Below, piece after piece: positions 1 to 46,085 of a stretch of 46,085 nucleotides of DNA. The translations under genes were made by a program, and so were the position numbers. Positions within the stretch are counted from its first letter, which is position 1. The number at the start of each line of letters is the position of its first letter. Under the pieces are notes generated by a model. That model was given only the letters and a program-made list of their open reading frames with translations. It made no database searches and had not been told where the DNA came from. This stretch comes from a virus, in the IMG/VR virus record IMGVR_UViG_3300005546_000008, positions 1 through 46,085 of that record; one strand, written 5' to 3'.

Positions 1-80
1 TCAGTCTCGGGGGGAATCCAAGAAGCTATAGATGATCTCCCCTCTGCTGGAGGTAAGGTTCTTTGCTCAGCGGGGCGAAC
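1..80. repeat. Terminal direct repeat copy A (80 bp, identical to 46006..46085). Most likely the circular-closure overlap of a complete genome of about 46,005 bp.
   Basis: Bases 1-80 (tcagtctcgggggga...cggggcgaac) recur base for base as the last 80 bases of the window. Positions 1 and 46006 are in the same codon phase, so an ORF reads through the junction. Confidence 0.95.
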
Positions 81-1896
81 ATATTCCCTAAACGGGGGGA
101 ACGCTGCCACTGCCTCCATCTGGCTTCACCCTGGTGTTGAGCTTCATATTCCCGCAGGAACCACCATCCAGCGCGCAACGGGGTCACTCGCTTCCGCTAT
201 AGGGGTTATTTGCGCTAGCCCCAAGGGTAGCAATGGCACAGAGTTTGGGTCCAGCACAACCGGCTCCAACATCTCCATCACAGGGTCGGGAACCATAGAT
301 GGTAACTACTCCGCTTTTGCGGGCAGTGTGGGGCATGGGATTAGAATTAAGTATGTAGATGGGCTTCTCATTGACGGCCCCACCATCATCAACACCAAAC
401 AAGATGGGGTTTATATTGATGGTTGTCGTAACTTCAGAATTTCAAATCTCTTCCTCAACAATATAGGTCAAGCCACCACCGTAACCCAGCGTAATGGGAT
501 GAGTATATACAGCACTGGTAATACCACCGGCTGGGGGCAGCATGGGGCGATCAACAATATAAATATCGTAACTGTTGGTGCTGCTGGGGCAACCGCTGCG
601 GGAGAAGGCATCTCTCTACTTGACGTAGCTGATGTTACTGTATCCAACGTCACAGTGGATGGCTGTGACTACACCCTCGAACTCAACGCCCACAGCACTG
701 ATGCTGAGTGGAACCGCAACCTCACCTTCTCCAACATCGTCAGCAAAAACGCCCGCTTCACCTTCATTGCGCTGCTCGACAACGTGGCCGCAACATGGAG
801 AGATGTGGCGTTCTCTAACTGCACCTTTGAAGGACACTCCACCCTTCACAGTGGGAGCGCGGTTAGAGTCAACGTAAACACTACCGGCACCTTTGACGGA
901 CTCTCCTTCAGCAACATCATCGCCCGTAACATCAACACTGCCGATACCGCTTCCATTGCGTTCTTCCACTATCAGTCTACCACAGGAGCGGGATCAACGG
1001 GACTTAACATCTCCAACTGTAAGTTTTATGGTAAAGCGGGGAGCACTGTTATCACGTGCGCGGGAGTATCCCTAAATGGTGGATTGGCAGATGCCATCAT
1101 CTCCAACACGTTGGTGAAGGATGTTCCCGGTATAGGCTTCAATGTAGGTGGTGTCACCGCTGTCACCTCCACCGCGCGTAATGTGGTGTTCAATGGTTGC
1201 ATCGCTGACACCTGCACGGGGGATGGCTTTAAGGTATCCGCAGGAACCACAGGAACAACTCAGTATGATGTTAACTTCTACAGTTGCATAGCTAAAGATT
1301 GTGGCATAAGCGGAAATAACTCTCGTGGATTCTTCCTCACCACCACAGTGGGAGCGGGAGCTATCGTCCAAGATATCCACCTCGCTGATTGCCGCGCCTA
1401 TAAAACCTCTGGCACCTTCATGCTCTACGGCCTAAACTGTACCGCCTTCGCCGCTTCCACCCTAGGGCCGGTTTATGTGGATGATTGTGACTTCACCGGG
1501 GTTCAAACTGCGGAACTAGTTACCTCTGGTACCATCACCAACCTTCGCTGCACGGGGAAGTTTGTAGGTGCAATCCAAGCTATCCTCGCTGTGGGTAACA
1601 CTATCACCCTCCCTTCCCTCATAAAGGATTGTGTTATCCGCCTCACCGCAGACGGCAACTATACCCTCACTTCTGCCCCCACCCTCGCCAACGGCGGCTT
1701 TGAGGGGCAGGAGATTACCATCATCAACGAGGACACCGCTGAAACAATCACCGTTCAAGATCAAGGCACCCTTGCTTCCTCGAATCTTCGCCTTAGTGGA
1801 GTTAGTGTGGCGCTAGCTCCACGCGATAACATGCGCCTCATATGGAACGGAACCATTGGAGATTGGGTACAGACAGGGTTCCTCAACGTTGTCTAA
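1..1896 (+). CDS. Tailspike or tail fibre with a right-handed beta-helix (pectate-lyase-3-like) domain. This is the 3' part of a gene that starts at 45490 and crosses the circular junction (about 803 aa in total).
   Basis: Frame 1 is open from base 1 up to the track ORF 328..1896. The translated start SVSGGIQEAIDDLPSAGGKVLCSAGRTYSLNGG resembles the entry strand of pectate-lyase-type tailspikes. Repeated beta-helix rungs are present (ISNLFLNNIG, VSNVTVDGC, FSNIVSKN, FSNCTFEG, ISNCKFYG, ISNTLVKD). Confidence 0.8.
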   Translation, partial: SVSGGIQEAIDDLPSAGGKVLCSAGRTYSLNGGNAATASIWLHPGVELHIPAGTTIQRATGSLASAIGVICASPKGSNGTEFGSSTTGSNISITGSGTIDGNYSAFAGSVGHGIRIKYVDGLLIDGPTIINTKQDGVYIDGCRNFRISNLFLNNIGQATTVTQRNGMSIYSTGNTTGWGQHGAINNINIVTVGAAGATAAGEGISLLDVADVTVSNVTVDGCDYTLELNAHSTDAEWNRNLTFSNIVSKNARFTFIALLDNVAATWRDVAFSNCTFEGHSTLHSGSAVRVNVNTTGTFDGLSFSNIIARNINTADTASIAFFHYQSTTGAGSTGLNISNCKFYGKAGSTVITCAGVSLNGGLADAIISNTLVKDVPGIGFNVGGVTAVTSTARNVVFNGCIADTCTGDGFKVSAGTTGTTQYDVNFYSCIAKDCGISGNNSRGFFLTTTVGAGAIVQDIHLADCRAYKTSGTFMLYGLNCTAFAASTLGPVYVDDCDFTGVQTAELVTSGTITNLRCTGKFVGAIQAILAVGNTITLPSLIKDCVIRLTADGNYTLTSAPTLANGGFEGQEITIINEDTAETITVQDQGTLASSNLRLSGVSVALAPRDNMRLIWNGTIGDWVQTGFLNVV

Positions 1897-3985
1897 GATT
1901 AAAGTCCCCATCCCCATCAACAGCGGCATCAACACCCAAGCCACGCCCACCCAGCGTGCCCTCACCAAGCTACGCAATGCGCGTAATGCCTACTACAAGC
2001 GCGACGATATGACGCTTAGGAGGAGAGCGGATATCACTGATGTGGGGGCGGGCGTGCTTGATCCTGCTTTCTTCACCCCCCGCAACTGCACCTTTTTCGC
2101 TGATACAGATAAGACGTTTAGGAAGTTTGTATACTCCGTTGACGCTACAGCAGGAGGCTTCACCACGGGCACCCTCGCCGCCACCAACGTTGAATCACCC
2201 GGAGCATTCGACCCCATCGGCTTGAATCAGATGGGCACAGGGGGGTACCTAGGAATACGCCGTCCCACTCAATACAACAACATCCTCTACTGGCCTTCTC
2301 TCCCCAACAGCGCAGGCTTGGTGGGTGCACCTGTGGCGTGGAATGGGATTACGAGTGATGTGCGCGAGGCGGGGATTGACGTTCAACAGCATGGGGTAGC
2401 TACTACAACCTATACCATCAACGTCGCAGGAGCGGGGGCGCTCACCTTCGTCACAGGCCGCCGCTACGCTTACACCCTCTATGATAGCGTTAACGATGTT
2501 AAGAGTATGCCCGCAAACGATGGCGTCACCCTTCGTACCGTAACCACAGGAGTTATAGCGGGTAAGGTTCCTGTTGTAACCATCACATGGGGGGCCATTG
2601 ACCCTAACCTAGCTAATGTCAACAACAATCACGACAGCGTTCGCTTCTACGCCACCACCGATGGGGGAGTAACCTTCTACTTCCACTCTCAAGTAACCAT
2701 CACCCCCGACGCCAACACAGTTGGTGCCACCGCTGTCCTCACCGACTCCATGCCTGACTCAACTCTAGTTGCGGGCGAGGTGCTTGATTATCTCTCCCCG
2801 CCTCCGCCTGCTAAGTTCTTTGCTAAGTTTGAGAATAAACTTGTCGCAGGCGGCACCACCACTGCAAACGCAAGTTTGGGTAACGTCACTGGCGAAGGTG
2901 TGGTGGGTAACGTCCTCTACTACTCCCTCACCGACCAACCCGAAATGTGGCCACGCAACTTAGTATTCAGGAGTGACTTCAACGCCATCCCCTTTAAGGA
3001 TCAAGATGGGGATGAGCTTCAGGGAGCGATACAGGTTAATAGGGTGCTGCTGGTGGGGTTGCAAAATAGTGTATGGACAATCAACCACCTCCCCATAGTA
3101 GGAGTTGATCCCCTCTTCGACTTCAGCACCCTCAAGGACCGCATCAGTGACACCCACGGCTTCATCTCTGCCTATGCCTACGAGAATCTCAAGCTGAGTG
3201 ATGATGAGGATGCAGCGTTCTATGTGTCGCAGCGCGGCTTTCACCTCAACAACGGAAGCGTGGATAAACTAGTAAGCAACGATATCCAATGGGATGACAC
3301 TATCTACAACTCCTCTCAGTCTAGCTTAGTGCACGTCATCAATGACACTTCCAACTTCATCATCATCATAGGCTTCCCCAGCGTGGACAGTGACGTAGTT
3401 GATAGCGCGTATGTGTACCACTATCATCCCTCCCACCTTGGTGAGGATGGAGTTGGAGTGGTAACAGGTCCGTGGGATTACCCCCTAGCATGCTCCACCC
3501 TTGTGTTGCGCGCCGATAACACTCGCGAAGTGTGGGGGATTACTAACTCCACCACCGTTGACAACATTATTGTGAAGATTAAAGGAACCACAGGCTACGA
3601 CTACTCAGGAAGCGCCATCCCTTTCGAGTGGGAAACAGGCTGGGTGAAGATGGCAGACGACGCTGCTGCGCGTTTGCGTGAAATCAACTTCACCATAGAG
3701 GAGGCGGATTCCAACTCCATTGCGCTTGGTGTCTCCACCATCTCCCAAGTAATCCCCAAAGTTACCCCCCTCCAATTCAACACTAACGGTGCAGCACTCA
3801 AAGTGCTGTGGGATGATGATAACATCACTGTGCGCCAGATAACAGGAGGTGGGGTTGAGGTGCAGCAAGGCCCCCGCACCCTAACTATCACCTCCACCGA
3901 CCGCGCTGTGGTGAGCGTCACGGCTGATGCTGAAGTGTATGGTGAAGATAAAAACCTTGCCGACGGAAGCATGATCGAATCCTAA
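1889..3985 (+). CDS. Tail tubular protein B / nozzle-like protein (T7 gp12-like)
   Basis: A TTG at 1889 overlaps the tailspike stop (1894-1896). The N-terminus SKIKVPIPINSGINTQATPTQR resembles the gp12 N-terminus (GGISQQP type). The internal FENKLVAGG and DGDELQGAIQVNRVLLVG segments resemble the gp12 FRNRLGF and IDVAVSTNRIAIL segments. Size and position next to a gp11-like gene also fit. The track's longest ORF starts at 1856. Confidence 0.5.
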   Translation: MSKIKVPIPINSGINTQATPTQRALTKLRNARNAYYKRDDMTLRRRADITDVGAGVLDPAFFTPRNCTFFADTDKTFRKFVYSVDATAGGFTTGTLAATNVESPGAFDPIGLNQMGTGGYLGIRRPTQYNNILYWPSLPNSAGLVGAPVAWNGITSDVREAGIDVQQHGVATTTYTINVAGAGALTFVTGRRYAYTLYDSVNDVKSMPANDGVTLRTVTTGVIAGKVPVVTITWGAIDPNLANVNNNHDSVRFYATTDGGVTFYFHSQVTITPDANTVGATAVLTDSMPDSTLVAGEVLDYLSPPPPAKFFAKFENKLVAGGTTTANASLGNVTGEGVVGNVLYYSLTDQPEMWPRNLVFRSDFNAIPFKDQDGDELQGAIQVNRVLLVGLQNSVWTINHLPIVGVDPLFDFSTLKDRISDTHGFISAYAYENLKLSDDEDAAFYVSQRGFHLNNGSVDKLVSNDIQWDDTIYNSSQSSLVHVINDTSNFIIIIGFPSVDSDVVDSAYVYHYHPSHLGEDGVGVVTGPWDYPLACSTLVLRADNTREVWGITNSTTVDNIIVKIKGTTGYDYSGSAIPFEWETGWVKMADDAAARLREINFTIEEADSNSIALGVSTISQVIPKVTPLQFNTNGAALKVLWDDDNITVRQITGGGVEVQQGPRTLTITSTDRAVVSVTADAEVYGEDKNLADGSMIES

Positions 3986-5247
3986 TGGCTACTCCTCCTC
4001 TACTTCGCAAGTTAGGGCGGGCTGAGCGGGCACTGCGCCCCCATAATATCGCTCACCAGATTGACCAGATTAGAGCCAAGGTGGATGAGCTTGTGCAGGC
4101 GCTTGCTAACCTCAACCTCAACGTCACAGGCTCAAGTGGGGGCACCGCCCCCATGGTGGGGCATGCGGCGTGGACGGGGAACTACTCCACCGCTAGCGCA
4201 GATGGGGCGCTTGACACCTACATTAGAAGTGACAGTACCCTTAAGTATCCTCCCGCGCTAGGCACCCCTACAAGGGTAGTGTCGCTTAGTAACGATGGAA
4301 CTGAAGGCGCACTCCTCACCGCCGATAACAGTTTTGCCGCAAACTCCCTTGCGCTGAAAGCCCCCAACGCCACCAACACGTTGAGGGTGGGGAAGTATGG
4401 GAACCTAGCATTAGCGGGGACAGCGCTTAGTGATACTGCACTATTAAACTTTACCAAATCCTATGATGAGTCCGCCGCCACCCCAAGCTCTATTAATGCA
4501 ACCATGACTAATACAAATGTTGGCACAGCTTCGGGGGCAATTATAGGTATAGTAGCTAACATAATAGCTTCCATGACCACGGCGGGAGCATCATCCACTA
4601 ATCCAGCGCTTGGAACAAATATAATCGTCACGGGTGGAGCAATTGGTAATAATAATTTCCGCGGTTCTATAATCGTACACCGTGCAGCTTCTATAGCTCA
4701 AAGTCAAACAGCGGGGACAGCAACAGTCCCACTTATGGTTAACTTCCAATCTGGTAGTACCGCTACTGGTGCCTTCAATGTCACCCGTTCCGCTGTTACT
4801 GACGCGGCTAACTTCTACGCCCGCAGCGGTGTGCTTAGCTTTAGCGGCACCCTAACCAACCTCTACGGCCTCCTTGTTGACCCCCTCACCATAGGGACTA
4901 ACCGTTACGGAGTTAATGTAGCGGCTATCACTGGGGGAACCATTGCTACAGGAGTTGAAGTAGCTACCCACAGCGGTGGCACCACTCGCCGCTCCTTCAG
5001 AGGAGGCAACACCTTCGAGTGTACCACTCAAGACTTCTTCTGCTCCACCACAGCTAAAGGGTTAATGTGTAAAGATTCCCAAGGCACCGCTGAATATTGG
5101 CGCACCTACATTGACTCCACCGGCACCAAAGACATGACCATGACTGTGGATAGCACAGGGTTTGCATCCTTCACTCGCGCCGCATCTGCCACCGGGGATG
5201 TGCTGCTTAAAGTTATTGACACCGGCACCACCGCTCCAACAACTTAG
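3985..5247 (+). CDS. Tail fibre-like structural protein
   Basis: TAATG stop-start overlap with the upstream gene. The N-terminus is helical or coiled-coil (IDQIRAKVDELVQALANLN). The rest is a long Gly/Ala/Thr/Ser/Asn-rich beta-type sequence. It lies in the tail module. Confidence 0.4.
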   Translation: MATPPLLRKLGRAERALRPHNIAHQIDQIRAKVDELVQALANLNLNVTGSSGGTAPMVGHAAWTGNYSTASADGALDTYIRSDSTLKYPPALGTPTRVVSLSNDGTEGALLTADNSFAANSLALKAPNATNTLRVGKYGNLALAGTALSDTALLNFTKSYDESAATPSSINATMTNTNVGTASGAIIGIVANIIASMTTAGASSTNPALGTNIIVTGGAIGNNNFRGSIIVHRAASIAQSQTAGTATVPLMVNFQSGSTATGAFNVTRSAVTDAANFYARSGVLSFSGTLTNLYGLLVDPLTIGTNRYGVNVAAITGGTIATGVEVATHSGGTTRRSFRGGNTFECTTQDFFCSTTAKGLMCKDSQGTAEYWRTYIDSTGTKDMTMTVDSTGFASFTRAASATGDVLLKVIDTGTTAPTT

Positions 5248-5257
5248 AGGATAACGT

Positions 5258-5812
5258 GTGGCTATCATCATTTCCCGCGCAGTTGGGGTGGACACCACAG
5301 CCAATCAGCCCGCTGCCGCAACTGCTAACAGACTCTACGTCCACACCACAAGTGGGAGCAAACTCTACCTCCCCGAGATCGATGATGGCGCAGCGTGGCA
5401 ACCTTGGCGTGCCAACTTCGCTTACTGTATGTTCGCTGTTCACACCACCGCTGCAACATGGAATGTGGACCCTGGAGGGATTGGAACCTATCTCTCCTTC
5501 GATACCACTAATCAAGCTAACCTCCACAACCTCGACTTCACACGTTTCCGGCAGGGTAGGATTATTGCAAGGTGCAGCAACAGCGCCCTCTCTTCTGGGT
5601 CCATCTTGGTTAAGATAGTTGACATCACCAACACTCAAGATTTAACCCCCGCTGTGACGTTTCTTGCAAACGGATTATGGGCCACACGGGTCTCTGCGTG
5701 GCAGGCGCTTAACTCCGCAACCTACGCGGGGGATGCAGTTTTTGAAATCCAAGGGTTATCTGGAATGGGTGATGCGCTTGCTGTTGGAACTATAGCCCTT
5801 GAACTTCGTTAA
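5258..5812 (+). CDS. Hypothetical structural protein (tail fibre module)
   Basis: 184-aa ORF with a GTG start. The NRLYVHTTSGSKLYLPEIDDGAAWQPW motif resembles the LY-x-TDT-x-LY-x-DG-x-W motif common in phage minor tail and fibre proteins. Confidence 0.4.
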   Translation: MAIIISRAVGVDTTANQPAAATANRLYVHTTSGSKLYLPEIDDGAAWQPWRANFAYCMFAVHTTAATWNVDPGGIGTYLSFDTTNQANLHNLDFTRFRQGRIIARCSNSALSSGSILVKIVDITNTQDLTPAVTFLANGLWATRVSAWQALNSATYAGDAVFEIQGLSGMGDALAVGTIALELR

Positions 5813-5830
5813 CTAATTGGAGCTTCGCTA

Positions 5831-6055
5831 ATGGCAAAGTTAGTCCTCACTTTGGATCTTCAGCAGGATAATGGCACTAGCATTATCAAAGGCACTCAAA
5901 CTAAACCTTCCTTTACAAGCGCCGACTTTGAGCTTGTGCGAGGTTTTCTAGTGGGCCAAGCACTCTCCAACCTCCTCAAGATGCAGGGGTGGAGAGCGGA
6001 CAATACCATCACTCTATCTGGTGAACCCATAACCCTCACTATAAGTAGTCTCTAG
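5831..6055 (+). CDS. Hypothetical protein (tail module)
   Basis: 74-aa ORF packed tightly between co-oriented genes. Confidence 0.45.
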   Translation: MAKLVLTLDLQQDNGTSIIKGTQTKPSFTSADFELVRGFLVGQALSNLLKMQGWRADNTITLSGEPITLTISSL

Positions 6056-6057
6056 AC

Positions 6058-6588
6058 ATGGCCTACCATCATCTCTACAACGACGGCTTCTCCTTCTCTC
6101 AAACCTCCATCGCAAGCGGCGACACCATCTCCAACACCAACGTCGCTACCTCCTTCGCCACCGGATTCACCCTGCGAGATGGCGCACTCGCCGATGGACG
6201 TAGTATTAAAATCCACGCCGCTTTCCGCGTCTCCACCACTGGCACTCCCACACTAGGCCTTAAACTCTTTGCCAATCAACAGACTGTCGCTCTGCTCACC
6301 TTCACCGCGTGGACGCTGGGCAATAACCTTTCCGCCACTCTCATCACCCTCAACGGGCACATCACCACCACAGGTTATGGTAAGTCTGCCACAAACAAGT
6401 GTGTGGGGATTGTGGATGACATCGGCTCAAACATCCGCACCGCTTCCACCGTTCCCAGCATTGACCCCCAACTCTATCGCGCCGACCTCTCGCAGATATG
6501 GACTATGCAAGCAACCTTCAGCGCACAAGACCCCGCCAACATCATCGTGATGCATCAGTTTGATCTGCATCAGTATACCTCCACCTAA
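6058..6588 (+). CDS. Hypothetical beta-rich structural protein (tail fibre module)
   Basis: 176-aa ORF that starts 2 nt after the upstream stop. Its Thr/Ser/Asn-rich composition is typical of fibre distal domains. Confidence 0.45.
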   Translation: MAYHHLYNDGFSFSQTSIASGDTISNTNVATSFATGFTLRDGALADGRSIKIHAAFRVSTTGTPTLGLKLFANQQTVALLTFTAWTLGNNLSATLITLNGHITTTGYGKSATNKCVGIVDDIGSNIRTASTVPSIDPQLYRADLSQIWTMQATFSAQDPANIIVMHQFDLHQYTST

Positions 6589-6589
6589 T

Positions 6590-6775
6590 ATGAATCAAGT
6601 TAAGCTCGACATAGACTTCCTCCTAGCCACCATCGGCTCTCTCCACTTCCAAATCTCTCAGCTTCGCGCTGAGCTACAGGAGATACGTGAGCGACCCCAA
6701 ACCGACGCTGAAGCTGAAACTGCGCCCCGCAAACGAAGCAGAACTCCCGTTCATCCACCTAGCGACAACGAATGA
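6590..6775 (+). CDS. Hypothetical small coiled-coil protein
   Basis: The ATG at 6590 follows the upstream TAA (6586-6588) by 1 nt (MNQVKLDIDFLLATIGSLHFQISQLRAELQEIRE...). Its 3' end overlaps the GNAT gene by 89 nt. Confidence 0.35.
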   Translation: MNQVKLDIDFLLATIGSLHFQISQLRAELQEIRERPQTDAEAETAPRKRSRTPVHPPSDNE

Positions 6776-7181
6776 GCCTTATTTCTACCACATCGATAGC
6801 TCACTCATAAGCTTCAGGGAATTCTTAGACTACGACATCAAGTGGTATGTTGCGGTGGATGATGATGGGGAGTGTTACGCGGCAGCATCGTTTGGCTTCA
6901 TTGATTGGATTAATAGGAGTGCAGGGATTGGGTTGGTGGTGCTTCCTAGCAAGAGGAGATTGGGTGTGGCTACACAATGCTTGGAACTTATAACTAAGCT
7001 AGGTTTCAAAACGTTAGGCCTGCACCGCCTCTGGGCCACCATCGTTGAAGATAATCGTGTGGTGTGGGAGGGAATGAAACGGTTTGGCTGGGAACATTGC
7101 GGGCGCTTCAAAGAATCCCAGCTACTTGATGGTAAATGGACTAATAGAGTTATATTCGAGTTAATCAACAAGGAAGGATAA
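6687..7181 (+). CDS. GNAT-family N-acetyltransferase (RimJ/RimL-like)
   Basis: GTG start with an AGGAG Shine-Dalgarno 5 nt upstream. LKLRPANEAELPF is a typical N-terminal strand. RRLGVATQCLELITKLGF is an acetyl-CoA-binding R/Q-x-x-G-x-A/G-type segment. The C-terminus reads LHRLWATIVEDNRVVWEGMKRFGWEHCGRFKES. Confidence 0.7.
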   Translation: MSDPKPTLKLKLRPANEAELPFIHLATTNEPYFYHIDSSLISFREFLDYDIKWYVAVDDDGECYAAASFGFIDWINRSAGIGLVVLPSKRRLGVATQCLELITKLGFKTLGLHRLWATIVEDNRVVWEGMKRFGWEHCGRFKESQLLDGKWTNRVIFELINKEG

Positions 7182-7182
7182 C

Positions 7183-7797
7183 ATGGGAGCAGCGGCAGGG
7201 TTAGGAGCGGCTGGACAGGTTATTGGACTCACGGGTGGTGAGCGCGGGCGCAAGGGAGCTAAGCGAGGATTCAAGCAGGCTGCGGGAGAGTTTCAATCAC
7301 CCGCTTCACTCACTAGTAGTGGTGCCGCGTACCCTCTCTTCGGCACAAAGGATGCGAGTGTATTTCAGAACCTTGGTGCGCTGCTGAGCGGAAACTCCCT
7401 TGACGAACTTCAGCCCGCGCTGAGGAGTGCTGACATTGGTGGCCGCAACCAACAGCGTGCCTTCGCTGGTAATCTTGCTCGCAGTGGCCTCACTGGAAGC
7501 GGATTTGGTTTGGGCAACAATCAAGCCATCGCAAATCAGACTGATGTTAATAAGAGTAACATCCTCGCACAACTCCCAGCACTTCGGCGTGAGAATCTAG
7601 CAGCGGCGCTTCCCTACTTCCAAACCTTCATGGCTGATATAGCGCGTAGGCAGAGTGGGCGTGCGGGGATTAAGGAACGTAGCGCAGGCACCAATGCTGC
7701 TGCTAAGACTCAATCCTCAAACAACATGGGCAACGCGGTGAGTAGTGGTGGTATGGGTAAGGTTGGTGGTAAGGGTGGCGGGGGAGGATCAGTATAA
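7183..7797 (+). CDS. Gly-rich virion protein (internal or ejection protein candidate)
   Basis: 204 aa. Gly/Ala-rich N-terminus and a GGMGKVGGKGGGGGSV tail. Assignment to the internal virion proteins is by position only. Confidence 0.35.
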   Translation: MGAAAGLGAAGQVIGLTGGERGRKGAKRGFKQAAGEFQSPASLTSSGAAYPLFGTKDASVFQNLGALLSGNSLDELQPALRSADIGGRNQQRAFAGNLARSGLTGSGFGLGNNQAIANQTDVNKSNILAQLPALRRENLAAALPYFQTFMADIARRQSGRAGIKERSAGTNAAAKTQSSNNMGNAVSSGGMGKVGGKGGGGGSV

Positions 7798-7799
7798 GT

Positions 7800-9074
7800 A
7801 TGCCCGATCAATTTGGTAATCCCACTTTCAAAGACCTCTTCGAAGACCCAGAGGTGCTTAGGAGATTGTATAACAATCCCTCGCGCCAACCTTCTCCCCT
7901 TGAGGAAGCATTCAACTACTCCGCTCCCGCACAAGTCCCCCTTCCTAGCCCACTTTCCCAAGATGAGCGCATTGCGGGACGTGCTGCAATCACTAGCGGA
8001 GGTTTAACTGACCTCGCGGGGATATATCTTGGGCAGGCCCCCCAAGGTCGCAGCGAGGCGGCTTTACAAAATTATGCTGGGCAGTTCCGTGCCGTTGAAG
8101 ATAAGACTCGCGCAGTACAATCTTTTAATGCTCAGCAAGAAAATCAGTTTGGGAGAGAATCGCAGAGGCAGCAGTTTTTGTCTGCTCAACTTGCTGAGAA
8201 GCAGGCGGCGATTACTGCGCGTACAGGTGAGAAGATTGATTCACAAACTGAGGAAGCTAAGCGCAATAGGGAAGCCGCTGACACCCGCGCTGAAGCTGAT
8301 AGAAAGGCGCGGGTAGATTTAGAGAATCAAAAGTTTGAGCATGATAAGCAGCTTGAGTCAATGAAAGAATCTGCGCGGATAAAGGAAGCCACTGCTAAAG
8401 GTAATCCTGCTGCTGATAAAGTTGCTGCCCAATATCAAGACACCGCCGCTCGCATTGACCAAGCCCGCAAGCAGCTTGATATTATGAAGGCTCATTATGA
8501 GAGCGCACTAGGTATATCCCCCGCATCCAAGGGGCAACCCACCAAGAGTCGTGGGGTAAGTGGATTCGCTGGGGCTGAGCTTCAGGAGCACCCTTCAGTA
8601 TCATGGATGAGTGGATACTTGGGGCAGGGTGGTAAGGATGCCCAGCTTCATGAAACCTACAGAGGGTCACTCGCTACATCTCTTGCCCCCCTCCTGAGTG
8701 GAAGTAAGCGGGCTGTTATAGGAGTGTTGCAGGCCATCAAACCCACCCTCCCCGCCTTCCGCGATGAACCCAGTGTGGCGGCGGAGAAGTATAAGAACGT
8801 TCAGATGCTCCTCGATATCAGCGGAAGCCTCCCCGGTGCGAATCCCCAACAGCGTGCCGCAGCTAGGGCAGCGTTGAGGGAGAAGATTATTTCCTTCGCC
8901 ACCGACCCCAACGTGAAAGCTAACATGATGCGGGCATTCGCCGCCGCAGACGCCGACCTAGATAAAGATGAAATTGCTGCACCTGTAGTGGGACAACGTG
9001 TACCTTCCCCTCCTCCCCCACCTCCTGGCACTGACTCCTTTGAAGAGCGCCTACGCAAAATAGAGAATAAGTAG
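7800..9074 (+). CDS. Internal virion / ejection protein candidate (coiled-coil rich)
   Basis: 424 aa. Long charged coiled-coil segment (QQENQFGRESQRQQFLSAQLAEKQAAITARTGEKIDSQTEEAKRNREAADTRAEADRKARVDLEN) and a poly-Pro stretch near the C-terminus. Assignment is by position in the tail/internal protein block. Confidence 0.35.
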   Translation: MPDQFGNPTFKDLFEDPEVLRRLYNNPSRQPSPLEEAFNYSAPAQVPLPSPLSQDERIAGRAAITSGGLTDLAGIYLGQAPQGRSEAALQNYAGQFRAVEDKTRAVQSFNAQQENQFGRESQRQQFLSAQLAEKQAAITARTGEKIDSQTEEAKRNREAADTRAEADRKARVDLENQKFEHDKQLESMKESARIKEATAKGNPAADKVAAQYQDTAARIDQARKQLDIMKAHYESALGISPASKGQPTKSRGVSGFAGAELQEHPSVSWMSGYLGQGGKDAQLHETYRGSLATSLAPLLSGSKRAVIGVLQAIKPTLPAFRDEPSVAAEKYKNVQMLLDISGSLPGANPQQRAAARAALREKIISFATDPNVKANMMRAFAAADADLDKDEIAAPVVGQRVPSPPPPPPGTDSFEERLRKIENK

Positions 9075-10421
9075 ATGCCTACTGACTGGAATGATCGAGA
9101 CTCGATCAAACAATTTATGATTGAGTCCCATAATCAGGGTATCCCCGATGATGCGGTAGATGCCTATATAGCGAAGCGTAAGGCTAGTATGGCGGGGAAG
9201 ACTCTTCAAGCGCATGGTGCTGGGCGCTCCTTCGATAAGGAGAAGGGACTTGATAACATGCTCAACATCATCCCCCATCCTCCCCAGAATGTGGTTAACG
9301 CGCTCCCCTACGCTCTAGGTGCTCCCGGCCAAGCTATGAAGGAGGGGATTGATTATCTTCAAGCTGAGAAGCCCGAGGATCGTCCTACGTGGTATGGCGC
9401 TGCTGCTAGAGTTGGGGGAATGGCTGTAGCTCCCGCTGTAGTGGGGGGAGTTACTAGGGCACTAGGTAAAAGTGTTGGCATGGCTGGGCCAGCTATGACT
9501 AGGGTGATGAACTCAGGCCCCATGCAAGCCGCTAAGATACTTAATCCATTCGCCAAAGAAGTCCCCGCTGAAGCTGAGCAACTTGGCACCACCATTGCCA
9601 CCAAAACAGGACAGGCCCTTAAGACGATGCAACCCTCCGCTGAAGCTAAGGATGCTTTCGTAGCAGGGCTCAACAAAGCTGGTGGCGCAATCAACGTAGA
9701 GAAGCTAGCTGAGAAGTTTATGGGCGCTGTGGACGAAACCGCCCAGTTTGGTAGCGACACCGCCAAGCAAGCTGCCACTCGCCTCCAACAGCTTGGGGAT
9801 GAGTTACTTAGCAAGAGGGTAGAAGGTAAGATAGGTATAGGGGATTTTGTAGCATTCAAGGAGAACATTAAACAGCAGCTATTTAATTCCTCCAACGGAA
9901 TCTTGCGGCAGAAGTTGGGGCAGCTAGCCGCTGATGCTGATAACCATATTGTGCAGGAGATGGGCCCTGCGGTGGGAAATCATATCAAGGCCCTTGAAGC
10001 AGCTACCTCCAACCGCCTCAAGGTGCTCAGGAATGTTAACCGCTTCTTCCGCACCAGCCCTGAAGCAGCCATTAAGAGGGCAGCCTCCAACGACACCATC
10101 ATGCGCATGCTGCATGAGCTTGGGGCACAAACGGGGATTGACTACGCAGATGAAGTGGCTACTCTAGCTGCTAAGAAGTCCCTCAATGCTGTGGAGAAAT
10201 CGAGGGGGGTGGAGTTGATGACGCGCCTTACAGGTTCGGGTATTCTCGCTGCATACCAAGGGGGGCCTGCGGCATTGATGGCCTTCATGGCAACCTCCCC
10301 AGGGGCGCGTAGAACAGCAGCTAAACTGGGTATGCTTCTAGCTACTACCTCCATCCCCCAACTTGGTGCCGCCGCCATCGCCAATCAGTTTAGCGGGCCT
10401 AGTGAGCCCCCTAATGAGTAA
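9075..10421 (+). CDS. Internal virion / ejection protein candidate
   Basis: 448 aa. The ATG directly follows the upstream TAG. Ala/Gly-rich with hydrophobic segments near the C-terminus. Assignment is by position only. Confidence 0.35.
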   Translation: MPTDWNDRDSIKQFMIESHNQGIPDDAVDAYIAKRKASMAGKTLQAHGAGRSFDKEKGLDNMLNIIPHPPQNVVNALPYALGAPGQAMKEGIDYLQAEKPEDRPTWYGAAARVGGMAVAPAVVGGVTRALGKSVGMAGPAMTRVMNSGPMQAAKILNPFAKEVPAEAEQLGTTIATKTGQALKTMQPSAEAKDAFVAGLNKAGGAINVEKLAEKFMGAVDETAQFGSDTAKQAATRLQQLGDELLSKRVEGKIGIGDFVAFKENIKQQLFNSSNGILRQKLGQLAADADNHIVQEMGPAVGNHIKALEAATSNRLKVLRNVNRFFRTSPEAAIKRAASNDTIMRMLHELGAQTGIDYADEVATLAAKKSLNAVEKSRGVELMTRLTGSGILAAYQGGPAALMAFMATSPGARRTAAKLGMLLATTSIPQLGAAAIANQFSGPSEPPNE

Positions 10422-10911
10422 GTTCTGGGAGTGGTTAGTCTCCCTCCTCAAGCAGAAAGAACCGGATTATGTGACGCAGATGCCTAGACTTCTCAAGTGG
10501 CCTGTACAGTCTAATAGAGGGGTTAGAGATAGGGATGAGTATGGGTCGGGGGCGTTTGGGGCATCGCGGGATGACGGTAAGCGCCCACACCTTGGATTAG
10601 ATATAGTGTCCTCTCCAGGTGACAACGTTGTGGCTATGTGTCCTCTAGAGGTGACACACATTGGGTTAGCTTATGCTGGGGATACCCTAGGCAGCATCCA
10701 CCTTAAAGGTTGGGACGAGTGGGGGGCGTACACCTTCAAGATCCTCTACGTTGAGGCTGAGGTTACAGTTGGGGAGATACTAGCGGCGGGGGAGGTTATA
10801 GGGGTGGCACAAGATTTAGGGGTACGCTATCCAGGTATAACTAATCATGTCCACCTTGAAGTCCATACAAACAATGAAGCGGTGGACCCGCTTCCACTAT
10901 TAGAGGGGTAG
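10414..10911 (+). CDS. M23-family peptidoglycan metallo-endopeptidase (endolysin or virion-associated lysin)
   Basis: The ATG at 10414 overlaps the upstream stop by 8 nt. M23 zinc motifs are present: HLGLDI (HxxxD) and NHVHLEVH (HxH). Confidence 0.75.
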   Translation: MSKFWEWLVSLLKQKEPDYVTQMPRLLKWPVQSNRGVRDRDEYGSGAFGASRDDGKRPHLGLDIVSSPGDNVVAMCPLEVTHIGLAYAGDTLGSIHLKGWDEWGAYTFKILYVEAEVTVGEILAAGEVIGVAQDLGVRYPGITNHVHLEVHTNNEAVDPLPLLEG

Positions 10912-10913
10912 TG

Positions 10914-11141
10914 ATGGGGATAAGTGACAGGTTCAACGACTTCTTAGATAGGATAGGGGCGGGGGAGGGGATCTGGATACTCTCCATGACCTCCCTAGGC
11001 TTGATCATCCTCAGCCTAGCAACTCACCGTTTGACTGGCGTTGAGTTCGTGAGCGCCTTTAGCGTATGGTGTGGGGCCGTATTCGGCTCCGCAGCCATAG
11101 CAGGCTTCCGCGATATGGGTAAGCCGAATGACCCCAAATGA
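10914..11141 (+). CDS. Holin-like small membrane protein
   Basis: 75 aa with two hydrophobic helices (IWILSMTSLGLIILSLATH and FSVWCGAVFGSAAIAGF). It has a GAGGGG Shine-Dalgarno and lies directly after the peptidase gene. Confidence 0.45.
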   Translation: MGISDRFNDFLDRIGAGEGIWILSMTSLGLIILSLATHRLTGVEFVSAFSVWCGAVFGSAAIAGFRDMGKPNDPK

Positions 11142-11602
11142 CCAAGAATCCACTCAAAACACTAGCTGTTGTGGTTACGATAGCGGCAGGGGTTACAGCT
11201 TGTGCTACCTTCTTCCTCACCCGCTTCGCCTATCATGAAGAGCAAGGTGAGAATAGGGGAAGGGTTGCGCAGCTTACTGAGGACCGCCTTAACCTTCTTG
11301 AAAAGTATCAGTTAGACCACGCTGCCACCCACGCAGCTATTGAGCGTGATCTCCATGGCGCGGTGCTGATGGCTACCCAAACTCAGGATCAGTTAGGTAA
11401 CCTCGCTGTGCAGGTTAATGCTCTAACTAAAGAGGTTAGGCGAGGGCAGTCTCAGATTGCGGAGATTGGGAAGCTTAGGATTGATCTCTCCTCCACCAGC
11501 AATAAGGTTGAGACTCTAAGCCAACGCCTCAACAAGCTCAACGAGTCCGTGGATGACCTCACCAAGGGGCTCAAAAAGCGCGCTAAGAAGGACGAGCATT
11601 GA
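11138..11602 (+). CDS. Membrane-anchored coiled-coil protein (i-spanin-like or lysis-associated)
   Basis: ATGA overlap with the holin-like gene. N-terminal transmembrane segment (LKTLAVVVTIAAGVTACATFFLT) followed by a long coiled coil. Confidence 0.4.
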   Translation: MTKNPLKTLAVVVTIAAGVTACATFFLTRFAYHEEQGENRGRVAQLTEDRLNLLEKYQLDHAATHAAIERDLHGAVLMATQTQDQLGNLAVQVNALTKEVRRGQSQIAEIGKLRIDLSSTSNKVETLSQRLNKLNESVDDLTKGLKKRAKKDEH

Positions 11603-11635
11603 CCTTAGCCCCTACAGAGTGTATATTAGGCAGTA

Positions 11636-12361
11636 ATGGCTAAGCCTCAGCGTATCTTCATCGTCCCCGACCTTCACTGTCCCTATCACGACCCAAAGGC
11701 GGTGTCACTTGCAAAACAACTCTTCGACTCCTACAAGCCCGACCTCACTATTTTCATCGGAGATAACCGTGACTTTATCTGGGCTTCCAGGTTCTTCGTT
11801 CCTCATAAGGAACGAGAAGGAGCGGTCGTTCGTGAGCTTCGAGCTTGGGCCACAGTCTCCGACCTCTTTAAAGCAGAAACTATTCGCCATCTGCGCGGAA
11901 ATCATGAAGGACGAATACTCGAATACCTCGACAAGCACCCCGAACTCGAAGGCCTAGAAGGCTTCACTCCCTCAACCCTCTACCCAGGACTCATCAAAAA
12001 TGACTTCATCGCGCTTGCTAATGGGAGTTTCATCGTTACTCACGGAAGCATCGTCCGCAGCAGTCCCGGAGCCAGCGCCGCTGCTGAAATGCAAAAGTGG
12101 GGTAGGTCTGGTTGTTCCGGGCACACGCACCGACTCTCGCGATATTATAAGCGCGACTATAGTGGAATCAAGCTGTGGGTGGAATGTGGCCATCTGGCGC
12201 TCAACCCCCCGCATTATAGAAGGATGAACAACCCGGCTCCTGAGAACTGGCAACAAGGTGTGGTTATCATAGAAACGGAGGGGAACAGGTTCCATGCGGA
12301 GGAGATCCCCTTCACCCTCAAATATCGCGCAATGTTGCGCGGGAAATGGTTCTCCGCCTAA
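11636..12361 (+). CDS. Calcineurin-like metallophosphoesterase
   Basis: All the signature motifs are in order: VPDLHCPYHD (DxH), FIGDNRDF (GDxxD), LRGNHEGR (GNHE), VTHGS, GHTHR (GHxH). Confidence 0.75.
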   Translation: MAKPQRIFIVPDLHCPYHDPKAVSLAKQLFDSYKPDLTIFIGDNRDFIWASRFFVPHKEREGAVVRELRAWATVSDLFKAETIRHLRGNHEGRILEYLDKHPELEGLEGFTPSTLYPGLIKNDFIALANGSFIVTHGSIVRSSPGASAAAEMQKWGRSGCSGHTHRLSRYYKRDYSGIKLWVECGHLALNPPHYRRMNNPAPENWQQGVVIIETEGNRFHAEEIPFTLKYRAMLRGKWFSA

Positions 12362-12454
12362 CCCCCTCAATATCTTCCCCGTAGCTGACCCCGCTCCACC
12401 CCCTGACGCTTATGATCGTGAAGATGACTCCTACTTCAAGCGAGGATTAAAATT

Positions 12455-13783
12455 ATGTTGCTAGCAGTCTTAGCATTCGTGTGGCAGCAACACTTCGGCG
12501 GCCCTAACTCAGGCGATCACGTGAACACTAAAGCTGTAGCCGTAGATACTTCCGGCAATGCGTTCAGTGTTGGGTCATTCACAAGCAGTGCTGCGGGTAT
12601 CAGCTTTGGAGGGGCAGCGCTTGTGGCTACCGGAGTTAGTGAGGATATCTTCATCACAAAATTCACCTCAGCAGGCGCATACGCATGGTCGAAGAGATTT
12701 GGTTCATCGGGAACAGATGTGGGGTATGGCGTAGGAACCGACAGCAGCGGGAACGTCTATATCACCGGCCAATTTCAAGGGACAGTAGACTTTGGCGGAG
12801 GTAATCTAGTCGCCGCTAACGCTGACATATTCGTTCTCAAGCTAGATTCAGCGGGTAACTATGTATGGCAGAAACAGTTAACTGGCACAGGAAATGATCT
12901 CGCCTACGCCATCTCAGTAAACTCTAGTGGAACCTTCGTGATATCAGGTGAGTTTGGTTCCTTCGGTGGAGGAGTGAATTTCGGCGGAGGTGTACTTACT
13001 AGTGCGGGTAGTTCCGACATATTCGTAGCTGAATATGATTCAAGTGGAACCTATGTGTGGGCGAAACAGATAGGTGGATCAGGAACAGATCGCGGTTTTG
13101 CTGTAGCAATAGACTCAACAGGAGTCGCCGCCGTCACAGGTGATTATAGAAGTAGCGTACAACTTGGTTGTGGCAGCATCATCTCTAACGGATTAGCAGA
13201 TATTCCCGTAGTAAAGTTCTCCTCCACAGGTGGCATAACCTGGGTGCGGCGCTTCGGTGGTACTAGTGATGATCGTGGAACAGGTATTGCCATTGGGCCG
13301 TCGGGGGAAGTGCTTGTCACTGGGTATTTTGACGGCACTATAAACTTTGGAGGTGGGGTACGCCCCGATAGTGGGGGAGGGGTAGACATATTTCTAGCTA
13401 AGTATACCACTAATGGAGTATGGACATGGGATAAGGTATTCGGCTCACCAATAGGAGTTGATTCCCCCCGTGCGGTTGCGGTTGATAGCTCAGGGAATAT
13501 CTCAATGGTGGGCGACCTAGATAATCCTCTCGACTTCGGGTGCGGGTCATTCGGAGAGAATAGTAGCACTAACGTGTTGATTACAAAATTCACCTCAGCT
13601 GGTGCATGTATATCCTCAGCTCGCTATGGTGATCTATCAGATGACCACGGCTATGGAGTAGCATTCGACTCATCCGGCAATCTCATCATAGGTGGCACCT
13701 ATTCAGCTGGTATCAACTTCGGTGGAGGACAGATGACCAGCCCTGGTGGTTACGATGGCTTCCTGGTTAAGTTTAGCCCATAG
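12455..13783 (+). CDS. SBBP / beta-propeller repeat protein
   Basis: Repeats of about 45-50 aa recur through the protein, in the pattern D-x-SGN-x-Y/F-hydrophobic-TG-x-F-x-G-x-hydrophobic-x-FGGG...DIFhydrophobic-x-K-x-x-x-x-G...W-x-K/R. Good GAGGA Shine-Dalgarno 8 nt upstream. Confidence 0.65.
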   Translation: MLLAVLAFVWQQHFGGPNSGDHVNTKAVAVDTSGNAFSVGSFTSSAAGISFGGAALVATGVSEDIFITKFTSAGAYAWSKRFGSSGTDVGYGVGTDSSGNVYITGQFQGTVDFGGGNLVAANADIFVLKLDSAGNYVWQKQLTGTGNDLAYAISVNSSGTFVISGEFGSFGGGVNFGGGVLTSAGSSDIFVAEYDSSGTYVWAKQIGGSGTDRGFAVAIDSTGVAAVTGDYRSSVQLGCGSIISNGLADIPVVKFSSTGGITWVRRFGGTSDDRGTGIAIGPSGEVLVTGYFDGTINFGGGVRPDSGGGVDIFLAKYTTNGVWTWDKVFGSPIGVDSPRAVAVDSSGNISMVGDLDNPLDFGCGSFGENSSTNVLITKFTSAGACISSARYGDLSDDHGYGVAFDSSGNLIIGGTYSAGINFGGGQMTSPGGYDGFLVKFSP

Positions 13784-13791
13784 AGGTGATA

Positions 13792-14892
13792 ATGAAAAAG
13801 TTGGTCATATGTACCATCATCTTGCGCATACTATCCGCGATACCCAGTATAGCTGCTGTAGGCCCTCAACCCACCGCAGTTGTGCTGCTTAAGTTTGCTG
13901 ATCATTCCGAGGAACCTTGCAGCCCCGCTAATGCAGCTACTCTCGTATTCAACCAATATAGCCAGTGGCTCCAGGCTGAATCCAGGGGCCAAGAATGGCT
14001 CACGGGGGGACCCGCCTGGGGGTGGTGGACGCTACCCCACAACCTCTCCTACTACTGTCCCGCTGGAAGTGGTAGCTGCCTCAACTACTCCCTCCTCCTA
14101 GATGCAGACGCCCTAGCCGTAGCGCATGGCTACAGCGAACACTGGAACAGACGCCTCACCGTCCTCTACCTAAATACAGACGGCTTCACAGGTACCTCGG
14201 GGGATGCGCAGATTGTTTGGGCACCATGTCCTGAGTTGACTGGTGCGCAAGCTACGTACATCCTGCGTCACGAAGGCGGTCACGCACAGGGACTCCCCCA
14301 CGCCAACTCGTGGACGTGCACAGATGCGGATGTTGGGGAGGATTATGTCAACGTTATCTACCAAAACACCCTCACCTGCAAGTGGAGTGAGTATGGGGAT
14401 AAGTATGATCCCATGGGGTTCGCGGCTGGGCCGTTGACTCATTACGCGTTGAAGTATCAGACTGACTTAGGATGGCGTTCTGCGGCCAACATCAAGACTA
14501 CCACAGCGAGTGAGAGTGTTACACTCGCCCGCGCCGACGCCACCACCCCCTTCACGCAAGAGGTCCGCATCCCAATCCCTAGTGTGCCTGACTACTTCTA
14601 CTCCCTCGAATACTGGGTAGACAACGGGGTGCTCATCCGCTTCAACTCACCACGAGGCTCCGGTATCCTCAGCCTTGTCAACAACACCTGGCCGAACGCT
14701 TGGGAATACTCCAGCGCGGTCACAGCAGCAAATCCATTCTACGATCCTTACCGGCACATTTCAGTCCAGCTTATCTCAAGCACCTCAACCTCTGCCACTC
14801 TCACCATCAACATGGCGGCAACGAGTGCGCCGCTACCTCCTCCACCTCCCACTCCTCCCCCCACCCACGGGCACAAGAAGGGGAATAGATAA
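13792..14892 (+). CDS. Secreted metzincin-type zinc metalloprotease (gametolysin/M11-like)
   Basis: Signal-peptide-like N-terminus (MKKLVICTIILRILSAIPSIAAVGP). Exact metzincin zinc signature HEGGHAQGLPH (HExxHxxGxxH). Pro-rich basic tail. The track's longest ORF starts at GTG 13786. Confidence 0.6.
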   Translation: MKKLVICTIILRILSAIPSIAAVGPQPTAVVLLKFADHSEEPCSPANAATLVFNQYSQWLQAESRGQEWLTGGPAWGWWTLPHNLSYYCPAGSGSCLNYSLLLDADALAVAHGYSEHWNRRLTVLYLNTDGFTGTSGDAQIVWAPCPELTGAQATYILRHEGGHAQGLPHANSWTCTDADVGEDYVNVIYQNTLTCKWSEYGDKYDPMGFAAGPLTHYALKYQTDLGWRSAANIKTTTASESVTLARADATTPFTQEVRIPIPSVPDYFYSLEYWVDNGVLIRFNSPRGSGILSLVNNTWPNAWEYSSAVTAANPFYDPYRHISVQLISSTSTSATLTINMAATSAPLPPPPPTPPPTHGHKKGNR

Positions 14893-17462
14893 TGATGAAG
14901 GGACTTATTTGTAAGATGCTGAAGGGGATTTTCGTAACAGGGTGGTTGTGTGTTGCGCCCGATCAAGTTCAAGCAACCACTTACTACGCTGCCCCAAAAG
15001 CCACCTCAACTACACCTTGTACCAGTTCTGCCGCCCCCTGCTCTTTTAGCGGGGGAGTTAACAAACTATCCCTAGCCGGTGGGGACACCCTCAACCTACT
15101 CCCAGGAAATTATGACGATACCGATCTTAATGGTACAGGCGCAACGTGCGGGGCTCCAGTGTGTATGGAGATTGCTAATAAGTCCTTCGCCTCTGAAACC
15201 TTTATCCAAGCTAACAATTGGAGTGCTATAGGTGCCCTCACTGAGGACCAAGCTATCATATCTCCCATCAAAACTAGTGGAGTAACGTGGACCCACTGCA
15301 CAACCTGCACTAGCGGAACCTGTAATGGCATCCCAGCAGGAGTATGCTCAAAGGTGTGGTATACCTCAGTCGTAGGCTATCGCGCCCTCTTCGCCCGCAC
15401 TCCCGACGGCACTCCCACCTATAGAGTATCTAATCTAGCTGACCTCGCTCTCGCCCAGCCCACCTACAAGAGTGGCCGCTGTTCCCCGCGCCAAACATGG
15501 AGAGCATGCTCCACAACCGCAGACTGCCAAGGGAGTGATACTTGTACTGGCTCCCAGCAGGTTTTCCCCTCTTACAAAAGCTCCCTTTCCAACGGCAACA
15601 TCCTCTACGTAAACTGGCAGGGGCTAACTCCTACCACTTTCAATGGTGTCACCGGCACTAACCCTTCAAGTGGATTGCTTGTTTATAATAGCTCCAATAT
15701 AACCATACGAGGACTGATAGTTTTGAACGCTGTAAACTGGGGGATGTACGGGGATTTATCCACTAACCTTAAATTTGTAGATAACCATGTCTATTACATA
15801 AACGGTAATCCTGGCGCATCTGGTTCGGATTATTCTATGACAGTATATGCAAAAACGGGGGATGGTTACACCCTTCAGGCAAACGACCTCGCCTATTCAG
15901 GATCAGAAGCAATTCACACTCAAGGTAGAACCTCCAATGCAGCCACCAACATACAAATTCTAGATAACTATATCCATCACACCAACGACCTCACCCTCTT
16001 AGGCCCCGATGCTATGGGGGGAACTCCGCAGGGAATGATCATCACTGATGATTATTTGGGTAGAGGAAACTATTCTAACAGTAAAATCGATGGAAACTTC
16101 ATAGACTATTCCACAGTTAACCGCTCAGGTTTAACGGGAATTCGACTTGAAAATAATGTAAACGGAATACAGGTTAGCAACAACATCATCAAGGAGGCAA
16201 CAGGAGCTTGCCTCTTCTTCGACGGTCAAACTCTTATCTCCAACAACAACGTTTTCAACAACATCTTCTACCGCTGCGGACGTAACCCCACAGGTGGGAG
16301 TGAGGATTATGAATCTGCGGGTATTTCATTCGGCGTAGGCACCCACACCAACAACGTCATCTTCAACAACACTGTTAAGATGGAGGGGGGCATCTCCGCT
16401 ATACGCACTCAAACAGGCACCGTCACTGCAACGGGAACCCTATTCAAAAACAACATCCTCGTCACCCCCTCCGGTACGAAGGCTATAGATTGGAGTCCCG
16501 CTGACACTTCTAACAAGTTCCAGAATAACCTTATTTTCACCCCCAACAATCCCATTGCCACCATCAACTCCAACAACTACTCCTCCTGCATCACATTGAA
16601 TGCCAGCAATTGGGGAGGAAGTAACGCCTGTGGCGATCCCAACTTCGTCAACACCGCCACCTTTGACTACCACACTCAGTCAGGCTCCCCCGCACAAAAT
16701 ATAGGCACCGCCACAGGCATGCCCGCAGCACACACAGCTTCTATTGTGAACACCATCGCTTCATCCCATGGCCTTCCCAGCTATGATGATGGCGACCCCC
16801 TCACTGGAAGTGCTTGGGATGCGGGGGCGACGGAGTATGTGACAGTGGCCCCCACCTTCCTCACAGATGGTAGCTTTGAGCTTGGGGATTTCAACCTAGG
16901 CGGCGCAGAATCAACCTCTCCTTGCACCGACGTGCCAGCAGGAACGGGAGGGAGAGCCACTGTGTTCGCTGACCCCAGCGCCCCCGATGGAGCATATGCG
17001 GTTAAACTTGAGCAATATTTCCTTGGAACTACTTGCACTCCCCCAGCACTCCCGGGGTTCAAGTTTAATCTTACAGGTTTAGCCCCGGGGAATAATTACA
17101 TTATCAATGGGTGGATGAAAAACCCCACCGCTATTGATACCTTATACCCTCTTTATATCTGCATGGATGATACTTGCAGCGATACTCTTCCTCTTGGGCA
17201 AATGGGTATGCCCCAAGTAGGATTGTGTGTTGGCGGTACTCATGTAGGAAATGGGTGTGGGCCTGACCCTGGTACTGAAACTTGCCCAGGGGGAACTTGC
17301 GAACCCAGGGCAGGTTATTATCCCTTCTCTTCCATTTTTCAAGCAAGATCATCGAGTGAGTTTATTAGATTTCTTCTGATATCGGGGAATACTTCCCTCT
17401 ACCCCCGCTACATCTACCTCGACAATATCAGCATAAGCGGAAGCTGCGTCCTCACCCCCTAA
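14892..17462 (+). CDS. Large secreted-type right-handed beta-helix protein (polysaccharide lyase/hydrolase-like) with a C-terminal carbohydrate-binding-like domain
   Basis: Hydrophobic N-terminus. TTYYAAP...GGDTLNLLPGNY is a typical beta-helix entry. Many PbH1-like rungs are present (NITIRGLIVLN, IQILDNYIHH, IDGNFIDY, IQVSNNIIKE, NNVFNNIFY, VIFNNTV, LFKNNILV, FQNNLIF). The C-terminus has DGSFELGDF, a CBM-type motif. Confidence 0.6.
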   Translation: MMKGLICKMLKGIFVTGWLCVAPDQVQATTYYAAPKATSTTPCTSSAAPCSFSGGVNKLSLAGGDTLNLLPGNYDDTDLNGTGATCGAPVCMEIANKSFASETFIQANNWSAIGALTEDQAIISPIKTSGVTWTHCTTCTSGTCNGIPAGVCSKVWYTSVVGYRALFARTPDGTPTYRVSNLADLALAQPTYKSGRCSPRQTWRACSTTADCQGSDTCTGSQQVFPSYKSSLSNGNILYVNWQGLTPTTFNGVTGTNPSSGLLVYNSSNITIRGLIVLNAVNWGMYGDLSTNLKFVDNHVYYINGNPGASGSDYSMTVYAKTGDGYTLQANDLAYSGSEAIHTQGRTSNAATNIQILDNYIHHTNDLTLLGPDAMGGTPQGMIITDDYLGRGNYSNSKIDGNFIDYSTVNRSGLTGIRLENNVNGIQVSNNIIKEATGACLFFDGQTLISNNNVFNNIFYRCGRNPTGGSEDYESAGISFGVGTHTNNVIFNNTVKMEGGISAIRTQTGTVTATGTLFKNNILVTPSGTKAIDWSPADTSNKFQNNLIFTPNNPIATINSNNYSSCITLNASNWGGSNACGDPNFVNTATFDYHTQSGSPAQNIGTATGMPAAHTASIVNTIASSHGLPSYDDGDPLTGSAWDAGATEYVTVAPTFLTDGSFELGDFNLGGAESTSPCTDVPAGTGGRATVFADPSAPDGAYAVKLEQYFLGTTCTPPALPGFKFNLTGLAPGNNYIINGWMKNPTAIDTLYPLYICMDDTCSDTLPLGQMGMPQVGLCVGGTHVGNGCGPDPGTETCPGGTCEPRAGYYPFSSIFQARSSSEFIRFLLISGNTSLYPRYIYLDNISISGSCVLTP

Positions 17463-17473
17463 CTGGAGCCACT

Positions 17474-17734
17474 ATGAGTCTCAAAGCAAAACTAATCTTA
17501 ATCGCCCTTGGAGTGGTAGTGTGCGCCCTCCTAGGCCTCTCCCTCTACTGCAAGGGGAAGAAAGTTGGAGCGGTGCAGGTGAAGCAGGTTGACCTCCGCA
17601 AGGAGCTTGATGACCTCGATAGGGAGAAGCATGAGATTAAAACTAACGTCCACGCTCTTGATACTAATGCTCTCCGCACTCGCATCCTCGATCTCAGCAG
17701 CAGAATCCACGAAGAAGCCGCCCACGCCAAGTAA
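17474..17734 (+). CDS. Small membrane-anchored coiled-coil protein (i-spanin-like)
   Basis: 86 aa. Transmembrane segment LILIALGVVVCALLGLSLY followed by a charged coiled coil. TGGAG Shine-Dalgarno. Confidence 0.45.
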   Translation: MSLKAKLILIALGVVVCALLGLSLYCKGKKVGAVQVKQVDLRKELDDLDREKHEIKTNVHALDTNALRTRILDLSSRIHEEAAHAK

Positions 17735-17957
17735 GGTATGCTTCAGCGCTGAGGAAGCGGGGCGCATCGCCACCAGCATGGTCGAGGCGCTTGCTGAGCT
17801 TAAGCGTAGGCAAGGTGAGATTGATATGCTGCGAGCTACCAAGCCTGCAAGGTTTGGGTGGACTGTGGGTGCAGGATTAGGCATGGGGTACGACTTCCAA
17901 TATCAACGTGCAGATGTGGAACCCTTTGTTGGAGTAGTTTGGGGGATTCGATTCTGA
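17631..17957 (+). CDS. Secreted small protein encoded in an alternate frame, overlapping the 3' half of 17474..17734 (o-spanin-like position, no lipobox)
   Basis: ATG at 17631 with an AGGGAG Shine-Dalgarno 4 nt upstream. Near-ideal signal peptide MRLKLTSTLLILMLSALASSISA/AE. The C-terminus FGWTVGAGLGMGYDFQYQRADVEPFVGVVWGIRF ends in an aromatic residue, like outer-membrane beta-signals. Confidence 0.45.
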   Translation: MRLKLTSTLLILMLSALASSISAAESTKKPPTPSKVCFSAEEAGRIATSMVEALAELKRRQGEIDMLRATKPARFGWTVGAGLGMGYDFQYQRADVEPFVGVVWGIRF

Positions 17958-18256
17958 CGTTTCACCAACGCATCCTTCACCCACCCCCGCTGCATCTTCC
18001 TCCACGTTTCCCCACGCGCCTCTTTTTTACCATCAGGTTCTTTGGGCATCATACTTAAAGAACCTCCATGGTCCCACCATGCGTATATCTCCCTAGCCCA
18101 CTTTATCTGCTTAGCACTAAGTCCACATCTTCCACCCACATAATTGAGTTGATATCTAGGTACGCCCATCAGCGCAATCTCCTCCCCGTACACGCCAGCC
18201 TGTGAATCCGCTGCCCCTCCACATTCGCCACCACCACCGCCGCACATCTCAAACAC
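17903..18256 (-). CDS. Hypothetical protein, last ORF of the leftward block. It overlaps 18169..18471 by 88 nt.
   Basis: 117-aa ORF with a GTG start just after an in-frame TAA. It contains CGGGGGECGG and KQIKWAREIYAWWDHGG. Its 3' end overlaps the convergent gene 17631..17957 by 55 nt. Confidence 0.3.
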   Translation of the reverse strand: MFEMCGGGGGECGGAADSQAGVYGEEIALMGVPRYQLNYVGGRCGLSAKQIKWAREIYAWWDHGGSLSMMPKEPDGKKEARGETWRKMQRGWVKDALVKRQNRIPQTTPTKGSTSAR

Positions 18257-18471
18257 ATCCCCACGGGAATTTTAATCGCAAATTTATCCTGCTCTTCGGG
18301 GAGATGGTCTAACTCCATATACCCCTTAAACTCTACCTTACCCTCTCTGAGAGGGGAGTAGTTTCGTTCGTTGATGCTGTGGTGGTTTCGTCTAGCCTTA
18401 ATAGGATGCACCACACACTCTTGCTTGGCTGCCACCTTCGCGCCACCACCATCCACCCCGTTTTCATCCAC
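18169..18471 (-). CDS. Hypothetical protein
   Basis: GTG start preceded by a strong GAGGAGGAGG Shine-Dalgarno 7 nt upstream. 100 aa. Confidence 0.4.
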   Translation of the reverse strand: MDENGVDGGGAKVAAKQECVVHPIKARRNHHSINERNYSPLREGKVEFKGYMELDHLPEEQDKFAIKIPVGMCLRCAAVVVANVEGQRIHRLACTGRRLR

Positions 18472-18540
18472 CCTTGCACCTCCTCCTCAGAATAAGCCCA
18501 CCTAAACATGATCCCCCCCAAACTTTTTTTGGGGAAAAAT

Positions 18541-18744
18541 TTAGACAACCTCATCCACCTTGAGCGCATCCCCATAATGCTTCGTTAACAAGTCAGCTAA
18601 CGTGGGAAGATGCTTCAAGGGAAGCTCCCACTCCTCAAGCGTCTCCTTGTTCACCACCTGAATCCATTGCTGGCTTGTGATTCTGTAGACGTAGGAGCTT
18701 CCTTCGATCTTTTGGAAAGTTGAGGGAAGAGGTAACATTTCCAT
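18541..18744 (-). CDS. Hypothetical protein
   Basis: 67-aa ORF (MEMLPLPSTFQKIEGSSYVYRITSQQWIQVVNKETLEEWELPLKHL...). Its start lies inside the 3' end of 18635..18994. Confidence 0.4.
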   Translation of the reverse strand: MEMLPLPSTFQKIEGSSYVYRITSQQWIQVVNKETLEEWELPLKHLPTLADLLTKHYGDALKVDEVV

Positions 18745-18994
18745 TCTCCAATGTGGTAATGGTTGAGTAATCTTCGCCCGTTGCTTTATCCACTAGAATA
18801 TTGTAATCACCCTGAAGGAAAGGTTTGAGAAGCCGCGTGCGCCAGTCTGGTGCATCATACTCGTTATACCACCACCTAAACATCTCAAGGGGATGCCTCC
18901 ACCAACGCATACTAATCACCGTTGCAATTTGAAAGTAAAATCCCACACTTTGGGCACACAACCTTACAGTGGTTAGGGACACCTTCTCTTCCAC
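18635..18994 (-). CDS. Hypothetical protein. Its 3' 110 nt overlap the next ORF in another frame.
   Basis: 119-aa ORF directly downstream of the polymerase gene. The N-terminal two thirds look protein-like (RWWRHPLEMFRWWYNEYDAPDWRTRLLKPFLQGDYNILVD). The tail is low-complexity. Confidence 0.4.
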   Translation of the reverse strand: MEEKVSLTTVRLCAQSVGFYFQIATVISMRWWRHPLEMFRWWYNEYDAPDWRTRLLKPFLQGDYNILVDKATGEDYSTITTLENGNVTSSLNFPKDRRKLLRLQNHKPAMDSGGEQGDA

Positions 18995-19015
18995 ATGCGG
19001 GGCAGCGATCTTCGT

Positions 19016-20482
19016 TCACTTTAACTCCCCCCAATTCTTCCCACGTTTAACATCCGCCTTAGCCCAGAACTTTCCACGCTCCACATCTTTCATCTCTTCC
19101 CACTCGCGTTGCAAAATTTCACATTTGATTTTAGCATAATCCTCCACAATTTTTTCTGGAACACTAGTCAAAAAAGAATCATGGGTGGTGGTTACGAGTC
19201 TGGCACCACAAACTGTTGCGGCCTTTTCCAGTAAAGGTAGACATACTAAGCACATCATCGCCTCGCTGCTTTGCACTAACCATCCCATTGCCTCCCTGAA
19301 ATCAGCCTCTTTAGCATACTTAGCCGCCTTTGGATAGGAGTTATAGTAGTAACTAGGCAATCCCCATGGGTTAATAAGGTTCCCTCCATTTTCCAGTTGT
19401 CTCCGAATTTCACCCCACCATCTAACAATATTTGGATAAGCGCTTCGTGCTGCACTATCGATAAGTAATGCGTCTTTCCTCGTAATCCCATAAAGCTCCT
19501 GCATCTTAAAGGGTCCCATCCCAAACACCCACCCATAAGAGAGTGGCTTAGCCAACTTCCTCAACGAATGCTTCGATCCGGGGAATAAGGTGGCTTCCGC
19601 TTCCTCCTTATCTTGGGGCGGCTTGACCCCGATCGCTTCCGCCAATATTCTCGCATTGTGGGTGTGGATGTCACCTTTTTCGATGAGTTCGTACATCCCC
19701 CACTCCCCTGCGAGGAACGCTGCAATCTTGGCTTGGACTTGGGACCAATCGGCGCTAACGAACCAATCGCTGAGGCCGTCGGGCACATAAATGCTCCTAC
19801 ACTCCTCGGGAATATTCTGCAAGTTACCGCTATCTGAAGTCCTTCCCTTCCCGGATTCAGATAAGTCTGAACCGCTTGCCACTCGCTTCGTGGAAGTTCG
19901 ATGAAGGCTATATGAAGGGTGCGTATAGCCTGCTCGATCAATCTTGATCTTGTACTCGGTGGACAATCTTTTCGAGCACCACTGGATTTCACCCGCATAC
20001 TTCAACACCTCCACATCATCATAATGCTGAATCATCCACTTCAATTCATCCTTACCCAGTTTTTGATTACCTTTCTTCGTGGTAGATCGCGGAGGAGTCC
20101 TAAGCATAAGCTCCTGGAAAAGCAACCATCTCCATGCATTAAGATTAGTAACTCGAAAGGTTTCTCCATGTTTGTCAAGTTCCCGTCTCTGAAGGTTGAT
20201 GAGGCGGGTAAGCTCTTTAGTGTCTCCGCGAACTGCCTTGCACTGAGCCCTTTCTGCATCGAGCACCTCAAGGTGATTACGTAGGGTGGAGAGCTTACGG
20301 GAGTGAACCTCATTCGCTAGCTCGATGACTCTCTTTGACGCAACCTGTTTACGCCTGCGGGCATCCTTCTTAGCCACCGCTAGAGCATCACGATCAACCC
20401 TGATGCCCCCCGCTTCCATCCTCATCAGCGCCCCTTGAGCGGGGACGAGGATGTTATTGTAGAGATCCCATAAGCTATTCAA
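19016..20482 (-). CDS. Family A DNA polymerase, polymerase (palm/fingers/thumb) domain only
   Basis: Motifs read in order: GNLQNIPEE, motif A FVSADWSQVQAKIAAFLAGE, DIHTHNA, motif B RKLAKPLSYGWVFGMGP, motif C VTTTHDSFL. The N-terminus LWDLYNNILVPAQGALMRMEAGGIRVD corresponds to the first helix of the Klenow polymerase domain. It starts at a TTG (TTGA overlap with the upstream stop) with a GAGG Shine-Dalgarno 7 nt upstream. Confidence 0.85.
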   Translation of the reverse strand: MNSLWDLYNNILVPAQGALMRMEAGGIRVDRDALAVAKKDARRRKQVASKRVIELANEVHSRKLSTLRNHLEVLDAERAQCKAVRGDTKELTRLINLQRRELDKHGETFRVTNLNAWRWLLFQELMLRTPPRSTTKKGNQKLGKDELKWMIQHYDDVEVLKYAGEIQWCSKRLSTEYKIKIDRAGYTHPSYSLHRTSTKRVASGSDLSESGKGRTSDSGNLQNIPEECRSIYVPDGLSDWFVSADWSQVQAKIAAFLAGEWGMYELIEKGDIHTHNARILAEAIGVKPPQDKEEAEATLFPGSKHSLRKLAKPLSYGWVFGMGPFKMQELYGITRKDALLIDSAARSAYPNIVRWWGEIRRQLENGGNLINPWGLPSYYYNSYPKAAKYAKEADFREAMGWLVQSSEAMMCLVCLPLLEKAATVCGARLVTTTHDSFLTSVPEKIVEDYAKIKCEILQREWEEMKDVERGKFWAKADVKRGKNWGELK

Positions 20483-21024
20483 GGGTTAGCCTCGAAGAAT
20501 GCTTGAGCAAACTTAGCTGATGTTTCAGATCGCAACCTCTTCGTGCGCTCAGACTTACCCCCAAGTTTCCTCCATCCCCAAAATTCATGCTTACACTTGT
20601 GCCTATTACGAGGTGGCATAGTAAACTTTCCCCATAAGCAAGTGCGTTTGCTCCAATCTTCACCGTACTCACATGGGCTAAAAATGGTAACAGGTGGGCC
20701 AATGAATTTACGTAAACGTCCTACGGGATTTTCTAACGCCCACCAAGCTGGGGAGGCTAATTCAATTACGTCCATACAAGCTACGGCAATATCCACCGCT
20801 TCAGCTAACAACTCAGGGGGCTTAGTGGCCCACCATCTAGCCCCGCTAACTGCAAACTCAGTACAAGGTGGTGCAGCAAGGATACCATGAACATTTGAAG
20901 GGGGAATATAATTTCTGATATCAATTTCGGGGAGAGTAACCAATCTTACATCATACCCTGCCTCTTTATAGGGTCTACTCCACGCTCCCGTCCCCCCACA
21001 CAAGTCTAAGATGATTTTACCCAC
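20479..21024 (-). CDS. Miniature DNA (cytosine-5)-methyltransferase-like protein (181 aa), interposed between the two halves of the DNA polymerase
   Basis: Motif I LDLCGGTGAWS, motif IV ILAAPPCTEFAVSG (PC catalytic dipeptide), motif VI WALENPVG. There is no room for a canonical target-recognition domain. GTG start with an AAGGAG Shine-Dalgarno 7 nt upstream. Confidence 0.6.
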   Translation of the reverse strand: MGKIILDLCGGTGAWSRPYKEAGYDVRLVTLPEIDIRNYIPPSNVHGILAAPPCTEFAVSGARWWATKPPELLAEAVDIAVACMDVIELASPAWWALENPVGRLRKFIGPPVTIFSPCEYGEDWSKRTCLWGKFTMPPRNRHKCKHEFWGWRKLGGKSERTKRLRSETSAKFAQAFFEANP

Positions 21025-22174
21025 CCATCATCTCCTTATGCTTATCGTGCAACCTTCGCGTTTGGATAACGTCCATTGCGCAATAGAGCTTATTCCACTG
21101 CCACTCACTCCATTGTGGGTAAGCAATCTTATAGTATGCTTGCACCCACTTCAACTCCTCCACCCTCTTCCACGGAGCTTGATCCTCAAACTCCCTCAAC
21201 ACACAATTCTGCAACCCCAACCACTTCACCTTCAGCTTTTTCTTTTTCGCACCGTTTTCATCTTCGCCCGCTTCAACTTTGCGGTCTGCGACGGGGGGGT
21301 AAATAGTGGACGCTTGAGTGATTGTATCATGCACTCGTGTGCGTAGGCTGATGTTACCGAGTTGGTTAAGGGAGAATCCTCTATGATCGTAGTAAAAGTT
21401 GTGACCCACGATTTCCCTACCACTCCCTTGTATTCCCCGCTCAATAGCTCTTCTGAGGCTTCCATTGCCCCAATCTGCCACAACGGCTTTGTTAGGTGTG
21501 GGCGCAATACCAACGAGTATAATTTCTCCTTGTCTCCCACGGGGAGTCTCGATATCAATGGAAATAGGTCCACCATCATCTTCGGCGAAGGCTTCTTCAA
21601 TGTCATCCTCCATAGGGTTAAGGTTGATTGTGATACCCCGCAAACGATTATAGTCTGGAACAACTTTTCTTGACGTTTCAGTTTCTCCGGGCAACACTCC
21701 ATAGTATTCTAGCAAATAATTACTGCCCTCATAGTAAACTCCCGGCCCATATTCCCGCTGGCTCCAAGCCGCCGCACGCTGAATAAATCTATAAAGCGTC
21801 GGCAGCATCCATCTTGACCCCTTCATCGCATCAGCGGGATGCAGACTCACCACCACACTATGAACATTGGGGGTGCGATAAAGTATATCCACAACCTTGT
21901 TGGCGTTTGCTATAGCCTCAAACTCCTGCCTATTCCAAACCGCCCCCATCACCTCTGCGGGATTGGTCAGTCCCGATGATATCCTTAACGCATCAGATCC
22001 CAGAAGTAGGAGTGTTTTCGCATTTGAGGTGGGATACTCGGTACATGGCATAACCTCAACTCCCTCCACCCCACCCTCACTCCGCGCTCGATAAGGATCA
22101 ACTCCCAACCCTTTCCAGATATGATAAAAGCTTCCATCTGAGGCTGGAAGGTGGGAGAGGATTAGGAGGCTCAT
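21017..22174 (-). CDS. DNA polymerase N-terminal part: 3'-5' exonuclease domain preceded by a domain of about 190 aa with degenerate uracil-DNA-glycosylase-like features
   Basis: Exo I ISIDIETP, Exo II VGHNFYYDHRGF, Exo III YCAMDVIQT. The N-terminal region has LLLLGSDA and VVSLHPADAM, which resemble degenerate UDG family-4 motifs (GEAPG and HPS). Confidence 0.75.
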   Translation of the reverse strand: MSLLILSHLPASDGSFYHIWKGLGVDPYRARSEGGVEGVEVMPCTEYPTSNAKTLLLLGSDALRISSGLTNPAEVMGAVWNRQEFEAIANANKVVDILYRTPNVHSVVVSLHPADAMKGSRWMLPTLYRFIQRAAAWSQREYGPGVYYEGSNYLLEYYGVLPGETETSRKVVPDYNRLRGITINLNPMEDDIEEAFAEDDGGPISIDIETPRGRQGEIILVGIAPTPNKAVVADWGNGSLRRAIERGIQGSGREIVGHNFYYDHRGFSLNQLGNISLRTRVHDTITQASTIYPPVADRKVEAGEDENGAKKKKLKVKWLGLQNCVLREFEDQAPWKRVEELKWVQAYYKIAYPQWSEWQWNKLYCAMDVIQTRRLHDKHKEMMGG

Positions 22175-22392
22175 TTAACCTTCACCCATCCTGTTACATT
22201 TCGCATTCCATAATCCACCCTAACAAGGAAAGCATCATCCCACACAATATTTTCCTCAGTCAGAAGAGCTCGCAGGTGCGCTTTCCCCTGCCCAATCGAG
22301 CAATAATCGCCAGTAACTTTCATAAAGCCACCTCGCACTCGGATAATACCAATCCAAGCGGGCAACTCTACGTCATCTATTTCCTTTTTCAA
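22171..22392 (-). CDS. Hypothetical protein
   Basis: 73-aa ORF with ATGA-type overlaps to the genes on both sides. Confidence 0.5.
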   Translation of the reverse strand: MKKEIDDVELPAWIGIIRVRGGFMKVTGDYCSIGQGKAHLRALLTEENIVWDDAFLVRVDYGMRNVTGWVKVK

Positions 22393-23294
22393 GAAATCCC
22401 CTCCACCCTATCACAAACTTGTTTGAGACTACAATAGTCGGAGCACTTCTTCTTGTTAAACATACTGCGGCCGATGAGGGGAACTGACTCTTTGACAACT
22501 TCCCCCACATTTACATAAGTACTAGCTCCCCCTAAAAATCCTTGATTAGCTACATAATCATGTTTCAAATTGAGCAGCGCTTCTGCGGCTTTCCCCGCAA
22601 TAAACCCCACAGTGAAATCCCCACCCCCTGGACGATGCGCCGCAATCCTCTCCTCATCCCACACCGGCACCTTGAACCTCTTCATCTCCTTCCCCGCTCC
22701 AGCCATACTACTTCTCACCACTTCCATCTCCACCACCCTCAAGCCGGGTTCCTGCTGCTCCCACAACAACCTTTGCATGTTAACCTGACACGCATGATCA
22801 TCTTTGAGCGTCCACTCTTTGTAACCGTCTTTGTCGAAGGAGTGGAATTTGCCTTCGCAGATTTTGCCTTCCTTAGTATACCCTGCATGCTCCAACCCTG
22901 TTGTAGCATACATCAAGCTAAGATCAATCGCCGCGCTTAAAGGGAGGCCCAGGATTGTCCCCTGAACCTCCCTCTCAGCCACCCACCCTATTGGAGGAAA
23001 CTTTGCAATAGCAGCCTGAACGAGGGTTCCCACTGCGGGGGTATGTTGCGTGCGTGGATCGAACGTGTGGGGAAGGAAGTCCGCAAGCAGCCACTCGCGG
23101 GGGCAGGTTAGGAGGCGCGTAACGGTTATCTTACCATCTCTATGCCTGGTGTCGTTGAGGGCATGATTAAGAAGTGAATGCCACCACGCTCTAGCTTGTG
23201 CGCTCCCCGCACACTCAGGGGCGGTGTCGCTCACCCAATGGGTTAAGTCAGTGGTCTCAATCTTGCAGGCGGGGCAGAAAAGGGCGCTAATCAC
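22389..23294 (-). CDS. PD-(D/E)XK nuclease, Cas4/RecB-like, with a Cys cluster
   Basis: N-terminal CPAC and a C-terminal Cys cluster KKKCSDYCSLKQVC, like the Fe-S cluster of Cas4/AddB-type nucleases. AIDLSL ... CEGKF fits the D...ExK catalytic motif. Confidence 0.55.
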   Translation of the reverse strand: MISALFCPACKIETTDLTHWVSDTAPECAGSAQARAWWHSLLNHALNDTRHRDGKITVTRLLTCPREWLLADFLPHTFDPRTQHTPAVGTLVQAAIAKFPPIGWVAEREVQGTILGLPLSAAIDLSLMYATTGLEHAGYTKEGKICEGKFHSFDKDGYKEWTLKDDHACQVNMQRLLWEQQEPGLRVVEMEVVRSSMAGAGKEMKRFKVPVWDEERIAAHRPGGGDFTVGFIAGKAAEALLNLKHDYVANQGFLGGASTYVNVGEVVKESVPLIGRSMFNKKKCSDYCSLKQVCDRVEGIS

Positions 23295-23791
23295 TAGGGT
23301 AATCCTCCTAGAAAGAACACAATATGACTCCTAGATACGTCAACTTTGCGCCCGTCGGGGGTTAAAAACTTCGCCCTAAAGGGTGGCTTCCAGTCCCCCC
23401 ATTTATTTTTTTCCAACAATCTGTAATACTTTGTGGTGGAATCATTGGGGACAATGATAGCCACAAACGCCCCAAGGGACGCCTCTTTAACAGCTTTCTC
23501 CGCCCAACTATATATATCAGAGTAGGGCATATTCACAAAGCATTTCATCGCTTTCCAACTTTGCAGGAGCCCGTTACCCTCCTTAGTATAGAAATGGGGG
23601 GTGTTTAACCTATTACCCGAAGCAGCGCAAGGATCAAGTTCAAAGTTGAAAAGGCGGTTAAGGGGGACCCATACTTCATCGGGAGTATACCTCTCATCCG
23701 TATCATCATCACTCATCTCAATCATCACTCCTCCCCACTCAGCGTCACCGCGCACCCAATGATGTAGCCGAACATCAATCCAATCATCCAC
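23294..23791 (-). CDS. Phage Dam-family DNA N6-adenine methyltransferase-like protein
   Basis: ERYTPDEVWVPLNRLFNFELDPCA ... LLQSWKAMKCFVNMPYSDIYSWAEKA matches the layout of the phage N6-adenine methyltransferase family (TP...LD...W...NPPY). The catalytic tetrapeptide here is NMPY. Confidence 0.6.
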   Translation of the reverse strand: MDDWIDVRLHHWVRGDAEWGGVMIEMSDDDTDERYTPDEVWVPLNRLFNFELDPCAASGNRLNTPHFYTKEGNGLLQSWKAMKCFVNMPYSDIYSWAEKAVKEASLGAFVAIIVPNDSTTKYYRLLEKNKWGDWKPPFRAKFLTPDGRKVDVSRSHIVFFLGGLP

Positions 23792-23812
23792 CCTAAGAGG
23801 AAGATAGCCAAG

Positions 23813-23998
23813 CTATTCATAATCCACCTCTATCTCATCACGTTTAAAATCCTCAAGCTCAGCATCAAACTCCTCACACTCCTGACACAACCACCCATTC
23901 TCGCTAAGATAACGATGGGGGCCGATGGTGTAGGGACACCGCGCACATTGCATCTCATTATGAGGATCACTCACATTCATGCTCCAACTCCTTCCCAT
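23813..23998 (-). CDS. Small zinc-ribbon protein
   Basis: 61 aa with CARCPYT...(13)...CQEC. Confidence 0.5.
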   Translation of the reverse strand: MGRSWSMNVSDPHNEMQCARCPYTIGPHRYLSENGWLCQECEEFDAELEDFKRDEIEVDYE

Positions 23999-24158
23999 GC
24001 CTCATCCTGCATATTGAGCAACGTAAATGTTCGTGCAAAGCATCGATATTATTGATAACATCACTAACATCATCATATCCAAGGGGGCCATACTTTCTAA
24101 TGTACGCCCAAAGATCCAATCTTACTTTGTCAGCTAGGCTTAAAGGTTTTTCAGTCAT
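23967..24158 (-). CDS. Hypothetical small protein
   Basis: ATG at 24158 (MTEKPLSLADKVRLDLWAYIRKYGPLGYDD...). The track's longest ORF starts at GTG 24164. Confidence 0.45.
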   Translation of the reverse strand: MTEKPLSLADKVRLDLWAYIRKYGPLGYDDVSDVINNIDALHEHLRCSICRMRHGKELEHECE

Positions 24159-24279
24159 CCCCACACCGTGGACAGAGTCTTGGAGCCGCTGAATTCTCCG
24201 AGAAGTAGACAGCCAAGTTGCAGCGCAGGCATTCCCATTGCCAGCAACGGATAGCTTGAATGAATCCGATGAACTTCAT
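24151..24279 (-). CDS. 42-aa zinc-ribbon micro-protein (below the ORF-track cutoff)
   Basis: ATGA overlap with the stop of 24276..24584. Translation MKFIGFIQAIRCWQWECLRCNLAVYFSENSAAPRLCPRCGDD carries two CxxC pairs. Its stop overlaps the next gene's start region. Confidence 0.4.
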   Translation of the reverse strand: MKFIGFIQAIRCWQWECLRCNLAVYFSENSAAPRLCPRCGDD

Positions 24280-24584
24280 CCCCGCACCTTCGCGAGGCAG
24301 TCGCGGCGGAACTCGATGCAACGGGAATCTATATGTGGATGGGGATGATTTTCCACAATGCGTCTACATAGATTCATGTCTTTTTTATCGTGGCTGACGA
24401 AGTGATTAGCATGACACAGGCAATTTCTTGTATGATCCCCCTCCGCCAACCTCTCCAGCGCGGCGAGGGCTTTCTCGTATTCGCACGGCTGTTTATGTTC
24501 CCTGTGATACTCGTAATTCTCGCAGCGTATGATGGCACGCCTCAATTTCTCCGCCACAATCCCGTAATCGTCAGGTCTACTCAT
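24276..24584 (-). CDS. Cys/His-rich hypothetical protein
   Basis: 102-aa ORF with ATGA overlaps at both ends. Confidence 0.5.
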   Translation of the reverse strand: MSRPDDYGIVAEKLRRAIIRCENYEYHREHKQPCEYEKALAALERLAEGDHTRNCLCHANHFVSHDKKDMNLCRRIVENHPHPHIDSRCIEFRRDCLAKVRG

Positions 24585-24766
24585 AGAAAATGACTCGAAC
24601 AGGCGTCTTGTGGAAGTTGGACATACCTCTTCTCCTTCGGGGGCGGGTCAGAATATCTAGCTTCCCTCCAGCCTCGATCTCTCCCGCATACTGCACACTC
24701 GCCACAATAGGTCATGAACCATCGTGCCCGCTTCTTGCGTGGAGAGGAATCGTCAGGTCGGGTCAT
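24581..24766 (-). CDS. Small Cys-containing protein
   Basis: An internal ATG at 24766 forms an ATGA overlap with the stop of 24763..25095 (MTRPDDSSPRKKRARWFMTYCGECAVCGRD...). The longer track ORF (to 24958) would overlap the upstream gene by 196 nt. Confidence 0.45.
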   Translation of the reverse strand: MTRPDDSSPRKKRARWFMTYCGECAVCGRDRGWREARYSDPPPKEKRYVQLPQDACSSHFL

Positions 24767-25095
24767 GGCTTCCTCCTCGCTGCCTCGATGAATCCCTGGT
24801 TGCACGTTTCTAATGAACACTTGCGGCAGTGACCGTGTGCTCCGCAATACCAGTCCAGCGGGTCTGATTCGAAACAGCGACGGCATACTCTCTTGTCGAA
24901 ATGGGCATCGTCCACCCCAGCCGGGAACTGTGCACGCCCAAGGGCGGCATCTTTGCAACCTTTGTGAACCTTGCGAGGATAGCCCTCTGCCTCGATGGTC
25001 GTAAACCCCGCCATCAGCCTACGCGAACACCACCAGCAAGGCTCAGCGGGGACAAGTTGCTTGAAGGCCATCGTCTTCTTCCTCATCTTCGTCAT
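24763..25095 (-). CDS. Cys-rich (multi-CxxC) hypothetical protein
   Basis: 110-aa ORF with CWWC, CRRC and CRKC pairs. The start is uncertain (ATGs at 25095, 25086 and 25071). Confidence 0.45.
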   Translation of the reverse strand: MTKMRKKTMAFKQLVPAEPCWWCSRRLMAGFTTIEAEGYPRKVHKGCKDAALGRAQFPAGVDDAHFDKRVCRRCFESDPLDWYCGAHGHCRKCSLETCNQGFIEAARRKP

Positions 25096-25189
25096 GGCAT
25101 GGGCATTCGCAGCCCATGGAGCTATTCAGATTGCATCCGTCGCAGTCTTCATGTCGGCCTTCATAACATTCATCGCTCTTACTGCTCAT
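25040..25189 (-). CDS. 49-aa acidic Cys-rich micro-protein (below the ORF-track cutoff)
   Basis: ATG at 25189 with a GAGAGGGGG Shine-Dalgarno 7 nt upstream. Translation: MSSKSDECYEGRHEDCDGCNLNSSMGCECPCHDEDEEEDDGLQATCPR. Confidence 0.3.
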
Positions 25190-25266
25190 TCAAAAGCCCC
25201 CTCTCTATAGGACACTCCTTGATCCACTGTGCAACCTCTTCCAGCCGTTGTCGAAGGGGGTGGGGG

Positions 25267-25692
25267 TCACTCTTTCACCTCGCAGCGGCGCATACGCAGC
25301 CACTCCTCAACAAGAGGTTCCAGCAATTTCACGAACCCCTGATGCCTTTCTCTCTCCTCCCTCACCGCAGCCTCTAGCTTCTTTTGCCACCATTGCATAC
25401 TTTCCCCCACTGCCTCATGTACCGCAGCAGCAACGGCAGCGTCGAGGGCGGCGTGGGCCTTCTCTGTAGCAAGATTGCGCGACACGGTATCGCGGGCCTG
25501 CTCCAGAAGTGTGATGGTCTCATGGGCTTCTGTGCGTGCCTCCCCCGCACTCACCTCCAGCAAAGCGCGGAGGCGGGCAAGTTCAGCCTCACCATCTTTG
25601 CCAGTCTTACAAAATCCTCTGTGGCAGCGCAGAAGTGTGGCGAGTGTGTCCAAATCCCCCTCCACCCCCTCCGCCAGCTTGCGCTCACTCAT
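25267..25692 (-). CDS. Hypothetical helical protein
   Basis: 141-aa ORF, Ala/Glu/Leu-rich, with an ATGA overlap with the upstream micro-ORF. Confidence 0.5.
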   Translation of the reverse strand: MSERKLAEGVEGDLDTLATLLRCHRGFCKTGKDGEAELARLRALLEVSAGEARTEAHETITLLEQARDTVSRNLATEKAHAALDAAVAAAVHEAVGESMQWWQKKLEAAVREERERHQGFVKLLEPLVEEWLRMRRCEVKE

Positions 25693-25805
25693 TTACAAAC
25701 CTCTCCCCTCAGCAAGCACAAAATCCTCGTCCAAACTCCTACCGAGTTCATCAGATATACTACTCCAAGCAGTGCAGCAACTAGGATGTAGCGAATCAGA
25801 GTCAT
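25689..25805 (-). CDS. 38-aa hydrophobic micro-protein (below the ORF-track cutoff)
   Basis: ATG at 25805 with an AAGGAG Shine-Dalgarno 6 nt upstream. Translation: MTLIRYILVAALLGVVYLMNSVGVWTRILCLLRGEVCK. Its stop forms an ATGA overlap with 25267..25692. Confidence 0.4.
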   Translation of the reverse strand: MTLIRYILVAALLGVVYLMNSVGVWTRILCLLRGEVCK

Positions 25806-25892
25806 ATCATTCTCCTTTTAGGTGCCCGTTTGCCGCACCTACGGGCGGAGGGATTTCGCTAGTCATAGAGGACAGAGCGGCGGCATCTCCCC

Positions 25893-26558
25893 TTAACTCT
25901 TCGCCTTCTCCGCAGCAATCTTCGCCCGCGCCTCATCCGCGCGTGTCACACCAAACCGCTGCTTCTTATCCTTCGCAGCATCATCTAGCCCCGCGATTGC
26001 CACATAGGCTTTACGATCTACATTACCAAATACGTTGCAACTAATCTGCCCGTACCCGTCCTTATCATATGCACTGAAAACCGCCGACGTTCCTTCCGCA
26101 GTTTGCAGCCACGCCGTAGCAAGCACATCGTTGCCCAACGTCTCCGCCGTGGGCACACTCAGTCCCGTCACATGCATGATCTTCGCCCACCCCCGTTGCC
26201 AATCTTTGCGCATTGCAGCAAGAGTGTTGGGGTCGGTCACAGGCACTTTCTCCCACTTATCTGTTGCTGCATTCTTAGTGAAAGTGTTCGTGGGTGCATC
26301 CAGCGGAAACTGCAACCCCGCACGCTTTCCCACATTTTGCAGAATACTCTCCTTGATTTCGTAAACAATCCGCGCATTTCGGAAGTTGTCCACATACGCC
26401 CGCACCACTGTGCCAATGTTTGAATCAAACTTCTCCAAGCTCGTATAACCGCTATCCTCCCCAAGCTCGTTGGGGTTGAAATCATCTCCGAACCCCGCGC
26501 CACCACTCGTAATTGTTGCCGCCGCCGTTTTTGTGGGATCAATGATTTCCATTCTCAT
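25893..26558 (-). CDS. Hypothetical protein; possible ssDNA-binding or annealing partner of the adjacent Sak4-like ATPase
   Basis: 221-aa ORF with a 4-nt overlap with the ATPase gene. Lys/Ala-rich C-terminal tail. The functional suggestion is by position only. Confidence 0.25.
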   Translation of the reverse strand: MRMEIIDPTKTAAATITSGGAGFGDDFNPNELGEDSGYTSLEKFDSNIGTVVRAYVDNFRNARIVYEIKESILQNVGKRAGLQFPLDAPTNTFTKNAATDKWEKVPVTDPNTLAAMRKDWQRGWAKIMHVTGLSVPTAETLGNDVLATAWLQTAEGTSAVFSAYDKDGYGQISCNVFGNVDRKAYVAIAGLDDAAKDKKQRFGVTRADEARAKIAAEKAKS

Positions 26559-27295
26559 TCTCCTCCTATACCTGTTAGTGTGTTTGTGCGATAGTCAAGC
26601 TCATCCGGTGAAAGCATCTCTGCGTTCTTCATCTCGGGAATCTGCCCAAGCAACTTCGCAAGCTCAGGGAACGTGGGATTGCGTAGCGTCATTCCCACTT
26701 TCAAAATCCCCGCACTTCTCTCCCCTTCCACACACGCATCGGGCCGCGATGCGCCTTGCGGAAACTTAAGCTCAAGAATCAAATCAGCCCAGTGCGGGTC
26801 TTTCTTATCACTCCATGGAAACTCCCCAATCTTCTTTGTCATGTCCTCCGAATAAAGGTTGTTGCGATGCGCGGTGAAGATGTAGTGTTTGCCGCTGCTC
26901 AATGCGAGATATTGTAACTGTCGCAGCGGGCGCTTCACAGCGGGCCAATCTTGCCTTCCCTGGACCGTGGATGTAAGTTGATCCCACACCACACTCATGC
27001 TGTCCAGCGCAAGAGTCACAATATCCGGCCGCGCTGCATACTCTGCAAGAAACTTCTTCACGCTCGCCGGATTTGCCGTCTGCAAAGTATATATCTTAGA
27101 GTCAACCGGTATGTCAAGCAATTTCGCAACTCTTTCTATTGGATGGCGCAAATTTGGTTCATTCCCCTCCGTTGTGTAAAGATGGTAGCTAAACTCAGTG
27201 TCCACCACAGCCATAGGGCCTAACGCCGCCGCGCTTAGTGTGAACAGTGTTTTACCACTCTTTGGCTTACTGCTGACTAACACCTTAAGACCCAT
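26555..27295 (-). CDS. RecA-fold P-loop ATPase (Sak4 / AAA_24-like recombination protein)
   Basis: N-terminal Walker A right after the start (LVSSKPKSGKTLF). Size is about 245 aa. LALDSMSVVWD fits a Walker B type strand. The neighbours are replication and recombination genes. Confidence 0.5.
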   Translation of the reverse strand: MGLKVLVSSKPKSGKTLFTLSAAALGPMAVVDTEFSYHLYTTEGNEPNLRHPIERVAKLLDIPVDSKIYTLQTANPASVKKFLAEYAARPDIVTLALDSMSVVWDQLTSTVQGRQDWPAVKRPLRQLQYLALSSGKHYIFTAHRNNLYSEDMTKKIGEFPWSDKKDPHWADLILELKFPQGASRPDACVEGERSAGILKVGMTLRNPTFPELAKLLGQIPEMKNAEMLSPDELDYRTNTLTGIGGE

Positions 27296-27497
27296 TGAAT
27301 TTTCCCTCTAGCGCCTCGCGCATTACACACATTATTTCATCCAGCGTCACCACTCCCGTCAACTCAAACGATTCAGTTCGTGACCCCCCATATTTCATCC
27401 ACTCCCCTTTCCCCTTCGCGGGTTCATACTTCTTGAGGGTGAGGGTGAGTCTCAGCGCGTCTGAGTTTGATGGCTTATTCCCAATCCTTCTAATCAT
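27285..27497 (-). CDS. Hypothetical small protein
   Basis: ATG at 27497 preceded by GAGGAGGA. The longer track ORF (to 27530) would overlap the upstream gene. Confidence 0.4.
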   Translation of the reverse strand: MIRRIGNKPSNSDALRLTLTLKKYEPAKGKGEWMKYGGSRTESFELTGVVTLDEIMCVMREALEGKFNGS

Positions 27498-27505
27498 AAT
27501 CCTCC

Positions 27506-27811
27506 TCACTTCACCATCATCACAGTGCACCCATAACCACCCTCATCAAACTTCGCCGCCCCCTGCATCTTATACCCTTGGCGCATTAACTCCGCAACCG
27601 CCTCCGCAAAGTTATCCCCAGTCTTAAAGGTGGGGGCGTTCGCGCTCGAAGTGTGAACATCCACATTCAAGCTAAGATTGTTCCAGTCCCAATTAGCGGG
27701 CGCAGAAGGGTAGCCGCTTAGGATAACTACTTCGCACTCCCCCTTTCCCATCGTCGCGCCAACCATCACCATTCCCACAACCACTATTGCTGCAAGCCCG
27801 ATCCTTTTCAT
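27506..27811 (-). CDS. Small exported or membrane-anchored protein, first gene downstream of the leftward promoter at 27844..27872
   Basis: N-terminal hydrophobic signal or anchor (MKRIGLAAIVVVGMVMVGATMG). GGGAGAG Shine-Dalgarno. Confidence 0.5.
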   Translation of the reverse strand: MKRIGLAAIVVVGMVMVGATMGKGECEVVILSGYPSAPANWDWNNLSLNVDVHTSSANAPTFKTGDNFAEAVAELMRQGYKMQGAAKFDEGGYGCTVMMVK

Positions 27812-27839
27812 TGACTCTCCCTTAATGAAACGTTACATT
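27811..27839 (+). promoter_or_regulatory. Sigma70-like promoter for the rightward helicase-type gene
   Basis: TTGACT (27811-27816), 17-nt spacer, TACATT (27834-27839). Confidence 0.45.
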
Positions 27840-28724
27840 CCTCAACATACACCCACCTTGGGTGTGTGTCAACGTAAATTTTCCTCACACGCGCTTTTTA
27901 TTTTGGAGCCTCCCATTAGCTGGCCTACCCTAGAATCATTAATAAGTGAATCCGCTGCTCCCCCTAAATGGCTAGTTAAGGATCTCCTATACCAACAATC
28001 CCTGATCTGCATCGCGGGGGTCCCTGGAGTTGGGAAAAGTGTATTCGCATATTCGTTAGCCGTCGCCGTCGCCAGTGGCCGCAACTTCCTCGACCTAGAA
28101 GTTAACCAGGGACGCGTCTTATACCTCGATGAAGAGAACGGCCCCGCCAACCAACCAACATACTTAAAATGGGCGTGGAAGGGTATGGGGGAACCATCTT
28201 TAGAGGCCCTTAGCACTAACTTGCGCATCGGCCAAAATGCCATCCTAAGCCATCCTGCGGGTTGGTTCGCTTGCGTAGGTGAGGAAGCCCGAGCCTTCCG
28301 TCCTAACCTCATAATTTGCGACACCTCCTCAAGCTGTTTCAGAGTCAATGATGAGAATGATAATGCTGAAGCCTCTAAACTTATAGCTGGCTTACGTTTA
28401 GTCCAAGTTGCAGCCAACAACGATACCACTATTCTAATTCTCCGTCACGCCCGCATTGAGCGCGACGCCAAAGGCCGTCACCCCGACCGCTTTAAGATGC
28501 GCGGCGCATCCGCATGGGCGGGAGCCACTGATGGTGTAATGTTTCATCTCGCGCCCGCTGGAAATTACCACGGATTGCGCCCCACATACATAATTCCTGA
28601 CAAAACCCGCGCTTTCGGCCTAAGATCCAAGCTAATTATAACACCAACTTGGACTTCCGACGATCACAAGGACCGCGGAATCAAACTTGCGGGCCGATTT
28701 GAAAATCACGGCCCCGCAAATTAA
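27825..28724 (+). CDS. RecA-fold ATPase of the AAA_25 / RepA-DnaB C-terminal type (replicative helicase candidate). Start uncertain.
   Basis: PPKWLVKDLLYQQSLICIAGVPGVGKSVFAYSLAVAVASG is Walker A in the typical AAA_25 context. LIICDTSS fits Walker B. The ATG at 27825 lies upstream of the predicted transcription start of the promoter at 27811..27839. In-frame alternatives are TTG 27858, GTG 27864 and TTG 27903. Confidence 0.6.
   Translation: MKRYIPQHTPTLGVCQRKFSSHALFILEPPISWPTLESLISESAAPPKWLVKDLLYQQSLICIAGVPGVGKSVFAYSLAVAVASGRNFLDLEVNQGRVLYLDEENGPANQPTYLKWAWKGMGEPSLEALSTNLRIGQNAILSHPAGWFACVGEEARAFRPNLIICDTSSSCFRVNDENDNAEASKLIAGLRLVQVAANNDTTILILRHARIERDAKGRHPDRFKMRGASAWAGATDGVMFHLAPAGNYHGLRPTYIIPDKTRAFGLRSKLIITPTWTSDDHKDRGIKLAGRFENHGPAN
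27844..27872 (-). promoter_or_regulatory. Sigma70-like promoter for leftward transcription (27506..27811 and downstream genes)
   Basis: On the minus strand: TTGACA (27872-27867), 17-nt spacer, TATGTT (27849-27844). It lies within a 31-nt motif shared with 30719..30749. Confidence 0.5.
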
Positions 28725-28797
28725 CTAAACCCATGAATATAAACAAGATCCTAAACCCTTGTTTAATTCCTCCCCCTTTATCAAATAGGGGTCCTCA

Positions 28798-28824
28798 ATC
28801 GCGCAGGTTTGGAATGTGCGCGAT
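28798..28824 (+). terminator. GC-rich hairpin in the convergent gap after the helicase-type gene (candidate terminator)
   Basis: ATCGCGCA (28798-28805), 11-nt loop, TGCGCGAT (28817-28824), followed by GATTTG. A weaker AT-rich hairpin (TAAACAAG / CTTGTTTA) lies at 28740-28765. Confidence 0.35.
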
Positions 28825-28879
28825 GATTTGCCAGTATGCTTGCATCAACTTCCATTCTCTTTCAGTGAGCAATATTCCT

Positions 28880-29155
28880 CTAAGAGTGTAAAGGTTCATA
28901 TATCCTCCCAAGTCGCACCCCTAACCCCATATGCTTAAATTCAACCCTATGATCCCCTACCCACCGCCTAAAATCTAGCATTGTCCTAAAGGCGCAATAG
29001 GATAGACAATTAGGGGTATTAACCAAAACTTGATAAGGTTGCCATCCTATACCAGAATCCTCGGGAATGTTCATCACCTTTCTAGTATGGCGTTCTGCTG
29101 CTTCTGGGGTCATCCAAATAACCCATAGTCCAGAATGTACGAAAGTTGAAGCCAT
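28880..29155 (-). CDS. Hypothetical protein
   Basis: 91-aa ORF, 2 nt downstream of the preceding gene. Confidence 0.5.
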   Translation of the reverse strand: MASTFVHSGLWVIWMTPEAAERHTRKVMNIPEDSGIGWQPYQVLVNTPNCLSYCAFRTMLDFRRWVGDHRVEFKHMGLGVRLGRIYEPLHS

Positions 29156-29157
29156 GG

Positions 29158-29502
29158 CTATTTTCTCCTTTTAAGGGTAAAACGGAATTCCTGTCCTCTA
29201 TGCTCCAAAGCTGTGTTTAATTGGTCAATACGCTGTTGATCAGTTATGCCGGGTAGATCATTGATTTCATATAGGTGAACAAAATCCACCCGATCAGCAA
29301 GTTCTGCAAGTTCTTTATTTCCACAAGATGACCAAGTAGATCTATCAATAATTTCCTCCATTTTAGCCCCTAGCGCCAAGGCGGCAAATCCCATGCAGCA
29401 TCTCCCAGCAACCCCGGATAAAGCTACCCTAGCCTCTCCTTGCTCTTTCCATCCTCCCCGCCCTCGGTCCCATAATGCTGGGTCAATTTCAACTATTTTC
29501 AT
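29158..29502 (-). CDS. Hypothetical protein
   Basis: 114-aa ORF in the co-oriented early block. Confidence 0.5.
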   Translation of the reverse strand: MKIVEIDPALWDRGRGGWKEQGEARVALSGVAGRCCMGFAALALGAKMEEIIDRSTWSSCGNKELAELADRVDFVHLYEINDLPGITDQQRIDQLNTALEHRGQEFRFTLKRRK

Positions 29503-29514
29503 TGTCCTATCCTC

Positions 29515-29763
29515 CTACAGTAGACACCATAGAGCATAGGCGAACACACATAACGCGACCAACGCCGCAACATCCCACCAGTTAGTGGGGATATTCTCCA
29601 TATACGCCTGCCCATGCTCCATCTTCCTGCAGTACGCGCAAATTATGCGCCCATCTTTGAGTTGATCCTCCATGGCTAAGGTGCCTAGCTTGGCGCTACA
29701 GTGGAGGCAGTAGAGGATGATGGGAGGATAAACCCTTCTAGGGGACATATACTTCCCTCCCAT
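29515..29763 (-). CDS. Zinc-ribbon protein with a C-terminal transmembrane segment
   Basis: CLHC...(about 20)...CAYC, then WWDVAALVALCVFAYALWCLL. The start is uncertain (29763 or ATG 29748). Confidence 0.45.
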   Translation of the reverse strand: MGGKYMSPRRVYPPIILYCLHCSAKLGTLAMEDQLKDGRIICAYCRKMEHGQAYMENIPTNWWDVAALVALCVFAYALWCLL

Positions 29764-30100
29764 CTGCCGTTTTTAGCGTCATAATAGCCCCTCTTGGATC
29801 ACCTTGGAATTCCACACACACATCAGCATAATCCTTGAGGAGCTTCAACACCCTATCCTGCGCCCTACAATCAGGGCAGCCTGCCCTTTTGATAGTGTCA
29901 GGCGTCCAATAGCAGGCACAGCGCGGGCATTCCTGCACCGCACGCTCACCATTATCGGCGGGCCAATCGCCATTACACTGAGCTTCTGCAAGGCGTTGTA
30001 GCGTGACACCTAGACTAAGTAGCCTTTGTGCTGTTTCCCACGACAACCCAATCTTTACTGCTCGCATCATGAACATTTCCCGCTCTGATTGTCGGCTCAT
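29738..30100 (-). CDS. Cys-rich hypothetical protein
   Basis: 120 aa with an ATGA overlap with the upstream gene. CPRCACYW and CPDCRAQ pairs. Confidence 0.5.
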   Translation of the reverse strand: MSRQSEREMFMMRAVKIGLSWETAQRLLSLGVTLQRLAEAQCNGDWPADNGERAVQECPRCACYWTPDTIKRAGCPDCRAQDRVLKLLKDYADVCVEFQGDPRGAIMTLKTADGREVYVP

Positions 30101-30114
30101 TTGCTCCCCCTTTC
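30097..30114 (-). repeat. 18-bp gene-junction repeat, copy 1 (minus strand GAAAGGGGGAGCAAATGA)
   Basis: Identical to 30291..30308. It contains a Shine-Dalgarno (AGGGGGAG) and an ATGA stop-start overlap. Confidence 0.9.
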
Positions 30115-30294
30115 ATATTGGTGCGAGTAAGCCTCTAGAAGCGCCTGCAAGTCATTAGCAAGGGATAACGTGTCCATGTTCAGCGGGAATCCTGACAGCC
30201 TTCCCGAATCCTCCGCTTTGATAGCTTGACGGCGCGCGATGCGTTCTGCTTTGTCCACCAATGCTAGAGCTTTCACAATTGGCTCAAGAGTCAT
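30097..30294 (-). CDS. Hypothetical small protein
   Basis: 65 aa with ATGA overlaps at both ends. It shares the C-terminal tetrapeptide RGSK with the upstream ORF. Confidence 0.5.
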   Translation of the reverse strand: MTLEPIVKALALVDKAERIARRQAIKAEDSGRLSGFPLNMDTLSLANDLQALLEAYSHQYERGSK

Positions 30295-30308
30295 TTGCTC
30301 CCCCTTTC
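30291..30308 (-). repeat. 18-bp gene-junction repeat, copy 2
   Basis: The plus-strand tcatttgctccccctttc is identical at both sites. Confidence 0.9.
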
Positions 30309-30485
30309 CCCCACATCGTGGCCTGCGGCGCGGTGACGTTCAACGTGATCGCAAAGCTCTTCCTCACAGTCACATGGTCCGTGTTCTGATATATCCCATG
30401 ATTCACGGTATAGAACCTTAACGCATGTGTAGCAAAAGCTCGGCGCTTGCGCCCGCCTCTCCGCTTCCTCAACATAGATTGACAT
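30291..30485 (-). CDS. Hypothetical small Cys-rich acidic protein
   Basis: The ATG directly follows the TAA of 30486..30671, with GGAG upstream. Preferred over the overlapping track ORF 30284..30541, which is Arg-rich and looks like an out-of-frame product. Confidence 0.45.
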   Translation of the reverse strand: MSIYVEEAERRAQAPSFCYTCVKVLYRESWDISEHGPCDCEEELCDHVERHRAAGHDVGERGSK

Positions 30486-30671
30486 TTACAACTCCCTATA
30501 AGATAGTTCAAGAATCTGCCGCCATCCGTAACCCTTTTCAATCAAATCGGGGTGCTCATGGCAAAACAGGAGAATGTTATTCAACGCCTTCTCGCGGCCT
30601 TCCGCATGCGGGAATTCACGGTTAAGCCAAGCATCAAGATGAGCCGCTGTTGCATCATCAAATAGTTTCAT
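30486..30671 (-). CDS. Hypothetical small protein, first gene of the leftward early block
   Basis: ATG at 30671 with a GGAGG Shine-Dalgarno 8 nt upstream (MKLFDDATAAHLDAWLNREF...). The track's longest ORF starts at 30704. Confidence 0.5.
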   Translation of the reverse strand: MKLFDDATAAHLDAWLNREFPHAEGREKALNNILLFCHEHPDLIEKGYGWRQILELSYREL

Positions 30672-30714
30672 CTTTCTAACCTCCACTAGCTGGTTGATAA
30701 TCAATCACGCTGAC

Positions 30715-30743
30715 AATGTACACCCAAGAATGGAGTGTGTCAA
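30715..30743 (-). promoter_or_regulatory. Sigma70-like early promoter for the leftward block
   Basis: On the minus strand: TTGACA (30743-30738), 17-nt spacer, TACATT (30720-30715). It lies directly upstream of 30486..30671. Confidence 0.55.
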
Positions 30744-30787
30744 GATAAAAAAAGAAGAAAGTTTCTTTCTACGGGTGTATTATTTAG

Positions 30788-30816
30788 TGGACATCTTGAG
30801 TCTAATGTAATACATT
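30788..30816 (+). promoter_or_regulatory. Sigma70-like promoter for the rightward block
   Basis: TGGACA (30788-30793), 17-nt spacer, TACATT (30811-30816). The ATG at 30824 follows about 8 nt later. Confidence 0.45.
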
Positions 30817-30823
30817 GTTAAGC

Positions 30824-31024
30824 ATGAGCGATCCTCATATAGACCCGCCTATTAAGCACATACCGATAAAACACTGTTCAGCTTGCGGTGATTATGCACT
30901 AGGCGGTTCTGATTATTGCCTGCGGCATACCGCAGTGTATGATAGCCTCATAGGTGAAAGTACGGATTGGGCTAGTGGCTTAGTCCCTGTTGATAAGGTA
31001 AAGGCGTGTGCCAGCCACGATTGA
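30824..31024 (+). CDS. Small zinc-finger protein, first gene of the rightward block
   Basis: The ATG at 30824 lies about 8 nt after the -10 box at 30811..30816. Translation MSDPHIDPPIKHIPIKHCSACGDYALGGSDYCLRH carries CxxC...CxxH. Confidence 0.45.
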   Translation: MSDPHIDPPIKHIPIKHCSACGDYALGGSDYCLRHTAVYDSLIGESTDWASGLVPVDKVKACASHD

Positions 31025-31598
31025 TGCTAGCAAGCGACTTGAAATACTCACCCTACGCAAAGCGGGCAATACCTTTACGCAAATTGCTGCGCAAGTTGGT
31101 GTTCATGAGCAAACAGCTATGCGTGTGTTCGCCCGCTACAAGGACACACAACCCGCTTCCCTGGCAGCTAAGATTGCAAGTAAAGAGCGCATCCTAGAGC
31201 GTATGACTACTATACTGGAAAGTGCTGATAAGACTACAGATAGCATCGCGGCAGGCAAACTTATAGCGCTCATGCAGGGGTATTTGACCCCTGAACAAGG
31301 CCGCGCTGCGCAGGTGAATATTAACATGCTAGGTGGAAGCGTGGACATCAGCGCTATGGAGCGTGAATACGAAGCGCTACGTGCCCCTACAACGCACGCG
31401 CACACGCTAGTTGATACCTCACCCTCGCCTAACGCTAATGATGCGATTGTAGGCCAACGTGGCGAGAATGGGGCGCTATTAGGCTCGGTGGGAGATTCTT
31501 TGGGAGGGGTGGAGCCCCCCAGCAAGTTGGAGTCGAACACGTTAAGCTCCTCCCTAGATTTTCTTGAAAATTCTGGCAAGGGTGATGACCAAAAGTGA
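31008..31598 (+). CDS. Helix-turn-helix DNA-binding protein; small terminase subunit candidate
   Basis: GTG start. RLEILTLRKAGNTFTQIAAQVGVHEQTAMRVF is a classic HTH, followed by a helical middle region. It lies at the head of the packaging and structural operon. Confidence 0.4.
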   Translation: MPATIDASKRLEILTLRKAGNTFTQIAAQVGVHEQTAMRVFARYKDTQPASLAAKIASKERILERMTTILESADKTTDSIAAGKLIALMQGYLTPEQGRAAQVNINMLGGSVDISAMEREYEALRAPTTHAHTLVDTSPSPNANDAIVGQRGENGALLGSVGDSLGGVEPPSKLESNTLSSSLDFLENSGKGDDQK

Positions 31599-31797
31599 GG
31601 TAATTCGTTTAGTTTCAAGATTTTATGAGTCATCGAGACTCACTCGTAAACGTTATTTTGAGGAGGAATGGGGAGTGGCAGCGAAACCTAAGCCGAAGCC
31701 TAAGGGTGGGAAGAACGATTTGAGAATTAAGACCGCCTATAAGACTGTTAAGGCGGCCACAAAGGAGAAGAATAAGATTATTGGGGGAGATTACTAG
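31585..31797 (+). CDS. Hypothetical basic protein
   Basis: ATG at 31585 (the track's longest ORF starts at TTG 31564). Lys-rich. Confidence 0.4.
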   Translation: MTKSEVIRLVSRFYESSRLTRKRYFEEEWGVAAKPKPKPKGGKNDLRIKTAYKTVKAATKEKNKIIGGDY

Positions 31798-31985
31798 TGG
31801 CGAAGCTGGGGATGAAGATTCAAGCGCCGCGCAAGACTCCCTACGATTCCCTATCAAAACGTATGACAGAGGGCCGAAAAGCTCAGCAACGACTCGAAAT
31901 TGAGCCTGCACTAGGCGCAAGGGGAACTCAGCGGCGTCTCCCGCGTGTTGCCCCCATTGTCCAGCGTGGGGGGAAACGTGCCTAG
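31797..31985 (+). CDS. Hypothetical basic protein
   Basis: The GTG overlaps the upstream TAG. 62 aa, Arg/Lys-rich. Confidence 0.35.
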   Translation: MAKLGMKIQAPRKTPYDSLSKRMTEGRKAQQRLEIEPALGARGTQRRLPRVAPIVQRGGKRA

Positions 31986-32130
31986 TAAGAGTAAATCTCA
32001 GCATCGTGCCATGGCCGCCGCTTGTAGTGGCAAAAGTGGCTCTGGAATCCCTAAAAGTGTTGGGTGTGAGTTCATGCACGCCGACAAAGGGAAGGTTAAG
32101 TCCCTCCCCAGTAAGAAGAAGGCGAAGTGA
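31978..32130 (+). CDS. Small basic protein, DUF3008-like
   Basis: GTG at 31978 after a GGGGGG stretch. PSKSKSQHRAMAAACSGKSG resembles the MP-x-KSKAQQRA-x-GAALAAKRG signature as I recall it for that family. Confidence 0.35.
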   Translation: MPSKSKSQHRAMAAACSGKSGSGIPKSVGCEFMHADKGKVKSLPSKKKAK

Positions 32131-32273
32131 CTAAAGAGGAGCACCGGCAAGAATGGATTACCTTTGTACGTAAATGGAATGGGGAGTTACCTATTCGTAC
32201 CGATAAGGAATATGCAGCACTCCTCCGCAAAGAAAAGCGAGATATTGCTCGATTATTGAGGAAGAGTAGGTGA
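32127..32273 (+). CDS. 48-aa hypothetical protein (below the ORF-track cutoff)
   Basis: GTGA overlap with the upstream stop, and its TGA directly abuts the next ATG (32274). Translation: MTKEEHRQEWITFVRKWNGELPIRTDKEYAALLRKEKRDIARLLRKSR. Confidence 0.35.
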   Translation: MTKEEHRQEWITFVRKWNGELPIRTDKEYAALLRKEKRDIARLLRKSR

Positions 32274-32915
32274 ATGCGCGTCGCCGTCACAGGTTCCACA
32301 GGAAGGTTAGGGAAGGAGATTCACAAACTCCGTCCTAATTTCGTCGCTTTGGGCCACGATGTAACCTCATTTTGGGGTATAAGCGGCGGATTCGACACCT
32401 TGATCCACCTTGCAGCGATGACCCACGTTCCAACGTGCGAGCGCGAACGCGACCTAGCGTGGAAAGTGAACGTGGTGGGTACTGCCAATGCGGTCGAGTG
32501 GTGTCTCCGCACAGGCTGCAAGATGGTGTACATGAGTTCCTCATATGCAGTGAATCCGGTGAATTGGTATGGACGGACGAAGAGGTGTGGGGAGATAATT
32601 GCATCTCATGCCGCTGGAGGCCTTATCGTTCGCAGCCAGTTCAAAGAACGCCCCTACCCCTACAATATAGCCCCCACCGACGCATACGCCAGGGCAATGT
32701 ACGCGGATGAGGTTGCAAATGAGTTGGTTAAGCTCGTTGAGGGAGAAACTTCGGGAATTGTTGGTATTTGGGGAAAGCGACGAAGTTTGTTTGACTTCGC
32801 CCGAGAATCAAGAAGTGACGTTAAACCCTGCCTTCGACGAGATCTACCCCATACTATCCCAGCCGATGCTTCTCCAGAAGCCAGTTCACAAGGATCATCG
32901 CGGGTGGGTGTATGA
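32274..32915 (+). CDS. rmlD: Short-chain dehydrogenase/reductase resembling dTDP-4-dehydrorhamnose reductase (RmlD-like), unusually short at 213 aa
   Basis: MRVAVTGSTGRLGKEI is a Rossmann GxxGxxG motif. IHLAAMTHV, MSSSYAV and the catalytic YGRTK (YxxxK) are present. LIVRSQF matches the RmlD IxRTSW segment. Confidence 0.55.
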   Translation: MRVAVTGSTGRLGKEIHKLRPNFVALGHDVTSFWGISGGFDTLIHLAAMTHVPTCERERDLAWKVNVVGTANAVEWCLRTGCKMVYMSSSYAVNPVNWYGRTKRCGEIIASHAAGGLIVRSQFKERPYPYNIAPTDAYARAMYADEVANELVKLVEGETSGIVGIWGKRRSLFDFARESRSDVKPCLRRDLPHTIPADASPEASSQGSSRVGV

Positions 32916-33213
32916 GGCGTGGCGAGGTTCTAATGGGTTCCAGTGTAAACAGGTTACCCTCGTTGGATGTGAGCGAGGAATCTGGAAGGGGGCGCATTAT
33001 CACCCCACTAAAAACTCCCTCTGGGCGTGCGTTGCTGGACGCGTGCTTGCACGAGTCGGAGAAGCCATCATACCTCTCAAAGCTGGAGATGGAGTACTTG
33101 TGTATATACCGGCGACTATTGCCCACGATATCATGGGACTTGAGCGAAGAAACGTCATCGTGGAACTAGATAGCGCTGAGTTCGTGGAAGGGGATAAGGT
33201 GAGGGTAGTATGA
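32815..33213 (+). CDS. rmlC: Cupin resembling dTDP-4-dehydrorhamnose 3,5-epimerase (RmlC-like), short. Start uncertain.
   Basis: LLQKPVHKDHRGWVYEAW matches the RmlC segment with the conserved D-x-RG-x-F. GIWKGAHYH matches G-x-hydrophobic-RG-hydrophobic-H-x-Q. Candidate starts are GTG 32815, ATG 32866 or the track's 32707. All overlap the RmlD-like gene. Confidence 0.5.
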   Translation: MTLNPAFDEIYPILSQPMLLQKPVHKDHRGWVYEAWRGSNGFQCKQVTLVGCERGIWKGAHYHPTKNSLWACVAGRVLARVGEAIIPLKAGDGVLVYIPATIAHDIMGLERRNVIVELDSAEFVEGDKVRVV

Positions 33214-33302
33214 TTATTCTACTAGTTATACCTGTTGGTATATTTTTATATTGGTTACTGGATCGGGAAGGATTAGCTGGTGGTCATTATGATGATTTCT
33301 AA
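33210..33302 (+). CDS. 30-aa hydrophobic micro-ORF in an AT-rich spacer (tentative)
   Basis: ATGA overlap with the RmlC-like stop, and its TAA abuts the rmlB ATG. Translation: MIILLVIPVGIFLYWLLDREGLAGGHYDDF. Confidence 0.25.
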   Translation: MIILLVIPVGIFLYWLLDREGLAGGHYDDF

Positions 33303-34289
33303 ATGAGAATCCTAGTAACGGGGGGATTTGGGTTCATCGCCTCCGAGTTGGTACGCCAACTTGTTGAGAAGGGTGATACTATTGCCGTTGTGGACCCCAT
33401 CACCTACGCAGCCTCTATGGATAACTTAGCTGATGTAGAGGGAAAATTCGAGCATTACATATGCGGGGTTGAAGATCCCGATATTCACTCTCTCCTCGCC
33501 CACTTCAAGCCTGAGATTATCTACCACGCTGCGGCTGAGAGCCACGTTGATAGGAGCCTCAACTCCTACAAAGCCTTCGTAGACACCAACATCACCGGCA
33601 CCTTCAACCTCATTGAGGCAGTGAGGGTGCATGCACCAACATGTAAGTTTGTGTATGTGAGCACGGATGAGGTGTATGGCTCCTTACCCGAGGGGCGCGC
33701 CACTGAGGGTTCACCCCTCAACCCCACTAATCCCTACAGCGTAAGCAAAAGTGCCGCTGAACATACGGTTAGGGCCGCCGCGCATACCTGGGGACTCAAT
33801 TTTGTAATCACAAGGAGCTGCAACAACTATGGCCCACGGCAACATCCCGAGAAGCTCATCCCTCATGCTATCACCAAACTCCTCAGTGGAGAAGCAATCC
33901 ACCTCCATGGTGACGGGGGGAACATCAGAGAGTGGGTATATGTGGCGGACAACGTCCGAGGGATTATTGCGGCCGCGGATAGTGGTGTATTGGGAGAAAC
34001 CTACAACGTCACTACAGCGATTGCTCAGACGAATAAGGAGATTGTTTACCTCCTCGCTAACAAGTTAGGTGTCATCCCCAACATCGAATACGTCCCTGAT
34101 CGCCCCGGCAACGACCTCCGCTACGCTATGACTTCCGCCAAACTTCGCCTCCTTGGCTGGAAGCCTGAAGAAACTCTCGATAGTGGTATTGATAAGACAA
34201 TCGCGTGGTACGAAAAAAGCAAGATGTGGTGGAGCAGCAAATCGACGCCGCTCTCCAAGCCCAGCGGGTCCAAAAGCTCCAACAGCTAA
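33303..34289 (+). CDS. rmlB: dTDP-glucose 4,6-dehydratase (RmlB)
   Basis: MRILVTGGFGFIASELV (GxxGxxG), YHAAAESHVDRS, VSTDEVYG, the catalytic YSVSKSAAE (YxxxK) and SCNNYGPRQHPEKLIP are all hallmark RmlB segments, present in order. Confidence 0.85.
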   Translation: MRILVTGGFGFIASELVRQLVEKGDTIAVVDPITYAASMDNLADVEGKFEHYICGVEDPDIHSLLAHFKPEIIYHAAAESHVDRSLNSYKAFVDTNITGTFNLIEAVRVHAPTCKFVYVSTDEVYGSLPEGRATEGSPLNPTNPYSVSKSAAEHTVRAAAHTWGLNFVITRSCNNYGPRQHPEKLIPHAITKLLSGEAIHLHGDGGNIREWVYVADNVRGIIAAADSGVLGETYNVTTAIAQTNKEIVYLLANKLGVIPNIEYVPDRPGNDLRYAMTSAKLRLLGWKPEETLDSGIDKTIAWYEKSKMWWSSKSTPLSKPSGSKSSNS

Positions 34290-35839
34290 TCCACCACGCT
34301 AAGCGGGAGAAGTGTCGCACCGACCTATATTGGCTTTGTACAGAGATATTGTACAAGGATGACTGCTTAGACTACAAAGCTAAAACAGGTTTGGATCTCT
34401 ACGATGAGGTATACCACCGTGCCATGTGCGCTGCCGTACAAGCTCCCGCTCGCAAAAAGCTGCACTTATACGCTAGAAATACATTTAAATCCTACGTGGT
34501 CACTGTGGGAGACACTGTACGAAAGCTCCTCATCGATCCCAATGAGCGGATTGTACTGGGTAACGTCAAGCTCGACAACGCCCGCCAACTCCTCCAGCAT
34601 GTTAGGCACCTCTTCTGCAACAACGAACGCTTAAAGGCGCTTTTCCCCGAATATGTTCCAAAGACTCTTGCGGAGATGGGTACTAAGGATCAGTTTACAG
34701 TCCCCTGCCGTACCAAATTTTATCGCGAGGCCTCTATTACGGCTGTTTCTACTGGTTCTCGCATGGCTGGACCGCATTTCAGCGGGGCGAAGATAGATGA
34801 TCCGATTGATCATGAAAACTGCACCACCGAGGAGCAGCTCCTCCAAACGAAAGAATGGTGGGAGAGGTTCCAGTATTTGCTTGATCCAGGATCATGGGTG
34901 GACGTCGTTGGAACCATATACCACTATCAGGATCTTTACGCCGACCCGATTATCTCTCGCGGCGATTACGTCATTCATCGTGTCCCTATCGCGTACAAGA
35001 AAGAAGGCGGCGAGTGGCAGTCGCGCTTCCAAACCCGCTGGCCGTGGGAGCGCCTCGAAAAGATGATGAACTCCGAGGACTCCTCGGAGCAGTGGAACTT
35101 CTGGCATCAGATGATGCTTGAGCCCAAGAACATCGGGGATGTGAAGTTCGACCCCACCTGGATAAGAGAGGTTAGGCCTTCGCAGATTCCCAACAACTTA
35201 GGCCACATCATCACCATAGACTCTGCTTGGAAGGGAGAGGAAACTCGGGGTAAAGGTGACTACACTGCTATTCAGGTATTTGGATTTGATAATCTGGGGC
35301 ACATTTACCGCCGCGATTGCGTGTATTCTAATAAGCTCGACATTCTTCAAGGCATTACTGCGATATGTGATCTCATGGCTAAGTGGAGATCGTCCACGGT
35401 AGTGATTGAGGCAGTGGGGCAGGATACCTTCTCGCGCCCCTTTCGTGAGGAATGCAGCAGGAGAGGGTTAGGGTTAAGGTTGGTGATGCCCAAGCGCGAC
35501 GTGAAAACCAAAAAGGGCGACCGCATTATGGGCCTCCAACCTTATTTCAAACTGGGGCAGTTTTTGATGGTTGAGGGGTGCCCCTTCAACAAAGAGTTTG
35601 TGACTCAGCTTACCTGCTTCCCCAACACAGCGCATGACGATTTGATAGATGGTGCAGCGGATGTGCTGCTGGATGATGTAAAGGTTATGCCTCGCGGCCA
35701 CTATCGTGATGATGATTGGGGCTCCCCCCTTCGCCCAGCTTCAAGTGAAGGTGAGGACCGCACCCGCGCATATGCCGCACAGCAAGAAAAATTCAAAAGT
35801 AGTGTTGTGGGCGTGATTCGCCCGGATTGGACCCATTGA
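34205..35839 (+). CDS. terL: Terminase large subunit
   Basis: LHLYARNTFKSYVV is a deviant Walker A of the PRG-x-x-KS type. The C-terminal RNaseH-like nuclease has IITIDSAWKGE, TAIQVFGFD and AHDDLIDGAADVL. It lies directly upstream of the portal gene. The GTG start overlaps the rmlB 3' end by 85 nt (alternatives GTG 34226 and 34229). Confidence 0.8.
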   Translation: MVRKKQDVVEQQIDAALQAQRVQKLQQLIHHAKREKCRTDLYWLCTEILYKDDCLDYKAKTGLDLYDEVYHRAMCAAVQAPARKKLHLYARNTFKSYVVTVGDTVRKLLIDPNERIVLGNVKLDNARQLLQHVRHLFCNNERLKALFPEYVPKTLAEMGTKDQFTVPCRTKFYREASITAVSTGSRMAGPHFSGAKIDDPIDHENCTTEEQLLQTKEWWERFQYLLDPGSWVDVVGTIYHYQDLYADPIISRGDYVIHRVPIAYKKEGGEWQSRFQTRWPWERLEKMMNSEDSSEQWNFWHQMMLEPKNIGDVKFDPTWIREVRPSQIPNNLGHIITIDSAWKGEETRGKGDYTAIQVFGFDNLGHIYRRDCVYSNKLDILQGITAICDLMAKWRSSTVVIEAVGQDTFSRPFREECSRRGLGLRLVMPKRDVKTKKGDRIMGLQPYFKLGQFLMVEGCPFNKEFVTQLTCFPNTAHDDLIDGAADVLLDDVKVMPRGHYRDDDWGSPLRPASSEGEDRTRAYAAQQEKFKSSVVGVIRPDWTH

Positions 35840-35975
35840 TCCGCAAAACCTGTACCGGACATTGGTTTATTTGGATTCACTACTGGCGAACCGTTCTTGT
35901 TTCCAAATCAATAATGGTGTTTTGGAAGCCTCTAGAAATGCCCAGCATACGTTTTAACTATATAAGAGTTAGATA

Positions 35976-37958
35976 ATGCCCGATATGGGATTTTTCAGCG
36001 GCACCGGCAAGCCTCAGACTGAGACTGCCACCCTCGATTCTAGAGTACAGCTTTGGACGCGCAGGAAGAGTGATTCACAAAACTTGCGCATCCTGCATGA
36101 AAGCTGGTGGACGAAGTATTGGAGTTGGTATAGGGCGCGTATCACCGAACTTAACGATCCTGTGGATTGGTGGCGCTCCAACGAAGTGGTGCCTGAAATA
36201 TTCAAGGTTATCGAAACTATCCTCCCCCGCCACATCATAGGGATGTTTAGCGGCCCCGAGTGGTTCGCGGTGCAAGCTACCACAGGCGCAGGGGAGATGT
36301 ATGAGCAAAGTGTGCAATCCCTCCTCATGTATGGTGTGGAGAGGATGAAGCTGTTTCCCAAAGTTTATGAAGCGCTGAAGTATTGCGGCATCATGGGGCA
36401 CGTTTGGGGGAAGGTTACGTGGCACACTGAGGTGGGGGATAAGGTTAGAGACATCCCTGTTAATCTTGTTGATGAGATGGGATACCCTTCCCTTGATGCG
36501 CAGGGGAGGCAGAGAGTTAGTAGTGAGCCCCAGATTAACAAAGAGACCACCTATGATGACCCCATGTTTGATTGGGTTGACTTATTTCACGGATGGCCCG
36601 ACCCCAGCGGCAACAATCGTTGGTTTATTGAGCAGATGGATGTTAACTATGACCAACTGCTTGAAGCTAACGAGCAGATGAACATCTATCAGAATCTTGA
36701 CCAGGTTCATCCTTTCTCCATCACCCCCCAAGACACTACTTCAGACTTTGGAAATGAGCAGAATACAGTTGAGGGGATTCCCTACGACACCACACGCTTG
36801 AGTCGAGACGGACCAACGGTGAGGTTGTGGCAGTGTTGGGGATGGGTGCCACCTAACCTTCGTGGCTCCGACAACATCGCATGGCGCTTGCAGGTTATCG
36901 CCAACGGTCAGGTTGTGATTAGGGATATCCCTATGCCCACGCCTGACCTGCGCATCCCCTACTTCCCCATCAAGAGCATCCCTATCCCACGTCGCCTGTA
37001 CGGCGAGAGTATCGTTCGTTACATCGGCCCCCTTGCGGACCAGATGAATCGCATCGAAAACTGGAGAATGGATGAGGTGCTGCTGGGGATTTGGGGGCAG
37101 ACTATCTTTAACCGCCAAGCTGGAGTAAGCGACAACAAGCTATTCCTTCAGCCAGGTGGCGCACTCTTCGTTGATGGCAACCCCAGCGAAGTCGCATTCC
37201 CCATGCCCCGCAAGCCTATCATCCCCGAAGCATACACTGAGAGCGCTAACAAGCGTGAGCAGATAGAGAGCACCAGCGCCGCTACTCCTTTGGTGCAGGG
37301 GGTGATGGAGACTAACCGCGCCACAGCCTCAGAGATTCATACACGCTCCTTGCAGGGGAATGCCCGCTTTGAGCTTATGACGATGTGGCTTGACTACACT
37401 CTCAAGAAAGAACTCCTTGATCGCATGTTCAAGCTGTACCAACGCCACCTACCCCCCGACCGCCTCATTCGCCTTGTGGGCCAGCCTAATCAGATGATTC
37501 AGTTGGATATCAGTATGATCCAAGAGCCCGTTGATATTGTCATCAACAGTGGGATATTCGCGTTTAACAAGGAAGATAGGCTTCAGGGGATGAACCAAAT
37601 GATATCCGCAATGGCAGCCAACCCCGACCTCATGAAGCATTTCCGCCTCAATAACATCGCCCGCGAAATTGTCACCGATATCGGGTGGCGCAATCCCGAC
37701 AAGTTTGTAATGAGCGAAGAGGAAGTGGCGCAGAACGATCAAGCTGCCCAACAGATGCAACTCGCAATGGCAGCCGGTCAGGTTATGTCTCAGGAGCACA
37801 TTGATGCTAACAAAGCTGATGCAGAGGGTGATGCAGATACTAAGGTGGCCGTGGTCAAGGGAACCTTTGATCTGGCCCGTGAGCGTATCAGAGCGGCTGC
37901 TCAAGCAAGTGCGGCCAAGCAGCAAGCAGCACGGGCGAAATCCTCAAACTCTAGATGA
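35976..37958 (+). CDS. Portal protein
   Basis: 660 aa, positioned between the terminase and scaffold/capsid genes. N-terminal W/Y-rich region (WWTKYWSWYRARITELNDPVDWWRSNEVVPEIFKVIETILPR) and a C-terminal Ala/Gln-rich helix, as in podovirus portals. Confidence 0.75.
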   Translation: MPDMGFFSGTGKPQTETATLDSRVQLWTRRKSDSQNLRILHESWWTKYWSWYRARITELNDPVDWWRSNEVVPEIFKVIETILPRHIIGMFSGPEWFAVQATTGAGEMYEQSVQSLLMYGVERMKLFPKVYEALKYCGIMGHVWGKVTWHTEVGDKVRDIPVNLVDEMGYPSLDAQGRQRVSSEPQINKETTYDDPMFDWVDLFHGWPDPSGNNRWFIEQMDVNYDQLLEANEQMNIYQNLDQVHPFSITPQDTTSDFGNEQNTVEGIPYDTTRLSRDGPTVRLWQCWGWVPPNLRGSDNIAWRLQVIANGQVVIRDIPMPTPDLRIPYFPIKSIPIPRRLYGESIVRYIGPLADQMNRIENWRMDEVLLGIWGQTIFNRQAGVSDNKLFLQPGGALFVDGNPSEVAFPMPRKPIIPEAYTESANKREQIESTSAATPLVQGVMETNRATASEIHTRSLQGNARFELMTMWLDYTLKKELLDRMFKLYQRHLPPDRLIRLVGQPNQMIQLDISMIQEPVDIVINSGIFAFNKEDRLQGMNQMISAMAANPDLMKHFRLNNIAREIVTDIGWRNPDKFVMSEEEVAQNDQAAQQMQLAMAAGQVMSQEHIDANKADAEGDADTKVAVVKGTFDLARERIRAAAQASAAKQQAARAKSSNSR

Positions 37959-38004
37959 AACGATCCGCCTCGCCAGCATTAGCGAGAGTTTCATCAAACA
38001 CGAA

Positions 38005-38286
38005 GTGTGGGAGGCGCTCGAAGCGGAAATGGACTCTTACGAAGCAAGCGTCATACGCGAGCTTACACGCGCAGGCTCCACCCACGACGAAGAGAAGCGA
38101 GCAATCTTGTTCGCCATCCAGGTGTTGCGCAACTACCCCTATCGTCTCATTGAAGCAGGCAACGCGGCCAAGCGAGCCCGCCACGAAGCCGAAGAAAAAA
38201 AGAGGCTCGCACAAATGGAAACCATCGGGCAGGCAGTTGAAACGCTCGGACCCTCAATCCTCCAAACTCGCATTGATGGTTGGTAG
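38005..38286 (+). CDS. Hypothetical helical protein between portal and scaffold. Start uncertain.
   Basis: Frame-1 ORF (track 37801..38286) with a protein-like translation from about 37951 (DETIRLASISESFIKHEVWEALEAEMDSYEASVIRELTRAG...). The first non-overlapping canonical starts are GTG 38005 and ATG 38029. Confidence 0.4.
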   Translation: MWEALEAEMDSYEASVIRELTRAGSTHDEEKRAILFAIQVLRNYPYRLIEAGNAAKRARHEAEEKKRLAQMETIGQAVETLGPSILQTRIDGW

Positions 38287-38318
38287 GCGTAAGACGCGCT
38301 CGGTAGATGGGAGAGGAA

Positions 38319-39191
38319 ATGTCGCAGGTAGTTAGTTTTAGTCCGGTTATGAAAGATGGGCAGCTTGATCTAGGGCATGGGGATTTGGATGGTACTAACG
38401 TTGAGGGTGTGGGGCAGCAGACTACACCGGGGAATACTAACTTTGATGATGGTTCTAACGTGGCGCAGTTGAGTAGTCAGGTTAATCCGTGGGAGGTTCC
38501 CACGAATGAGCCTGTTACAGCCCCACAGGTTGTGCAGGCGCAGCCTCAGTCTAATCCCCTTGCAGATGAGATTGCCCACCTCAAAAAGATTGTGGGCGAC
38601 CAGGGTAACCAAATTGGGGAATATAGGAAGCTGCTTAATACCCTCGCTTCCCAAACTCAGCCTCAGCAGCAGCATATGGGGTTTGCGCCTCAGCAGGCTG
38701 CTCAGCGCATCATCAACACCCCCAATCCCGATGACTATCCCACCGCCCGCCAGATTGAGGAAGGTGTTATGCGAGTGGGGCAAGTCTTGTATGAATCCCT
38801 CCAATCCCAGCTTCAGGAGACGGCTGCTAAGGCCCAACTTGCTGCTGCTGGTATCACCCCCGAGGAGCAGCAACTCCTCGAACTCCAGTACCCCGGCCTC
38901 CGCACCATGGACGCCAATACTCGCGCAGGCGTGGTTAGCGCACTCGCGAAGAGTAAGCGTCTTGAAACGCAGGCCTTCACAGCCGCCAATACCCAAGCTA
39001 CTGCTCAGGTAGCCGCGCAGGGCGTCAGGCAGCGTGTCTTTGTAGAACAGCCTCAAGCGTACACCAACGTACCCTCAGCCGGTCAAACCGTCGATATGGA
39101 CGCCTTTGGTAAGCTCAACTCCAAACAAATGGAGGAAGCTCTCAAAAAGATGGGCGTCCCTAGAGTGGATGATTGGAACCGGCGAGGATAA
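38319..39191 (+). CDS. Scaffolding protein
   Basis: It lies between portal and capsid genes. Gln/Ala-rich helical sequence. The ATG at 38319 follows a GGGAG Shine-Dalgarno (alternative ATG 38307). Confidence 0.55.
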   Translation: MSQVVSFSPVMKDGQLDLGHGDLDGTNVEGVGQQTTPGNTNFDDGSNVAQLSSQVNPWEVPTNEPVTAPQVVQAQPQSNPLADEIAHLKKIVGDQGNQIGEYRKLLNTLASQTQPQQQHMGFAPQQAAQRIINTPNPDDYPTARQIEEGVMRVGQVLYESLQSQLQETAAKAQLAAAGITPEEQQLLELQYPGLRTMDANTRAGVVSALAKSKRLETQAFTAANTQATAQVAAQGVRQRVFVEQPQAYTNVPSAGQTVDMDAFGKLNSKQMEEALKKMGVPRVDDWNRRG

Positions 39192-39205
39192 AGGATAGCT
39201 AAGTA

Positions 39206-40174
39206 ATGGCTTCTCCAACAATTACCTCAATTGCGAGATTGGTACCCACGTACTATGATCGCCTTCTTTTGGACAACCTCTACCCCGACCTCTACCTTTG
39301 GCAGTTCGGGGAGAAGCGCAAGGTTCCGCCCAACAGTGGTAAGACTATTCTGTTCAACAAGTGGACTAAGCTGACGCTTGGTAACTTCGTTACAGAAGGT
39401 ACTCCGATTGGAACTTGCGCCATGTCAGCGTCGCTCGTGTCCACGACTCTCTCCGGCTTCGCGCTCGCCGTGAAGCACTCCGACTTCCTCGTCATGACCG
39501 CCATCAGCGACGTGATCGCGGGGTCAGTACAGGAAGTCTCGAAGAGCCTCGCCCTCAAGATCGACTCGCGCATCCGCCAGGTCATCAGTGGACTCGGCAC
39601 GCAGATCACCGCCTGCGTGGTTAGCGTGGCGGGTTCCGCTGTCGTGGGTAAGCTGAAGAATGGAGACCGCCTCAAGGCTCGCGAGGTTGTTCGTTCGCTG
39701 CGTACCCTCAACGTCAACAACGCCAAGACCTTCCCAGACGGATTCTTCGGGATGGTGCTGCACCCCTATCAGTTGTGGGATATCCAGGGGGATACCTCAA
39801 CGGGTGGTTGGATCGACATCAACAAGTACGCCTCCAACGACACGGTGCAGAATTTGTATCGTGGAGAGGTTGGACAACTCTATGGATTCAGGGTTGTGCG
39901 TAGCACCAACGTTAAGGCCGGTCTCGCCGCTTCTCCCGCTTCCGCCGCCAACTCCGCCTACATGGGCTTCGCTATGGGTCCGGGCGCATATGGAGTTGTG
40001 GAGCTTGATGAGGGTAGCGCGAGAGTGTTCGTGAAGCAGCTTGGTTCCTCCGGTACGGCTGACCCTGTTAACCAGCTTGCCACTGTGGGAGCTAAGATCT
40101 ACTTCAGCGCCGTTAACCTCGATTGCACGAACCGCCTCGTTACCATCAGTTCGGGCAAGTCCACCGCGTTGTAA
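39206..40174 (+). CDS. Major capsid protein (HK97 fold)
   Basis: 322 aa. LYPDLYLWQFGEKRKVPPNSGKTILFNKWTKL and GFALAVKHSDFLVMTA fit the conserved N-terminal layout of podovirus major capsid proteins. It follows the scaffold gene. Confidence 0.75.
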   Translation: MASPTITSIARLVPTYYDRLLLDNLYPDLYLWQFGEKRKVPPNSGKTILFNKWTKLTLGNFVTEGTPIGTCAMSASLVSTTLSGFALAVKHSDFLVMTAISDVIAGSVQEVSKSLALKIDSRIRQVISGLGTQITACVVSVAGSAVVGKLKNGDRLKAREVVRSLRTLNVNNAKTFPDGFFGMVLHPYQLWDIQGDTSTGGWIDINKYASNDTVQNLYRGEVGQLYGFRVVRSTNVKAGLAASPASAANSAYMGFAMGPGAYGVVELDEGSARVFVKQLGSSGTADPVNQLATVGAKIYFSAVNLDCTNRLVTISSGKSTAL

Positions 40175-40185
40175 GGGAGGCTTTC

Positions 40186-40473
40186 ATGGCTGATCAGTTT
40201 GCCAGCAAGCCCGGTAAGGATCAAGGTTTCGACCCCCGCAACAACCAAGCTCAGACTGTCCCCGCTGGGAGAATTGGACAGGAGTATCCTTCAATCCCCC
40301 CTGACGCCGATCTCGCTGTGTGGGACGATGAGTACAATTACGACCCCAGCATTGCACGTAAAGTGCCACGCAATGGGGTGGAATGCACCGCCCACGCACT
40401 CTTCCACTCTAAGGGAGTGAGTGTGGATAATGATCAAAACACTAAGTATGTTTACAAGCCAGGAAAGGGATAG
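40186..40473 (+). CDS. Hypothetical protein (capsid-associated by position)
   Basis: ATG at 40186 with an AGGGAGG Shine-Dalgarno. 95 aa. Confidence 0.5.
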   Translation: MADQFASKPGKDQGFDPRNNQAQTVPAGRIGQEYPSIPPDADLAVWDDEYNYDPSIARKVPRNGVECTAHALFHSKGVSVDNDQNTKYVYKPGKG

Positions 40474-40475
40474 TT

Positions 40476-40685
40476 ATGAGTGAGAATCCTGCACAGAACG
40501 CTGCTTCCGGCCCGCCCAATGTTGGCCCGCGTATTGGGGGCACCTCCCCCAACCACGTTGGTCCCTCGGGGATGGGAACTGAGGGTGGCGCTATTGGAGT
40601 TATCACGGCGATGAATGTTGATGCGGAGAGTTTCCCCGTTAACATGCGTACCGTGAATGAGCCCGAGGGTGAGTTTCTGAAGTAG
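40476..40685 (+). CDS. Hypothetical Gly/Pro-rich small protein
   Basis: 69-aa ORF with a purine-rich GGAAAGGGA Shine-Dalgarno-like stretch upstream. Confidence 0.45.
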   Translation: MSENPAQNAASGPPNVGPRIGGTSPNHVGPSGMGTEGGAIGVITAMNVDAESFPVNMRTVNEPEGEFLK

Positions 40686-40704
40686 TCCCGACAGGACGAG
40701 TTAG

Positions 40705-40727
40705 GGGGGATCTCGCCAAAATCCCCC
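40705..40727 (+). terminator. GC-rich hairpin after the capsid gene block (candidate partial terminator)
   Basis: GGGGGAT (40705-40711), loop ctcgccaaa, ATCCCCC (40721-40727), followed by acccctttc. It sits in one of the few intergenic gaps (40686-40746). Confidence 0.4.
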
Positions 40728-40746
40728 ACCCCTTTCAAGGAGAGTT

Positions 40747-41124
40747 GTGGCTAGCGGGTTCCACGGAAGTATGCCAGCAGAGGTGTTTAAGGGGCTTATT
40801 GAGCGCGCTAACCCCACCGATAAGGCCCTCAAGTTTGAGGTGTCGCGCATGAATGGATACCGCAACGCGGGGTTGTATCGCGATGATCAATACATCATGG
40901 GCGTGACGCGCAACGAATTCCCTGAATACACCGTGAGAAGCGCGGATGACGGGATTGAAGCGTTAGGGTGGAGGGAAGCACTAACCTCTCTTCTCCTTGA
41001 AGGGTATATCAAGGTAACCCCCGAGATTGTAACATGGTTGGGGATGGATGGAGTGGCGTACGCACTCTCGCCGCGTGGGGGGGAGTGGATTCCTAACGAG
41101 AAAGAGAGTATAATTATAAAATGA
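40747..41124 (+). CDS. Hypothetical protein
   Basis: GTG start 2 nt after an AAGGAGAG Shine-Dalgarno. 125 aa. ATGA overlap with the first glycosyltransferase gene. Confidence 0.5.
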   Translation: MASGFHGSMPAEVFKGLIERANPTDKALKFEVSRMNGYRNAGLYRDDQYIMGVTRNEFPEYTVRSADDGIEALGWREALTSLLLEGYIKVTPEIVTWLGMDGVAYALSPRGGEWIPNEKESIIIK

Positions 41125-41891
41125 GCTACCCCACTATAAGCTGTATCATCTCCACCTATAACCGAGCTAACTTCCTCCGCCGCGCCCTTGCAAGCGTTCT
41201 CGCTCAAGATATCAAAGAGGAGATTGAATGTGTGGTTGTGGATGATGCATCTACAGATTCAACCTTCGATGTGGTGAAGAGTTTCGATAAGGCGTTCACC
41301 CTCAAGGGAATACCCCTCCTATTTTACAAGTTGGGCGAGAATAGCGGCTATCAGTGCAAGCCTAAGAATGTGGGGGTGCAGCATTGCAATGGGGAGTTTA
41401 TCGCCTATCTTGATGATGACAACGTATGGAAGCCTAACCACCTCCGCGAACTCTTCACCGCCATCATAGAGAAAGAAGTGGATATGGTGTATGGGATGAG
41501 GGAGTATAAGGCTATGGAGGGGTATGATCCTATCCACCTGGGAAAGAAGCTCTCCCTCGGTCCCTCTCCCATATTCCCCTTTGAGGTGGAGCGGCTTGAG
41601 CAAGGTAACTTCATCGACACCAGCGATATCATGCACACGAAGGGCGCCTATTACCTCCTCGCTTCCAAAACTGAGTGTGGCTGGGATGAGGAGATGCGCC
41701 GCTTCGCAGACTGGAACTTCGTCTATCGCTGGGCTAAGGTGGGATTAAGCGCCGCACCCGTCTATAGGATACTTACCGAGTATTGGTGGCATGGACAAAA
41801 CTTGCAGCTTACTCGCCCCGTTATGGAGCAGCCCCTTGCTGTAGGGAGGTTTGACCTTGAAAATAGCGGTCTACACACTAACGCGGGATAG
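41121..41891 (+). CDS. Family 2 glycosyltransferase (GT-A fold)
   Basis: ISCIISTYNRANFLRRALASVLAQ, ECVVVDDASTDST and FIAYLDDDNVW (DxD) are the canonical GT2 N-terminal motifs. Confidence 0.8.
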   Translation: MSYPTISCIISTYNRANFLRRALASVLAQDIKEEIECVVVDDASTDSTFDVVKSFDKAFTLKGIPLLFYKLGENSGYQCKPKNVGVQHCNGEFIAYLDDDNVWKPNHLRELFTAIIEKEVDMVYGMREYKAMEGYDPIHLGKKLSLGPSPIFPFEVERLEQGNFIDTSDIMHTKGAYYLLASKTECGWDEEMRRFADWNFVYRWAKVGLSAAPVYRILTEYWWHGQNLQLTRPVMEQPLAVGRFDLENSGLHTNAG

Positions 41892-42534
41892 GCTGCACGA
41901 TACTCAGCGAACCTTCGCACTCCTTAAAGAGATGGCGGGGATGGAATATGACCACTACGTTATGGATAACGGAAGTGTGGACGGAACTAACAAGTGGCTC
42001 GCAGGGCAGGGGCTCCACTACCTCAACCTCTCCCTTGACAATAAAGGCCAGTGTATAAGCTCCAACATGCTCATTGATGCTATCCTAAACAGTGGCATCA
42101 GCTATGACTACATTGTTAGGTTGGATAACGACATTACCCCCAAGACTGACAACTTCTTGGCCCGCTCCATCGAAGCGCAGCAGGAACTCGGAAAAGGGTG
42201 TGTATTGTCACCTGATATCATCGGTCTCAATCATAAGCCTAAGTCCTTTGGGAACCACGCTACTGTCCACTTTAAGTATGATTTCGTGGAAGCTCTAGGT
42301 GGTGCGTGTAGAGTCACTCTTCCCAGCGTGTGGGATAGTTTTCGTTTCTCCATCCACGGCCCCCTAGCCTTGGGGGAAGCTCAACAGATTAGTGTGTATT
42401 GCCACGCCGAAAACCTCCCCATGGTATACGTTAAGGATATCGTAATCGAGCACATCACCGACAACCACTTCCGCGACAACCCCGAATACTTCAGGCGCCG
42501 CAGGATGGAGGAGTTTGTTCCTTATGGACTCTAA
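41857..42534 (+). CDS. GT-A-type glycosyltransferase-like protein
   Basis: TTG at 41857 lies 7 nt after GGGAGG (MKIAVYTLTRDRL). The protein has HYVMDNGSVDGT and YIVRLDNDI (DxD-like). It overlaps the upstream GT2 gene by 35 nt. Confidence 0.55.
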   Translation: MKIAVYTLTRDRLHDTQRTFALLKEMAGMEYDHYVMDNGSVDGTNKWLAGQGLHYLNLSLDNKGQCISSNMLIDAILNSGISYDYIVRLDNDITPKTDNFLARSIEAQQELGKGCVLSPDIIGLNHKPKSFGNHATVHFKYDFVEALGGACRVTLPSVWDSFRFSIHGPLALGEAQQISVYCHAENLPMVYVKDIVIEHITDNHFRDNPEYFRRRRMEEFVPYGL

Positions 42535-43090
42535 GCCCAAGGTAATAATGGACTTCGACGACCTCTGCGACACTTACGATCCCTTCAATATGCTATGCAC
42601 CCTGAAAGAAAACGACCCCGAGTTTAAGGTTACACTCTTCACCATCCCCAAGCGCTGCAGCAAAACTCTCCTCAAGAAGTATGCTAAAGAGAAGGATTGG
42701 ATTGAGCTTGCTATGCACGGATGGTGGCACACATACGGGGAGACGCTAAGCTGGACAAAGGAGGAGGCACTAGACAAGATGCGTATCTCCTTCGATATGG
42801 GCATCGACGGCAAAGGATTCAAAGCCGCCAAGTGGGTCATCGACCCTGTGGTGTACGAAGCCGCTAAGGAGCTAGGTTGGTATGTGGCTGACCATAAAAC
42901 TAATCGTTACCGTATTCCTACTGAGGGTGAGAGGATATATATCAGTGATCTTAGGTTAAGGGATGGTAAGGAGCGCCGCCTCCACGGCCACACCCGTAAC
43001 GTCTGCGACAATGGCATTGAGGAGGCTTTCCCCCTCTTCATGCTCCCAAGGGGGAAGTTTGAATACCGCTTCATATCAGAAGTGTGTTAA
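42524..43090 (+). CDS. Polysaccharide deacetylase-like protein (DUF2334/NodB-like)
   Basis: VIMDFDDL...FKVTLFTIP...ELAMHGWWH fits the DD...TLF-x-IP...E-hydrophobic-x-x-HG-x-x-H layout of DUF2334-type predicted deacetylases. The track's longest ORF starts at TTG 42515. Confidence 0.4.
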   Translation: MDSKPKVIMDFDDLCDTYDPFNMLCTLKENDPEFKVTLFTIPKRCSKTLLKKYAKEKDWIELAMHGWWHTYGETLSWTKEEALDKMRISFDMGIDGKGFKAAKWVIDPVVYEAAKELGWYVADHKTNRYRIPTEGERIYISDLRLRDGKERRLHGHTRNVCDNGIEEAFPLFMLPRGKFEYRFISEVC

Positions 43091-43688
43091 GGATGATACT
43101 TACTACACCAAAGTTCAAGCCGAGCACAACGACGTAAGCGGCTTCTGGGTGAACCGCGCTCTCTACGCAGCTAAGAACTTCCTTGAGGTGGTGGGAGCTA
43201 ACCTGTTTGATGATGACACCGTTGCGGACTTTGGCTCGCGCACAGGGTATGTTGCAGACATGCTCAAGCGTATAACCTCCCTCAACCCTATCTGTGTGGA
43301 TATTAGCGCCGAACATATCAAGGTGTGTGAGAGTAAAGGTTTCCCCGCCTTCGCGGGTAGGATTGAGAATATGAGCTTTTTGCGGGATGGTGAGGTGGAT
43401 TGGGGATTTTGTTCGCACACGCTGGAGCATGTTAAGGATTACGACGCAGCGGTGAAGGAGCTTAATAGGGTGGTGAAGCGTGGGTTGTTTATCGTCATCC
43501 CAATGGAGCACGAAGATGCGGGGGATGCTAACCCCTCCCACATGCGCTTCTCTACCAACATCCACGACTACATCACCCCCTTCGAGGCGCTGGGGTGGAA
43601 GATGGGGTGGGAGTGTCCGCCTATCCCTAACGCTGAAGATTACGACCCCGAGAGCAGAAGCGACTACCAAGTTTGGTTGTACCGATGA
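43059..43688 (+). CDS. Class I SAM-dependent methyltransferase. Start uncertain.
   Basis: VADFGSRTGYVADML is motif I. VDWGFCSHTLEHVKDYDAAVKELNRVVKRGLFIV matches the Methyltransf_11-type motifs. There is no ATG or GTG between 43011 and 43150. The TTG at 43059 follows AAGGGGGA. The track ORF starts at 42963. Confidence 0.7.
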   Translation: MNTASYQKCVKDDTYYTKVQAEHNDVSGFWVNRALYAAKNFLEVVGANLFDDDTVADFGSRTGYVADMLKRITSLNPICVDISAEHIKVCESKGFPAFAGRIENMSFLRDGEVDWGFCSHTLEHVKDYDAAVKELNRVVKRGLFIVIPMEHEDAGDANPSHMRFSTNIHDYITPFEALGWKMGWECPPIPNAEDYDPESRSDYQVWLYR

Positions 43689-44824
43689 AAATACTCCAGC
43701 TTACTCACCAGAATATCCCCATCAACTACTACCGCCACTGGCAGTTTGCTAAGCACCTCAACGACATGGGCCACACTATCCTCACCCGCCCACACTCGTC
43801 ACTGTCCCCTTTTGGCTACAAGGACACCATCAACTACAAAGGTGTGAAGCGGGATTATTGTTTGGACTATGACTTCCTCGACGCTATTGCTCCAGGATGT
43901 GATGCGATATGGAGCACAATCTGTTATGAGCCTCACCGCCTCGCCACCCTCATGGCCGCACGTGAAGCTTATGGCATTCCCATCATCATCGACACTGATG
44001 ATTTGGTTACTGATATCCCCAAGTACAACGTCGCCCAGCAGAAGCTCACCTCCAAGAGTGACCGCATCAAGATTGCTCTAGCCGGATTCAGGCACGCAGA
44101 CGCCCTAACCACAACCTGTGCCTTTCTAGCTGAGGCGCTTAAGAAATATAACTCTAACGTGTTTATCACCGAGAATAACATCGAGCCCTCAACCTGGACA
44201 ATGGAGCGTAAGCCCACCCCCGCTAATGAAGTTAGAATCCTATGGGCAGGCTCAACCGCCCGCTATGGCGACATTCAGATGATCCGCCGCCCCCTCGAAA
44301 GCATCATCAAGCGCTACAAAGGAAGCAGCATCTGCGTTAAGCTAATCTTCATCGCCACTGTTCCTGACTTCGCTGTGGAGTGGATTGATGCAGGAGACGC
44401 ATTTGTGTTGCAGTGGGCGGACATGATTGATTACCAAGCTGTGACGCGCTACATCGCGCCCGACATTGGCTTAAGTCCCCTTGTTCCCAGCGACTTCAAC
44501 CGCTCTAAGAGTCCCCTCAAATACTTCGACTACACCATGATGGGGGCAGCGGGGGTATATAGCGATGAGTGTACCTACTCTTGCGTGGAGGATGGAGTCA
44601 CCGGCATCAAGCTAAAGGGCGACGCTGGGTGGGAAAGCGCCCTCATCAAACTCATCGAAAACCCCATCCTCCGCAAAGACATAATCCACGCCTCCTCTAA
44701 AGATGTGCTCGCCAATTACTCCATCCTGAAGAACGCTCCCCGCATCGCCTCCACACTGGAAGAAGCCGTCCATGTCGGAAGTTCTCATTGCGCCTCAGTC
44801 CGTTACCGGGCCAACGCCAGCTAG
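43685..44824 (+). CDS. GT-B-fold glycosyltransferase (GT1/GT4-like)
   Basis: The ATG at 43685 forms an ATGA overlap with the methyltransferase stop (MKILQLTHQNIP...). ILWAGSTARYGD opens the C-terminal Rossmann half. SPLKYFDYTMMGAAGVYSD...VEDGVTG fits the nucleotide-sugar-binding region. Confidence 0.6.
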   Translation: MKILQLTHQNIPINYYRHWQFAKHLNDMGHTILTRPHSSLSPFGYKDTINYKGVKRDYCLDYDFLDAIAPGCDAIWSTICYEPHRLATLMAAREAYGIPIIIDTDDLVTDIPKYNVAQQKLTSKSDRIKIALAGFRHADALTTTCAFLAEALKKYNSNVFITENNIEPSTWTMERKPTPANEVRILWAGSTARYGDIQMIRRPLESIIKRYKGSSICVKLIFIATVPDFAVEWIDAGDAFVLQWADMIDYQAVTRYIAPDIGLSPLVPSDFNRSKSPLKYFDYTMMGAAGVYSDECTYSCVEDGVTGIKLKGDAGWESALIKLIENPILRKDIIHASSKDVLANYSILKNAPRIASTLEEAVHVGSSHCASVRYRANAS

Positions 44825-45488
44825 ATTTGCAGACCTTAAAGATCAAGTAGCCCTCATCCTTGGCCGCCAACTAGACTCTCAGTCTCTCTATCGCTGCGGG
44901 CAGTTTATCAACCGCGTGATTAAGGAGCTTAATACCCGCCCGTGGAAAGCTCTTCTCACCGTGGGCTCCAACATCACCACCTCCACTGGTACCCGCACCT
45001 ACTCCCTAGACTCCCTCTTCTTCAAAGAGAGTAAGGTGCAGCGGCTTGATGACTCCTCCAAGCCCGCCTTCACCCTGCAATACCTAGACTGGGAACAGTA
45101 TCAAGCCCGCTACGACAGGCAGACTGATAGCGGCGCACCTTACATGTATACGCTCCGCAATGTAGATCAAGATGGGGTTATCGACTTCTACCCCGTCCCT
45201 GACCAAGCTTACACCATCACCGTCCAGTATTACGCCCGCATCCCCCAGCTTGTTAACAATGACGACACCCTCCTCATCCCTATTGAGTTTGAAAACTACA
45301 TTATCCTGAAGGCACAGTTTTACCTTCTTGATCTCTTCCACCACGAACGCTCAGCGGAGAAGTTTAAGTACTGCGAAAATGAAATGGCGAAGCTCATTAG
45401 GGTGGACGAAATCCACCCCGACGATACCCCCCGCTTCCGCCTCCCTATGCCAAAATCTACGTTCGGCACTATCTACATAAAGGTTTAA
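44772..45488 (+). CDS. Tail tubular protein A / adaptor-like structural protein (T7 gp11-like)
   Basis: It lies between the capsid block and the tailspike and nozzle genes. FINRVIKELNTRPWKALLTV...TYSL resembles the gp11 segment ILNKINRQIQSRGWTFN...ITLLP. 238 aa. Confidence 0.45.
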   Translation: MSEVLIAPQSVTGPTPARFADLKDQVALILGRQLDSQSLYRCGQFINRVIKELNTRPWKALLTVGSNITTSTGTRTYSLDSLFFKESKVQRLDDSSKPAFTLQYLDWEQYQARYDRQTDSGAPYMYTLRNVDQDGVIDFYPVPDQAYTITVQYYARIPQLVNNDDTLLIPIEFENYIILKAQFYLLDLFHHERSAEKFKYCENEMAKLIRVDEIHPDDTPRFRLPMPKSTFGTIYIKV

Positions 45489-45489
45489 G

Positions 45490-46085
45490 ATGGCGCAGCT
45501 TGGTAGACTTTATAAGTACATGCTCCGCAGCAACGGCAATGCTGTTAGCGGAGTATCGCTTACAGTGTATCGTGAGGGGGCGACAGTCAATGGGGCGCAG
45601 AGTGGAATCTCCCCTCTTAACGTAACTGTGCGGCATGTGGGGAAGATCCAAACAGGAGACTTTGTATTCACTGGCACCACTCCCTCCACCACCTTCTCCG
45701 CCACCGTAACTTCCACCACCTTAATCACCCTAAGCGGCTTCAGCGGAACCCTATCCCTTGCAGATGGAGACCGCCTCACCCCTACAGGTTCCAAGCCCAC
45801 CCTCTATGCTGACGATCAAGGTGGCACCTCCACCACCAACCCTCTCACCTCATCCTCAACAGGATTGTGTCAGTGTTGGGTTGAGTTTGGGGGTTACGAC
45901 CTCTTGCAGAGTGGTGGCGGCCTAAGCACCCTCATGCACACCAGCCAAGTAGTAGGGAGTGAAGCTCCGGGGCAGATTAGGTTTGCGGATGATTTTGCGG
46001 CGCTCTCAGTCTCGGGGGGAATCCAAGAAGCTATAGATGATCTCCCCTCTGCTGGAGGTAAGGTTCTTTGCTCAGCGGGGCGAAC
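45490..46085 (+). CDS. Tailspike / tail fibre, 5' part. It continues across the circular junction into 81..1896 (46006..46085 duplicates 1..80).
   Basis: The ATG at 45490 is 2 nt after the upstream TAA. The frame stays open to the end of the window and is in phase with frame 1 at base 1. Ser/Thr-rich N-terminal domain (TGTTPSTTFSATVTSTTLITLSGFSGTLS). Confidence 0.8.
   Translation, partial: MAQLGRLYKYMLRSNGNAVSGVSLTVYREGATVNGAQSGISPLNVTVRHVGKIQTGDFVFTGTTPSTTFSATVTSTTLITLSGFSGTLSLADGDRLTPTGSKPTLYADDQGGTSTTNPLTSSSTGLCQCWVEFGGYDLLQSGGGLSTLMHTSQVVGSEAPGQIRFADDFAALSVSGGIQEAIDDLPSAGGKVLCSAGR
46006..46085. repeat. Terminal direct repeat copy B (identical to 1..80)
   Basis: Exact 80/80 match to the first 80 bases of the window. 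Confidence 0.95.

Follow-up and report, generated by a model that had tools for sequence, protein, structure and literature searches.

A probable two-subunit family A DNA polymerase, split between its exonuclease and polymerase domains around a methyltransferase gene, in a metagenomic phage

Gene order and junctions

In the stretch of viral DNA analysed here (46,085 nucleotides, hereafter the window), the family A DNA polymerase is likely to be a two-subunit enzyme that arose by fission at the loop between its exonuclease and polymerase domains, with an accessory gene lodged by chance in the new boundary and each gene translated separately. Three ORFs on the minus strand form one tightly overlapping, co-oriented block in which all are joined by stop/start overlaps. 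Their coordinates and common orientation, as proposed in a first-pass annotation of this DNA, agree with the ORF calls, and both proposed overlaps were found on direct reading of the sequence. The components are as follows.

22174..21017, minus strand: 385-aa ORF, UDG-like and 3'-5' exonuclease domains, ATG start
21037-21032, minus strand: Shine-Dalgarno AAGGAG within the conserved exonuclease C-terminal codons (KEMMGG), predicted pairing -9.3 kcal/mol
21017..21024, minus strand: junction 1, 8-nt overlap GTGGGTAA between the start of the methyltransferase ORF (GTG) and the end of the exonuclease ORF (last codons and TAA stop)
21024..20479, minus strand: 181-aa ORF, C5-methyltransferase-like, GTG start
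20493-20490, minus strand: Shine-Dalgarno-like GAGG ahead of the polymerase TTG, predicted pairing -5.9 kcal/mol against a random mean of -3.2
20479..20482, minus strand: junction 2, TTGA overlap
20482..19016, minus strand: 488-aa ORF, family A polymerase domain (thumb, palm, fingers), TTG start

At junction 1 the GTG start occupies 21024-21022 and the exonuclease TAA stop 21019-21017. At junction 2 the TTG start (20482-20480) is made up of the final base of the last proline codon of the methyltransferase and the TG of its TGA stop (20481-20479). The gap between the exonuclease and polymerase ORFs measures 534 nt. The two non-ATG starts do have Shine-Dalgarno sequences of their own, as had been claimed, of unequal strength. 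The AAGGAG in the end of the exonuclease gene serves any gene coming after it, and pairing at the same place ranges from -6.4 to -12.7 kcal/mol in 7/7 loci (random-position mean -3.2), while the polymerase has a weak TTG start with a modest Shine-Dalgarno sequence.

The two halves of the polymerase

Judged from its sequence, the 385-aa product is the proofreading subunit of the split polymerase. Its residues ~176-385 constitute the 3'-5' exonuclease domain, with the motifs listed below; invariance refers to A1, a clade alignment and profile of the 385-aa ORF type built from 8 sequences.

21548..21556, minus strand: Exo I motif D207-I-E209; D207 and E209 invariant
21386..21400, minus strand: Exo II motif N259-F-Y-Y262-D263; H258, N259, Y262 and D263 invariant
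21071..21085, minus strand: Exo III motif Y364-C-A-M-D368; Y364 and D368 invariant

The carboxylates of Exo I (DxE), Exo II (Nx2-3[FY]D) and Exo III (Yx3D) are thus all present in the window protein, and the earlier assignment of the three motifs to this ORF is upheld across the clade. The exonuclease region matches positions 652-827 of phrog_17 (8.8e-9), the Pfam exo1 family is found in 5/8 clade members (best E = 8.2e-7), and the A1 profile matches the Klenow exonuclease at 0.03. The window protein itself falls below the gathering cut-off of PF01612 (DnaQ-like; 13.5 bits vs 23.6, E = 0.062).

Residues 1 to ~175 of the same ORF form a degenerate family-4 UDG-like domain, which the first-pass annotation did not mention. 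The A1 profile matches the T. thermophilus UDG 1ui0 (3.3e-11) as well as other family-4 UDGs, and Pfam UDG is detected in 5/8 clade members (best 4.1e-19); searched alone against Pfam UDG, the window protein gives no match, its own copy being too degenerate. In the A1 alignment the GEAPG motif is kept in L005, L007, L008 and P0244 and lost in the window, L002 and P0243, where SHLPA stands instead and ~25 residues are missing, the HPA motif still being present in these three.

The 488-aa product is, on the same kind of evidence, the polymerase subunit. It passes PF00476 comfortably (98.4 bits vs a cut-off of 34.3, E = 5.5e-28, profile positions 14-381 of 381) and matches positions 834-1233 of phrog_17, the same profile as the 385-aa ORF. 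Alignment with Taq, with Klenow also aligned, confirmed the motifs A, B and C previously placed on this ORF.

19727..19750, minus strand: motif A, D245-WSQVQAK (Taq DYSQIELR); D245 and W246 invariant in the clade
19520..19561, minus strand: motif B, R308-KLAK312-PLSYGWVFG (Taq RRAAKTINFGVLYG); R308 and K312 invariant in the clade
19175..19183, minus strand: motif C, H434-D435-S436 (Taq HDE); TTTHDSF invariant in the clade

The metal-binding aspartates D245 (motif A) and D435 (motif C) align with those of Taq and are invariant in the clade, and the same holds for R308, K312 and Y316 of motif B (RKLAKPLSYGWVFG). Two active-site positions are non-canonical: the residue matching E710 of Klenow is Gln, and the one matching E883 is Ser.

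The split and its slot across relatives

The same cut is found in six related lineages (L002/L006, L003, L004, L005, L007 and L008; 33-79% polymerase identity), whose contigs come from other samples, making seven with the window. In all seven, exonuclease and polymerase are separate, conserved and intact ORFs, adjoining and co-oriented, and the polymerase ORF starts at the homologous residue in each. The conserved split is accompanied by conserved catalytic motifs and by purifying selection on both halves at a dN/dS of about 0.17 (0.168 for the exonuclease and 0.172 for the polymerase half, window vs L002).

The content of the slot, by comparison, differs by lineage, consisting of nothing at all or of mutually unrelated ORFans of 29-74 aa. 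In L008 the slot is empty and the exonuclease and polymerase ORFs overlap directly at ATGA, while in L004 the insert is as short as 100 nt. The overlap at the polymerase start is ATGA, GTGA or TTGA, at the same place, and the junction sequences of the relatives are unrelated except for this NTGA. DNA homology between the window and L002 (82-85%) stops at 21016 and resumes at 20481. The first-pass annotation had asked whether split and insert are conserved in related phages: the split is, in six lineages, whereas the methyltransferase was found in the exonuclease/polymerase slot of none of the related loci.

The fission is the derived state, because ~40 more distant relatives carry the UDG, exonuclease and polymerase domains in a single ORF of ~2.4 kb; one of the fused UDG-exonuclease-polymerase proteins, P0044, is 750 aa long. 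Representative clusters from a deep search comprise ~19 short (330-430 aa) and ~25 long (695-1031 aa) forms. When joined, the halves of the window are collinear with the junction of the unsplit L009 to within 0-3 residues. An AlphaFold2 model of the halves, artificially joined as one covalent chain (pLDDT 81, pTM 0.80), has the cut falling in a loop flanked by helices 357-383 and 389-410 and superposes on the Bst large fragment (TM 0.82-0.84) and Klenow (0.72-0.76), although this result may just echo the learned architecture of the family.

The methyltransferase gene

The proposal that the middle gene is C5-methyltransferase-like is borne out by profile, motifs and predicted fold. The 181-aa ORF matches phrog_757 'DNA methyltransferase' at 1.1e-48; it misses the gathering cut-off of PF00145 (12.5 bits vs 22, E = 0.095), and the NCBIfam search returned zero matches. 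It has at least 7980 homologs, typically of 178-220 aa, against which it is full-length. DLCGGTG (DLCGGxG in the family), PPC (C54) and ENP (E98, N99) do not vary among 22 family members and correspond to C5-methyltransferase motifs I (FxGxG, SAM binding), IV (PC, catalytic Cys) and VI (ENV). The AlphaFold2 model (pLDDT 85.5) has a C5-methyltransferase fold, and its top 50 Foldseek matches are all C5 DNA methyltransferases (DNMT3A, M.HaeIII, M.HhaI, DNMT1 and MET1 among them; probability 1.00, TM ~0.5-0.6 normalised to the query). The target-recognition domain is nearly absent, with ~30 residues between motif VIII and the C-terminal helices.

Elsewhere, members of this family are free-standing phage genes in unrelated contexts. 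The other contigs bearing the methyltransferase at this locus, L010 and L011, match the window at 100% identity and in all probability share its sample of origin. With no copy in the slot of any relative, the sequence comparison does not support the methyltransferase as a conserved partner of the split.

A probable two-subunit enzyme and the alternatives

The most probable history is that in the ancestor of a small soil/metagenomic phage clade a UDG-type family A PolA underwent fission at the exonuclease-polymerase interdomain loop, so that the enzyme would now be made as two polypeptides, a 385-aa UDG-like and exonuclease subunit and a 488-aa polymerase subunit. The subunits would most likely come together again without a covalent link, in a Klenow-like architecture. 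There are precedents for this, as the predicted exonuclease and polymerase products of S-SBP1 form a complex identical to the unsplit Syn5 polymerase (PMC10201439), and the halves of split T4-type gp43 co-purify and are active (PMC2988022). The new intercistronic boundary would have become an ordinary phage gene boundary, with unrelated small genes swapped in and out at breakpoints lying exactly at the exonuclease stop and the polymerase start. The present occupant would be an ordinary, promiscuous orphan C5-cytosine methyltransferase which, by analogy with its family, probably shields phage DNA from host restriction. The three genes would be translated separately, the slot gene using the Shine-Dalgarno sequence inside the conserved exonuclease C-terminal codons and the polymerase subunit being started by stop/start coupling at NTGA together with the modest GAGG. 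This scheme would work without frameshift, bypass, splicing or protein splicing.

It is possible, though unlikely, that the halves no longer form one enzyme. The 488-aa product would then be a polymerase lacking an exonuclease, the 385-aa product would serve on its own as a nuclease or DNA-binding factor, and proofreading would take place in trans, if at all. The separateness of the genes, the tolerance of up to 534 nt of foreign sequence between them and the degeneracy of the UDG-like domain are all compatible with such independence. The halves, however, evolve at an equal rate and under equal constraint and stay adjoining and co-oriented in every lineage, the joined-chain model reproduces what would be a canonical exonuclease-polymerase interface, and the exonuclease domain is reported to be required for the stability of family A polymerases (PMC10201439).

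Improbable to a further degree is that the junction acts as a conserved expression socket, with a Shine-Dalgarno sequence fixed in the exonuclease C-terminal codons and a stop/start overlap into the polymerase, which captures small genes so that the methyltransferase and the ORFans of the relatives are recruited physically or functionally to the replisome. If this were true, the captured genes would be expressed together with both subunits in time, place and dose, permitting, for instance, methylation of nascent phage DNA coupled to its replication.

The first-pass annotation left the choice between a two-subunit enzyme and some recoding event. While the conserved split, intact motifs and purifying selection favour the former, a functional fusion of methyltransferase to polymerase, or of exonuclease to polymerase, by a -1 slip at CCC-TTG-A or another event is very unlikely. 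The arithmetic of the suggested slip on A-CCC-TTG-A holds, in that at the TTGA overlap the polymerase is read in the -1 frame with respect to the methyltransferase, and while a stop codon occupies the A site tRNA-Pro could shift its pairing from CCU to CCC. As a means of restoring the polymerase, however, the slip fails, for it joins only the methyltransferase to the polymerase and leaves exonuclease and polymerase unjoined. C-CCT-TGA (CCCTTGA) does not fit the X XXY YYZ pattern of a slippery heptamer, no unusual RNA structure was found at the two junctions (folding z = -1.28 at the slip site, -0.8 at the other), and the conservation expected of programmed -1 frameshifting is likewise absent, since relatives with an unrelated or empty slot share the generic NTGA overlap. 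The relative frame of exonuclease and polymerase in the window equals that in L002 and differs in L004, L005, L007 and L008, and the exonuclease frame meets many stops across the gap.

That the arrangement is an assembly or sequencing artefact, hiding a continuous polymerase or a methyltransferase added by chimeric assembly, is highly improbable. The window is a metagenomic contig whose methyltransferase-bearing counterparts are identical and probably from one sample; against this, a JGI assembly and an ENA k141 assembly, from two pipelines, give identical sequence, six diverged lineages, found in other samples, have the split too, and a chimeric join would not yield a full-length methyltransferase whose two ends overlap exactly, stop to start, with its neighbours. 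Mobile elements classically target phage polymerase genes (PMC2988022) and an HNH ORF lies beside the fragmented polymerase of L009, yet a selfish element removed from RNA or protein (group I/II intron, intein or homing-endonuclease cassette) can practically be dismissed, as an Rfam search of 18500-22700 returned zero families at E <= 1, the insert shares its frame with neither neighbour and matches methyltransferase families only (in accord with the earlier reading that it lacks intein and homing-endonuclease features), the L004 insert has just 100 nt, and the exonuclease C-terminus and polymerase N-terminus lack intein blocks and meet at precisely the point where they are continuous in the unsplit homolog.

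Comparison with known systems

Split family A polymerases, some with intervening genes, have already been described in LUZ24-like, S-SBP1-like and MEP401-like phages. LUZ24-like Pseudomonas phages (Bruynoghevirus) have, as here, separate exonuclease and polymerase genes in the same orientation with unrelated genes between them: in LUZ24, gp25 is a 'DNA polymerase exonuclease subunit' and gp34 'DNA polymerase part II', with gp26-gp33 between, and in the LUZ24-like UFV-P2 a part I of 171 aa and a part II of 546 aa flank ten small ORFs (PMC3890496). LUZ24 differs in that its gap spans ~2.3 kb and eight genes including an endonuclease, compared with a single gene overlapping both neighbours in the window, in a further break of the polymerase part (gp34/gp35/gp36) and in lacking the UDG-like domain. 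Close sequence kinship between the window and LUZ24 was not detected, the top phage matches being actinophages at no more than 29%.

In S-SBP1-like T7-type cyanopodoviruses the fission also lies at the exonuclease/polymerase boundary and the genes adjoin (PMC10201439), an arrangement that the empty slot of L008 resembles; frameshifting was dismissed there as well (Czernecki et al., NAR 2023, PMC10201439). However, that fission came about by a 1-nt frameshift giving overlapping ORFs with nothing inserted (PMC10201439), in a T7-like cluster without a UDG domain, whereas the clade of the window has a UDG-type PolA with variable inserted genes. The polymerase also lies in two genes in MEP401-like OM43 phages (PMC10580990), with one small inserted ORF of a function unknown there, and in an uncultured marine cyanophage lineage (bioRxiv 10.1101/325100). 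These are other phage groups whose inserted ORFs lack homologs, while the occupant in the window is an identifiable methyltransferase and the variability of the slot is seen here by comparing relatives.

UDG-PolA enzymes (N4-like cluster 17, SPO1-type; PMC10201439) share with the window a family-4 UDG-like domain N-terminal to the exonuclease and polymerase, and the N4-like enzymes have likewise lost the UDG catalytic residues (PMC10201439), but they are single polypeptides of 800-900 aa, whereas the chain of the window ends after the exonuclease domain. Among T4-type 'genes in pieces' (PMC2988022), gp43 occurs as 43A/43B in Aeromonas phages 25 and 44RR and nrdA of Aeh1 is split by mobE, so that, as here, an essential replication enzyme is encoded by two cistrons with foreign DNA in the gap. 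Such pieces reassemble into active enzyme, and whether the insert produced the split or entered one already present is uncertain (PMC2988022). Those cases involve a family B polymerase or a ribonucleotide reductase, and homing endonucleases or untranslated spacer as inserts, in contrast to the family A enzyme and nuclease-free methyltransferase insert of the window.

Implications

The arrangement does not reveal a new mechanism; it adds an independent exonuclease/polymerase gene fission to the family A polymerases, now in a UDG-type lineage. The relatives capture fused, empty-slot and several occupied-slot states and provide a clean natural series, which bears on whether proofreading and polymerase domains function when made as separate subunits and on how fast a new gene boundary gathers accessory genes. 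It is also a caution to annotators, as an apparently 'exonuclease-less' phage PolA may have its proofreading half one or two genes upstream.

Organization of the split polymerase region

The window carries two separately encoded halves of a polymerase, both conserved and constrained, and an accessory gene inserted between them with exact overlaps. Three minus-strand ORFs are present, exactly where the first-pass annotation had placed them.

Features of the polymerase region
22174..21017, minus strand: 385-aa ORF, ATG start, UDG-like domain and 3'-5' exonuclease (exo)
21650-22174, minus strand: UDG-like domain, residues 1 to about 175 of the 385-aa ORF, delimited by alignment
21024..20479, minus strand: 181-aa ORF, GTG start, predicted methyltransferase
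20482..19016, minus strand: 488-aa ORF, TTG start, predicted polymerase domain (pol)

Both overlaps and the Shine-Dalgarno sequences of the two downstream ORFs, as previously described, were seen on direct reading. The exo and methyltransferase genes share an 8-nt overlap (GTGGGTAA), with the exo TAA stop at 21019-21017, and the methyltransferase and pol genes overlap at TTGA. AAGGAG lies 7 nt 5' of the methyltransferase GTG and GAGG 7 nt 5' of the pol TTG, with predicted anti-Shine-Dalgarno pairing of -9.3 and -5.9 kcal/mol respectively, against a random-position mean of -3.2 kcal/mol. The pol start codon takes its first base from the cassette; in the window, the last Pro codon CCT and the following TGA together yield TTG.

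The polymerase and exonuclease halves

The 488-aa ORF is recognised as a family A polymerase domain from its sequence, matching Pfam PF00476 with 98.4 bits (cut-off 34.3) and being alignable to Taq and Klenow across motif A (DWSQVQAK), motif B (RKLAKPLSYGWVFG) and motif C (HDS). A single profile, phrog_17, is matched in adjacent stretches by the two halves (652-827 by the 385-aa ORF and 834-1233 by the 488-aa ORF). Motif A (19727-19750, minus strand) has Gln at the Klenow E710 'steric gate' position and motif C (19175-19183, minus strand) reads HDS rather than HDE, both being fixed in the clade; Tyr occupies the Klenow F762 position in motif B. The Gln and the HDS may have effects on sugar or nucleotide selectivity. 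In the closest relative, L002, the pol ORF (6001-7650) is 61 aa longer than in the window; it has a ~37-aa internal insertion ahead of motif C and ends in a tail rich in Cys (…CEDHKVPTEDCKKC…).

Alignment of the 385-aa ORF with seven relatives revealed two parts, the second being the exonuclease, with invariant Exo I (D207, E209), Exo II (N259, Y262, D263) and Exo III (Y364, D368) residues. Searched alone by phmmer against PDB sequences, this ORF gave only a chance match; identification of the UDG-like part needed a profile built from the ORF and its relatives, which matched Thermus thermophilus UDG (1ui0) at 3e-11. A Pfam UDG match was obtained for 5 of the 8 clade members, while NCBIfam gave no match for the exo or methyltransferase ORF. 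A weak 'Vint Hint-domain' Pfam match in one clade member (E = 0.044) was taken as chance. GEAPG has been replaced by SHLPAS in the window and about 25 residues are missing, all of which are retained in three related metagenomic loci (L005, L007, L008) and in the database protein P0244. Owing to the loss of the GEAPG motif, the window UDG-like domain is probably inactive. By analogy with the proposal for N4-like UDG-PolAs, it probably serves the proofreading subunit in a structural role or for processivity.

Conservation and direction of the split

By megablast, the region matched none of 50,697 phage records, and the best protein-level phage matches reached no more than 29% identity, so distant that cultured relatives are unusable for comparison. 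Amongst the contigs compared, separate UDG-exo and pol ORFs occur in L002/L006, L003, L004, L005, L007 and L008, and all pol relatives at 33-79% identity comprise the polymerase domain only. The pol start falls on the homologous residue in every split relative, the codon being ATG, GTG or TTG. Of the arrangement in the first-pass annotation, the split recurs in diverged relatives and the methyltransferase insert in none of them.

The more distant, 30%-identical locus L009 has an exonuclease domain continuing straight into the pol N-terminus, and the two window halves, once concatenated, prove collinear with it within 0-3 residues, so the cut removed or added essentially nothing. UDG and polymerase lie in one ~2.4 kb ORF in about 40 still more distant relatives (22-30% identity), and P0044 is a fused UDG-exo-pol protein of 750 aa. 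A full-library search with the 385-aa protein returned 53 representative clusters, of which about 19 are short (330-430 aa) and about 25 are long (695-1031 aa). The fused distant relatives, P0044, L009 and the long clusters point to a fused UDG-PolA ancestor, with fission as an old, derived trait of a moderately sized clade.

The L009 polymerase is itself broken, at sites other than that in the window (522-6326).

Arrangement of the L009 polymerase region
522-1070: first two thirds of the UDG domain as its own ORF
following: 772-aa beta-helix protein, 58-aa ORF and HNH-like ORF (the last at 3651-4064)
3949-5268: remaining UDG, exonuclease and first ~78 pol residues
about 5001: frame change at GGAGGAAGAATG into the rest of pol

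This fragmentation could be a genuine case of 'genes in pieces' tied to a homing endonuclease, or an assembly indel.

For the window, an assembly artefact is unlikely: two assembly pipelines gave identical sequence and the split recurs in diverged lineages, although the methyltransferase-bearing variant is known only from probably one sample. The 100% identical L010 and L011 back the assembly and do not amount to independent sampling.

Turnover of the slot between the halves

The slot between the exo and pol genes differs in content amongst the relatives.

Slot contents in related loci
L008: empty, exo and pol overlapping directly at ATGA
L004: 35-aa ORF
L005: 55-aa ORF, hydrophobic
L003: 67-aa ORF
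L002/L006: 74-aa ORF
L007: two ORFs, 29 and 68 aa

In PHROG and Pfam searches these ORFs had no significant match, and they do not resemble the methyltransferase. Nucleotide homology between the window and L002 (82-85%) ends at 21016 and restarts at 20481, exactly at the exo stop and pol start. The window phage (with L010 and L011) and its 79%-identical relative (L002, L006, L001) come from the same two sources, ENA ERZ27265208 and JGI 3300005518; the methyltransferase and 74-aa variants thus co-occur in one community.

A non-homologous small-ORF swap between the window and L002 at the orf301/exo boundary weakens the case for the slot as an insertion hotspot. At that boundary the window has a 73-aa ORF (22171-22392, minus strand), and its L002 counterpart (4461-4684) is non-homologous with both flanks aligning, a second cassette-like boundary replacement. 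As this boundary is also swapped, the slot acts as an ordinary phage gene boundary.

The methyltransferase as a passenger

The middle ORF is a real gene. The possibility that it is a polymerase linker read in the wrong frame is ruled out, since the halves, once joined, meet just as they do in the unsplit homolog, and the insert belongs over its full length to a different family. Its PHROG match is phrog_757 'DNA methyltransferase' (1e-48), and it has at least 7980 homologs, typically of 178-220 aa. It spans the whole family length, KIILDLCGGTG to the FFEANP in which the family itself ends, and the family alignment shows no variation in motif I, motif IV (PPC) or motif VI (ENP). The best structural matches of its AlphaFold2 model (pLDDT 85.5) are exclusively C5-cytosine DNA methyltransferases. 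Homologs are found in 1444 cultured-phage records. A 66%-identical homolog adjoins structural genes, and Pelagibacter phage HTVC106P has one in its early region. The family thus occupies unrelated positions elsewhere and the window copy is a passenger. Judging from its family, the protein most likely protects phage DNA from restriction. Two genes upstream of the polymerase, the window also encodes a second methyltransferase of the Dam-like N6-adenine type (23294-23791, minus strand; PF05869 at 7.7e-16); unlike the slot C5 enzyme, it is conserved in L002 (61%) and L004 (49%).

An intron, intein or homing endonuclease insert is not supported, as an Rfam search of 18500-22700 gave no match and family searches agree with the earlier view that the insert lacks intein or homing-endonuclease features.

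Genome context

An exact 80-nt direct repeat (1-80 and 46006-46085) closes the contig on itself, so that the phage genome, of about 46,005 bp, is complete; the contig also exists in a 46,146-bp version, which has a longer k-mer overlap. The genome encodes a large terminase, portal, major head protein, primase/helicase-like protein and Sak4-like annealing protein. Two plus-strand ORFs (32274-32915 and 33303-34289) match the same start of phrog_540 ('nucleotide-sugar epimerase'), at profile positions 293-441 and 293-605 respectively, and may represent a partial duplication. Glycosyltransferase-like genes lie amid the structural genes at 41121-41891 and 43673-44824.

Proposed expression and assembly of the two halves

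The first-pass annotation had left the choice between a two-subunit enzyme and some recoding event. The former is favoured, as the separate halves are conserved across lineages and equally constrained, with dN/dS between the window and L002 of 0.168 for exo and 0.172 for pol, indicating equal purifying selection. That the two halves are functionally uncoupled is improbable. As an indirect test, exo and pol were artificially concatenated and modelled using an alignment of database homologs, with a confident result (pLDDT 81, pTM 0.80). The short loop that links helices 357-383 and 389-410 contains the cut, and the model superposes on complete two-domain polymerases (TM 0.82-0.84 for Bst large fragment, 0.72-0.76 for Klenow), which speaks for compatibility of the halves in the model and not for binding.

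Recoding into a fused product finds no support: a slippery heptamer is absent, neither junction shows RNA structure (z = -1.3 and -0.8), the exo frame contains many stops across the gap, and the proposed slip would join the methyltransferase, not exo, to pol. Moreover, exo and pol share a relative frame in the window and L002 and differ in L004, L005, L007 and L008; as the frame varies among lineages, no conserved frameshift rejoins the halves.

The three genes would instead be co-transcribed and each translated on its own, with translational coupling between them, and the two polymerase products would reassemble afterwards. Neither promoter nor terminator scans outperformed shuffles, and they are hence uninformative on operon structure. 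The gene directly after exo always has a good Shine-Dalgarno (-6.4 to -12.7 kcal/mol), encoded within conserved (K/R)EMM(E/G) codons, whereas that of pol behind a slot gene is variable (-2.1 to -7.5 kcal/mol), so that the pol start probably depends on stop/start coupling.

Split family A polymerases are already on record. In LUZ24-like phages, eight genes separate the annotated exonuclease subunit from 'part II' (PMC3890496), and in MEP401-like OM43 phages one small unknown ORF is inserted (PMC10580990). S-SBP1-like T7-type cyanophages show exo/pol gene fission with a predicted complex equal to the unsplit enzyme, and there, as in the window, frameshifting was dismissed (PMC10201439). The pieces of split T4-type gp43 and Aeh1 NrdA are able to reassemble into active enzymes (PMC2988022), and UDG-PolA fusions with inactive UDG domains have also been described. 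To these the present locus adds, as new elements, another independent fission, this time in a UDG-type lineage, and a set of compared loci that documents slot turnover, with a methyltransferase among the occupants.

Follow-up and report, generated by a model that had tools for sequence, protein, structure and literature searches.

In the 46,085-nt window analyzed here (the whole stretch of DNA, a soil podophage genome), three co-directional genes lie between a terS-like gene and the large terminase gene, terL. They encode a short RmlD-like SDR, a mini cupin and RmlB (Table 1). The open reading frames were located where they had been predicted, with the cupin frame open from 32707 to 33213 and TerL starting at 34205 or 34229. 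As originally claimed, neighboring genes overlap or abut. The SDR and cupin genes share 50 nt, and the 3′ end of RmlB overlaps TerL by 61-85 nt. The cupin gene is linked to RmlB through a hydrophobic 30-aa ORF (Kyte-Doolittle maximum of 1.99 in a 19-residue window), whose ATG is overlapped by the cupin stop and whose own stop abuts the ATG of RmlB. This small ORF is missing in three relatives (L001, L016 and L017), in which cupin and RmlB overlap or abut, and it is unlikely to be a conserved component of the module. No promoter or terminator signals marking a transcription unit were found above chance.

Table 1. Features of the sugar module, its borders and the downstream glycosyltransferase cassette.
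Feature	Coordinates	Strand	Evidence
TerS-like HTH protein, upstream edge of the module	31008..31598	+	HTH_23 E 3.6e-8; Sf6_terminase match weak
Miniature RmlD-like SDR, 213 aa, predicted NAD(P)H-dependent 4-ketoreductase	32274..32915	+	
Mini cupin, 115 aa, predicted CapF-C-terminal-type NDP-4-keto-6-deoxyhexose epimerase or isomerase	32866..33213	+	
Hydrophobic 30-aa ORF in the cupin-RmlB gap	33210..33302	+	Read from sequence
RmlB, dTDP-glucose 4,6-dehydratase, 328 aa	33303..34289	+	
Large terminase TerL, downstream edge of the module	34229..35839	+	phrog_38 E 3e-58
Major capsid protein, candidate glycosylation target	39206..40174	+	phrog_1357 E 1.7e-37
GT2 glycosyltransferase, GT-A fold, soluble	41121..41891	+	Glycos_transf_2 E 4.5e-27; PDB matches are GT2 enzymes
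Second, divergent GT2-like protein	41851..42534	+	Glycos_transf_2 E 1.8e-3, below cutoff
NodB/polysaccharide-deacetylase-like protein, weak assignment	42515..43090	+	Polysacc_deac_1 E 4e-3, below cutoff
SAM-dependent methyltransferase	42963..43688	+	Methyltransf_11 E 9.4e-13
Third glycosyltransferase	43673..44824	+	phrog_7162 'glycosyltransferase' E 6.5e-28

The order TerS - SDR - cupin - RmlB - TerL was kept in six phage variants, with RmlB identity down to 50%, and the portal gene came next after TerL in those variants whose contig extended far enough. The TerS-like gene held the same place relative to the module in all relatives. The lengths and catalytic residues of the SDR and the cupin were also conserved in the six variants. 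Compared with relatives at 65-82% identity, both genes had an excess of differences at the third codon position. This excess indicates purifying selection on the SDR, and the sugar module as a whole is likewise under purifying selection.

RmlB had been predicted with confidence, and our searches bore this out. The protein matched TIGR01181 at 340.8 bits, a near miss of the equivalog cutoff (365.1), over nearly its full length (residues 2-311 of 328, profile positions 1-319 of 321). PF16363 and PF01370 also matched, with E values of 1e-57 to 1e-61; other families scored far lower. The translation shows a glycine-rich NAD motif (TGGFGFIAS), a Thr-Asp-Glu motif (STDEVYG) and a YxxxK motif (YSVSK). 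Its top PDB sequence matches were all characterized dTDP-glucose 4,6-dehydratases (DesIV, 257 bits; compare 185 bits for mimivirus R141), and annotated phage RmlB proteins were 41-44% identical to it. By family, we regard it as a bona fide dTDP-glucose 4,6-dehydratase of the bacterial type. Its closest relatives suggest specificity for dTDP sugars rather than UDP or GDP sugars.

The SDR agreed with the description of a short RmlD-like reductase. It matched RmlD_sub_bind at 53 bits (cutoff 27), along residues 1-120 only, and Polysacc_synt_2 at 62 bits. Its best NCBIfam match was rmlD (TIGR01214), with a score of 61.8 bits (cutoff 224). The AF2 model (pLDDT 85.6) was a complete Rossmann domain, and the best 18 matches in a Foldseek search of the PDB were all RmlD (TMq 0.71-0.79), with target-normalised TM-scores of only 0.53-0.61. 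The GxxGxxG motif is present with G7 and G10 invariant, and the Ser-Tyr-Lys triad (S88/Y99/K103) is intact and invariant. RmlD-type proteins are about 280-300 aa long with a complete C-terminal substrate-binding region, and the SDR falls short of this. Aligned with homologues of 277-313 aa, it lacks two internal stretches, of 16 aa and 21 aa, and is truncated at its C-terminus. A large part of the RmlD substrate-binding region is thus lost, so its substrate could differ. The closest non-phage homologue, P0009 (31% identity, 241 aa), lies inside a glycan gene cluster; the C-terminus encoded by the preceding gene, read by eye, looks like that of a PseB/CapE-type 4,6-dehydratase.

The cupin most likely starts at the ATG at 32866, giving 115 aa and an N-terminus common to most homologues. 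Third-position change in the SDR gene was depressed in codons 198-213, which overlap the cupin gene, but not in codons 145-197. We consider the cupin frame to be a real coding frame because its differences from relatives are concentrated at the third codon position (30/22/44, 17/13/30 and 21/18/48). An 85-aa ORF in an alternative frame (32912-33169), called in other assemblies, was rejected as the gene, since codon-position bias favors the cupin frame.

The only family that the cupin matched above threshold was PF14667, the CapF/WbjC C-terminal cupin (32.8 bits, gathering cutoff 28.7; residues 8-105 on profile positions 1-101 of 111). It scored 25.2 bits with dTDP_sugar_isom (PF00908, cutoff 27), 14 bits with the RmlC family TIGR01221 (cutoff 155.75) and 14.6 bits with FdtA (PF05523, cutoff 23). 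Among its distant relatives, 58 of 64 matched PF14667 and 42 of 64 also matched FdtA; the closest of them either bear a CapF/WbjC cupin domain or are RmlC-like. In profile searches of the PDB, the best match was QdtA(R97H), a 3,4-ketoisomerase variant aligned over nearly the full length (8e-5), followed by Cap5F (2e-3), ChmJ (5e-3) and RmlC (2e-2). The hhalign scores were 165 for the CapF-type set, 140 for the RmlC-type set and 137 for the QdtA-type set, with probabilities of 99.6-99.9%. Identity to a CapF-like protein was 40% over 57 aa, and KGAHYHPTKN in the cupin corresponds to KGNHWHHTKNE in CapF. A comparison of the SDR with the SDR domain in a CapF-like protein detected no similarity. 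These searches place the cupin in the NDP-4-keto-6-deoxyhexose epimerase/isomerase superfamily, where QdtA, ChmJ and RmlC are about equally close, and the best fit is the CapF/WbjC C-terminal family, a C3-epimerase domain. For this cupin family, a set of 1.8 billion representative proteins yielded only two representative clusters below E 1e-10. Stand-alone PF14667 cupins occur in cellular glycan clusters, beside SDR genes and glycosyltransferases.

Seven cupin residues were invariant: H44, H46, H87, K49, E100, D102 and D110. H44 aligns with the histidine of the RmlC RGLH motif, the catalytic base (His63 in the family numbering). The invariant Glu100 aligns with the catalytic Tyr (Tyr133 in RmlC) of both the phage 05F01 RmlC and ChmJ, and Ser51 sits at the position of the RmlC Lys (Lys73). 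The protein ends at about residue 143 of the 191 in RmlC, so that the C-terminal third (about 45 residues), with the C-terminal Asp of RmlC, is absent. Of the CapF cupin motif (G-x5-H-x-H-x3,4-E-x6-G), H44 and H46 are present, as is the second-motif His (H87), and the Glu metal ligand is replaced by Ser51, a position variable within the family. The HxH pair (H44 and H46) with a third His, H87, resembles the pattern of FdtA in structures from the Holden laboratory. As the structure model of the cupin had a pLDDT of 42, its active site was read from the alignments. The original description of an RmlC-like cupin therefore held for the superfamily and the catalytic His, but not for the Tyr, the Lys or the RmlC thresholds. 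With the Tyr, Lys and Asp of RmlC and the Glu of CapF missing, and QdtA as the best PDB match, its chemistry could be isomerization rather than epimerization.

No gene for RmlA was found, in agreement with the earlier claim. There were no NTP_transferase matches among the ORFs scanned (all those of at least 200 aa, except one antisense ORF inside the gene at 38307-39191), and in a six-frame tblastn of the genome, no match to either of two phage RmlA proteins improved on E 0.5. The absence of RmlA implied that the phage depends on dTDP-glucose from its host, where this nucleotide sugar is assumed to be available.

A glycosyltransferase cassette had been placed 7 kb downstream; it begins 6.8 kb past RmlB on the same strand. 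Its three glycosyltransferases lie between the capsid gene and an SU10-type adaptor gene (44772-45488). The first GT2 protein has no hydrophobic segment, and the PHROG names that match it best are 'GtrB-like O-antigen conversion'. The second has conserved counterparts in the relatives L001 and L008 (54-55% identity), and the third matches a glycosyltransferase of the distant podophage MW202801 across 98% of its length. The true start of the methyltransferase, judged from the reading frame, is probably the GTG at 43086. None of the cassette proteins had membrane segments. Up to the ends of their loci, relatives conserve the glycosyltransferases that open the cassette. A similar cassette lies directly behind the capsid gene of MW202801, where the gene in the corresponding place carries the annotation 'nodB-like protein'. 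As MW202801 has no sugar-nucleotide genes, the cassette is not dependent on the sugar module. The phage also has two beta-helix depolymerase-like proteins, which suggest a polysaccharide-coated host.

We lean slightly towards a reading in which the three enzymes form a nucleotide-sugar module that is co-expressed with the packaging and head genes and feeds virion glycosylation. RmlB would convert host-made dTDP-D-glucose to dTDP-4-keto-6-deoxy-D-glucose by oxidation and dehydration. The cupin might then rearrange the keto-sugar at C3 alone or at both C3 and C5, with His44 as the base and Glu100 replacing the RmlC tyrosine. The SDR, with its fold and triad in evidence, would reduce the C4 keto group of the predicted substrate with NAD(P)H. 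Because the cupin departs from canonical RmlC, the product would be a dTDP-6-deoxyhexose and not necessarily rhamnose. Among the candidates are 6-deoxy-D-allose, L-rhamnose and 6-deoxy-L-talose; sequence alone does not reveal the stereochemistry. The donor would feed the three soluble glycosyltransferases, together with the methyltransferase and the NodB-like enzyme, and virion proteins might be decorated in the cytoplasm, either ahead of assembly or while it proceeds. Virion glycosylation would be the most likely use of the sugar. A functional tie between module and cassette is suggested by their co-occurrence and shared orientation; this link and the capsid glycans, both part of the original prediction, are plausible. 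A more specific and more doubtful proposal is that a clade of soil podoviruses makes a rare, possibly O-methylated 6-deoxyhexose from host dTDP-glucose via a minimal split CapF-like pair and glycosylates its own capsid or other virion proteins. Included in that tentative proposal is the idea that such a split epimerase/reductase pair is found essentially nowhere else.

The module might instead be a canonical dTDP-L-rhamnose pathway, with the cupin as the RmlC 3,5-epimerase and the SDR as RmlD. RmlD is indeed the best structural and NCBIfam match of the SDR, the cupin keeps the catalytic His and aligns to RmlC-like proteins (hhalign 99.6%), and complete rmlBACD sets exist in some phages. However, we consider this pathway unlikely. 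The cupin is under both RmlC thresholds, has an invariant Glu for Tyr and Ser for Lys, and lacks the C-terminal segment; CapF-type cupins outscore RmlC-type ones, and the SDR is truncated and far below the rmlD cutoff. Thus, the label 'rhamnose-type' was not established, because the cupin misses the RmlC residues and thresholds and passes only PF14667. The accompanying caveat of a possible non-rhamnose product was the better reading. The QdtA match raises another interpretation, that the cupin is an FdtA/QdtA-like 3,4-ketoisomerase and the SDR reduces dTDP-3-keto-6-deoxyhexose at C3. The products could then be, for example, sugars of the D-fucose, D-quinovose or 6-deoxy-gulose type. The cupin resembles QdtA in size (115 compared with about 140 aa), in a C-terminal D-x-x-R motif and in nearly full-length alignment; it has the HxH pair and third His, and many distant relatives match FdtA. 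We nevertheless find this interpretation quite improbable. The cupin itself is below the FdtA cutoff, its hhalign score is higher for the CapF-type set, and its partner has the fold of RmlD, which reduces C4. An aminotransferase normally comes after 3,4-ketoisomerases, and none was found among the ORFs scanned in the genome.

Other doubts concern the destination of the sugar and the function of the short genes. Phage rmlB and rmlD genes from metagenomes are commonly interpreted as auxiliary metabolic genes that remodel host envelope glycans (O-antigen, capsule or S-layer) rather than the virion. Such remodelling might serve, for example, in blocking superinfection or in sparing progeny from loss on cell debris. 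The PHROG names of the first GT2 protein and the polysaccharide-coated host suggested by the depolymerase-like proteins are consistent with remodelling. It seems unlikely all the same, for the cassette proteins have no membrane segments, and the ORFs scanned included no flippase, polyprenyl-phosphate transferase, polymerase, ligase or integrase. Moreover, the sugar genes are within the packaging/head module on the strand of the structural genes, and the cassette stays behind the capsid gene even in MW202801. It is also conceivable, although highly improbable, that RmlB alone is functional and that the SDR and the cupin are what decay has left of RmlD and RmlC. Both are far shorter than their families and score below family cutoffs. 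Against decay stand the clear third-codon-position excess in both genes, the lengths and catalytic residues kept in six variants, and the confidently modelled, complete Rossmann domain of the SDR.

If virion glycosylation is confirmed, the locus would show small tailed phages to be capable of modifying the virion surface through a self-contained pathway that starts at a nucleotide sugar of the host. Virion glycosylation would extend past mycobacteriophages, with a bearing on host recognition, particle stability and evasion of immunity or defence. On the more doubtful proposal of a rare sugar made by soil podoviruses, donor synthesis and virion glycosylation would be coupled for the first time in any tailed phage other than the actinobacteriophages, the SDR would be the smallest RmlD-fold reductase known, and the cupin would define a Glu-dependent type that acts on sugar nucleotides. 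The 213-aa reductase and the 115-aa Glu-for-Tyr cupin, if confirmed, could be useful, as unusually small enzymes, for glyco-engineering and for learning what the minimal catalytic core of each family is. Should the product be plain rhamnose on host glycans, the locus would be a further example of an auxiliary sugar gene set in a phage.

Neither rml genes nor virion glycosylation is new in phages. The rmlBACD set of Klebsiella phage 05F01 is likewise phage-encoded and its RmlB is 44% identical, and the logic of the RmlA-RmlB-RmlC-RmlD pathway, a cupin and then an RmlD-fold reductase, is the same. Unlike 05F01 and bacterial rml loci, the phage here has no RmlA. Its gene order is reductase - cupin - dehydratase, and the genes lie between terS and terL, whereas those of 05F01 are among nucleotide-metabolism genes. 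The cupin has 115 aa rather than the 180-190 or so of RmlC, with Glu at the catalytic Tyr and no C-terminal segment, and the reductase is also shorter (213 aa, compared with about 270-300). The CapF/WbjC/FnlB enzymes of the UDP-L-FucNAc pathway offer another comparison. CapF epimerizes a 4-keto-6-deoxy sugar at C3 and then reduces it at C4 (PMC3699295). The SDR-then-cupin order mirrors the domain order of this bifunctional enzyme, and the phage cupin passes the PF14667 threshold with a KG-H-H-TKN motif. In contrast to the single CapF polypeptide, there are two separate overlapping genes here; the SDR is RmlD-like and not detectably similar to that of CapF, Ser replaces the Glu of the cupin metal motif, and the dehydratase is RmlB (dTDP-Glc) instead of CapE (UDP-GlcNAc). 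The ChmJ 3-epimerases and FdtA/QdtA 3,4-ketoisomerases share the cupin superfamily and substrate class, but ChmJ uses a His/Tyr pair whose Tyr aligns with Glu100, and the Pfam score with FdtA is far under the cutoff.

On the virion side, glycans on capsid proteins have been reported for the mycobacteriophages Che8 and Rita (Freeman et al. 2023, as cited in PMC11256854), and PMC11256854 takes glycosyltransferase genes as a sign of mycobacteriophage capsid glycosylation. Phage glycosyltransferase genes are common to both systems; here they adjoin the capsid gene and glycosylation is predicted. Those phages are siphoviruses of actinobacteria, whereas the present one is a podovirus that adds its own 6-deoxysugar module; the genome announcement of mycobacteriophage Maravista mentions no nucleotide-sugar synthesis genes. 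A parallel with chlorovirus glycans had been drawn originally, but phage rml gene sets and mycobacteriophage virion glycosylation are closer precedents. By analogy with the chlorovirus and mimivirus rhamnose pathways, the phage would itself produce the 6-deoxyhexose donor from which the glycans of its virion are built. Their architecture differs, as they combine a UDP-glucose 4,6-dehydratase with a bifunctional epimerase/reductase, and the phage RmlB is nearer to bacterial dTDP-glucose enzymes than to mimivirus R141.

Three ORFs, coding for a short RmlD-like reductase (SDR), a small cupin and RmlB, were found where the original prediction had placed them, between the TerS-like gene and the gene of the large terminase subunit (TerL). 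The record is an essentially complete podophage genome, and an identical 46,146-bp contig is present in an ENA metagenome assembly. A replication arm lies on the minus strand. The plus strand is a long co-directional gene run that includes the packaging, head and late genes, and past the window origin it carries genes for beta-helix depolymerase-like proteins, a GNAT acetyltransferase, an M23 peptidase and others. No near-DNA match to the window was found among deposited phages. Its TerL shared only 21-29% identity with terminases from cyanobacterial podophages and from Yersinia PY100-like phages.

Features of the window discussed in the text
Feature	Position	Strand	Length	Remarks
Right-handed beta-helix protein	328-1896	+
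GNAT acetyltransferase	6687-7181	+		amid tail/structural genes
M23 peptidase, calcineurin-like metallophosphatase, SBBP beta-propeller-repeat protein	10363-13783	+		in a row, late region
Right-handed beta-helix protein	14892-17462	+
Replication arm	~17.5-30.7 kb	-		family A DNA polymerase, Dam methylase, AAA ATPases
TerS-like HTH protein	31008-31598	+
SDR	32274-32915	+	213 aa
Open cupin frame upstream of the likely start	32644-32865	+
Cupin	32866-33213	+	115 aa	cupin-frame ORF opens at 32707
Alternative ORF in another frame	32912-33169	+	85 aa
Small ORF	33210-33302	+	30 aa
RmlB	33303-34289	+	328 aa
RmlB-TerL overlap	34205-34289	+
TerL		+		phrog_38, E 3e-58
SU10-type portal		+
Major capsid protein	39206-40174	+
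SU10-type adaptor		+
Glycosyltransferase cassette	41121-44824
GT2 glycosyltransferase	cassette			E 4.5e-27
GT2-like protein	cassette			divergent
NodB/deacetylase-like protein	cassette			weak assignment
SAM-dependent methyltransferase	cassette
Third glycosyltransferase	cassette			phrog_7162, E 6.5e-28

The RmlB is genuine, with the hallmark motifs expected from the original prediction. Its product matched TIGR01181 over the full length with 340.8 bits, slightly below the cutoff of 365.1, and also matched PF16363 and PF01370 (E 1e-57 to 1e-61). TGGFGFIAS, STDEVYG and YSVSK are all present in the translation. The nearest solved structures by sequence were all dTDP-glucose 4,6-dehydratases; DesIV scored 257 bits, compared with 185 bits for R141 of mimivirus. 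RmlA was missing, as had been claimed. No match to the Pfam family NTP_transferase was found among the ORFs scanned, which included all those of at least 200 aa apart from a single antisense ORF lying within the 38307-39191 gene, and six-frame tblastn with two phage RmlA queries returned nothing better than E 0.5.

The N-terminal ~120 residues of the SDR matched RmlD_sub_bind and Polysacc_synt_2. An AlphaFold model built with 12 homologues (pLDDT 85.6, pTM 0.83) had dTDP-4-dehydrorhamnose reductases as all of its 18 best PDB matches, with query TM-scores of 0.71-0.79. The glycine motif, Ser88, Tyr99 and Lys103 were invariant across the alignment. Compared with relatives of 277-313 aa, three parts are absent from the SDR: 16 residues that separate Ser from YxxxK, 21 residues following a conserved PYPY, and most of the C-terminal tail. 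The SDR is therefore an RmlD-fold enzyme of reduced size in which the catalytic triad is intact, most simply a predicted 4-ketoreductase. The RmlD-like character that had been proposed was borne out, and the catalytic residues were retained. The score against the rmlD equivalog was far below the cutoff (61.8 vs 224). The short Ser-to-Tyr spacing resembles that of the PseB/CapE subfamily, but the SDR does not have the Asp-Lys pair of the PseB/CapE dehydratases. Close homologues (205-216 aa) were confined to related phage contigs. Among cellular proteins, the nearest relative is P0009 (241 aa, 31% identity), from a glycan gene cluster; in our judgement, the gene before it has a C-terminus resembling those of PseB/CapE-type dehydratases.

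The cupin was harder to place. Its Pfam and NCBIfam matches were only weak. The sole curated threshold that it passed was that of PF14667 (32.8 vs 28.7), and it fell below the RmlC family threshold (25.2 vs 27). The family is remarkably isolated: when 1.84 billion representative proteins were searched with a profile, only two clusters scored below E 1e-10, and both belong to the phage group of the window. The next matches began at E 2e-7 and were mostly cupins of 113-190 aa. The same profile had no match in GTDB genomes and in metagenomes matched one 1-kb contig only. Among the distant relatives, 58 of 64 matched PF14667, 43 the RmlC family and 42 the FdtA family. Ten of the closest were examined; most matched the NCBIfam model of the CapF/WbjC-type reductase in its C-terminal cupin region (~250-370), and others matched WbuC or RmlC-like models. 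Against PDB sequences, the profile matched QdtA(R97H) at 8e-5, Cap5F at 2e-3, the 3-epimerase ChmJ at 5e-3, RmlC at 2e-2 and FdtA at 6e-2. Profile-profile scores were 165 for a CapF-type set, 140 for an RmlC-type set and 137 for a QdtA-type set, all with a probability of at least 99.6%, and their ranking is indicative only, because the sets overlap in membership.

By the catalytic-residue criterion that came with the original prediction, this protein does not qualify as a short RmlC. His44 aligned with the catalytic His of RmlC, but the invariant Glu100 occupied the position of the catalytic Tyr of both RmlC and ChmJ, Ser51 stood at the position of the RmlC Lys, and the protein ended at about RmlC residue 143 of 191. 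The AF2 prediction had a pLDDT of only 42, and our reading of the active site therefore goes no further than alignments. The cupin shared 40% identity over 57 residues with a CapF-like protein and has KG-H-x-H-x-TKN in common with CapF of S. aureus. Its His-x-His and His87 follow the pattern in the CapF and QdtA(R97H) alignments, but Ser stands in place of the Glu that belongs to the CapF cupin motif. We consider it a predicted sugar-nucleotide cupin that would act on a 4-keto-6-deoxyhexose and not a canonical RmlC. Of the 6-deoxyhexose pathway that had been proposed, the pathway logic, the missing RmlA and the possibility of a non-rhamnose product were retained, and the RmlC assignment was not. 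A stand-alone PF14667 cupin (P0031) was also seen in the cellular contig L019 (3120-7325), after three consecutive extended-SDR genes and before genes of GT2 and GT-D-like type, so that the combination of SDRs with a small cupin has a counterpart in cells.

CapF is a bifunctional enzyme in which C3-epimerisation takes place in the cupin domain and C4-reduction in the SDR domain (PMC3699295). The phage gene order, SDR and then an overlapping cupin, mirrors its domain order. The phage SDR had no pairwise similarity to the SDR domain of CapF, and on this ground a CapF-type reductase was rejected. A CapF-like fusion produced by programmed frameshifting was also considered: in all six variants the cupin frame continues without a stop for 50 codons or more before the likely start, and two of the variants lack the usual cupin ATG. 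Third-position change was almost nil in SDR codons 198-213, where the cupin overlaps; codons 145-197 changed like the remaining SDR, and in these two variants alternative start codons lie close by. Both observations speak against the fusion. A cupin of 168 aa from 32707 was likewise not supported, because the SDR had no dual-coding substitution signal upstream of 32866. That the frame stays open is probably a side effect of the conserved SDR codons. The N-terminus MLLQ is common to most cupin homologues. Together with the constraint limited to codons 198-213, it makes 32866 the most likely start, giving a 50-nt overlap with the SDR gene. In orthologous stretches of two related contigs, differences in the cupin frame were mostly at the third codon position (30/22/44, 17/13/30 and 21/18/48), which indicates that this frame is coding. 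On this bias, the 85-aa ORF in the other frame was rejected as the gene. Several public assemblies (the related phage loci L006, L007 and L021) call the 85-aa ORF between SDR and RmlB in place of the cupin; these calls are probably annotation errors.

The tight packing of the locus noted in the original prediction was also seen at the other junctions. The gap between cupin and RmlB is taken up precisely by the 30-aa ORF, whose N-terminus is hydrophobic (MIILLVIPVGIFLYWLL...): its ATG overlaps the cupin stop and its stop abuts the RmlB ATG. It is absent from relatives, in which cupin and RmlB overlap or directly abut. RmlB and TerL overlap by 61-85 nt. There, the last ~20-28 RmlB codons form a Ser/Lys-rich tail past the conserved WYEKSKMWW end, divergent among relatives and likely a by-product of the TerL overlap.

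The order TerS-like gene, small ORFs, SDR, cupin, RmlB and TerL recurred in related phage contigs, followed by the portal gene if the contig was long enough. It was kept in L017 (cupin 96% identical), L008 (SDR 82%), the soil contigs L001 and L002 (SDR 70%) and L021 (cupin 65%, RmlB only 50%). The module was also present in the 2-kb fragment L016, in which the start of the locus is missing and the last gene has no identification. A TerL single-sequence scan of IMG/VR gave no match, and a TerL profile scan found two distant phages, both without sugar genes. The sugar module is a stable, selected trait of one small clade, so far from metagenomes only. No host could be inferred, because the cellular RmlB relatives (40-47% identity) were taxonomically scattered, the window has no tRNA genes and the cupin profile lacked GTDB matches.

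Three small ORFs lie between the capsid gene and the glycosyltransferase cassette downstream of it. None of the cassette proteins shows the kind of hydrophobic segment that membrane proteins have, and the ORFs scanned included no flippase, polyprenyl-phosphate transferase or polymerase. MW202801 (L013), a distant podophage from Manatee Spring, has a capsid protein 29% identical to that of the window. Directly after its capsid gene lie genes for an Fe-S oxidoreductase, a glycosyltransferase, a PhyH dioxygenase, a methyltransferase, a NodB-like protein and a homologous glycosyltransferase. The tailoring chemistry of this cassette (8513-13176) is unlike that of the window, although its genome position is alike. 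As MW202801 has no nucleotide-sugar genes near its terminase, the cassette predates the sugar module and is more widely distributed; the module was added by the clade of the window. In PMC11256854, the mycobacteriophages Che8 and Rita are reported to carry glycan groups on their major capsid proteins, and the glycosyltransferase genes of a related phage are taken as a sign of capsid glycosylation. With this precedent, the soluble cassette, the lack of flippase and polymerase and the capsid-adjacent cassette of MW202801, cytoplasmic glycosylation of virion proteins is the most economical reading. We infer a functional link between module and cassette from their co-occurrence and shared strand; a promoter/terminator scan, with sites no more numerous than in shuffled sequence, was uninformative on it.

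Several other features of these phages were observed. The GNAT acetyltransferase may be another virion- or glycan-modifying enzyme, and MW202801 has a 'ribosomal-protein-L7/L12-serine acetyltransferase' at a comparable position (17507-18094). One of the two beta-helix proteins has a phage depolymerase C-terminal domain, which suggests tailspikes degrading host surface polysaccharide. In the related podophage MW202554 (L014; 9804-12341), the large terminase is annotated as two CDS with a small ORF between them, and both match the window TerL. This could reflect a split gene, an intervening element or an assembly artefact.

Phage-encoded rml genes are already known. Klebsiella phage 05F01 carries rmlB, rmlA, rmlC and rmlD in a row, RmlB is carried by many large coliphages, such as those of the Phapecoctavirus records, and rmlB and rmlD have been listed as phage auxiliary genes in metagenomic surveys. 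Glycosylation of phage virions is known as well. What is new is the miniature form of both partner enzymes, above all of a cupin whose family is almost unique to the clade and has Glu where Tyr is canonical. Also new are the absence of RmlA, the location of the module between the two terminase genes and its combination, in a podovirus, with a glycosyltransferase cassette next to the capsid gene.

Follow-up and report, generated by a model that had tools for sequence, protein, structure and literature searches.

What does a phage do with five glycan-processing enzymes encoded between its major capsid protein and its head-to-tail adaptor, and on which acceptor would they act? The question is raised by the IMG/VR virus record IMGVR_UViG_3300005546_000008, analysed here over its whole stretch of 46,085 nucleotides (the window). 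The phage genome is complete (46 kb), and its circular junction is crossed by the tailspike gene. An initial annotation, made from the DNA letters, had read this block as a glycan-building cassette inserted into the late operon of a T7-type phage.

Gene content of the cassette and its surroundings

Five overlapping, co-oriented open reading frames fill positions 41121-44824, with the capsid and adaptor genes as flanks, just as initially described. Gene starts in the cassette were refined from gene calls on the same public contig. The relevant features are as follows.

32274-32915, + strand: short SDR (213 aa), RmlD-like putative 4-ketoreductase (NCBIfam TIGR01214 rmlD, 5.4e-17, far below cut-off)
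32866-33213, + strand: candidate small cupin (115 aa), RmlC- or FdtA-like epimerase/isomerase (faint PF00908)
33303-34289, + strand: dTDP-glucose 4,6-dehydratase, RmlB-like (NCBIfam TIGR01181, 7e-102, 340.8 bits against a cut-off of 365)
39206-40174, + strand: major capsid protein (phrog_1357, 1.7e-37; 65-66% identical in the relatives L002 and L003)
40186-41124, + strand: three small conserved ORFs (95, 69 and 125 aa) in the capsid-to-cassette gap, no family match
41121-41891, + strand: g1, soluble GT2 (GT-A) glycosyltransferase (256 aa; Pfam PF00535, Glycos_transf_2, 4.5e-27)
41857-42534, + strand: g2, divergent GT2-like GT-A glycosyltransferase (225 aa; PF00535 1.8e-3 alone, sub-threshold)
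42524-43090, + strand: g3, metal-dependent deacetylase of the CE4/NodB fold, DUF2334-like (188 aa; Polysacc_deac_1 4e-3, sub-threshold)
43059-43688, + strand: g4, class I SAM-dependent methyltransferase (209 aa; Pfam Methyltransf_11, 9.4e-13)
43685-44824, + strand: g5, GT4-type GT-B glycosyltransferase (379 aa; phrog_7162, 6.5e-28; no Pfam match)
44772-45488, + strand: head-to-tail adaptor (Pfam SU10_adaptor, 5.6e-19), overlapping g5 by 53 nt
45490-46085, + strand: start of the tailspike (803 aa, joined translation), continuing at 81-1896 past the circular junction

The five enzyme assignments of the initial annotation, including the DUF2334/NodB-like call, were supported by Pfam, PHROG, profile, motif and structure matches. 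The g1 protein carries a DDD motif within YLDDDN and, with a maximal 19-residue hydropathy of 1.01, no membrane helix. Its best named matches are TuaG, EpsD, PglI and WcaA, enzymes acting on undecaprenyl-linked glycans; since the donor-binding half alone aligns, they say little about the acceptor. It also matches PHROG families named "GtrB-like O-antigen conversion" (~1e-11) and, weakly, NodC (3e-7, score 29.8 against a cut-off of 550). Homologues of g2 exceed the PF00535 threshold, the motifs DNGSxDGT, NxG and DxD (D92-N-D94) are invariant, and the g2 profile matches chondroitin synthase 2z86 (4.4e-4). For g3, a search with the AlphaFold model (pLDDT 95) in Foldseek returned 27 significant matches, nearly all of them CE4 deacetylases or esterases (best E 6e-7, TM 0.5-0.6), and its profile matches the CE4 domain of 7ax7 (1.3e-4). 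Residues H68, H72 and H159 are invariant, and D15, D16 and H157 nearly so. A longer ATG reading frame of g4 opens at 42963 but is unlikely to mark the true start; g4 overlaps g3 by 32 nt. The profile of g5 matches GT4 structures, and its model (pLDDT 90.5) retrieved the GT4 GT-B enzyme BshA (4.7e-15, TM 0.69) as well as PimA, MshA and PglA.

None of the cassette proteins has a membrane helix (maximal 19-residue hydropathy 0.51 to 1.68). Overlaps of 4 to 53 nt are found at every junction from s3, the last of the three small ORFs (4 nt with g1), through the adaptor, so that the cassette is co-oriented and overlapping with virion genes, as first proposed. Promoter-like and terminator-like sites are not in excess over 31000-46085 (8 each, against 12.2 and 13.6 expected); two weak ones lie within g2 (promoter-like 42205-42234, terminator-like 42321-42335).

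A putative dTDP-6-deoxyhexose gene trio at 32274-34289 was missing from the earlier reading. The RmlD alignment of the SDR is restricted to its N-terminal half, and its precomputed Pfam matches are RmlD_sub_bind and Epimerase. The 115-aa protein has no NCBIfam match; its sequence HKDHRGWVYEAW...GAHYH resembles cupin motifs, a weak indication of cupin identity. The RmlB-like gene lies directly upstream of the large terminase gene, a position kept in L003.

The phage itself differs from the one initially supposed. Precomputed Pfam matches of all called genes contain no single-subunit RNA polymerase, the portal and adaptor fall into SU10 families (PF23899 and PF24175), and the closest isolate capsids are those of Bacillus phage Page and Paenibacillus phage API480 (25-27% identity). 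Judged by these genes, the phage is not T7-type, its portal and adaptor being of SU10 type and its capsid closest to that of Page. The argument that tail tubular protein A should directly follow the capsid gene is therefore inapplicable.

Conservation and distribution of the cassette

An IMG/VR search seeded on capsid motifs alone gave 17 loci. Of these, 16 extend past the capsid gene on its downstream side, and the cassette is present in every one (37-99% capsid identity). It is lacking in Bacillus phage Page, whose capsid is about 25% identical. The three small post-capsid ORFs are kept in L002, L003, L008 and L075. Relative to L002, L003 and L006, identities were 72, 71 and 41% for the portal, 65, 66 and 38% for the capsid, 56, 56 and 38% for g1, 63, 67 and 48% for g3, and 48, 46 and 31% for g5. 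By these comparisons the cassette is fixed across the capsid clade, diverges in step with portal and capsid, and is not a recent or sporadic insertion. Its composition resembles that of neighbouring genes, which fits this view and is weak evidence on its own. Chance cannot explain the cassette, since its five glycan-enzyme genes are adjacent, translationally coupled and retained at 46-67% protein identity in L002 and L003. The capsid clade consists of uncultured podophages known from environmental metagenomes, one or more of them sampled in forest soil.

The cassette is also less unusual than initially thought. A search seeded on g3 alone gave 59 IMG/VR loci, and further Logan/ENA contigs and one GenBank record were found. 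Among 63 sequences, counting the IMG/VR loci, four Logan/ENA loci and the window, the CE4 gene has a major capsid gene on its own strand within 8 kb in 44. Five families account for these capsid genes: phrog_1357, phrog_371, phrog_267, phrog_10 and Pfam SU10_MCP. In other lineages (L039, L062, L020) the cassette adjoins tail-fibre or exonuclease genes. Each phage carries from three to more than eight glycosyltransferases.

Domain fusions were frequent. By Pfam, CE4 is fused to methyltransferase domains in nine of ten multidomain representatives, three of which have GT2 domains in the same chain (two GT2-MTase-CE4 and one GT2-MTase-CE4-MTase). Our own HMMs detected the CE4-methyltransferase fusion in at least 21 of 46 long representatives, suggesting a deacetylate-then-methylate step. 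Chains joining glycosyltransferase and methyltransferase domains in cassette relatives include P0157, P0190 and P0137.

Predicted function and candidate acceptors

Judged by gene neighbourhood alone, the cassette probably attaches an oligosaccharide to a virion protein, a reading to which we give about an even chance; the major capsid protein is the leading candidate acceptor. The folds, catalytic motifs, absence of membrane segments, overlaps, clade-wide presence, capsid linkage and CE4-methyltransferase fusions were computed, and we infer from them an acceptor, sugars and an order of steps. The RmlB-like dehydratase, candidate cupin and short reductase would convert host dTDP-glucose to a dTDP-6-deoxyhexose. 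One soluble glycosyltransferase (g1, g2 or g5) would prime a residue on a newly made structural protein, and the remaining two would lengthen the chain. The g3 enzyme would take an acetyl group off a sugar, and g4 would then methylate the freed amine or hydroxyl, an order modelled on NodB and then NodS in Nod-factor synthesis. Since the cassette proteins have no membrane helix and the contig encodes neither a flippase nor a polymerase nor an exporter, the glycan would have to be built on a cytoplasmic acceptor.

The initial annotation had pointed to the Ser/Thr-rich N-terminus of the tailspike as acceptor. Residues ~60-125 of this protein, whose precomputed domains are Beta_helix and Phage_depo_C, are indeed rich in Ser/Thr; the feature recurs in L003 and is absent from L002 and L006, which makes it a weak candidate. 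Compared with Page, the capsids of cassette phages share no C-terminal Ser/Thr-rich tail and no cassette-specific insert. Glycans sit on C-termini in mycobacteriophages, and the lack of such a tail speaks against a virion acceptor, as do the undecaprenyl-linked substrates of the best named g1 matches. Adjacency to the capsid gene may reflect only a site of high late expression.

Those g1 matches also favour the main, though unlikely, alternative, that the cassette remodels a host envelope polysaccharide. Its soluble enzymes would act on cytoplasmic lipid-linked precursors of O-antigen, capsule or teichoic acid; the host would export the product, making phage export genes needless. The receptor would be altered late, for example keeping progeny from sticking to debris or excluding other phages. 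Two of the phage's proteins are beta-helix spikes, and one of these weakly matches a depolymerase-type domain, so the phage receptor is probably a surface polysaccharide, and the tail-fibre genes beside the cassette in some lineages mark a common site of conversion genes. Known conversion modules, however, generally belong to temperate phages, lie near the integrase or occur as accessory genes, and include membrane GtrA/GtrB/GtrC or acetyltransferases. The C-terminus of GtrB carries membrane helices, and the enzyme acts together with the flippase GtrA and the membrane protein GtrC. The cassette resembles Gtr-type systems in its phage-encoded GT2 enzymes, g1 matching GtrB-like families, but lacks the GtrB helices, GtrA and GtrC. 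The precomputed Pfam tables show no integrase match for any contig gene, and neither a repressor nor a Gtr-type membrane component was identified, in line with the initial doubt about lysogenic conversion. Lytic late expression would leave little time for envelope turnover, and clade-wide fixation, co-divergence with head genes and linkage in five capsid families are unexpected for a host-specific conversion set.

Slightly less probable still is that the cassette has an auxiliary role and occupies a late position of high expression, with an acceptor outside virion and envelope, for example a host protein or some soluble metabolite or oligosaccharide. Among the best structural matches of g5 are BshA and MshA, whose acceptors are small molecules and whose pathways continue with a deacetylase step. 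GT2, NodB-like and SAM methyltransferase enzymes also mirror NodC, NodB and NodS, which make a free oligosaccharide. Yet the number of glycosyltransferases per phage, from three to more than eight, implies that the product is a polymeric or oligomeric glycan and not a thiol cofactor, a NodA-like acyltransferase is absent, and the deacetylase is CE4, not of the LmbE type of BshB and MshB. An accessory set of metabolic genes would hardly be expected to stay strictly within the head block in all informative capsid relatives.

Glycosylation of phage DNA, giving hypermodified bases and protection from restriction, is very improbable. It has precedent in the cited accounts, where GT-A and GT-B phage glycosyltransferases modify hydroxymethyl- or hydroxy-pyrimidines, in some cases attaching several sugars and drawing on nucleotide sugars made by the phage (PMC13326640; Pyle et al. 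2024 via PMC12619734). However, the thymidylate-synthase-like domain that makes 5-hydroxymethyl- or 5-hydroxy-pyrimidines in known systems is absent from precomputed Pfam matches of all called contig genes, and a CE4 deacetylase is not part of the systems described (PMC13326640). The cassette moreover lies in the head module, whereas the replication genes are on the opposite strand at ~19-30 kb.

Comparison with known glycosylation systems

A variant of the cassette is annotated in GenBank MW202801.1 (Podoviridae sp. ctQWt234; 40 kb, Manatee Spring metagenome), for which we found no paper discussing it. Its capsid gene (29% identical protein) is followed by co-oriented genes for a glycosyltransferase, a methyltransferase, a "nodB-like protein" and a second glycosyltransferase, the last 23% identical to g5 over its full length. 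It adds an annotated Fe-S oxidoreductase and a PhyH-type dioxygenase and lacks the second GT2.

In the Nod-factor pathway of rhizobia, a single glycan is handled in turn by the GT2 enzyme NodC, the NodB-fold deacetylase NodB and the class I SAM methyltransferase NodS, which uses the amine that the deacetylase has freed. The CE4-methyltransferase fusions support the same coupling for the cassette, although the g1-NodC match is weak, NodA has no counterpart and the Nod product is a secreted lipo-oligosaccharide. In the capsid-glycosylation machinery of chlorovirus PBCV-1, A064R comprises two glycosyltransferase domains and a methyltransferase domain, and GDP-sugar enzymes are virus-encoded. Like the cassette phage by prediction, this virus brings cytoplasmic glycosyltransferases of its own, together with a methyltransferase for sugars and enzymes making 6-deoxyhexose nucleotide sugars, and the single-chain arrangement of A064R recalls P0157, P0190 and P0137. 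PBCV-1 differs in being a giant virus of eukaryotes whose glycans are N-linked and which uses a GDP-sugar pathway.

In mycobacteriophages Che8, Corndog and Myrna, phage-encoded glycosyltransferases add glycans to the subunits of capsid and tail tube, and in cluster O phages an O-methyltransferase is described as preceding three tandem glycosyltransferases (Freeman et al. 2023 via PMC11600133, PMC12363180, PMC11256854), the same core count as the cassette. Phage-encoded glycosyltransferases, no export machinery and the phage's own particle as target, here predicted from genes, are common to both. In the account cited, the Che8 glycosylation genes lie near the genome 3' end (PMC11256854), whereas the cassette sits between capsid and adaptor, and the mycobacteriophage systems as described there have no CE4 deacetylase or dTDP-sugar genes, both present here. 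The cassette glycosyltransferases show no BLAST-detectable similarity to the mycobacteriophage enzymes (g5 against any mycobacteriophage). Mycobacteriophages infect actinobacteria. The capsid here has no Ser/Thr-rich C-terminal tail, whereas mycobacteriophage glycans sit on C-termini, and glycosylation, experimentally shown there, is predicted here from genes. The best reading of these genes is that the cassette would be a late-expressed, wholly cytoplasmic glycan-assembly module, forming a fixed part of the head-morphogenesis block.

Enzymes encoded between the capsid and adaptor genes

The five co-oriented genes of the cassette (g1 to g5) lie between the major capsid gene (39206-40174) and the adaptor gene (44772-45488). 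Public gene calls place them as follows:

41121-41891, + strand, g1, GT2 glycosyltransferase
41857-42534, + strand, g2, GT2-like GT-A glycosyltransferase
42524-43090, + strand, g3, putative deacetylase of CE4/NodB-like fold
43059-43688, + strand, g4, predicted SAM methyltransferase
43685-44824, + strand, g5, GT4-type GT-B glycosyltransferase

Overlaps of 4 to 53 nt are found at every junction, including those between the upstream 125-aa ORF and g1 and between g5 and the adaptor gene. The GC content of the cassette (0.50-0.53) and its GC3 (0.62-0.66) are similar to those of neighbouring genes. Promoter-like and terminator-like sites showed no excess in the cassette region in a scan that was itself uninformative, and none of the five proteins contains a hydrophobic segment typical of a membrane helix.

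The five enzyme classes proposed in the initial annotation were borne out by Pfam and PHROG profiles, motif alignments, and AlphaFold models compared with Foldseek. The g1 product reads clearly as a GT2 enzyme: it matches PF00535 at 4.5e-27 (95.5 bits, against a gathering cut-off of 23.3) and has its DxD motif as DDD, at YLDDDN in the translation. The g2 product alone scores 18.7 bits against PF00535, below the Pfam threshold of 23.3, and eight of its homologues (28-62% identity) carry this domain. Across 17 sequences, the g2 motifs D39-N-G-S-x-D44 (DNGSxDGT), N64-x-G66 and D92-N-D94 are invariant, giving the nucleotide-binding and DxD motifs of a GT-A enzyme; the g2 profile also touches chondroitin synthase. 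By its match to the Rossmann-fold model Methyltransf_11 (9.4e-13, 49.1 bits against a cut-off of 21.2), g4 is a class I SAM methyltransferase, which may methylate either O or N.

Single-sequence phmmer searches of g2, g3 and g5 against the PDB returned nothing meaningful, so that profiles and models were required. Alone, g3 has a weak match to Polysacc_deac_1. Its AlphaFold model, built on a 37-sequence alignment (pLDDT 95), adopts a distorted beta/alpha-barrel and gave 27 Foldseek matches in the PDB at E <= 1e-3, nearly all of them CE4 deacetylases or esterases (best E 6e-7), the structural resemblance being remote (TM 0.5-0.6). Among the 37 sequences, H68, H72 and H159 do not vary, and at least 90% keep D15, D16 and H157; by our own reading, these residues would fit the Asp-Asp of NodB motif 1, the HxxxH metal ligands of motif 2 and the catalytic His of motif 5. 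The arginine of CE4 motif 3 (RxPY) is absent from the family alignment, where the corresponding stretch reads FKAPxW with no conserved Arg. The g3 family thus departs from typical CE4 enzymes and stands nearer to DUF2334 (PF10096), a domain found by Pfam in some of its members, and we consider g3 a putative CE4/DUF2334-like deacetylase. The g5 protein of the window has no Pfam match (PF00534/PF13692), while distant homologues have one; it matches phrog_7162 (6.5e-28), and its profile matches GT4 chains in the PDB. Its model (pLDDT 90.5) shows the two Rossmann domains of GT-B enzymes and superposes on BshA, PimA, MshA, PglA and a methylmannose-polysaccharide mannosyltransferase (Foldseek E 1e-15 to 1e-13, best 4.7e-15; TM 0.6-0.7), as well as on glycosyltransferases of uncultured phages (TM 0.83). 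The EX7E motif is not matched in g5, which has KYFDY where the consensus has LEY, the first Glu being replaced by Asp.

Phage type and conservation of the cassette in its capsid clade

The same 80-bp direct repeat stands at both ends of the window (1-80 and 46006-46085), which marks the assembly as circular and the phage genome, of ~46.0 kb, as complete. The contig is also present in the ENA assemblies ERZ27264500 and ERZ27265208. Genes on the + strand run from ~31.0 kb through the junction to ~18 kb, a block that encodes a possible small terminase, the sugar-nucleotide enzymes, the large terminase, the portal, the scaffold and capsid proteins (together 38307-40174), the cassette enzymes, the adaptor, the tailspike and further tail proteins. 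The - strand at ~19-30 kb holds the genes for replication, among them those for DNA polymerase A, a Dam-like methylase and AAA ATPases. No tRNA genes were found in the window. The following tail-region features are referred to below:

45490-46085, continuing at 81-1896, + strand, tailspike gene crossing the circular junction (803 aa, beta-helix)
10363-10911 and 11636-12361, M23 peptidase and metallophosphoesterase, within the tail-gene block
12455-13783, beta-propeller (SBBP) protein
14892-17462, second large beta-helix protein (856 aa)

One of the two large beta-helix proteins has a weak Phage_depo_C match. No holin, endolysin or spanin was recognised, the PHROG lysis-gene scans, meant to point to the cell-wall type of the host, yielding the M23 peptidase only.

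The initial annotation had placed the cassette in a T7-like structural module. In the precomputed Pfam tables for all called genes, we found no single-subunit RNA polymerase, integrase or thymidylate-synthase homologue, and the largest proteins on the contig are the beta-helix fibres. Portal and adaptor fall into the SU10 families PF23899 and PF24175, and the capsid protein into phrog_1357, with Bacillus phage Page and Paenibacillus phage API480 as nearest isolates (25-27% identity). The missing RNA polymerase, the SU10-type portal and adaptor and the kinship of the capsid therefore describe a novel podophage-like virus, and a T7-like (Autographiviridae-type) phage was rejected on the lack of the polymerase gene. 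By blastn, 39000-46085 had no counterpart among GenBank phages.

Homologues of g5 and g3 were traced by exact-protein look-ups to contigs from other samples. These relatives, L002 (forest soil), L003 and L006, agree with the window in gene order: the capsid gene is followed by small ORFs, by GT2 and GT-A genes, by an additional methyltransferase gene that may be absent, and by CE4, methyltransferase, GT-B and adaptor genes. The identities of the cassette proteins track those of the virion proteins, indicating co-divergence.

Table. Protein identity of three relatives to the window
Gene; L002; L003; L006
Portal; 72%; 71%; 41%
Capsid; 65%; 66%; 38%
g1; 56%; 56%; 38%
g2; 52%; 54%; 29%
g3; 63%; 67%; 48%
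g5; 48%; 46%; 31%
Adaptor; 63%; 68%; 26%

A scan of IMG/VR seeded on capsid motifs only retrieved 17 loci (37-99% capsid identity). The cassette, or its first genes where the contig ends, was present in all 16 loci with sequence downstream of the capsid gene. In the distant relative Bacillus phage Page, by contrast, the capsid gene is followed by three small ORFs and then the tail genes, with no cassette. We therefore regard the cassette as an old, fixed feature of the clade and not a recent insertion. The earlier proposal of an insertion into the late operon does not fit its presence in all 16 informative relatives, with identities parallel to those of the virion genes. At one locus, L081 (9001-17770), the cassette begins ~7 kb downstream of the capsid gene instead of ~1 kb, additional genes having been inserted in the gap.

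Distribution across viral genomes and CE4-methyltransferase fusions

Scanning viral contigs with g5 alone found no relatives, whereas alignment-seeded scans succeeded. Seeding on the g3 alignment only yielded 59 loci in IMG/VR, in which HMMs built from the clade of the window placed g3 nearly always beside g1-like and g2-like GT2, methyltransferase and GT-B genes. Capsid genes were then counted by PHROG searches and jackhmmer with six capsid seeds in these 59 loci, four Logan/ENA loci and the window. In 44 of 63 sequences, g3 has a major capsid gene no more than 8 kb away on its own strand, some of the loci without one being short contigs. Five capsid families are represented next to g3 (phrog_1357, phrog_371, phrog_267, phrog_10 and Pfam SU10_MCP). 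The cassette lies elsewhere in three loci examined, beside tail-fibre genes in L039 and L062 and beside an exonuclease gene in L020. An exhaustive profile search gave 753 g3-family representatives at 50% clustering, of which 197 reach E <= 1e-30. A degenerate pattern for FKVTLFTIP had six matches in species-representative bacterial genomes, none in a cassette protein, and pointed to no host or prophage, which, for one peptide pattern, is a weak negative.

The gene content varies among these loci, some of the phages encoding eight or more glycosyltransferases. L036 (IMGVR_UViG_3300036859_000189, 2559-18021), a 55-kb phage contig, devotes ~15 kb on the downstream side of its capsid gene to glycan functions, with at least eight glycosyltransferases, two methyltransferases and the CE4 enzyme, as well as a CapD/PseB-like dehydratase and an RmlB-like SDR; a recurrence of this layout is suggested in L033, L037, L038, L043, L046, L051, L058 and L060. 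A variant cassette follows the capsid gene in GenBank MW202801.1 (L067, 19272-24303), annotated in order as Fe-S oxidoreductase, glycosyltransferase, PhyH (phytanoyl-CoA) dioxygenase, methyltransferase, 'nodB-like protein' and glycosyltransferase. The oxidoreductase and dioxygenase hint at further oxidative tailoring of the glycan. The record is annotated, and we found no discussion of its cassette in the literature; a tblastn search of GenBank phages with g3 found nothing, not even this 'nodB-like' gene. Beside the cassette of L059, a 781-aa ORF (11763-14108) matches an aminotransferase family (phrog_3139, 1.5e-44) in two stretches and also a LAGLIDADG homing endonuclease; an intein-type or endonuclease element has apparently been inserted into a gene for a sugar aminotransferase.

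The best 147 g3-family representatives include 46 of at least 300 aa, and our own HMMs found CE4 fused to a methyltransferase domain in at least 21 of these. Among ten multidomain members compared with Pfam, nine had methyltransferase domains (Methyltransf_11/25/31, FkbM, TylF, Methyltransf_24) and the tenth a fused GT1 domain. In three of the ten, all with a methyltransferase, GT2 is part of the same chain (two GT2-MTase-CE4, one GT2-MTase-CE4-MTase). Single chains joining GT2, SAM methyltransferase and DUF2334/CE4 are P0137 (1048 aa, with a second methyltransferase), P0157 (858 aa) and P0190 (893 aa), a layout that recalls the multidomain A064R of chlorovirus PBCV-1. Such fusions indicate that the deacetylase, methyltransferase and GT2 enzyme would act on one and the same glycan. 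In the simplest order, an acetylated sugar would be transferred, then deacetylated, and the freed group methylated. NodC, NodB and NodS act in this same order of transfer, deacetylation and methylation.

Sugar donor, candidate acceptor and significance

Three nucleotide-sugar genes that the initial gene inventory had missed lie just before the large terminase gene, co-oriented with it and part of one block:

32274-32915, + strand, putative RmlD-like short SDR (213 aa; only the N-terminal 120 residues align to RmlD)
32866-33213, + strand, candidate cupin (115 aa; from a faint Pfam match and our own reading of the sequence only)
33303-34289, + strand, dTDP-glucose 4,6-dehydratase (TIGR01181, 7e-102)

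The ORFs of the SDR and the candidate cupin overlap by 50 nt. The position of the dehydratase is kept in L003, and related SDR genes are found inside the cassette itself in other lineages. With the dehydratase, the putative SDR and the candidate cupin, the phage would probably make its own dTDP-6-deoxyhexose donor from host dTDP-glucose. A GNAT acetyltransferase gene (PF13302/PF00583; 6687-7181, + strand) is located among the tail genes and shows weak similarity to PseH and spermidine acetyltransferase. It is conserved in L003 (18436-18939), and a related gene adjoins the cassette in L059; its substrate could be a sugar or a virion protein.

Since all cassette enzymes are predicted to be soluble and no export gene accompanies them, the acceptor of the predicted glycan must lie in the cytoplasm. 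Four genomic observations make a virion protein, most simply the capsid protein, the most likely candidate: expression timing, as suggested by the arrangement with head and tail genes, fixation in the clade, co-divergence with the virion genes, and linkage to unrelated capsid genes. Adjacency to the capsid gene could also reflect a highly expressed slot and not a functional link. No common C-terminal Ser/Thr-rich tail or cassette-specific insertion was seen in the capsid proteins of phages with the cassette. The Ser/Thr stretch of the tailspike, previously put forward as a candidate acceptor, recurs in L003 only and is not conserved across the relatives. That the acceptor is some other cytoplasmic molecule, or the product soluble, seems improbable to us.

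Gtr-type O-antigen conversion, in which a temperate phage supplies a membrane GtrB, a GtrA flippase and GtrC, was rejected, g1-g5 having no hydrophobic segment typical of a membrane helix and the genome no integrase match. The cassette might instead remodel host lipid-linked glycan precursors. In favour of this, g1 weakly resembles enzymes that work on undecaprenyl-linked glycans, and the two beta-helix proteins suggest a surface polysaccharide as the receptor on the host, which would fit; the genome shows no sign of lysogeny, however, and the cassette lacks membrane proteins and is fixed inside the head module, so that we consider such remodelling unlikely. Glycosylation of the phage DNA appears highly improbable and was rejected: known systems need a thymidylate-synthase homologue making hydroxymethyl- or hydroxy-pyrimidine (PMC13326640), whereas the Pfam tables show none among all called genes, and the cassette lies apart from the replication module.

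Glycosylation of the virion itself has precedents. Papers citing Freeman et al. 2023 (PMC11600133, PMC12363180, PMC11256854, PMC12619734) report that the mycobacteriophages Che8, Corndog and Myrna use enzymes of their own to glycosylate subunits of the capsid and tail tube, and that in cluster O phages an O-methyltransferase gene precedes three glycosyltransferase genes in tandem. The window resembles these systems in encoding glycosyltransferases together with a methyltransferase (three and one, respectively). It differs in that no sequence relatedness to the Che8, Corndog or Myrna enzymes was seen for g5 or g3: tblastn of g5 gave no mycobacteriophage among the organisms listed, and g3 had no match at all. 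The glycan machinery of chlorovirus PBCV-1 is a second parallel.

Phage virion glycosylation and virus-encoded glycan machinery are thus already known in kind. In the papers found, proven phage virion glycosylation is confined to a few actinobacteriophages, all resting on one 2023 study, and no description was found in the literature of this cassette or of capsid-adjacent glycosyltransferase/CE4/methyltransferase clusters in phages. The novelty lies in the combination of enzymes, above all of CE4 with a methyltransferase, in its constant place within the head module, in the range of capsid lineages that have it, and in the lack of sequence relatedness to known systems seen for g3 and g5. The enzyme set is tied to a capsid gene in dozens of uncultured phage contigs, being fixed in one capsid clade and recurring beside four other families. 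We tentatively propose that environmental phages with capsid-linked glycan cassettes may form a large unrecognised class, spanning at least five unrelated capsid lineages, whose particles would carry complex phage-specified glycans, made by a pathway with a virus-typical tailoring step in which DUF2334/CE4 acts before a fused or adjacent methyltransferase (on the freed amine or hydroxyl). The strong genomic pattern predicts a glycan on the virion, which can be looked for directly and without an isolate.

If this proposal is true, virion glycosylation would be common in phages and no peculiarity of actinobacteriophages. Should these cassettes sugar-coat the particles, the surfaces of soil and water phages would be chemically more varied than assumed, which matters for how phages adsorb, how stable they are and how they are recognised, both by host defences and, in therapy, by the immune system. 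In that case, the CE4-methyltransferase pair would also be a new glycan-tailoring tool, and capsid-adjacent glycan genes would provide a simple genomic marker for glycosylated phages.
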